Made by a program: the position numbers and the translations under genes
NCBI RefSeq assembly: GCF_000315625.1
Contig: NW_005434569.1
Coordinates: 62,001 to 126,000, forward strand
Length of the DNA stretch: 64,000 bases
Direction: 5' to 3'
Source of the DNA: Guillardia theta CCMP2712
Taxonomy: Eukaryota > Protista > Cryptophyta
The notes under the pieces: generated by a model
Seen by the model: only the letters and a program-made list of their open reading frames with translations
Databases searched by the model: none
What the model was told of the DNA's origin: nothing
In this document: piece after piece, positions 1 to 64,000 of the stretch
Layout: each line of letters starts with the position of its first letter
How positions within the stretch are numbered: position 1 is the stretch's first letter

Positions 1-23086: not shown

Positions 23087-25489
23087 AGTCTTGTCGGGAC
23101 AATGCCGGCCCTCACATCACCCACATCACCAGCGCTTCCTGTGCCTGAAGCGCCATCACCGAGTCCGACAGCTTCCACATCGCTACGACAAGGACAGAGA
23201 GGCGGCTGAGGGTTGTGATGGCGCTGTACAGTGACGAGTGAAGCCTCTTCCTCAGCCACCATAGCCTGAACTGCAACCATGCTCGATCAATCCGCAATCT
23301 TGCATTCGTTCGGCTTACCTTGCGAGATGGTTCTGTGTAATTCGGCAGGACAAAGTGAAGGAAAGGTAGACGCTGCAGGACTAGAAAGATGAGCATCCTG
23401 TTCATCATCACCAGCAGCTGGCCAATAATCGCGTGCCAGACAGCAATTGTTTCATGAGTTCGGCTTGCTGCGAGGGTGTCCGGTGAGCTCGCGGTTTCAG
23501 CCACTTGATTTGCATGGTCCTTCTTACGGAAAGACGGCAAGTCATTCTGCTGATGCTGCTCTTGACGGGATGTGACCGACGTACATCTTGACAGCAAGAC
23601 TATGCTCCTGCAGAGACAGTAGAGAGTGCATATCTGCAAGACCTCATTCATGCAAGGGACAACAAACCATGTCTTACCTGTAGGAGAGACAAGAACAGGG
23701 GGGCTAGTCCCACACAATGAAACAATTTATCGCCGAATTCGGAAAGGTAAGAAGATCCCTTCTTCTTTACAAGCTGTTCCATCCAAAAACAACAACAAAC
23801 ATTACTCTCTGATTTTGACATTCGATTAAATGCACCTTCTTATGTTCCGGTTCTGACGATCCAACGATCCAATGCCAGATATCGTCTTTTGTGCTCCCAT
23901 AGAATTTCTGGCTCCAACCGTTTTGTCTGAATTTGATTTCGTTTTTCAGAGATTCTAGGTCCTTGAACCTGATAAGTCATGAGTTTGCGTCTGTTGAAAT
24001 CAGAAGTATCAGGGCACCTCCAACAATCCCGAAGATTCATCCTCTCGTTTGCAAACACATTCTCGAAGAAGATCGATGCATCTGAATAGGCCTAAAGTGC
24101 ATATCACGGACTATCGGCAAGCACTCGACTCGTCAACCAGAAGCAGCGATATCATCGACGACATTATGTAAAGTGGAACCTACAAAAAAGAAGCGGGGTC
24201 AACTATGAAGTACCATATTAGCACATTGCAACACATGGAATCTAGAGCTTGCTGTTTCTGGGCCAACGACAACATTCGCGTTGTGAGTTCTGACTGTGCT
24301 GGACATCTCTTTGCCACACAAGTGAGGAGGAGCAAGAGCAGCACAACGGCATCTCACCTGGATCGCAACCCTGTACCCTTAGCAACGCAGGAACATGAAG
24401 AGTCGGATTCCCCGTGGACGATGCTTGCGGGACATCCTTCAGACTCTCCTTCCAAGGAATCCTGCGGATTGCACGCAAAAATCGTCTGATAGGATGGCCT
24501 CTGGCTCCACGTGACTCCGGTCTGACCCCATCACGGCTCCCTCCTCCTGCCCCCCTTCCTTGGTTCGACCTGATGGAGCATCTCACATGGACCAGAAGGC
24601 TCGAATGAGCATCTTACATGCCATGCGAGGATCGAGACAGCACGAAAACAATGAGATGAAGGACGCACGGCAGGAGGGCAAGGTTTACCGTACAGCACAG
24701 CGCAGCCTGTAGCAGGTCGATCAGCAAACATCAAAACACAGGCAAAAGAAGTAAACCACGATCTGTACGAGTGTGCCGACAAACAACTGGGAAGCAAGAG
24801 CATCAGCATTAAAAACTATCAAGCCATGACTTACAGTGACTTCCCATGTGGAATGGTGACAGAAGTCAGTTGAGAATGTCCGTGTGCCTCTTTCTGGCCT
24901 GTTGAATACTCCTCCGACTTTCATTGATTCCCCTCCTCCTCTCATTGATTGGACGCGTCCAGACGAAGCAAAAGTTCCGCGCATGCCTGTAATCGTGCCA
25001 CTGTCTAACGGAATGGCGGCATAATCTCGCGTAGTGATCAACATGACAGCGATTGGATCACGAAATGGTTGGCGAAATCTCACGAGCAATAACGGGTCTG
25101 TACGGATTCACATTTTCCGACATCATTTCCAATATTCCTGACGTGAAACATGATGGAGCAGGAAACATCTTCCCTCCGGCATATTGTACATCATTGCTCC
25201 ATTCTCTTCCGTGCAAACCCCCCCCCCTCCGTTGAAAGCTTTAACCTCTTCGGAACTCCTACCCGGCTACTCAGACGTTGATGTTCTACAGCACCACTTG
25301 CACCATGCTGTCCTTCTCGACAGTGTACTACAAGGTTCTTCATCATACTGCAGGTGATGTTCTTGTAGACGTCTCGCGCGCATACTCCTCCTCCTCCTCC
25401 TCCTCCTCCTCCTCCGCCCACTCCGTCCTATTCACCACCTGGTGGTGCTCGCAAAGTGAAACTTTAAAGCTTCAGAACTGTCCTAGTTG

Positions 25490-25533
25490 AAACTTTCAAA
25501 CTTTCAAACTTTCAAACTTTCAAACTTTCAAAC
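25490..25533. repeat. (AAACTTTC)5.5 octamer tandem repeat
   Basis: Five perfect copies plus a partial, about 60 nt upstream of ATG 25591. Confidence 0.9.
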
Positions 25534-25590
25534 GTTGACTTGTCGAGAGCCCTCATCTCCACACTGACCCAAGGACACGGAAATAGATCA

Positions 25591-26270
25591 ATGGTGAGTT
25601 CCGCGAGAGGGTGAAGAAGTGACCAGGAGCATGACGACCGTAGTGATCAAGGATAGTACAGCACAATGAAGGCACTCATGTATCATGAAAGAAACAAGAA
25701 GATATTTGTTGATGCTCTGACAACCCGCTTGCCGAAAGAAGGCTATATTGTTCTGCTGTTCTTTATGATGAACGGTTGGTTTCCATGCTCTGCCATGCAG
25801 TGGACTGGAGAAAGTCGTTTAGTTCGATCAGAATATCATTGAAAGTATGAGGATGTTAAATGGTTGTTGTGAAAACGGATATGATGTATAAAATGCTCAC
25901 ATACACTTTACAAGACAAATACTGCACACAGAGATAGATTGTAAGTGATGACAGGATGGTGTTCTTGATGACTTGCTCCTACTTCTCGTTCTTGTCCTTT
26001 CTAATTGGACTTCAGTTCACAGAGCTCCACAAGCTTGTCCATAAGACAGCAAAGGCGAAGAAGGCGCCCAAGAGCGCGGTGGCGACTGGCCCGACTATGT
26101 CGGCATCCCAGGCTGCTTTCATTGTGAACCTGAGGAACAAGGTAGATGCGCAGTTGGATACTCTCGGGCATACATGTGAGAAGAGCTGATGATGATGAGG
26201 CTGGTGAGATGACCTGGTATGACAGGCCTCGATGGGGAGTGCGGAGGCAACTGAAGGGTCAGGAAGGTAA
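25591..26270 (+). CDS. Small basic hypothetical protein whose first coding exon is ATG only; 3' end uncertain
   Basis: ATG|GTGAGT at 25591 and acceptor TTCAG at 26015 give MFTELHKLVHKTAKAKKAPKSAVATGPTMSASQAAFIVNLRNK. Confidence 0.45.
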
Positions 26271-27038
26271 CAAGCTGGGGTAGCTGAGTGCCGTGCGGTG
26301 AAGGCATGCAGAGCAAACTTGCTGTAGGAATTTTTTGACGATTTTGTTTGTATTTATTGATTTAATGGAAGAAGAGGGATGGGATTCTCGTTCGATCGCC
26401 TCTCGATAAGAGCAGAGTGTTGTCTTGCATTCTGAGGAGTTGATGATATAATTCAACAACGGATCCTACGAGTCCAATGCATAGAGTCCGAATCGAGAAT
26501 CAGGAAATACAGATACTGATTTCGATGTCTTCGAAGGGAATACTTGTTGTTCTGAGCCAGGCCGTCTGACAAACTCGGTGCCTACATGCGATGGTGTTGT
26601 GAACAGTAAAAAAGAAGGATTCAAGGGGCTCGGACTAACTGATAGAAAAAGAACATAGACAAAGTCACACAAAATACTGTGAAAGATCATATGCTGACAC
26701 GATACACAAATTTAGCTCTACAACTTAACCTGGGCATACTGGGTGACAGTACGACGCTTACAGTGAAGCACAAACTTAGAAAGTATGATTTGCCCTCGGA
26801 TTAGCAACGGACATCAGCGGCTGAGTGCCTCTTTCCTGCAATGGATCCACGTCTTCTTCTTCTTTACTAACTGTCTGAGCTAGCCGTAAGGCACTGCCAG
26901 CTGCCTCGTGACTTGAACTGATCAAATTCATCTACAGGGTTCACTTACGGTTTCCGAGGCTGAGTCTCTGCGGCATTTTTCCTGAGTCCGGTGCTTTCCT
27001 ATTACTCTAGTTAAGTTACTCAACAAGTTGGCGAGTTT

Positions 27039-30000
27039 ATGAATTCGAGCTCCCCTCAGAAGAGGTATAGCAATTATCCGAGGACAGCAATTGACGTGAT
27101 CGATCGATTCGATTGCAACCTTGACGTTTTTCTTCCAACGGTTGAGAGGGGGGACCGCAGTATGGAGGGGGGGAAGGGGCGGAGTATGAGGAGGAGGGAG
27201 GAGGAGGAGGATATCAACATGCTGGCGGTGGCGGAGAGGCTTCAGACTGCAAGTAGACGAGATGATGGGAAGATGCTGTCCAACGGGGTAGCGCTGGAGC
27301 TGTTTGACTTGACGGGGATGAAGACGCTAACTAGGCAGTACGAGGAGGAGCTGGACTTCTTGATGCGCGCAAGAGGCCATCCAGGGATGAAGGTGGTGGA
27401 TATGAACACTCTCTCTGAGAAGAAGAAAACAGAGAAGAACAGCAAAATCACCATCACGAAACAGAGATCGTTCGATGCCCGCGGCTCAGAGGTCCATTCC
27501 GTTGATACCCTGCATGCGTCAGCGTCAGTCAAAACTGGGACTCAGGCTGTTCAGTTCTTTGCGACAGCGGATGAGAGCGAAGAGACGAAAGTGATGTTTC
27601 TCAACCGATGTGACACGGGCTTGGACTTCCGACCATATGACCTCGTCGTTGTTCCAAGAGAAGAGATAAAACAAGAGCATTTCACTATTTCAGCCTCGGG
27701 AGTTGTTCATATCAATCCTGGTGAACCTGCCCAGTTCACGCCCCTGTCAGAGTGGTGGAGAGCTTCTTCTATCTTCGGCACTCTCCGGACGATTCCATTC
27801 TTCAAGAACTACCTCGTTGCGAAAACTCGAATGCTGTGGTATGAAAACGTGAGATATAGAAAGTATTGTCAAGTTCGACGTCGTCTAGTGTCGCGGCTCT
27901 TCCTGGCTAAGAAAGCTTTCTTCTCGATCCTGATGGAGATCAACAGACAAACCTTCGACTTGAGAAACGTCAAGTTCATTCAAGTGAAGGACAAAACAAC
28001 CTACTCTATCGACGACTTCGCTGAGAGTCAAACAGTGGTCAGATCGCAGGCGACCAAGGTGTTTGAGGGCATCTGCGACAAGGTTCAGACGCTCTTGGAG
28101 AAAGTCTGTGAAGACGTCTCGTCGCGTGTCAGGCAGTTGGAACTTGGCCCCAAGGAAGACGAGGAGAAGAACGCGAGTGGCAAAGTAAGAAGCAAATCCA
28201 TGCAGCAGGAGAAGCAGGAGGCGATCGCAAGGCAGAAATCGTTGGCCCTGGCGCGGCAGGAGGTGGGTCTTCTGACTAACTTCATCCGGCTGGCGGACTA
28301 CATGATGGTGGAAAGTTTGATGACGCTGACGGTTGAGAGCACGGAGGACTTCCTAGTGATGCTGCAGTCCAACCACAAGGTGGGAGTTTACAGCATCACG
28401 CTCAGCATGGCAAGAGGTCGAATCTTGTACTCTCCCGAGCTCTCTGACATCCAGGCGATGATGGAGATCTTCTTGGATGCGCTGCTCAACTGTGTGCAGT
28501 CAGTGCCGAGATTGTTGTACATGTCGGTATTCAAGCCTCACTTCGACGACAAAGTCATTGGGCCCAACTTGATGGACATGATTAAGACGAGTACAGTCTG
28601 GAAGCAAATCTGCAAAGAGATCGACGAGGTGATCTTGCGAGACTTCAACGACATGGTCTCCTACAGCGACTTTGCAAAGGCGTACTTCCCCATCTTCGAG
28701 TACTCCGCAGACTACGATCACGATGCGTTCAAGAACCAAGACCATCTGCAAAACAGCAGGTCGATCAAGCTTGAGATGTTGAAACTCAGAGGATGGGGAG
28801 AAGACTTGGATCGAATGAAGCTGCAGAACGTGAACGGGATCTTCCAGGTGGACAGCAAGACCCTGAAGCATTTCCTGGTGAGCGAGAAGGACAGGGTGTT
28901 GGAGGACATGAAGTCCGTGGTCCTCGAAGCTGCAAAGGAGAGCTGTGCAAAGGTGTTGTCCGACTTCCAGCAGAAAATCAAGATGCTGTCGAAGAAGCCT
29001 ACCTCTCTCAAAGACTTCGCGTCCTACGTGGAAACGAAGAACGCCATCACTAACGAGCTGAAGCTGCTCATGACTTCGTCGCAGACTGTAGACGAGATGT
29101 ACAAGGTGCTGGTGCAGTTTGACGTTCGGATCCCCTCAGCACAGATGGTCCTGCTTGACGACCTGCACGCCGTCAACTCGCAGTTTCAGATGCACCTGGA
29201 CGGGGCAGAGACGGAAGTAAGCGGAAAGATCTCACAGATGTCATCGACCCTCAAGAGTCAGATCAACAAACTTGACGATCAGCTCATGAATATCATGGCT
29301 TCCCTGGGCTCCGGCATCGTCCTCGACCCCGAGGCCGACTGCAAGGACGTGCTGGAGTTCCTGAGCGAGTCCAAGGTAGTCATCGACGACATCAAGCTCG
29401 ACGCGGAGACGTACTCGCACTATCAGAAGCTCTTCGGCCTCCCTCAGCACGAGTACGGGAACCTGATGACGGCGAGCGACATGTTCGACAAGAAGCAGGA
29501 GGTCTGGAAGACGATCAACGACTGGGAGGACAATGTCTTCGACTGGCAGTCGCAGAGCTGGTTCAAGCTGAAGCCCGACGACATGGACAAGGAGATCCAG
29601 TCGATGACGAAGCTTGCCACAAAGTTGCACAAGAGGGACAACGACGCGGTGTCAGAGCGACTGAAGCAGTCCGTCATGCGATGGAAGGGCTTCACTCCTG
29701 TCCTCGTCGCCCTCGGGAACCCAGCGCTCAAGGAGAGGCACTGGAAGAAAATCTTCGAGGCCATGCAGGTGCCGTACCAGCAGGACTTCACGCTCATGGA
29801 CCTGATCCAGTGGAACGTGTTCATGATCAAGGACACAGTGGAGGAGGTGTCTGGGGTGGCATCTGGGGAGATGGCGCTGGAGCTACAGCTGCAGAAGATC
29901 GAGACGGCATGGAGCGAACTCAAGTTCCAAGTCAAGAATTACAGAGACACCAAAGATGTCTTCATTCTAGGAGGTGTTGCCTCTTCCTTCCCCCCTTCCC

Positions 30001-33000
30001 TCCTCCTCCTCCTCCTCCTCCTCCTCTTCCTCCTTCCAACATTCTCCGTGTTCCCCCCGTGATGCTTTCCTTGCCTCCCTTCGCTCGCTCCCTCTCTTCC
30101 TTCCTTGCCTGCCTAACTGCCTTCTCCTCTCTTTGTTCGCCTCCTCCTACCCGCCCCTTGCTCTCGCGCTCGATCGCATTGTCCTGACGCGCTTTTGCTG
30201 CAAAGGCCTCGACGAAGTCTTCGCTCAGCTGGAGGACAACCAGGCGGCGCTGCAAACGATGCTCGCCTCCCGCTTCGTGGTCGGCATCAGGGCCGAGGTG
30301 GAGAGCTGGGACAAGAAACTCTCCCTCCTCTCCGAGACCCTCGACGAGTGGCTGGCGGTACAGCGGTCTTGGATGTACCTCGAGAGCATCTTCGGCGCCC
30401 CGGACATTCAGAAGCAGCTGCCGCAGGAGACTGTTCAGTTCCTCCGGGTGGACCAGAGCTGGAAAGACACCATGAGGAAGACCAAGAAGCGGCCTAACTG
30501 CATCGAGGCCTGCACAGCTGAGGGGGTGCTGGGCTTGTTCCAGGAGGCCAATAAGGTGCTGGAGAAGATTCAGAAGAGCCTGGAGGACTACCTGGAGACC
30601 AAAAGGATGGGATTTCCCCGCTTCTATTTCCTCTCCAACGACGAGCTGCTCGAGATCCTCTCTCAGACCAGGGACCCCAAGGCGGTTCAGCCCCATCTCC
30701 GCAAGTGCTTCGACGCCATGGCGTCTGCAGACTTCGAGGAGGGGCCTCCCCTCGAGGGCCAGACCGCTCCCTCCATCCAGCTCGCTGCCATGAACAGCGC
30801 AGAGAAGGAGAAGGTCGTCTTCAGCCGCCCCGTCGCCACGGCCCCCAAGAGTGTGGAGTTCTGGATGTGCGACTTGGAGTTCATGATGCGGCAGACCCTG
30901 TTGGACTGGACCATCAAGGCGCGTGCGGCGTACAACGATGACGTCAGAGAGACTTGGTTCTTCCAGTTCCCCGCCGCCTCCATCTCCACCATCGACCAGG
31001 AGGCCTGGACGCGCCTGGCGACCGTCGCAATCACATCCATCACAGACGGCAGCAACCCCAACGGCCTGCTGGACTTCCAGAAGTACTCGATCGAGCAGAT
31101 CGACAAGATGGTCGGAGTGATCCGCAACGACCTGACCAACATCCAGCGGTCAGTCATGGCAAACCTGATCGTCATAGACGTCCACGCCCGTGACGTCACC
31201 AAGAGGCTCATAGCCGACAGAGTCACCTCCGTCACTGACTTCGCCTGGATCTGTCAGCTGCGCTACTACTGGGACGAGGAGAGCATCAGTGACCAGCATG
31301 GGGTGCTGGTGAAGCAGACGAACGCCTCCTTCTTCTATGGCTGGGAGTACCTCGGCGTCGTCCCTCGCCTCGTTATCACCCCCCTCACCGACAAGTGCTT
31401 CATGACTCTTACTGGTGCCCTCAACCTCCTCCTCGGCGGAGCTCCGGCGGGCCCTGCGGGGACAGGCAAGACTGAGTCAGTGAAGGACCTCGGGAAGGCG
31501 CTGGCGATGCCTGTGGTTGTCTTCAACTGCTCTGACGGCCTCGACTACAAGATGATGGAGAAGTTCTTCGCCGGGCTGGCGCAAGCGGGCGCCTGGGCCT
31601 GCTTCGACGAGTTCAACAGGATCGACATCGAGGTGCTGTCAGTGATCGCACAGCAGATCATGACGATACAGAACGCGCTCAAGGCCTACGCCGAGCGGTT
31701 CGAGTTCTTCGGCAAGGTGATCGGGCTCAACAGGAACTACGGCTGCTTCATCACTATGAACCCCGGGTACGCCGGGAGGACGGAGCTGCCCGACAACCTC
31801 AAGGCGCTGTTCCGGCCCATGGCGATGATGGTGCCGGACTACGCGCTCATCGCAGAGATCATGCTCTTCTCCGAGGGCTTCGGCGACTCTCTCACGCTCG
31901 CTCGCAAGCAGACGGCCATGTACCGGCTGGCGTCGGAGCAGGTGTCGGCCCAGGACCACTACGACTTCGGCATGAGGGCGGTGAAGTCTGTGCTGGTGAT
32001 GGCGGGGAAGCTAAAGCGAGCAGACCCAAACATGGTGGAGGACGTGACTCTCATCCGAGCTCTGCGCGACAGCAACATCCCCAAGTTCCTCTCGCACGAC
32101 ATTCCGCTCTTCGAGGCGATCCTCCGCGACCTGTTCCCAGGGGTGGAGGTGCCTGCCGTGGACTACGGGACGATCAAGTCGTACATCGAGCAGGAGCTGG
32201 TCGGACAGAAGCTGCAGATCATTGGGCCGTTCGTAGGAAAGATCATCCAGCTGCACGAGACCATGATAGTGCGCCACGGGATCATGTTGGTAGGGGTCAC
32301 AGCCGTCGGCAAGACGACGGTGTCGACGACTCTTGCTCGCACATTCACCAAGATGAAGGAGGACGGGATCGAGCACTTCGATAGGGTCGACCGCTACACC
32401 CTCAACCCCAAGTCCATCACCATGGGAGAGCTCTACGGAGAGTTCAACCTCCTGACTCTCGAGTGGACTGACGGCATCATCTCCACCATCGTCCGAGAAG
32501 CATGCAACTCCGTGGCGGAGGGAGACACGGCCAAGAAGTGGATCAACTGCGACGGGCCAGTCGACGCCATCTGGATCGAGTCGATGAACACTGTACTAGA
32601 CGATAACAAGACGCTCTGCCTCAACAACGGTGAGAGGATCAAGTTGCCCGCTACCATGTCCATGCAGTTCGAGGTCAACGACTTGGCCGTTGCGTCTCCC
32701 GCCACGGTCAGTCGATGCGGCATGGTCTACCTCGAGCCCGTCTACCTCGGATGGAAACCGCTCGTCACCTCCTGGGCCTCTTACGTCCTCGCCGAGCGAT
32801 TCCCCGAGAGCGAGAGCAAGGTGCTCGAGCTCTTCGAGAAGACGGTGGATCCTGCGCTGTTCTTCGTGAGGAGGGAGTGTAAAGAGAACATCGTCTCGAC
32901 CGACGTCAACCTCGTCTGCAGCATGTTCAACCTCCTCGACGCCCTCCTGCGCGACACCCACGGGGTGACGGTTGACAACTTTGACAGCATGCTGCCCAAC

Positions 33001-34669
33001 GTCTTCGTCTTCTCCTTCGTCTGGTCCATAGGTGGCAACCTCAACGACTCCTCCCTCCCAAAGTTCAACGGCTTCGCCCGCGAGCTCCTGGCCGGCCTCG
33101 GCCTCTCCCTGCCTTCCACTCCCTCCCTGTACGACAGCAAGGTCGACGAGCAGTCGGGAGCATGGAGCCACTGGGAGCAGTCCGTCCCGTCCTTCACCTA
33201 CAAGAAGGAGCTTCCCTTCTTCAACCTCATCGTCCCAACCATCGACTCAACCAGGGTCAAGTTCCTGATTCGGGCGGACATCGACGCCGGTTTTCACGTC
33301 CTCATTGGGGGAAACTCTGGCGTCGGCAAGACCGTCATGATCCAGGACTACCTCGAGAGCGCGGGAGAGAAGTTCGTGTTCCAGACCAAGTCGTTCTCAG
33401 CTCAGACCTCAGCCCGGGCCCTGCAGGCCTTCTTTGAGGAGAAGCTGGAGAAGATCAGGAAGAACCTGCTGGGCCCGCCGTCGGGCAAGAACTTCGTCTT
33501 CTTCATCGACGACCTGAACATGCCCATGACGGAGAAGTACGGGGCCCAGCCTCCTATCGAGCTGCTGCGGCAGATTATCAACGTCAAAGATGACAAGAAT
33601 GGAGGGTTCTACGACCTCAAGAAGATCGGCCTCTTCAAGCGCGTCCAGCATACCCAGTTCATCGCCGCTAACGCTCCTCCCGGGGGCGGACGGTCCGTGG
33701 TCACTGCCCGCCTCCTCCGCCACTTCCATCTCATCAACATCCCGGACCTGTCCGCCTCCACCATGAAGAAGATCTTCGTCTCCATCGCCAACGGCTTCTT
33801 CGCCGACTGGCCCTCCGACTTTGCGGGGCTTGCTGAGCCCCTGGTGGAGGGGACGCTGGGGGTGTACCAGGATATTCAGCAGGCGCTGCTGCCCATCCCC
33901 TCCAAGAGCCACTACACCTTCAACCTCCGCGACCTCGCCAAGGTCATCCAGGGTATCCTCATGGTGGAGGCGAAGCACGTGGAGGACGTGAACGCGCTGC
34001 TCCGGCTCTGGTGCCACGAGAGCTCTCGAGTCTTCCGCGACCGCCTGGTGGACGAGCACGACAGGAGCTGGTACGACGACAAGCTGGTGGAGGTGCTGGA
34101 GAAGAACTTCTCCAAGGCCTGGGGGGCCAGCGCGTTCGTGGACGTGGTGTGGGGAGACTTCTTGCAAGGGGAAGGGTCGCCCTACCTGGAGATCGCAGAC
34201 ATGGAGCTCGCAGCCTCCAAGTTGAAGGAGTTTGCGGAGGACTACACGCTCAACCTCAACAAGCCCATGGACCTCGTCTTCTTCAAGGACGCCATCCAGC
34301 ATGTCGGCAGGATCTCCCGCCTCCTTCGCCAGCCCCGTGGCAACGCGCTGCTGGTGGGAGTGGGAGGGAGCGGGAGGCAGAGCCTGACTCGGCTGGCGTC
34401 CTTCATAGCGGACATGAAGTGCTTTCAGATCGAGCTGTCGCGAGGATACGGTCTGAACGAGTTCCACGAGGACCTGAAGAAGCTGCTGATTCAGGCGGGG
34501 GCGGAAGGAAAGCCGACGGTCTTCTTGTTCACGGACACACAGATCGTGAAGGAGAGTTTCTTAGAAGACATCAACAACATCCTCAATGCTGGTACATCCT
34601 TCCTTCCTCCTTCCCTCATCCTCACCCTGCATGAATGCTGCTCCTGCTCCTGCTCCCGCTCCCGCTCCC

Positions 34670-34761
<92 letters not shown>

Positions 34762-36687
34762 TCATCTCCTCCGCACTCTTTCCTCTCCCTCTCCTCTTCT
34801 TCTTCTCTCTCAGTTTGTTGTTCCTCATCTCACAAGTCTTATTCAGGTGAAGTACCCGACCTATTTGCAAACGATGAGATGAGCAAGATCATTGATGCTG
34901 TTCGTCCCAAGGCAAAGGCTGCCGGCAGGTGAGACGCGTCAATGATGATGACGATGATGATCACGATGACGATGACGATGATGATGATGATTGCAAGGCT
35001 GGAGACAAAGGACTCTATCTATTCCTACTTTGTCCAACTTTGTCGAGAGAATCTTCATTGCGTCCTTGCTTTCAGGTGATTTGAACGCCCTTTTCTTCTC
35101 TATCTCTCCTCGCTTTCTCTCTCTTCCTCCTCCTCGCCCTCCTCTCTTCATCTTGCCTCCTATCTTCGGCCACCACAACCAGCTTTCCTTCGCTCCTCAC
35201 TTCTCCTCCTCTCTTGCTGATCTTCCGTCAGTCCCGTCGGAGATTCATTCAGGAATCGCCTCCGCATGTTCCCATCGCTCGTCAACTGCTGCACCATCGA
35301 CTGGTTCATGTCATGGCCCGAGGACGCGCTCATATCCGTTGCTAAACAGTTCCTTGCCAAGGTGAACTCCCCGCATGCATCTCCTTCTCCCCTTGCTCCT
35401 CCTCCTCCTCCTCCTCCTCCTCCATCGCCCTCTCCCCCTCCCCCTTCTTCCTCCTCTCCCCTTCCTCCTCCTCTTCCTCTTCCTCCTCCTCTCCCTTCTT
35501 TGCCCCCCTCTCTTCCTCCTCTTCCTCCTTTATCTCCTTATTGTCTTCTTCCGCTACATCTACTACCACCTCCTCCTACATCTCCCTCCCTCACGACATC
35601 ATCGTGAAACTTGCTCTCTCTCCCGTCCTCCTCTTCACCATCCTGCAGATCGATCTCGGCAGCACGGCTATCAGGAACGCCGTCTGCAACGTCTGCATGA
35701 CCATCCACTCCTCCGTGCGCAGCTGCGCCGCCAAGTTCCTGCAAGAGCTTAGGAGGCACACCTACACCACTCCCACCAGCTACCTTGAGCTGATCAACAT
35801 GTACACGTCGATGCTGGAGCAGGAGAGGAAGACCATCAACGACAAGGTGGAGCGCTACCAGAGCGGATGCGACAAGCTGGAGGCGACCAACGCCATGGTG
35901 TCGCAGCTCCAGGCTGAGATCATCAAGTTGCAGCCCGTGCTGGAGGTTGCGGGGAGAGAGACGACGGAGCTGATCAGTGTCGTCACCAAGGACAAGGAGG
36001 CGGCTGCTGTGGTGCAGGCCAACGTGGAGCAGGAGGCGACCAAGGTGAATCAGGCGACGAAGGAGGCAAATGCGATCAAGGAGGACGCACAGAAGGACCT
36101 GGACGAGGCTCTTCCTGCCTTCGACTCTGCGGTGAAGGCGCTCAAGGCGCTGAACAAGAACGACATCACGGAGATCAAGTCGTTCAGCAAGCCGCCGGAG
36201 ATGGTGCAGACGGTGATGGAGGCTGTGTGTATCCTCAAGGGAGTGAAGCCCAACTGGGACGAGAGCAAGAAGGTGGGTGATCATTATCATGATGAAAAGG
36301 AGGAGGAGGAGGAGGAGGAGGAGGAGGAGGAGGAGGAGGAGATTGGTATATGACCTTACGTGATATGATGCTGCAGCTGCTGAACGACAACAACTTCCTC
36401 GTTGGTCTTGAAACCTATGACAAAGACAATATCTCGGAAAAGATCATCCGCGGGCTTCAGAAATACATCAACAACCAAGATTTCGTGCCTGATAAGGTAA
36501 GATGAAGACAGATGAAATAGCAGGAGAAGCAAGGGATCAATGGAATACAGATAGTGATGAGACAGAGGGAGGGAGGGAGGGAGGGAAGGTGGGAGCGAGA
36601 CAGAGCGGAAGAGAGAAGGGAGAGAGGGAGGAAGGAAAGGAGCACAGGGACGAGGACGAGGACGAGGATGAGGACGAGGACGAGGAT

Positions 36688-36729
<42 letters not shown>

Positions 36730-39700
36730 TTAGATGTTCGCAGGTCGAGAAGGTGTCCAAGGCCGCAAAGTCTCTCTGTATGTGGGTCAGGGCCATGGAC
36801 GTGTACGCGCGAGTCGCCAAGAACGTCGAGCCGAAGAAGCAGAAGCTCGCAGAAGCTGAGAAGCAGGTGGGGAGCAGCTGGGCTGGTTGCCTGATGGACG
36901 GTCTTGTCCTTGCTGAACAGGTTCTGTAGGTGGCGGAGATGAGCAAACTGTTGGCGGCGAAGCAGAATGAGCTGCAGACGGTGCTGGATCGAGTGAGGGA
37001 GCTGGAGAACAAGCTGTCGGAGACGCTGAAGAAACGAGACGAGCTGCAGCAGCAGTCGGACGAATGTCAGGCGCGTCTGGGTCGAGCTGAACAGCTCACG
37101 GGTGAGAAGATCCGAGAGATTTGGCAGTTGATGATGATGATGATGATGGTGATGAGGATGATGATAAGGACGATGATGATGATGATGATGATGAGAACAA
37201 TGATGATGATGATGATGAGAACAATGATGACAACGATGATAACGATGGACGATCAGGCGGCCTTGCAAGTGAGCAGAGGAGGTGGACGGCGGAGCTGAAG
37301 CAGCTCAACCAGGACAAGATCGATCTCATTGGCAACATCCTCCTCTCCGCCGGCTCCATCGCCTACTCGGGGCCCTTCACCTCCACCTTCCGGCACCAGC
37401 TCATCCAGGAGTGGGTCGCCTCTTGCAAGGAGTATGAGATCCCCGTCGACAACCATTTCACTCTCGAGCGCGTCCTCGGGGACCCTCCCGAAGTCCGTCA
37501 GTGGAACATCCAAGGGCTGCCTGCTGACCCTCTCTCCGTCGAGAACGGCATCATCGTAACCCGCGGCCGTCGCTGGCCTCTAATGATCGATCCGCAGACG
37601 CAGGCGAACAGGTGGATCAGAGCGATGGAGAAGAAGAACAGGATCCAGGTGATCAAGCTTACTGAGAGCACCTACCTCCGCACCCTCGAGAACTGCATCC
37701 GGGTCGGCAACCCCGTGCTGCTGGAGAACGTGGAGGAGAATCTCGACCCAGCTCTAGAGCCCGTGCTCTCCCGCCAGGTCTTCAAGCAGCAGGGTCGCCT
37801 CCTTATCCGCCTCGGTGACACGGACGTGGACTACAGCCCGGACTTTCGCTTCTACGTTACTAGCAAGCTGCCGAACCCCCACTACCCCCCCGAGATCTGC
37901 GTCAAGGTGACGGTAGTCAACTTCACGGTGACGCCCAAGGGCCTCGAGGACCAGCTGCTGGTGCAGGTGGTGGCGCACGAACGGCCGGAGCTCGAGGAAG
38001 AGAAGAACAACCTCGTGCTGCAGATCGCGACCGGGCAGAAGCAGCTCAAGGACATCGAGGACAAGATCCTGCACATGCTCGCCGTGTCGCAGGGGAACAT
38101 CCTGGACGACACAGAGCTCATCGAGACGCTGGGAGCGAGCAAGACAACGTCGGTCGAGATCAATTCCCAGCTCGCCCAGGCCTCGGAGACTAAGACGAAG
38201 ATCGACACAGCATGTGAGGGCTACCGGCCCGTGGCGAAGAGAGGAGCGCTCCTGTACTTCGTGGTGGCAGACCTGGCAGGGATCGACCCCATGTACCAGT
38301 ACTCCCTCCAGTTCTTCGTGAAGCTCTTCAACAGCTCTATGGACCGAGCGGCTCACAGTGAGGACCTGGAGGAGAGGGTTCAGACCATGATCCGCGTTAT
38401 CACCGAGGACGTGTACACTCAAGTGTGCCGGGGGCTCTTCGAAAAGGACAAGAAACTTTTCTCGTTCCTCATCACCGTCCAGATCCTCCGGATGGAGCAG
38501 GAGAGCATCTCCGACGGAGAGTGGTCCTTCTTCCTCACCAAGGGAGGCTTCGTGGACGAGAACGACCTCCCTCTGAACCCGGCAGAGGACTTCATCAACA
38601 AGACAGTGCTCGGAGGGCTCAAGAACCTCGACGCGATCCCGACGTTCCACGGGGTGCTGGACAGCTTCAGGCAGGAGACGGAAGCATGGAGGGAATGGTG
38701 TCAAAACGACTCTCCTCAGGACCTGAAGCTGCCAGCTGGATGGGGGGAGCGGCTAAACGCCTTTCAGCAGCTGATGCTCATGCGAGTGCTGCGCGACGAG
38801 AAGGTCGTGGCGGCGGTAACGATCTTCATCCTCAACAACGTGGGGAAGTTCTTCGTGGACGTGCCCGCCTTCGACCTCGCGTCCTCGTACAAGGACTCCT
38901 CTCCCCTCATCCCCATCATCTTCGTGCTCTCGACGGGAGCAGACCCGACGCTCTACCTGCAGAACCTGGCCAGGGACATGGGCTTCTTCGAGCGGCTGAA
39001 GATGATCTCGCTGGGGCAGGGGCAGGGCCCCATCGCTGAGTCGCTCATCTCCATGGGGAGGGAGGGAGGAGACTGGGTGTGCCTGCAGAACTGTCACCTT
39101 GCTTCCTCGTGGATGCCTGAGCTCGAGAAGCTGCTGGAGAGCCATCAAAGCCTCAAGCTGCACGAAGACTTCCGGCTGTGGCTGACCTCGATGCCCTCCA
39201 AGGTGTTCCCAGCTAGCGTCCTGCAGTCTGGGATCAAGCTGACCAACGAGCCTCCCAAGGGGCTGAGAGCGAACCTGAAGCGAACGTACGAGGACTTGAC
39301 GGAGGAGGAGTTTGAATACTTCGACGTCAAGGAGGGCCTTGAGGACAAGGACAACAAGAGTCGAGCATGGAAGAAGCTGCTCTTCGGCCTGAGCTTCTTT
39401 CACGCGAGCATTCAAGAGAGGAGGAAGTACGGAGCCATCGGCTGGAACATCCGGTACGAGTGGAACCAGTCGGACCTGCTCACCGCCATGGCGAACTTGC
39501 GCATGTACCTGGAGGAGCAGAGCGAGGTCCCGTACGAGACTCTGAGATATGTGGTGGGAGATGTCAACTACGGAGGAAGAGTGACGGACTACATGGACCA
39601 GCGATGTGTTGCTGCTATCCTGAGCACCTACTTCTGCGACGAGGCTGTCCGCGACGACAACTACAGGTACACCGAGGATGGCAAGTACTATGCCCCCGTA

Positions 39701-40892
39701 CGAGGAGGCATCGAGGACACTCGGGAGTATGTCGACAACCTGCCCTTGCTCGATCGCCCCGAAGTGTTCGGCCTCCATCGCAACGCGGCCATCGCCTTCG
39801 AGAACAGCGAGACCAAGTACTTTGTGGAGACGATCATCTCCATCCAGCCTCGCAGCGGGGGAGGAGGAGGAGGCAAGTCGACGGATGAGATCGCTGCCGA
39901 GCTAGCAGCGGATCTTGCGAGCAAGCTGCCTGCGGTAATGGAGAGAATCTTTGTGCTTCAGCCCTGACTCGTTCCTCTTGCAGGCGCTGACCGACAAGAA
40001 CGCGGCGGAAGCAACCTTCGTCAAGGACAAGAACGGGGCCATGAACTCTCTGGGAACCTTCCTGCAGATTGAGATGGGCAAGTTCAACAAGCTGCTCAAG
40101 GCCATGTCGACGTCTCTCGACGAGCTTCAAAGGGCCATCAAGGGTACCATAGTCATGTCAGCGCAACTGGACGCCATGTATCAGGCTCTCATCTTCCAGC
40201 GGGTCCCCGACGTCTGGTCCAACGTTGGGTACCTCTCCCTCAAGCCCCTCGGCTCCTGGATCAAGGACTTCACGCAGAGGATGGACTTCATGTCCAGGTG
40301 GATCGAGCACGGACCCCCGGACGCCTTCTGGATGTCGGCCTTCTTCTTCCCGCAGGGCTACATGACCGCAGCGCTGCAGATGTACGCGAGGAACACCATG
40401 ATAGCCATCGACACCCTCGACTTCCGCACTCAAGTCCTCGCCATCACTCCCGAAGAAGTCGTCTCCAGCCCCAAGCAGGTGAGCCTCCTCCTGACCTCCC
40501 CCAGCAGGAGCTCATGGTGGTGCAGGGCGTCTACTTCTATGGCTCCTTCGTGGAGGGCGCGAGGTGGGATAGCAAGACAGGCTCGCTGGAGGAGAGCCAC
40601 GTCGGGGAGACTCACGTGTACATGCCTGTCATCTGGCTCGACCCCATAGTCAAGGACGACTCCTACGGCCGCGAGCCCGGCACGTACAACTGCCCCTTCT
40701 ACAAGGCAAGGGAGGAGCTGAGAAAGCAGAGAGACTGACTGCCCCCTTCAGGTCTCCTCGCGTGCTGGGACGCTCTCCACGACCGGTCACTCCACCAACT
40801 ACATCAGAAGCCTTCAGCTCCCGGCTGGCAACAGCTCATCAGAGCACTGGGTGAGAAGGTCCGTAGCGCTGCTGTCGTCGTTGGACGACTAG
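27039..40892 (+). CDS. DNAH6: Axonemal dynein heavy chain, inner-arm DNAH6-like, 12 introns; exact start codon uncertain
   Basis: FPRFYFLSNDELLEIL; P-loops GPAGTGKT, GVTAVGKT, GNSGVGKT and GVGGSGRQS; stalk/MTBD; GRRWPLMIDPQ; NEPPKGLRANL; C-terminus AGTLSTTGHSTNY...LDD*. The N-terminal YDLVVVP...FTISASGVVH...IPFFKNY motif resembles the DNAH6 class. The subtype call is less certain than the family call. Confidence 0.93.
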
Positions 40893-41133
40893 CGCCGAGT
40901 GGAGCGCGAAGATTTGCCGAGTAAACAAAGACATGTAGCGATCAAGGTTGCTTTCCCAACAAGTTGCCTGTCGATCTGTGCTTCGATTCCATCACGAAAG
41001 CCTTGTCTGTGGGAGAGGTCAGGCTGAGAACAATCATATCCAAGCTCTCACTGTTCTTGGAGGCAAGTTTCCTCCCCCGACTGATCCACAAACCAATCAA
41101 CGCGTGAGAGCTGAGAGTGAAGCAGCATGAATC

Positions 41134-41784
41134 TCACATCTCTTCCAACTCCTTGCGGTCCAGCTCCATCTTCTCCATCGTCTTCGACAACTTGTAGTCG
41201 TCTATCGCCATCTGCAAGATAGACACTCCCCTGACAAGCTTCCCGTCACAGAGTGTTCTGATGGTCATCAACTGATCTCACCGTCGCTGCAGGTAGTGAG
41301 GGGTGCAGTCTCTGACCCTCTTGGGACTCACGTCATGACAGCTGCTCCCTTGCTCTGAGCGCATCGGACTAGAACGCTCTAGCCCGAGATATCAGACGAG
41401 TGGAGAAAAGTTTGCTCACACCTGTGAGACTCGATCGGCTCGTGTCTTGTAGGTTTGAGTACATCTGCTGGATTGTGTTCCTGTTATCCTCGTCATCGTC
41501 GTCAAGAGTTTGCGCATGCGCAGCACCCAGGAGACAGCCTGCTGTTGCTCAGCCTCCAGCTTGCATGTCCGTTTTGAGCTGAAGCTTGAACGGCTCTCAG
41601 GTCAGCTGGAGGGGCCTGCGACTTGTCGTGTCACATGTTACAACAAGCGCTTCATTCTCCTCACTCGATTCGCAAGGAGTTTGCCGGCAGTGTTGAAGAA
41701 CGCGTCCCATGGCGGCTTTGAGGGCGACGACGAAGACACGGTCAGGCGCGAGAGCTTTGCAGTCTGCTTGCTTCAGTCACTGAA

Positions 41785-41869
<85 letters not shown>

Positions 41870-43466
41870 CACTTTGTTGTTCCCGGGCGTGCTTCCTGCT
41901 GTGAGATCCTGACGGCTGGACATGACCTGGGACCTCGTCAGGAAGACGAGAGCGTCTCTTGAAGTTGCAAGTACATCCATGAAGGGCGAATGGCTCTGCA
42001 TGCACTCCCTCCTTGTAACGATCACATGTGGGTGTAAAGACTTTCTCTTTGTGTTGAGACTGTTGAGAATCAACGCTGAGGGCAGCGATCAACGATCGAA
42101 TGCATGCAGGACAAATACAAGTGGAGGATTCGAGATGGAGCATGGAGATAGGCAGAGGTCAAGCAGGAGAAAATGAAGCATCAGGTCACAGACCATCTCT
42201 CTCAACCAAAGTGCCGACATCCCTCAGGTTGTAAAGGTCCTTGGATGTGATCTTCATCACATTCATTTCCTGCGTGACAGCAAAGTCAAGAGCCCAATCC
42301 AAACAGTCACAACGTACTTCGATGTCTTTGTTTTTCCCTGCTGTATTGAAAAATTTGCTCCGAAACAATCTTCTAACTTCCTCGCGTATCTGAAGCAAGT
42401 GGAGCATCACTGTAGCTACATTCGAGGTGCAACTTGCAGCAGTACGTGAAGTTGATACGCTGAGGGGTAAGTCTGACAACAGATATCTACTGAGGTGAGT
42501 TGAAGAATCTCGAAAAACGCTCTCTCTCTGCTCAAGTTTCTGCAGCACAAGTGTTCACAATGTTCACACTGACAGAAGTAGGCAGCACTTGGTGTCGCTG
42601 TATCTCAGAACAATGGTCCGGTAGGAAGTAGAGAGAGATTCGACGATCTCCTGCTCTTTGGCATGGTGGACTGACCCGCTGATCTCCCACAGCTCTGACG
42701 AGGAGCATGTGAGCTAGGAGCATCATGAAAGGGATCACCTTCAAACGGAAAGTCCTGTCGTTCGTCATCGATCCACATGCTCTTCTTCTCATCAAGGAGG
42801 CTGATACACCAACATGTCACATCGACCAGCATCGCAAGTACTTGTTCAACTTCATCAGCTGCTGTCTGACAGCATCCAGGTGTAGGTAGTCCACCAGCGA
42901 GGGAAAGAACTCGTCAGCGAGCGGCATGTTGCCAAACTTGGAGATGAAGTTCTTGACCTGACCACGACTGTCAAGGACTGAGAGAGGACAGTTGCAGATA
43001 ACGTCGTCGTGAGTGATTCCTCGCTGATGCAGGACGACGTCGTAGATCCGGGATGAAAGCTGTATCAGCAGGTTCAGGAGAAGAGGAGGAGAGGAGGAGA
43101 GGAGGAGAGGAGGAGAGGAGGAGAGGAGGAGAGGAGGAGAGGAGGAGAGGAGGAGAGGAGGAGAGGAGGAGAGGAGGAGAGGAGGAGAGGAGGAGAGGAG
43201 GAGAGGAGGAGAGGAGGAGAGGAGGAGAGGAGGAGAGGAGGAGAGGAGGAGAGGAGGAGAGGAGGAGAGGAGGAGAGGAGAAAAAACAAGAAGACCAGGT
43301 TATCCTTGATCTCTATCCACACTCGACTCCCAAAGGTCAAGTCAATCTCTCGCTTGTCACTTCTTCCCAACGTCTGCGCGGCAGTGACGGTCGTATGGCG
43401 ATCACTGACGCTCAGGCTCTCTGCGCTGCCTTCTTGGTAACTCGAGCTCTTCCTGGACAGCGACAT
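41134..43466 (-). CDS. Hypothetical multi-exon protein
   Basis: A chain of open segments bounded by GT/AG, from MSLSRKSSSYQEG through QVKNFISKFGNMPLADEFF to MEKMELDRKELEEM*. No family recognised. Confidence 0.45.
41786..41869. repeat. (GCA)~28 microsatellite, probably intronic
   Basis: Perfect trinucleotide run. Confidence 0.95.
43084..43280. repeat. (GAGGAGGA)n homopurine octamer repeat, probably intronic
   Basis: About 24 copies, purine-only on the + strand. Confidence 0.92.
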
Positions 43467-43669
43467 CCTCCACTAGTGTCGGCGTCTCCCTTGCTGTGGA
43501 GCATGCAGCATGGTCTCAACGCTCGTCGATCACATCATCTAATGTCTGTCGCATGTCGCTCCTCGCGCGCATCGCTCAGCAACTTCGTAAGAGCCTCCGA
43601 CCATACCGGTGTGCGGTTGCCATGGCAGGCTCAACTCTCCAACGGGGCGGTACTACGGTACGGGGATAG

Positions 43670-44580
43670 TCAGGCGGGCCGGCCAGGGCCAGGCACCGGA
43701 GGCCCGAGTGACTGAGACATTGAGTTCTCAGCCTGCCAGGCTGTGAGTGACAATCGACCAGGCTTTACTCAAAGTTAAGTTAAAAATCAGTACGAGGACA
43801 ATCGGATGATCAGGAGAGTCGAGGAGGCTTCGGACCCTGACACTGTCGCCGCGGCACAGGCCAAACGGCGAGCCTGACTGAGAGAAAAGACAGCGAGAAC
43901 CAAACCCAATCCTGCCGCCGGACTGCTGCCCCCCAAGTTAACCGTGATACCAAGTTCACAGTCCCCCGCGCGGCCCGGCCATGCCCGGCATCGCTCAGTG
44001 CCACGGGGCATGGCCGCGCTTTTTAACTTAACTTTGAGTAAAGAAGGACAATCCCGGCCCATGCCGGGGCCCGGTACCAGGCCGGGCCGCCCGGCGCCCC
44101 CGATCGATCGGACCATCAAGTCACGGTCAGTGACTGAGAGTTTGCGCAATTGCGACTCCGAGGCGGGCTGTGCCATGATAAAGATTCTGCCACTTTGCCT
44201 TCGGCGCGCGGAGCGGTAACTTTTCAAATTTTGTTATCAAATTTGAAAATTCAGAACAGCCAACCAAAAGCTTCACCTGAATTCGGACACGAACCAAAAA
44301 CGAAAAAGATTTGGTTTCCACCGGACTCCGATTGGTGCGGACAGACACCTGCCTAAGCAGTTCCTAGGACCCTGGTGGTAGAGCTGCCTAGTGGACAGTC
44401 CAGCCCAACATGGCAGCCAGACAGGAGCGGAGGGAGTGAAGGACAAGGCAGGAGAGGATAGCGTGCGAGTTTTTGACAGGACAGGACAGGATATGACAGT
44501 GTAAGATAGACGAGGTGAGGAGAAGACCCGAGAGGAGAGGAGAGGAGAGGAGAGGAGAGAAGAGAAGGAGGGGGGGAAGG
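43670..44580. promoter_or_regulatory. GC-rich palindromic island plus (GACAG)n/(AGGAG)n in a divergent intergenic region
   Basis: GGCCCGG/CCGGGCC-dense blocks interleaved with short AT-rich blocks, between the minus-strand gene at 43466 and the plus-strand gene at 44789. Confidence 0.5.
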
Positions 44581-44788
44581 AGTGAGGCGAATAACAGAAA
44601 CAGGGCAGAGAGAACAATAGAAGAGCAGTAGGTGTAAGTGGATAGACAATTGAAGTGGACAGAGCTGATTCTGTGGGACACTTTACAAAAAGTATCAAGG
44701 CGCGAAGAGATTTCAAGCTTTTGATCACTTTGCGAGGATACCCGGAAGCATTCCTTGTACAACCCTAGGACTGAAATATCCTTGTACC

Positions 44789-46402
44789 ATGGAAGAGAAG
44801 ACGGAAATGGTGTACACACCCTTTAGTGGGATAGCTTCAAGCATGAGTTTTACGCCAGATTGTTCTTGGCAGTCACCGCTCCAGCTGTATTCGCAGATAA
44901 ATCAGTTTCAGCCAAGCTTGCCACTACCGGTACATTACAGTGAACCAAGTTCGGTTGTGCAGCCGTTGCAATCCATATCGCAGGTATTTGGTTCATCAGG
45001 AATAACTCTTGCACCACCACTCTCTATCCCTGCAAAGGCTGCGAAAGAAACCCACTGGCTGCCTGCTCTAGAGCCCTATTCGACACCATCAGCTGCTTTT
45101 CAAAGTGAGATCAATGATGCTTTGATTCTGCTGCCTGTGCCAGAATTGGTCACCCCTCCTGACTCTGATAGCGCTTCTCGCTTCGACAATATTGAAACCA
45201 GTCTGAGCTCTGATGACGGGCTTCCATTCGGCCTAGAAGAGCTGGACAAAACTCACGTGTTTGATGTTGGCGATGAGAAAGCGCTCAGGAAGCGTCTGCG
45301 CAGGCCTCACTCCCGTTTGCAACATCATGGCGCCTGCTACCAGTGCAGAAGGAAGAAATGGAGGTGCTCGAACAATCGCCCATGTGAGAAATGTATCGTC
45401 TACGGGACAGCTCAGTCATGTGACCAACCAGACTCCGCCCGTTACGTTGAACGCCCTATCTCTTCGAGAATGTGCATCGAGATCCAAGACGATGTCTATG
45501 CGAACATGGTAGCACTGAAAAACGCGTCAGTGTCGGAGGGAGTCAACTTTGCGCTCGTGCGCATCACGTGGGAGATCGGTATGAGTGTGAATCAAGTGCT
45601 GCAGGCCTTCAGGTTCTTGCCGCCCAACGCCAAGAAAGTGATCGATGAGTCCATACAGGCAGTCCAGGCGCATGCGCAGAAAACTCTAATGAAGCGACAG
45701 TCATGCATGACCACTCTCAAAGAACTCGTCGCCAAGCAGGAAGTTGGCCGCATCTCGGCTTTGGGGGAACATGGGGCTGTGGACGACCCGCCAGAAGCCT
45801 CGGACGAGCGTTGGGGCCACGGGCGGTGGTTCTCCATCGAGTTCGACAAGAACACCGCGACAAGAAAGTACTGCAAGGTTGGGTCAGAGTGCGCAGAGCT
45901 GCAGGGATATCATCCTGAAGAATTTCTGTCGCGTTTCGCCGAAAACAATCTTCCTATCCACACCACACAGTTCGACATGCTGTGTATCGCCATGGATACC
46001 ATCTGTCGGTATCAGGAGAACAGGCTGGTGAAGTACTGGAGGCTACAGAAGCACACGGACGACCCTCAGGTCTTCAACACTGTTTTTGTGCGCTGCAGCA
46101 TCATCCGAGACTTCGATGCTATGGGAAGGAAGATTCGAACTTCGCTAGTTTACGACTACCTTGACGAGAAAGAGTACGAGAGGCTATCAGAGAAGGCTCA
46201 CGAAAAGGGAAGTGAAGACGATCTGCTGGCGATCTCGCTGCTCCCAAAGCGATCCTTCAAGGACTTCATTTCAGAACACAAACGCGAGCTGCAGTTTTCT
46301 GGCAAACTGTTGGACATGCGTAAGAAGAAATCAGGCAAAGAGAAGCTGGATGATTTCGTGAATCGGTTGCAGCGAAATGTCAAGAGGCTGATGGCTGATT
46401 GA
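44789..46402 (+). CDS. Zn(II)2Cys6 (GAL4-type) binuclear-cluster transcription factor, intronless
   Basis: ACYQCRRKKWRCSNNRPCEKCIVYGTAQSCD matches CX2CX6CX5CX2CX8C and is preceded by basic residues. Confidence 0.88.
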   Translation: MEEKTEMVYTPFSGIASSMSFTPDCSWQSPLQLYSQINQFQPSLPLPVHYSEPSSVVQPLQSISQVFGSSGITLAPPLSIPAKAAKETHWLPALEPYSTPSAAFQSEINDALILLPVPELVTPPDSDSASRFDNIETSLSSDDGLPFGLEELDKTHVFDVGDEKALRKRLRRPHSRLQHHGACYQCRRKKWRCSNNRPCEKCIVYGTAQSCDQPDSARYVERPISSRMCIEIQDDVYANMVALKNASVSEGVNFALVRITWEIGMSVNQVLQAFRFLPPNAKKVIDESIQAVQAHAQKTLMKRQSCMTTLKELVAKQEVGRISALGEHGAVDDPPEASDERWGHGRWFSIEFDKNTATRKYCKVGSECAELQGYHPEEFLSRFAENNLPIHTTQFDMLCIAMDTICRYQENRLVKYWRLQKHTDDPQVFNTVFVRCSIIRDFDAMGRKIRTSLVYDYLDEKEYERLSEKAHEKGSEDDLLAISLLPKRSFKDFISEHKRELQFSGKLLDMRKKKSGKEKLDDFVNRLQRNVKRLMAD

Positions 46403-46547
46403 ATAGAAACTAGTCGCACTTGACTTACATGTCTTGGATAGAATGATTTACACTAAGAGATTAATATATATACCACAATGTTCAAGATTTTTTTTATTTG
46501 GTATCAATCACCCCTTCACTCATTATATGCAGCATTTCGCCTATTCC

Positions 46548-49124
46548 CTACCCAGCGTGCCTGCTCTCGGAGCTGATGCTCTTCGCGGCATCGTGAACAC
46601 ATTTGAAGACATCCCTGGATTCTCTCGGAATCTCCTCTAGACGGTACAAGAATTTATCCTTCCTGTCTTTGTGTCCTGGGAACAGGCGCGGGCTAGCCAC
46701 CCTCCATCGCTCGTACATGAGCATCATACGGGCACGATGGAAGACCCACCGCCTGTTCTTTCCTTCACAGTCTCGCTTGTAACGGGAGTTCATCATCGCA
46801 ATCAGCAGGTTCATGATGAGGATTCTGGAGAGGATTACCCAAATCACCTCGAGCGTGACCGCGAGATTCCTGTCCTGGGAGTGCAGGGCGAGCACGTGAA
46901 AGTACATGTAAGCGTCCCCCAGCGAGTTCCATACGAGAGCCCAGGCGGTGGCCAATGGGTTTCTTGTGTAGTCGAAGTCGGTTGAATACCTGAGTTGCCA
47001 GCTGCTGCTGTTTTGAAACATGAGGTAGATAGCGGCAGTGAAGCCGAACATGAAGATCAAGTAGACGATGAGACAAATGAGAACGTCTTGAAACATGATG
47101 TCCTCCATGATCATCACAAGCTTGCCCACTGGATGGTATGGTATGGCAACGTAGAGTAGGGTGAGAAAGGAAAAGAGAGCCGCCAACGAAAGGAAACTGA
47201 GCTCAACCTTGTAGTTGCCTACCTCTTGCAAGCCGAAGGACGTCAGGACCGTTGTGGCTGTGAGTATACACAACAATGAGAGCATGTTCTTCTGCAGCAG
47301 TTGGCTCAAGCACTGTAGCAGTTTCCGCTCTTTCGGCTTCGCTCCCCGAAGCAGCAATGAGTCCAAGCGCCTCGAGGACAAACCATACACCAGCAGACAA
47401 ACACTGAAGAAGACAAGAATGATACTGACAATTCTTGTTTGAGCGTCTGGAATACTTGATACATCACCAATCGGAGCACCAGACAGCGGAAAGAAGTTAG
47501 AACGGAAAGCAGAAGTCCGCAAGTGAAGCAAGTAGCAGAACAGAGCCAGGTAGATAATGTATGGAAGCAGCACGAAAAAGAAAAATATATGCCTGCATGA
47601 TTTCCATTTGTTCGTGAGCAATTCTTCAAACACGTGGTCATCACAAAACTCTGCAAGCTCGAAGTTCACGATAATTTCAAACACGCTCTTCCATTTGTCG
47701 TGTTGGTGTAAACTGGAGACCTCCTTGTCATCCGAAGAGTTCTTCACACCATAGTTGTCCAGCTGTTCACAGCTGACCTTGGTGTAGCGCTTAGCCCCGA
47801 ACCGCCATTCAGTCTTCTTCATGTGCTGATCAACGATGTATTGATAAGTTCGGACCTGACCATGACGGACAGCGAGAGTGAAAGGGGTGTAGCCTGCATC
47901 ATTCAGAGTGCACAAGAGCTTTGACACATAATGTTCTTGCTCTCCTGTTTGACGACTCTCCCGGCTCTCCGCAGAGCCACCTTGTAATCCCTCTTGTGAC
48001 TTTTGACCCTGTAGTGCTGATCCATCTTCGCTGCGAGAAGCTTGTTGTGTTGGAACTGCCGAACTCTCACCTTGTTGATCGTGATTCTGCCCTATTTCAG
48101 CCACCCCTACTTCCCTGCCTGTGTTGGTGGAGTTCAGCTTTTCTTGTTTCTCCTTTTCCTTTTCAGCTTCTTTTAGCTCATGTTCTTTTTTGAGGAGGAA
48201 GTCGATCATGTCTTCGTGACCATGAAGTACAGCTATATGCAGCGCATTGTTCCCACTGCTGTCAACTTGAGTCAAAACTCTCCACTGCACGTCATTACTT
48301 AGCCTTGCAAATATCTTGTTGCAGATTTCCACGTTTCCCTGGCTTGCTGCAAACGATAAAGGGAACTCTCCGAAGTAGGCGAATGATTGACTGTAGGAAT
48401 GTATGTTCACGATTGCATCACAACCGTAGTCCTCATGCGATCTGTCGATTCCGAGGATACCGAGCATCCATCTCTGAAATGTGGTGATCTGTGCTTTTTT
48501 TCTCATCACCAAAGGCTGAAAGAAGAGTCCAGTGGCTTTTAGCCCTAGCAGGATCTCAAGTTTATCGCCTGCTTTCTTGAGAATCCCGTCGATGCTCTTG
48601 CAGTCGTTGTTTGCTATGCAGATATGCAAGATGCTCTCCCCGGTGTAAATGCCCAGGTCCTGTGGCTGCCCTCTTGGCCCGTCATGCTCATAGCAACACT
48701 CAAGCAGTGCGGTCAACTCGTCGAAATTGAACGCTTGATCCATGATCCTCCGCTGATTTGGATGTCCATATGCCAGCAAGAACACAAGGTGCACCGGGTG
48801 TTCGCCCATCGGGCCTCGGGGAGAGCTTTGTTCGCTATGGCGGGGAGAGCTTTGTTCGCTATGGCGGGGAGAGCTTTGTTCGCTATGACGGGGAGAGCTT
48901 TGTTCGCCGTGAGCAATCAAGTGGCGAAGCTTTTCTTTGATCTGACTGTCATCCACGGCGGCAAGCAGCTTCTTCATATTCTTCCACGCCGGTGTTTCAT
49001 GCTGCTCCGCTCGTCGCTCTACTCTCTCCACGTCGAGCCGAGGGTTGAGGTAGCGGGACTCGAGTTCACTCTTGCTTGTACTTGTCCATCCCTTCACGAT
49101 TAGACTTCGCCTTTCACGTTCCAT
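46548..49124 (-). CDS. TRPV-like cation channel (ankyrin repeats plus 6 TM), intronless
   Basis: GESILHICIA, ATGLFFQP, YFGEFPLSFAASQG, GNNALHIAV, GYTPFTLAV, WRFG, LLTNKW, six hydrophobic helices, IMNLLIAMMNSRY and a TRP-box-like WVFHRARMML. The likely start is Met66 of the listed ORF. Confidence 0.92.
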   Translation of the reverse strand: MERERRSLIVKGWTSTSKSELESRYLNPRLDVERVERRAEQHETPAWKNMKKLLAAVDDSQIKEKLRHLIAHGEQSSPRHSEQSSPRHSEQSSPRHSEQSSPRGPMGEHPVHLVFLLAYGHPNQRRIMDQAFNFDELTALLECCYEHDGPRGQPQDLGIYTGESILHICIANNDCKSIDGILKKAGDKLEILLGLKATGLFFQPLVMRKKAQITTFQRWMLGILGIDRSHEDYGCDAIVNIHSYSQSFAYFGEFPLSFAASQGNVEICNKIFARLSNDVQWRVLTQVDSSGNNALHIAVLHGHEDMIDFLLKKEHELKEAEKEKEKQEKLNSTNTGREVGVAEIGQNHDQQGESSAVPTQQASRSEDGSALQGQKSQEGLQGGSAESRESRQTGEQEHYVSKLLCTLNDAGYTPFTLAVRHGQVRTYQYIVDQHMKKTEWRFGAKRYTKVSCEQLDNYGVKNSSDDKEVSSLHQHDKWKSVFEIIVNFELAEFCDDHVFEELLTNKWKSCRHIFFFFVLLPYIIYLALFCYLLHLRTSAFRSNFFPLSGAPIGDVSSIPDAQTRIVSIILVFFSVCLLVYGLSSRRLDSLLLRGAKPKERKLLQCLSQLLQKNMLSLLCILTATTVLTSFGLQEVGNYKVELSFLSLAALFSFLTLLYVAIPYHPVGKLVMIMEDIMFQDVLICLIVYLIFMFGFTAAIYLMFQNSSSWQLRYSTDFDYTRNPLATAWALVWNSLGDAYMYFHVLALHSQDRNLAVTLEVIWVILSRILIMNLLIAMMNSRYKRDCEGKNRRWVFHRARMMLMYERWRVASPRLFPGHKDRKDKFLYRLEEIPRESRDVFKCVHDAAKSISSESRHAG
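48820..48912 (-). repeat. 24-bp coding repeat (H[SG]EQSSPR x4) in the TRPV N-terminus
   Basis: Four near-identical units. Confidence 0.9.
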
Positions 49125-50374
49125 CCTCCCTCCTCTCTCTATCGCTGCCTGCTTCCACGTCCCTTGTCTCCTGCCGCTTCTCTTCCTCCCCCCCCCCAAC
49201 TGTCGGGGATGTTCGCCAGGATGTTGGCTACATCTGTGGATTGCTCGCCCCCCTATTCTCAGAAGACGAAAAATTACTGTCTTTTTATTTATATTAATGT
49301 CATTCCGAGGCAGACTCACTTACATAGGAAAAATATCCCATTGCTGCATTTTTATAATTATTTGTATTCTCGAGATGAACCTGCTGATAGGCAAATTTAC
49401 TAAAAATAAACTGCAATTAGATCCGTTCCAGTACCATTGGCAAAATATGGATTTAATTTTGTATTATATTATATCTACATTACTGGGAGAGTTGCATTTT
49501 CAGGTACTGTTTCCACCACACTGTGTACAAATATCCTTCTACACAATTATGACTTAAATATATATAGAAAGATAAAACAATACGATCAATACGAACTTGT
49601 TTTTTAAACTAAAAGTCGTGCCGCGGTCGAGGTGTCTAGTTGGTTTATGGCCTCTGCGCAGGAGAGGGGCCGGTGGCGGGAGCAGGAGGATGGAGACGGA
49701 AGGAGGAGGAGCGAGAGCAGAGGAACGTAGAGTCTCTGTTAGGAGAGGACGAAAACAGACCCTTCTCAAGGAGTTGCGGTGAATTGAAGAGGCAGGGAGG
49801 AGACAACGGGTGGCTGGCAAGGGCTGGAGCCTTCACGGGGTGGTTTGATCCTCCGTGCTGAACCTTGGAAGACGAGGGAGGGAAGAAGCTGAGCCGGACA
49901 AGCAGATATAAGAAGAGTCTGCTTTCAAACAAACACATCAAAACCGTGCAGCAAGGATTGTCCGCTTCTTCTCAGCTTGAACAAAGCACATTGCCCGGTT
50001 TCTTTGTTTCTACGATTCCACTGAAGTCTGCGACAATACGTCTTGAAAGACTTTCTCAATAAAGAAAATAGGAAATTGAGAATTTGATTTCCTTGTTGGG
50101 CCCTCCACGAATACGTTATAGGTAGAGCGACCCTGTTGAAACGTGATTGAAATGCAACAGCTTTTACTGTGTACCGAAGACATTTGATTCGGAGTCCGTA
50201 ACCTGTTGCATCTACATCATCAACCTGCGCTCAACGACTTAAAGAATTTGTGAGGGTGAGAATCGTGTGAAGCTGCGCATTGAGGGACTCCGAGCTTTGC
50301 TGGTTCCTGGACAAGCAATCAATTCGCGTTGACTGCGTCGACGAACTTGTGTTGGATTCAAGTCAGTGTTGAGA

Positions 50375-53300
50375 ATGTCGTCAGTAGTGCATTTCCAGTT
50401 TCGGAATGCTCTTCTCTCCGACTCGGTTGCTTTCGAAGGGGATCATGTGAGCCTGAGAGATTTGAAGCTCTTGATAGCGAAGAAGAAAGGACTTTTAAAG
50501 GCTTCTGATATTGATTTTGTCATCACGAATAAACAGACAGGAGAAGGTCAGTTTGATTTGGCATGTTCATAGCGGAACTGACAGCCATTCCTGATGTCAG
50601 AATACACTGGAGAAGATACTTTCGTACCCAAGAACACTTCAGTGCTTGTGAAACGAGTCAATGCAAAAGCTCAACCTCAAGCCTTGAAAGACAACTCCAA
50701 ACCCCCCACGTGATTGATTCTTGCATCGAATCTATCATTAGATCTGACTGCATTTTTCTCGTCTTGGTTTACTTGCAGTGTCGCGCCTGTCATTTCAACA
50801 ACGGCGCCTCCTCCCTTCTCGACGCAGATCGCTCAATCGGTGAGACGAATTATCTTTTTTGACAGTTTCTCGGACTTGACACTGGTGACCCTTGGCTTTC
50901 TTTAGAATGAAGAGAAGAAGGCAGCTGATGATTCCACTGAAGATGAGGAGGCGAAGTTGATAGCAATGATGGAAGAGCAAAATGCTGAATTTCAGAGGTA
51001 TATGTAATGCTTACTTGGTTAATCTTAACTTTATTCCTCAAAGAGCACAGCACCAACGGCGACAGATGCAACAACTTGGTCCGGCTCAATCGAGATTTGG
51101 TAAAAGTTTGCCGCGATCCCTGGAAATCGTGACACCTATGTTAGGCCAGCCAACTGCTGCAAAGCCTCCGCCGTATTATTTGTGCGACAGATGCAAACAA
51201 GCCGGCCACTGGAAGAAAGACTGTCCTACCATTGGTGATCCTGCGTATGATCAGAAGAAGACAGCCGTTGGAATCCCGATCTCCAGGACACGCGTCATCA
51301 CAGAAGCAGAAGCCGCAAATGCTACCGAAGGTGTCATGCGACTACCGGACGGCCGTTTGGTTCAATGCATGCCTAACGAGTACGTGACAAAACTTGAACT
51401 TTGCTCGTATTCAATTCAATACAAGCCTTTGTTGAGGATTTGATCCTGTAGACTTCATATTTGTTTGTTTGAGTATGCACGTTTGACAGATTTGAATGAC
51501 TTTGTACTTGTTAATGATGTTGCATCATGTTTTTGGAAGCATTTCGTTTGTTTTCCTTTGTTCTCTGTTGTTCAAAATCGGCAGCAATTCAGATATGCTT
51601 TGTTTTGACCGATCACAGGTTTGTGGGAGTACACTGACAGGTTCTTTCTCGGCAGAGCGGATTTTGACAAAGCAATTGCGAAAGGAAGTTCATCTATTGT
51701 TGTGCCAAAAGATGGCAGCGTTCCCAAGGATTTGCAATGTGCCATGATGCCAGGTGCCCTTATAATCGAAGCAGTTGTGCTTCCATGTTGCCAAAGTAAT
51801 GTCTCCCTGCCGCGCGTCCTGCCGCACCTCCAAGATAACAGCACTTGCCCCATTTGCTTTCAGCCCGATGTAACCCCTGAGATCTTGAAACCTAATACAA
51901 AGTTGAGGGAGTCAGTGAAGGCCTTCTTGAAATCAGCCATCGCACAAGGAATTACAATCACAGGTGGGCAACCGTCTGCTTCGAAAGTCGAAGGCGAGTC
52001 AGATGCAAAAGTTGAGCCGGCTCAGGAAAATAGCAGCTTGGGCTTGAATGAAGTGGAAAACAAGGATAGCGTAAAAGACGTTAATTTTTCAGCTTCAGAA
52101 CGCAGTCCCACCCTTGCAGATGATGGTGCGGACGAATTGTCAGCTTTGAACGAGAATGCTGAGGACAACGAACAATCAGAAGACAAGATAGATTATGATG
52201 ATGTCATCAAAGTTGAGCCAGCAGCTTCAGAGTCGACTGCAGACAATACCAACTTGGGGCTTGATGACAAGTCTAAGTCCAAGGATGCCCCTGATGACAA
52301 CGCAAGTCAAGAGGCAGGGACGAAGGAAGCAGGGAAGATCAATCCAGCTGAAGCTTCCAGCACGGTGCAAGATCCGGACTTGCCTGGCAACCTCAACCAG
52401 GAGGGTACAGGACATCCCAGCATGATGCAGGCAGGAAGAATGATGCAGCCTCCAGGTTTCATGGCCGGGATGATGCGCCAGGGCTACCCCGATGCGGGGC
52501 GGAACAGAAATAGTGGTCCTCCACCTATGATGCCGCCACCTATGGGTGGCTTCCCGGTCCCGCCTCATGGATTCATGGACATGATGAGGATGATGGGAGG
52601 CAGGCCAGGCTGGGGGATGCCACATGCAGGACCCAACGGCATGCCGATGCTTCCACAGATGATGCCGGGGATGCCAATGGGCTGGCCTATGGGTAACTTC
52701 CCTAATTGGGGCAGACCTGGCTCAAGATCACCTTCTCGGTCTCGTTCACGTTCCTTGTCGCGTTCGAGGTCCAGGTCGAGAAGTGCGGGAAGGAGAAGTC
52801 GTGAAGATAGAAATCGTAGCACCAGGGAAAGGAGCAGAAGCAAAGGGCGAAACGACCGCAGAAGCTTTTCGAAGAGGAGAGAGGATGAGGGAAAATCGCG
52901 GAGAGATGAAGAAAGCAGATCCCGCAGAGAAGATGAGGGCAAGTCTCGAAGGGTTGATGAAGGCAAATCAAGGAGAGACGAGGAACACAAGAATCGTAAA
53001 GCTAGTGCTGAAGGTCGTCAAAGTTCACAATCAACCAGAAAAATATCTGAAGACGCTGAACGGAAATCCTCGCGCGACGCAAGCAATGCTGAGGACAAAG
53101 GCGAGAGACAGCGCGATCCAGAAACATCAGAAAATCGGGGGAGGAAAGTCGCAGAGCGATCCAAAGTGCAAGATGACAATGAAGCGAAAGCAGAAGCGAA
53201 AGCAGAACCAGGGTCTGAGTATACGTTTGACAAGAATGATGAATTTGAGTCTTTGTTCTTGCCCGATGACGACGACGAAGTTGAAGATGCTGGTAACCAT

Positions 53301-54543
53301 GAGAACGACAAACCGGACTCTGCTCCAGCTGAGAGCTCGAGCGAAAAGAGAAAGGAAAGTATATCAGATCGTGAACGCGAACGTGAAAGGACAAGACGGA
53401 AAGATGACACAAGGTAGATCTTATTGCTACGAGCTCAGGTGCTCATCTGAATTTTTGAAACAGAGAATCGCGCGATTCTGGCAGTGATAGAGATCGCAGC
53501 AAACAGACAAGAGAAGAACGAGGGTATTGGAAACTGATAGATCCTCTCTCGCCTCAGTAAGACGCATTTGCAGGTCCAGGGGACGCGGAGACGACGACAG
53601 CCGGGAGCGAGTTCGTGACGATGATAAGAATCCACGGGAAGAACTCAGGCGGCGCAGTGACCGGAGAGACGAAGACAGAGTTCGAGACATCGAGAGGAGG
53701 AGAGAAGAGGAACGAAGACGAGAAGAAGATCGACGGAGGGGCGACGATCGCAGACGCGAAGATGACAGGCGGAGGAGCGATGACAGAAGGCGCGAGGAAG
53801 ATAGGAGGAGGGAGAGAACAAGAGACCTCGAACGGGATCGTGAGCGTGAGCGTGAGCGTGAGCGTGTACGAGAAAGAGAAAGAGAAAGGTGAAAGAATGA
53901 ATCCTTGGTTCTTATGTGATAGGCTCTCAGGGATCGAGAAGGTCACCGGGACAGGCGAGACAGGTGAAGTCAAGTACTGCATCATGACTTTGAATGACTG
54001 AGATAAACCAGCAGGAAGGAGAAGAGAGACCGAGAAGATGAGAAGGCTGCTGAAAGCTTGGCGCCGAAGGAAAGGAGCATTGAGAGGGATGCAAGGCATG
54101 ACATTGAGAGGAAGCGCCGGGAAAGAGAGCGGAAGCGCAGCATGGACGATGATGAGAAGCCATCGGAATCGAAGTCAGCGAGCAGCGAAAACAAGACCGA
54201 AGGGTCTGATTCACGAGGCAAAGGAAAGGTGATCTTTGACGCTTCTGGGATGCCGTATCATGGCGATCAGGACCCCCACCGTTCCAAACATGGAGAGAAG
54301 AGAGGGAGGAAGGGAGACCGGGGTGAAGAGCGCGAGAAGCCTGCTATCCTAGATCTCCGCGAGAGCCTGTCTCAACGCGATGCCGACGCAGCTCGAGGAG
54401 ACAGTCGCAAGGGCAGAGGTAGCGAAACCCCGGCAGACAGCGGCAAGGAAGAAGACTCGTCAAGCTCCAAGCGGCGGAAGAAGGACGATGGAGATGGTCA
54501 CATCCCTGTTTCTCAGCGCCTGGGTCCACTGAGGCAAAGGTGA
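50375..54543 (+). CDS. RBBP6: RBBP6/MPE1-like protein (DWNN, zinc knuckle, degenerate RING, RS/RD-rich tail), multi-exon
   Basis: MSSVVHFQFRN...LRDLKLLI...QTGE|EY...VPKNTSVLVKRV (DWNN), PPPYYLCDRCKQAGHWKKDCPT (knuckle), AVVLPCC...TCPIC...LKPNTKLRESV and SRSRSRS. Confidence 0.9.
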
Positions 54544-54727
54544 GATGGCAGGAGAGGAAGAGGTAGTCTCGCTTATTTCTGCCACAGTGGGGAACAGAAA
54601 ACTTCCCGCAAAGGAGGGCGAAAGGGTGAGCTCACAGTGACTATAACCTTGTAAAGGGAAGACGCAGGGCATACTGTTCTAGAAATGTTAAATTTTGTCA
54701 ATTTTCTATCGATGAACTGAACTTTAG

Positions 54728-55935
54728 TTATGGAGAATCGAGCATTCTCGTTAAGATTGGAAAGATTGGAGCTTGAGCGTCAAAGCCTGAATCAAGCAAG
54801 TGAGACCATAGCGGGCCATCGTCAACCTTCACCTGAATTTTTGAATCTTTCAAGTGTACCAGCTGCTGAAGTGTCAGATCCTCTATAGCAGTCCTCTGTC
54901 GCACTTCACCTGTTCTAGTTTCTTTATTTTCGTTTCTAAGATATCCACTGTCTCTCGAAGCTCCTGTTGCCATCGTTCACATCACATGATCGTGGATGTA
55001 ACCATGTTCACCTGAATCGTCTGCTCTTTCTCAATCAAAATCTCCGTGTCAACCTCCCGCTGCAGATCCGCTCGTCCACTCATTGTTGTCCCCATCCTGT
55101 GACAAGTCTCAGCATTGCCTATCAGTCGCCATCTCACCTCGACACAGGAACTTCCATGTCGCTAGATTGAGATCGCAAGTTCGCCCGAGCGCTGTCAAGG
55201 TGCTGAGGAGCACGTGAGCAAGGATTCAGAATTCTTTCTGCACATACTGGACTCCGGCGCGACGGCTGGGACCCAAAAAATGTTGATTCTAGCCCTATGT
55301 AACCAACCTTTGAGTGAGAGAAGGAGAGAGGATAGGCAGAAGGAGACCCTGATTCTGAGTCTTGCGACTTGAACTGCTGCTCTTGTTGTCAAGCCGGTTC
55401 CTATCCTCATTCACCTTGTCGTAGATTTTGAACAAAAACTGGACCAACAGGGTGAGGCAAAACCGCAATCGATCAAAAGGTTTCACACTTTCTCCACCGC
55501 CATCGGGACACAATTTGCAATGTCTGTCATTTCTGTCTGGGTCAAAACAACTCCAACTCTCTTCAGCACCCGCTCTGGCCAAAAGTCAGTGACAATACAA
55601 TCTTGATGAGCAGGTTACTGTTGAGGGTCTGCCAATTGTAAGTCTTTTGAGACAGAGCGTTTGCAGCGCTGTAGTTGTGCAGTTCAACGATCCTCGGATA
55701 GAAATGATTGAGGAGTTCAGCCATGAGAACTGCAGCTCTGTTACGAGCGCTTGTCAAACACCTTCCTTCATACCTCCATCGCTGAAATCACGACTGATGT
55801 TCCGTTTCGGTCGTGACAATGGTACGGAATCAACCCAAGCATACAAATTTTGAATCTGAAAGCCTCAGCGTCAGGCGATGAACTGTGAGTCAGTGCACTG
55901 GAACAAAATCTCACCTCGTCATCCGAAAACTCCAT
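54728..55935 (-). CDS. SPEF1: SPEF1/CLAMP-like calponin-homology flagellar protein, multi-exon
   Basis: MEFSDDE|IQNLYAWVDSVPLSRPKRNISRDFSDG..VLMAELLNHFYPRIVELHNYSAANALSQKTYNWQTLN. Confidence 0.88.
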
Positions 55936-56279
55936 GACTTCTGCCCACCACCCACGGAAGGATCGGCAAGATCTTAGATGCAAGATTAGCACAGTGAGCA
56001 TGCGACGTCTCGTCACGGTATACGACAGAACTCTTGAGATACAAACACACCTAACTCTCAATAACTCTCATCTTCATTATACCATCAAGACTGACATCCA
56101 TGCCCACATGTTAAATCTTAGCGCCACACACTCTTATCAAACAAATCAGCTATATGTAGGATCTACTTCTTTCCATGGAGCCTTCTTCTCGCTGTCGGTT
56201 CTTCTATCACACACCACATCTGATTTCGTGGCTAGTTTGCCATCCGCAAATTCAAATTCACCTTCTCTTATTCCTACAT

Positions 56280-56665
56280 CCTCCCTCTCTCCTCTCCTCT
56301 CCTCTCCTCTATCCTCTCCTCTCCTCTATCCTCTCCTCTCCTCTCCTCTATCCTCTCCTCTCCTCTCCTCTCCTCTCCTCTCCTCTCCTCTCCTCTATCC
56401 TCTCCTCTCCTCTCCTCTCCTCTATCCTCTCCTCTCCTCTCCTCTATCCTCTCCTCTCCTCTCCTCTCCTCTCCTCTATCCTCCCCTCTCCTCTCCTCTC
56501 CTCTCCTCTCCTCTCCTCTCCTCTCCTCTCCTCTCCTCTCCTCTGTCCTCTCCTCTCCTCTCTCCTCTCTCCTCTCCTCTCCTCTCCTCTCCTCTCCTCT
56601 CCTCTCCTCTCCTCTCCTCTCCTCTCCTCTGTCCTCTCCTCTCCTCTCTCCTCTCTCTCTTATCT
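56280..56665. repeat. (CTCCT)n pentanucleotide microsatellite with CTATC variants
   Basis: Nearly pure polypyrimidine tract of about 380 nt. Confidence 0.95.
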
Positions 56666-56724
56666 CCTCCTCCCTCCCCTCCCTCTTTCCCTTGTCCTTT
56701 CCCCGCCTCTCTCCTGAACATTTT

Positions 56725-56740
56725 TGGCGCCTTCAAACTG
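56725..56740 (+). other. Candidate primer-binding site
   Basis: AACA-TTTT-TGGCGCCTTCAAACTG. TGG would pair with the tRNA CCA end. The cognate tRNA was not identified. Confidence 0.5.
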
Positions 56741-57465
56741 TCGGAACTTTCATAAGAATGTCATCGTTGTAAGAACTCGGATAAGTTCTTGGAGACGGCG
56801 AGAAGTTCAGGGTATTGCGTCTCATCGATGGACGAAGCTCAGCGAGATGGAAGTGGGTTTCGACATAGGTCTGGAATTAAGGAATCGACGAGCCTGAGGG
56901 TCAGGCGGAGAAGAGGGGGTTAGGAGGACACGTGTCGACGGCGCGCTGTGCATTGTACTTGGTTGCAAGGGACTGAAGGGAAGGTGACTGCTGTGAATAA
57001 AGGAAGTGTTGGTGGTGTTGTGTGGTTCTTCTGAGAGTTCTATCATCATCAGTGAAGGTGTTGGAGACTGCACAGCTGTGTATCGTTGAGGTGAATAAGG
57101 TTGGTGTAAGGATCTCAGGTGTACTGAGAGTTAGTCTTTGGTGGATCTTGGGTTAAATAGATTCTGGCCAGTGAGGTGGAGGTTGATTCGATTACAAAGA
57201 GAAAATTTTCTCTTTGTTCTCAGTTCTCATTTTTTTTACTGTTGTTGCGCAACTGTGATTTACCGTACGGTCTGAACTGGAACAAAGAGTAAGTTCGGTT
57301 CATTGTTGCTATTTGAGTCGGTGATTCGATTGTTTGGAATCGTTGTTTGGAAGTTGGACTCGATTTTTTGCATTTTTTACGCTTGTGCTTGGAAGCTCAG
57401 TTTGGAAGGTCGGAGTCGATTCTTGTGTGGAACGTTGCTACTGATTTTTCGACATTGCTTTTACC

Positions 57466-60400
57466 ATGGGAGGAGGAAAATTGGACCTCAGTGAAGAATT
57501 GATCAAGACTCATCCTGAGTTACAGATGGACACATTCCTCAAAGGATCGGTGACGTCACAGGAGGAATTGGATGAACTTTTGCTTCCGATTCAGAATGCA
57601 ATGAATCGTTATCGGACAGGATTGGGCTTGTGTCTTTTCCCGCTGATACGAGAGTTTCCACTCGATCAACTCGGTAATTTTGGTGGTGAGTTTCATACTG
57701 TATGGGAAAAGAACAAGAGTGTGAATGTGGATGGCGAGTTGACGGAGGAATGGAAAAGGCAGGTCGTTTTGCTTTTCCTGAATGCCAAATTTTGTTGGAG
57801 GAAGAGCGGGCAGATTCGAGATTATGTGGAGCAGTTGCAAAATTTGTCCAAGACGGTGTCGGATCAGTATGGTAGTCCTGTTGATGACGGTGATTCCGGC
57901 AACCCAGTGAGTGCTTCTCAGAGTGGCAAGAAGAAAAAGAAGGGGGTAAGCCGAAGGGATTCTGATGGCAAGGAGATGGATGCCGCGATGATTAACGCGT
58001 TATATGAAGACGTTGAATATTTTCTCCTGGAGCTTGGCCAATACTTTCGATCCTATCTGAAGCCATTATTTCCTGTTCCATGGGCTATGTCAGGAGGATT
58101 CAAGTCCAAGTTGGCTCCGATCAAAGCTCTGGCGTATATGATATGGGAAGTCAGAAAGCGCAGTGGGAATCTCAATGCCACTCCGGATAAAACGCGGATG
58201 GAGCTTCTGACGCTGGCAAAGTCGAAATTGCCTGACATATCTACCTTCCACAGCGTTATGGTCCAGATGAAGATCCTGCTTAACAAGTTGGAAGATGTAG
58301 CGGGAGAGGAATCTGTGAAAGCCTTGGAAATGATTTTGGTGGAGGAGCTGATCAAGCAATGTTATGTTTCAGATTGTATTGATATTCGAGATGTCGCGCG
58401 CTTGAATAAGCGGTCCAAGTTGTCAACCGAATTGACTTGGGAGGAGGTGTACTCTTGGGCTGTGAATTTGCATGATGAACAGGTATTTTTTACTGCTGGG
58501 GGTGAGAAAACACAGTCGGGCACTGCGTCAGTTAATGTGGCAGCCTCGGAGGTGCAAGCTACGGTCAGTCAACCGAATGCAGACAAGGCGTCTGAAAGTG
58601 GAGGACAGGGTGGTAAGGAAAAGGGAGACTCGAGAGGCAGCAATGAGTCGTCGCCTGTGGATAATGCATCTGGCAGTCAGGAGGATGGAAGCACGTTGGA
58701 CGCGAGGGAGAGTACGCGAGGCCGAGGTGAGCCTCCGGGTCAGGGAATGCGGCGCAGGGGCGCCTACCATGTTGATGGGTCTCGTGGCGGCTACGGTCGT
58801 GGAGGCTCCGCTGGTGCTGGATCGAATGATTTTCGAAATCACCAAGGAAGAGCCGGTGGTTTTCAAGGGAATAATTTTCGGGGAAGAGGCTCAGGATTTC
58901 GAGGTCATCATCAGCAGCGGGGGAAGCCGTATGATCGTCCGGCTGGTAGAGGGATGCGCGGACGAGGTAGAGGGGAGCATTGGACGACGCATAACTACAA
59001 TCCACGCAGAGGCGAGTCTGATGGTTTCTCAAGAGGTGATCGTTCGGGAGGATATCATGAGCGGCGAAACAATGTGCATGAATTTTCTCCTCAGGCTCTC
59101 GGCGAGGCGGTACTGCGCTTGGCCAGGGAAATCCAGGGGGGAAGGAGGTCAGGTGCAGACGGTGAGCAGCCGGTTGGACCATGGCAGGAGACGTTTGAGC
59201 CTAACCATCGGGGACGTGGCCGTAGTCCGGTGTCGGACAATCCTTTTGAGAGGACGGTACAGCAAAATGTTTCAGAAAGCAATGCTCAGGCAGGTCGCCG
59301 TCAGGCGGAATGGCGATCCTTCTTTGCGTTTCAGTTTGGCATTGATTCAACGATGTCGATGACTGATATTCAAGGAATGGCAATGCAGAGTATGGTGGGA
59401 GACGGTGACGGAAGGGTTGTCAATTTTTTGCTTGATTCGGGTGCAAATGTTACCATGGTTGGGGACGAATCCCTCCTCTCAGACGTACAATCGGGAGACG
59501 ATTTCTTTGTCATGACGGCAGGAGGAAAGATTAATTGTACCAAGTATGGCAAGCTAAATTTGCAAATTGTCGGTGCAGATGGTGAGTCGGACAATATAGT
59601 ATTGGAGAATGTTCGAGTTTGTCCTGTCCTTCCTGTACCACTTGTGAGTCTGGATGATTTTCTGGGATCCAAGTATTACATTGTTGCACGGGGGTCGAAG
59701 AACACGGTCAAATCCTATGTGGCTTCGGAGGATGGCAAGATCAGGATTCCTCTGATTCAGCGGGACAAGTTGTATTTGTTGACAACCAGAGGTCCGATGC
59801 ATGATTCTGTGGCAGGTGATGTGCCAATCTTTTGTGTTTCAGCGGAGGCTGGAACAGTTTGTTTGACTAAAGCACATGTCACTCCTGGACCTTCTTTCGA
59901 TGGGCAGTCAACACAGAGTCTATCTGATGCGGTTCTGTGGCACATGAAAACGGGGCACCCTGATTGTCGAGTACAGAAGTTGCTTGCGGATACGGTCAAA
60001 TACATCACATTCAATAGGCGGTTGATTCATTCTCCGTGTCACGTGTGTAGGATTTCGAAATTTGTGTCACGCCCTGTTCACAAACAAACCTCATTTCGAC
60101 AGGAACGTGTTGGAGATGTAAATGCTCTGTGGTACGTAGACTTGAAAGATATGGTGGCAGTCTCTGAACCATCGGGTTATCGTTACTTTCTTATAGTTGT
60201 CGACGCTTTTTCCGGATACCTGATTGTGCGTCCCATGAAGTCCAAGAGTCAAACGAGTGATATTCTGATGGAGTTACTTCGACAGGAGGAGAAAAGTGTC
60301 AAGAGAAACGGAGTTCAACGCATCATATCTGATAACGGCAGTGAGTTTTCTTCTTCAGAGTTGGAGGCATTCGTTCGTGAGACGGGTTTGAAGTGGGATC

Positions 60401-61986
60401 GGATTCCTGATTACAGTCAAGTTTACAATTCGCTGGCTGAGAGAGGAATTCGAGCAGTCAGTACTATCCACAGAACTTTGCTCAAACAGAGTGCTTTGCC
60501 TATCGAGAAATGGGAATTTTCTGTTATGCAGGCTACGTACTTGTACAATGCTCTCCCGAGTTTCAGGAATTTCGGCAATCTTTCTCCGTATACAATCTAT
60601 AATGGAGATGTTTTCGACTTCAAATCTCTCAAGACCTTTGGGTGTATGACATTCTTCAAGAATAATGTACGCAGTTCGAAGATTGAAGATCCAGCTAAAC
60701 AGGGCATTATGCTCGGAAATGCAAACGCTTTTCCTGGGCATACCATTGGCTACTTGGTATGGTGTGTTGACGACAACAAAATCTATCACACGAATAATCT
60801 GACCTGTGATGAATTCTTCTTTCCATTTCGACGTGCGGGACGGATGAATTGGCAAGAGGATCCTGAAGTGGTGGTAAAGCACGATATTGACATGGAGGAT
60901 GATTCGCCTGTCAAGGGTGTTGAAGATGAACGGTCAGAGGCAGTGAATGCTGGGACTAGTGGTCGTCGAAAGAGAACACGGTTGGAGGATCATTCACTGG
61001 AGTCGGATGATGAGGGGGTAAGGGCTGCTGAGATGGTGTGCCAGGACAGCGATGAAGATTATGTGCCTACAGTGATGGTTGACGGTGGCCGAGAGGATGC
61101 GGATCATACGGATACAGAGGCAGCGTCGTCGACCAAAACATGTCGTACCAGACGAGACTTTCGTAAGCAGAGACGGGATGCCGAAAACCGCTTCATCAAC
61201 AGGCGGGCTGAAGTTGTAATGGATGATGGGAAGGTTCGAACGGGGACGATTACTCAAGTTGTCTTCAAAGACGATACATTCTTGGTGCGTGTTACGTTTG
61301 ACGACAAGTACTGGATATTAATCCATCCGGACAGTGAGAGCGTACGGATTTTGTCTATGGGGAAGGAAGTTACCATGATTGCTATGTCGGAGGCAGAGAC
61401 ATCTGAGTTGTTGCCTGGGGATGAGCTACAATCAGGAGTTTTGCCGAAGAATGTCTTCGAGTTGACAGGGTGTAACGATTATTACTTTCGAGCGTTTCCT
61501 CAAAAGGGGGATAACATCCTTTCGCAGCTGGTGGAAAAGACAGTTCGAGGAAATCCCGATGTCTTTCTTATGCACAGGAAGTCTCCTCTGTCATCTCAGC
61601 TGGTACCTGGAAAGGTGCTCAACGGCGATGGAAAAGAGGTACTGTTCGTATTGGACGAGGGTAATCGTTCGACTACTTCTCAGCACTCTGCACGATGGAT
61701 ACCATTGAGACGGGAACGGTGGAATGATGTGGTCCCACTCATGGAGCCAGGGGATGACATTGATGTTGCTCGTGATCCAGACTGTATTGATCTTGGTACA
61801 AGTGAGTTGACACAATGTTTTCCCAGACTCTCGTATGCTTGTCACCAACATGGCGCTAGTTGTTCCTGTATGGGAAGCTGTCAAACTCTCTGCAGCATTT
61901 CTGTCGCGAGCTCCGCCATCAGTACAAGACTCGAGTTCGACGGCAGATCCTCGCAATCGAAGGGAGATGTTGTTGCACAAGGATAG
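57466..61986 (+). CDS. Copia Gag-protease-integrase polyprotein with a C-terminal extension
   Basis: FLLDSGANVTM (protease), LWHMKTGHP...CHVC (HHCC), YVDL, ISDNGSEF and LAERG with D(35)E spacing, and LKTFGC. Confidence 0.93.
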   Translation: MGGGKLDLSEELIKTHPELQMDTFLKGSVTSQEELDELLLPIQNAMNRYRTGLGLCLFPLIREFPLDQLGNFGGEFHTVWEKNKSVNVDGELTEEWKRQVVLLFLNAKFCWRKSGQIRDYVEQLQNLSKTVSDQYGSPVDDGDSGNPVSASQSGKKKKKGVSRRDSDGKEMDAAMINALYEDVEYFLLELGQYFRSYLKPLFPVPWAMSGGFKSKLAPIKALAYMIWEVRKRSGNLNATPDKTRMELLTLAKSKLPDISTFHSVMVQMKILLNKLEDVAGEESVKALEMILVEELIKQCYVSDCIDIRDVARLNKRSKLSTELTWEEVYSWAVNLHDEQVFFTAGGEKTQSGTASVNVAASEVQATVSQPNADKASESGGQGGKEKGDSRGSNESSPVDNASGSQEDGSTLDARESTRGRGEPPGQGMRRRGAYHVDGSRGGYGRGGSAGAGSNDFRNHQGRAGGFQGNNFRGRGSGFRGHHQQRGKPYDRPAGRGMRGRGRGEHWTTHNYNPRRGESDGFSRGDRSGGYHERRNNVHEFSPQALGEAVLRLAREIQGGRRSGADGEQPVGPWQETFEPNHRGRGRSPVSDNPFERTVQQNVSESNAQAGRRQAEWRSFFAFQFGIDSTMSMTDIQGMAMQSMVGDGDGRVVNFLLDSGANVTMVGDESLLSDVQSGDDFFVMTAGGKINCTKYGKLNLQIVGADGESDNIVLENVRVCPVLPVPLVSLDDFLGSKYYIVARGSKNTVKSYVASEDGKIRIPLIQRDKLYLLTTRGPMHDSVAGDVPIFCVSAEAGTVCLTKAHVTPGPSFDGQSTQSLSDAVLWHMKTGHPDCRVQKLLADTVKYITFNRRLIHSPCHVCRISKFVSRPVHKQTSFRQERVGDVNALWYVDLKDMVAVSEPSGYRYFLIVVDAFSGYLIVRPMKSKSQTSDILMELLRQEEKSVKRNGVQRIISDNGSEFSSSELEAFVRETGLKWDRIPDYSQVYNSLAERGIRAVSTIHRTLLKQSALPIEKWEFSVMQATYLYNALPSFRNFGNLSPYTIYNGDVFDFKSLKTFGCMTFFKNNVRSSKIEDPAKQGIMLGNANAFPGHTIGYLVWCVDDNKIYHTNNLTCDEFFFPFRRAGRMNWQEDPEVVVKHDIDMEDDSPVKGVEDERSEAVNAGTSGRRKRTRLEDHSLESDDEGVRAAEMVCQDSDEDYVPTVMVDGGREDADHTDTEAASSTKTCRTRRDFRKQRRDAENRFINRRAEVVMDDGKVRTGTITQVVFKDDTFLVRVTFDDKYWILIHPDSESVRILSMGKEVTMIAMSEAETSELLPGDELQSGVLPKNVFELTGCNDYYFRAFPQKGDNILSQLVEKTVRGNPDVFLMHRKSPLSSQLVPGKVLNGDGKEVLFVLDEGNRSTTSQHSARWIPLRRERWNDVVPLMEPGDDIDVARDPDCIDLGTSELTQCFPRLSYACHQHGASCSCMGSCQTLCSISVASSAISTRLEFDGRSSQSKGDVVAQG

Positions 61987-63574
61987 AGAATTGTGGGAGG
62001 CAGCTGAACGAGCTGAGATTCAAAAGATGGAAGAAAGGCGAGTTTGGGAAGTGGTCCCGAGGTCTGATGAAACTCGAGGTAAAATTCTTGCGAGAGCGAT
62101 GTGGGTTTATTCATCAAAGAGAGATTTACATGGCAACATTCTGAAGAGAAAAGCAAGGTTGGTTGTGATGGGCAATCTTTTACCCACGTCCGAGGAGTTG
62201 TTTGCGCCGACGACGTCGATGGATAACATTCGGTTGTTACTCAGCATAGCGGCAGGAAATGGATGGATTATCGCCTTCCGAGATATCGCGGCCGCGTTCC
62301 TATACAGTGAATTGAACGAACCGATGTTCATGATACCGCCTGACATCATGGCTTTGCCTCCGAATGTTTTGCTCAAAGTAACCAAAGCGATATATGGGAC
62401 GCGAACGGCTCCGCGACGATGGTGGGAAAAGCTGTCTCGGGAATTCCTGCGTCTGGGAGCGGAACCTGTGGGACATGATGAAATCATTTACAGATATGAA
62501 CACAACGGCTCAAGAATTCTCATCACGACATGGGTGGATGATCTTCTCCTGGTATGTGAGAATCAAGAAGTCTGTAATTATTTTTTGGACTGCTTGAGCA
62601 AGGTATTCGACTTTTCTGGAAGTGAAGCTACAGGTACATTCCTGGGTATTCGTGTTCACCAAGATTTGACGAAAGGAACTATTACCTTGAGTCAGAAGCA
62701 TTTTATTGAACAGCTGGTTGAGAAATTTGGAATAGCTCTTCGTTCAGTGTTTACTATCTTGCCTGGAGTGTACATGCGGAGTTATCATCTAGAGGGAGAA
62801 TTGTTGGATAAGTTCTCGGTGAGACAATATCAGGCTCTTCTTGGAACAATCTTGTACGTTGCTAATGGGACAAGAGCTGATATTTCATTCGCGGTCAGTC
62901 TCTTAAGCAGATTTGCACGGGCACCCAGAGTGCGTGACTGGGATGCATTGGTTCACTTGGCGAGGTATCTGTACACGACGAGAGATATTTGTATTGTTTA
63001 CCATCAGAGAGGTGTATCTGTTAATCAGGAGGTGTTTCACAATGAACTCGTAGCTGCGAGTGATAGTGACTGGGGGACGGATGTCTTGACGCGACGAAGT
63101 CAGTCCGGATGGGCTATCGTAATGAACGGAGGAGTTATTTCATATGGTTCGAAAGCGCAGAAAGTGATATCACTTTCATCGTCAGAGGCAGAAATCTATG
63201 CGACATCGGTAGTCGCCAAGCATATCAAGATGTATCGAAGCTTACTTCAACAGTTAGGGTTTTGCCAGCAACGTCCGACGATGCTCCTGCTGGATAATGA
63301 GCCGTGTATTCGTTTGTTGACCGAGAAACGAGCATATTCTAGACTGAAGCACATCGACTTACGTGCTAAGTTTGCTGTTCTCATGGTGGATGAGGGAGAA
63401 TTACTTCCTGTGAAAGTTCCTACTAAGTTTCAGCCTGCGGACCTGTTCACGAAAATTCTGCCGTTTACGAGGTGGAAAGCAATTGGTTCGTTTCTATTTG
63501 GAGAAGATTTCAACGCTCAAGGGGTATGCTGCAGTGATGACTCTCATCCTAATGAGAACGATGGCACTCTGTGA
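61835..63574 (+). CDS. Copia reverse transcriptase-RNase H, in the +1 frame relative to ORF1
   Basis: DPRN...WEAAERAEI, KARLVVMG, FAPT, DIAAAFL, KAIYGTRTAPRRW, WVDDLL, SDSDWG, RRSQSG, SSSEAE, KHIDLR and ADLFTK. Confidence 0.95.
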   Translation: MLVTNMALVVPVWEAVKLSAAFLSRAPPSVQDSSSTADPRNRREMLLHKDRELWEAAERAEIQKMEERRVWEVVPRSDETRGKILARAMWVYSSKRDLHGNILKRKARLVVMGNLLPTSEELFAPTTSMDNIRLLLSIAAGNGWIIAFRDIAAAFLYSELNEPMFMIPPDIMALPPNVLLKVTKAIYGTRTAPRRWWEKLSREFLRLGAEPVGHDEIIYRYEHNGSRILITTWVDDLLLVCENQEVCNYFLDCLSKVFDFSGSEATGTFLGIRVHQDLTKGTITLSQKHFIEQLVEKFGIALRSVFTILPGVYMRSYHLEGELLDKFSVRQYQALLGTILYVANGTRADISFAVSLLSRFARAPRVRDWDALVHLARYLYTTRDICIVYHQRGVSVNQEVFHNELVAASDSDWGTDVLTRRSQSGWAIVMNGGVISYGSKAQKVISLSSSEAEIYATSVVAKHIKMYRSLLQQLGFCQQRPTMLLLDNEPCIRLLTEKRAYSRLKHIDLRAKFAVLMVDEGELLPVKVPTKFQPADLFTKILPFTRWKAIGSFLFGEDFNAQGVCCSDDSHPNENDGTL

Positions 63575-64000
63575 GCATCTTGACATGTAGTACGCGAAGG
63601 GTGGAGTTCATGCTGGTTGAGTGGAGTGAAGTCAGCCATGGGAGGCGCAGTTGCAGGACATGGGGGGAAAGATTTTCTACAGAATCAACGCAGTATGATT
63701 TCTGTCGCAACTGTGTGCTGACTGTAGTTGTAGAGACTGCCTGGAGACAGCGCTTTGGGAGCAACTTTGAACTTCAGTGGGATTCATCCCAGCTTGAATA
63801 CAATGGGGTTCATCGTACAGCTGGTATCAACGAGCAATCGCCTACACCAATCTCTGATTCAGGGAGGGAGAACCTTGGCAGGAAGGTTTGATATTGAGAA
63901 GTAGAATCAGATGATTGGCGTGGCGTGGTATCAAGCTTCTTCTCCCGAAGACTGTTCAAGGAACTCTAGGTCAAGTCAAGCAGGTTAGGATGTGAAGCCT

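Follow-up and report, generated by a model that had tools for sequence, protein, structure and literature searches.

A predicted Tudor-like barrel in the integrase tail of a clade of cryptophyte Ty1/copia retrotransposons

In one clade of cryptophyte Ty1/copia retrotransposons, the tail of the integrase (IN) carries a conserved basic helix and a predicted Tudor-like barrel; the barrel quite possibly serves as a chromatin tether that biases insertion. The element studied lies in a stretch of 64,000 nucleotides from Guillardia theta CCMP2712 (contig NW_005434569.1, positions 62,001 to 126,000 of the forward strand), termed “the window” below; positions are those of the window unless another label is given. 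The module of ca. 70 aa occupies 61150-61353 and follows the IN core, an SH3-like domain, and an acidic linker. The features of the element are as follows.

56768-57196, plus strand: 5' LTR (429 bp, TG...CA)
57466-61986, plus strand: gag-protease-integrase reading frame (from the ORF list and Pfam; 1506 aa in the window copy)
60121-60414, plus strand: integrase catalytic core (rve, aa 886-983; PF00665, E 7.5e-13, passing the curated cut-off)
60613-60825, plus strand: integrase C-terminal SH3-like domain (aa 1050-1120; PF25597 SH3_retrovirus, E 4.3e-8, passing the cut-off)
60826-61143, plus strand: acidic, poorly conserved linker with a basic RRKRTR patch (aa 1121-1226)
61150-61194, plus strand: conserved basic helix before the barrel (model residues 8-22; AlphaFold2 helix H8-22, pLDDT about 87)
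61204-61353, plus strand: predicted five-stranded Tudor-like (SH3-type) beta-barrel (model residues 26-75)
61438-61722, plus strand: second conserved block (alignments A2 and A5)
61820-61822, plus strand: C-run whose length differs by one base among copies; in the window copy, the reverse transcriptase follows it in another frame
61835-63574, plus strand: reverse transcriptase (RT)/RNase H reading frame (RVT_2 at 62042-62737; PF07727, E 4.8e-36)
64846-65272, beyond the window end: 3' LTR

The host element

The 8.5-kb element (56768-65272) is truncated by the end of the window. Its Pfam matches Pol_BBD (aa 654-731), gag_pre-integrs (aa 817-865), rve, and SH3_retrovirus all lie 5' of RVT_2, which is the copia order (gag - protease - integrase - RT - RNase H), and it is flanked by LTRs of 99-100% identity. 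The assignment to copia made in a preliminary description of this DNA was thus confirmed. The LTRs were detected as a direct repeat with 100% identity over 155 nt; a genome search placed them at C105:118768-119196 and C105:126846-127272, the second being 99% identical. The copia domain order places the module between IN and RT, i.e. inside the polyprotein, and it could travel with RT.

At the C-run, the window has three C residues (CCC), compared with two (CC) in the C57 and C223 copies; contigs of three runs have one letter missing at 61822. An intron or a programmed frameshift between IN and RT was ruled out, as this run has a one-base length difference in other copies and in contigs, which are read through. 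In an MMETSP-derived protein (P0001) and in the C57 copy, IN and RT are joined in a single open frame. The copy examined for its insertion site resides among ordinary genes, with genes for a dynein heavy chain and an ankyrin channel upstream of it; its site is no obvious special chromatin region.

Location and conservation of the module

The SH3_retrovirus domain and the module share one frame, the module starting 108 aa further on. The segment singled out in the preliminary description (61186-61360, plus strand) is stop-free, encodes the peptide quoted there, and falls within the 1506-aa frame. It had been placed after the integrase and an acidic linker, and this description was accurate: the linker (aa 1121-1226) contains 29 D/E vs. 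14 K/R residues, for a net charge of -15. The linker could not be aligned between families, and the module was the sole alignable block within this region.

The module was found at 26 places in the Guillardia theta genome, distributed over four copia families among which it is 35-39% identical. It is also present in Hanusia phi and in a few environmental sequences, so that the conservation in genomic copies and related algae, proposed earlier as a check, was borne out. The RTs of the module-bearing families are 100, 83, 64, and 46% identical to that of the window; more distant copia lineages (RT identity ≤35%) yielded no module match. Module-less lineages in this genome include those at C29:454921 and C22:109873, and family A by itself has about 44 LTR matches. 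In an exhaustive profile search of 1.84 billion protein representatives, the module was detected nowhere beyond a handful of cryptophyte-type copia sequences, in agreement with the earlier statement that such a domain is not a standard copia feature. The sole match in a word-indexed protein search was the element's own transcript-derived protein.

Between two subfamilies, pN in the module was 0.157 vs. a pS of 0.807; the module is under purifying selection. The linker is relaxed by the same comparison (omega 0.61). Since the module recurs at 26 genomic places, is held at 35-39% identity across four families, is the only alignable block, and has a pN far below its pS, the pattern is not due to chance. 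On these sequence grounds, the module is a discrete, conserved protein domain. It is retained in transcript-derived sequences: IN, module, and RT are colinear in P0001 and in a 3.9-kb contig of run X1.

Raw RNA-seq reads (X23) covered the element only thinly, and consequently they say little about the level of expression.

Predicted fold and structural neighbors

All alignments comprised natural copies only, and the structural model of the module was built on just 9 sequences. In the AlphaFold2 model from this alignment, the basic helix leads into a barrel of five strands (pLDDT 87-94 for both), which lie at E26-30, E36-47, E50-56, E62-65, and E72-74 (pLDDT 88-94). An earlier model calculated from the single sequence of 61150-61830 was poor (mean pLDDT 40) and was replaced by the alignment-based one.

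The best structural neighbors of the predicted barrel are Tudor domains, namely those of RDM15 (Z 6.8), PHF19 (6.7), PHF1 (6.6), 53BP1 (6.6), PHF20 (6.5), and SMN (5.9). The match to 7de9_A (Z 6.8) aligned 56 of 58 residues with an rmsd of 2.4, and that to 4hcz_A (Z 6.6) aligned 58 of 58. Royal-family readers accounted for about 29 of the best 50 matches (VIA, a search independent of Foldseek). With Foldseek, the TM-score by target was 0.70-0.74 for the Tudor neighbors (around 0.72 for the best of them); the fold prediction called for in the preliminary description did return an SH3-type barrel. A Foldseek search against the PDB gave nothing at E ≤ 0.001, and shape searches of the BFVD viral library and the Atlas gave generic small barrels only. 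Long Foldseek alignments to the SETDB1 triple Tudor were discounted (rmsd about 15). Every Z-score was below 8, and the neighbors grade into other SH3-type barrels (KOW, BirA-C, FlgD, PsaE, and R67 DHFR).

Compared with the Tudor structures of PHF1/PHF19/MTF2, RDM15, PHF20, 53BP1, and SMN (4hcz, 6wau, 5xfr, 7de9, 3qii, 2g3r, and 1g5v), the predicted barrel has the same five strands, size, and topology; the matches (Z 5.9-6.8) aligned 51-58 residues at an rmsd of 1.9-3.0 and covered nearly the whole target domain. It differs from them in its low identity (8-20%), in the lack of profile-level similarity, in an apparently non-aromatic beta1/beta2 half of the ligand cage, and in the additional N-terminal basic helix.

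Sequence profiles did not reveal a family. Using hmmscan with E up to 10, neither the window segment nor any of the 9 members of A2 matched TUDOR, Tudor_2, SMN, LBR_tudor, Agenet, PWWP, or Chromo, and a profile search against PDB sequences produced chance matches only (e.g. uS11m). DUF7258 (PF23919) was matched by the window segment alone at 15.2 bits vs. a curated cut-off of 27 bits, and by one of the 9 members; its Atlas feature score was 0.87, under the 0.9 level, and the match was treated as a chance hit or a generic small barrel. A duplication of the element's own integrase SH3-like domain (PF25597) was ruled out (hhalign of A1 vs. A3, probability 0.1).

The predicted structure thus has the antiparallel SH3-type barrel, five-stranded and some 55-60 residues long, that is expected of a Tudor domain, with Z < 8. 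The module barrel is accordingly described as Tudor-like in its modeled fold; the designation is limited to that level because no Pfam Tudor profile matches, all Z-scores are below 8, and only half of the canonical aromatic cage appears conserved. The Tudor/SH3-barrel assignment made in the preliminary description was supported as a predicted fold.

Possible roles of the module

A chromatin-tethering role is favored. The module is situated in the tail that follows the IN core, where copia targeting determinants are known (PMC5911963 for Ty1/Ty5; bioRxiv 10.64898/2025.12.07.692804, which cites Tal1/Evade). The module would have been acquired once, before the divergence of the four families, and kept by selection since, in one clade of Ty1/copia elements of cryptophyte algae (Guillardia and Hanusia). 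After processing, the domain would presumably remain on IN. Once the IN-cDNA complex had entered the nucleus, the barrel would tether it to a chromatin-associated ligand (a histone tail or a chromatin protein), and the choice of insertion site would be biased as a result. Parallels for such a role are known from chromoviruses (the chromodomain), from Ty5 (the targeting domain), and from the Ty1 or Tal1/Evade integrases (the C-terminal region). Evidence to the contrary is that the copy examined is inserted among ordinary genes, that no Tudor, chromo, PWWP, or Agenet profile matches, that all Z-scores are under 8, and that the first two cage-equivalent positions appear non-aromatic; the module could also travel with RT. 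A bolder version, which we consider possible but doubtful, is that the barrel, perhaps with the second block, acts as a chromatin reader encoded by the element, directs copia integration, and arose independently of the chromovirus chromodomain and the Ectocarpus Tudor domain. Its source would then be a sequence family for which no cellular relatives are detectable.

Somewhat less probable still is a role in replication instead of targeting, with the module acting as a structural or nucleic-acid-binding domain at the IN-RT junction (in polyprotein folding or processing, particle assembly, or RT activity). The C-terminus of Ty1 integrase supports RT activity. The module is placed between IN and RT, with the second conserved block after it, and this block is likewise under purifying selection (omega 0.124). 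Hanusia and families A, A2, and B share the block, whereas family C lacks it; it was modeled by AlphaFold2 at a pLDDT <50 and had no matches in Pfam, the PDB, or the Atlas; the notion that it is a repeat copy of the barrel was unsupported (probability 0.04). Two deletion derivatives (L019 and P0002) that lack the protease and IN have kept the module together with RT, and SH3-type barrels that bind nucleic acids (KOW and the C-terminal domain of retroviral integrases) are known, some of them among the neighbors found here. However, the barrel is slightly acidic (net charge -2), unlike typical nucleic-acid-binding barrels, other copia lineages replicate without the module, some of them in the same genome, and chromatin readers dominate the structural neighbors.

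A histone-reader targeting system had been suggested in the preliminary description; the barrel is unlikely to be a classical histone methyl-lysine or methyl-arginine reader whose aromatic cage guides integration to a specific histone mark. The best structural neighbors do carry such cages and were solved with H3K4me1, H3K36me3, or dimethyl-arginine ligands. Where half of the cage would fall, on the beta3-beta4 side, an aromatic/acidic cluster is preserved: F/Y57, D/E59, Y61, and the invariant W62. However, family C has D in place of Y61, no reader-family profile matches, and at the end of beta1 and the start of beta2, where the rest of the cage would fall, families A, A2, and B and Hanusia appear to have no aromatic residue. 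These first two cage-equivalent positions are occupied by V/M/L/D and R/E/T/Q; they were assigned tentatively from the aligned ranges and the residue numbers of SMN and PHF1. As judged from the aligned residues, the classical four-aromatic methyl-lysine cage does not appear to be conserved.

The basic helix is a possible nuclear localization signal (NLS) or contact helix. That the module as a whole serves nuclear import, with the basic stretch of the helix and the upstream RRKRTR patch forming a bipartite NLS and the barrel being a scaffold or a contact for importin or nucleoporins, appears improbable. The helix has a net charge of +4, and its residues R, T, R, D, F, R, and E do not vary in alignment A1, such that an R-T-R motif and further basic residues are fixed; Ty1 integrase has a bipartite NLS in the same tail. 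On the other hand, an NLS has no need of a folded barrel of 50 aa under purifying selection, and family C lacks the upstream basic patch. Finally, a chance resemblance in a disordered linker, to which the mean pLDDT of 40 in the single-sequence model and the sub-threshold DUF7258 match as the only Pfam result might point, is contradicted by the conservation in four families and a second genus, the pN far below pS, and the pLDDT of 87-94 with an alignment, and is extremely improbable.

Comparison with known systems

Chromoviruses are Ty3/gypsy elements with a chromodomain after the integrase (Gao et al. 2008, cited in PMC12477816 and PMC3605345). The tether proposed here resembles theirs in being a small royal-family-type barrel downstream of the IN of an LTR retrotransposon, conserved within a clade and presumed to attach to chromatin; as in a chromovirus-type fusion, Pol encodes a putative reader-type domain past the integrase core and its C-terminal domain. 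The Guillardia element is, by contrast, a Ty1/copia element (RVT_2, IN before RT), and its module is Tudor-like and internal. A chromodomain (PF00385) at the C-terminus of a Ty3/gypsy Pol, by which chromoviruses are defined, is not what was found: there was no Chromo match, and the module is upstream of RT. The two positions equated in the preliminary description are only analogous: the chromodomain sits at the C-terminus of Pol, and the module is internal, with IN before it and RT after it.

Among known elements, Gypsy-10_Ec32 of Ectocarpus comes closest; this Gypsy element has a C-terminal Tudor domain and is described as the first transposable element reported with one (PMC12477816). Both are algal LTR retrotransposons whose Pol has a Tudor-type domain adjoining IN. 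By its description, however, the Ectocarpus element is Ty3/gypsy, from a stramenopile, and has a recognizable Tudor domain, whereas that of Guillardia is copia, from a cryptophyte, and has its Tudor-like character from a predicted structure only.

Among copia elements, targeting through the IN tail is represented by the Ty5 targeting domain, which acts with Sir4, and by Ty1 IN, which acts with the Pol III subunit AC40 (PMC5911963); the Tal1/Evade determinants are cited in bioRxiv 10.64898/2025.12.07.692804. According to these sources, chromodomains are not encoded by copia elements. The Guillardia element belongs to the same superfamily as Ty5, Ty1, and Tal1/Evade, and its module occupies the same tail after the IN core that decides target choice in them. 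What determines targeting in those elements is a short linear motif or a substitution within a tail that is disordered, unlike the predicted folded barrel of ca. 50 aa with its leading helix. The literature consulted gave no instance of a copia element with a reader-like domain. A royal-family barrel also joins an integrase to marked chromatin in the case of LEDGF/p75, the PWWP domain of which tethers HIV-1 integrase; the tethering logic would be the same, but LEDGF is a recruited host protein and the Guillardia barrel is encoded by the element.

Significance

Where a retrotransposon inserts decides the harm that it does and how it shapes the genome. Ty3/gypsy elements have repeatedly captured chromatin-reader domains for the choice of targets, and Ty1/copia elements are thought to depend on short motifs in a disordered IN tail. 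If the tethering role is correct, a folded Tudor-like barrel under selection would place copia among the elements that have adopted reader domains, as a third independent case of convergence; on the bolder reading given above, Ty1/copia would thereby have its first targeting system guided by a reader domain. Being a domain family without detectable cellular relatives, the module also bears on the origin of such modules. At ca. 70 aa, it would offer a compact means of studying chromatin targeting in cryptophytes, the chromatin biology of which is little known.

The copia element and its surroundings

Features of the element and of the genes around it (window coordinates)
27039-39967: dynein heavy chain, large ORFs
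46551-49319 (-): ankyrin/ion-transport protein
56768-57196 and 64846-65272 (the second beyond the window end): LTRs, 429 bp, 99-100% identical
57466-61986 (+): gag-protease-integrase ORF, 1506 aa
aa 654-731 of this ORF (+): Pol_BBD (Pfam)
aa 817-865 of this ORF (+): gag_pre-integrs (Pfam)
aa 886-983 of this ORF (+): rve (Pfam)
aa 1050-1120 of this ORF (+): SH3_retrovirus (Pfam)
61835-63574: RVT_2-bearing ORF

The domain order, integrase and then RVT_2, is that of Ty1/copia, and the positions and near-identity of the LTRs indicate a young element of about 8.5 kb. P0001, a UniRef/MMETSP protein of G. theta, matches its integrase-to-RT part, with 100% identity across the searched module region. 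About 1.27 kb of non-coding, purine-rich, internally repetitive DNA (63575-64845, past the window end) separates the pol stop from the 3' LTR, an unusually long gap for a copia element. The 5' LTR is preceded, at a distance of 85 bp, by a (CTCTC)n microsatellite some 400 bp in length (56279-56682).

The window copy, the one examined, sits among ordinary genes; given the dynein and ankyrin/ion-transport genes nearby, the neighborhood was considered gene-rich. Different copia elements lie 5-25 kb apart at two other places in the assembly (G000:C85:336900-369293 and G000:C4:1225528-1234314). Two pairs of RT loci were observed at 10 kb or less, compared to ca. 0.2 expected (43 loci, 87-Mb assembly), a possible sign of TE islands or of a common preference for certain insertion sites.

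Integrase, module, and RT are colinear in P0001 and in a 3.9-kb contig of the public sequencing run X1; true RNA-seq reads (run X23) cover the element thinly. The run of C at 61820-61822 is three bases long (CCC) in the window copy but two (CC) in the copies on contigs C57 and C223 and in contigs from three runs. Thus, the RT is out of frame with the integrase in the window copy only, and an intron or a programmed shift before the RT was ruled out by this one-base difference. In one contig of run X11, 50 bases are missing from the barrel-coding region (61283-61334), with GT..AG at the ends of the gap; as a single record, it probably reflects a defective copy or an artefact of assembly.

Conservation of the module

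The peptide quoted in the preliminary description as a Tudor-like domain was located at exactly 61186-61360, behind an acidic linker of net charge -15. Searching the entire assembly at the protein level returned near-identical copies of this region and further copies with only 31-35% identity; the latter lie in open reading frames as long as 2179 aa. When the integrase-to-RT regions were aligned, the linker was unalignable between families save for one block of ca. 75 aa. This block (alignment A1) is 35-39% identical to the window across four copia families, and its invariant residues are R-T-R, D-F, R, E, N-R, Q, V-F, F, D, and W. The A1 profile matched 26 places in the genome, every one in a copia context. 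In the family of loci L028-L030, the block is present without the ca. 130 aa downstream of it, and the module is accordingly a discrete unit.

Nei-Gojobori counts were made between the window subfamily and that on contig C85. Omega was 0.61 for the acidic linker and 0.124 for the block after the module. For the module, pN was 0.157 against a pS of 0.807; with four families, 26 places, and a lone alignable block, a chance pattern is exceedingly improbable, and the original observation is confirmed.

A second conserved block of ca. 95 aa (61438-61722) stands behind the barrel under purifying selection (omega 0.12). It is absent from one family, its AF2 confidence is low, and Pfam, PDB, and Atlas gave no lead for it.

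Distribution and prior reports

An exhaustive HMMER search with A1 (1.84 billion representatives) matched eight proteins, one of which was a spurious low-complexity repeat. The remaining matches are fragments of copia polyproteins, drawn from MMETSP Guillardia, Hanusia phi (P0008 and P0009), and environmental assemblies of JGI and ENA. No cellular protein with the module was found in this search. Within G. theta, the module is carried by families with an RT 100, 83, 64, and 46% identical to that of the window, and no match was found in copia lineages with an RT identity of 35% or less. This distribution is consistent with one acquisition event, at the root of a single clade of cryptophyte copia elements.

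In the literature searched, no reader-type domain was reported for copia or for G. theta elements. The C-terminal Tudor of Gypsy-10_Ec32 from Ectocarpus has been called the first in a TE (PMC12477816); that element is a Gypsy, whereas the G. theta module is Tudor-like and on copia. The copia families Tal1 and Evade encode no chromodomains, according to a brown-alga preprint (bioRxiv 10.64898/2025.12.07.692804).

Predicted fold

A single-sequence AlphaFold2 model was poor. With nine natural sequences (alignment A2), AlphaFold2 predicted a helix (model residues 8-22) and strands at 26-30, 36-47, 50-56, 62-65, and 72-74; pLDDT was 87-94 over these elements and below 50 elsewhere. The Foldseek-independent VIA structural search (48,161 chains) ranked the RDM15 Tudor first (7de9_A; Z 6.8, rmsd 2.4, 56/58 residues aligned), followed by PHF19 (Z 6.6) and 53BP1 (Z 6.5). 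The RBBP1 chromobarrel, MTF2, the ERCC6L2 Tudor, TbTudor, and SMN (Z 5.9) were also among the leading rows, and royal-family readers made up ca. 29 of the 50 best. A second look added PHF1 (4hcz_A; Z 6.6, 58/58 aligned, 19% identity) and PHF20 Tudor 2 (Z 6.5). Foldseek TM-scores by target were 0.70-0.74 (PHF1, PHF19, RDM15), none with an E-value of 0.001 or better.

These neighbors support a predicted Tudor-like fold, and to that extent the earlier Tudor/SH3 assignment stands. However, every Z was below 8, the neighbor list grades into KOW, BirA-C, FlgD, PsaE, and R67 DHFR barrels, and Pfam reader profiles matched no member; the support thus extends to the fold and not to homology with Tudor domains. 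A duplicated copy of the SH3-like domain in the element's integrase was rejected, as the module shows no recognizable similarity to it.

Possible functions

On the favored reading, the module, lying in the integrase tail, is quite possibly a self-encoded tether that would bias integration. This reading draws on the predicted chromatin-reader fold and on position: the integrase tail holds the targeting determinants of Ty1 and Ty5 (PMC5911963) and, as cited in the brown-alga preprint, those of Tal1/Evade, in the same region as the G. theta module.

Somewhat unlikely is a role in replication or processing at the IN-RT junction, for which deletion derivatives speak: L019 and P0002 keep the module and RT without PR and IN. 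In these family B derivatives (L019:115-3279 on G000:C66, and the transcriptome-derived P0002), the protease and integrase are missing, and almost nothing separates gag from the module and RT.

The aromatic cage bears on whether the module is a classical methyl-mark reader. SMN 90-145 was mapped to model residues 17-76 and PHF1 28-85 to 16-79; the cage residues are W102, Y109, Y127, and Y130 in SMN and W41, Y47, F65, and F71 in PHF1. The four positions fall near model residues 30/31, 37/38, 57, and 61/62. Position 57 is F/Y and position 62 is W in all members; position 61 is Y (D in family C), and position 59 is D/E. Positions 30/31 are V, M, L, or D, and 37/38 are R/E and T/Q/A/N. On this approximate mapping, the cage appears conserved by half only. 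A classical methyl-lysine pocket is therefore doubtful and such a reader improbable; another mode of ligand binding may apply. Less probable still is that the basic helix makes the module a device for nuclear import.

A chromatin-targeting function of the module would be plausible.
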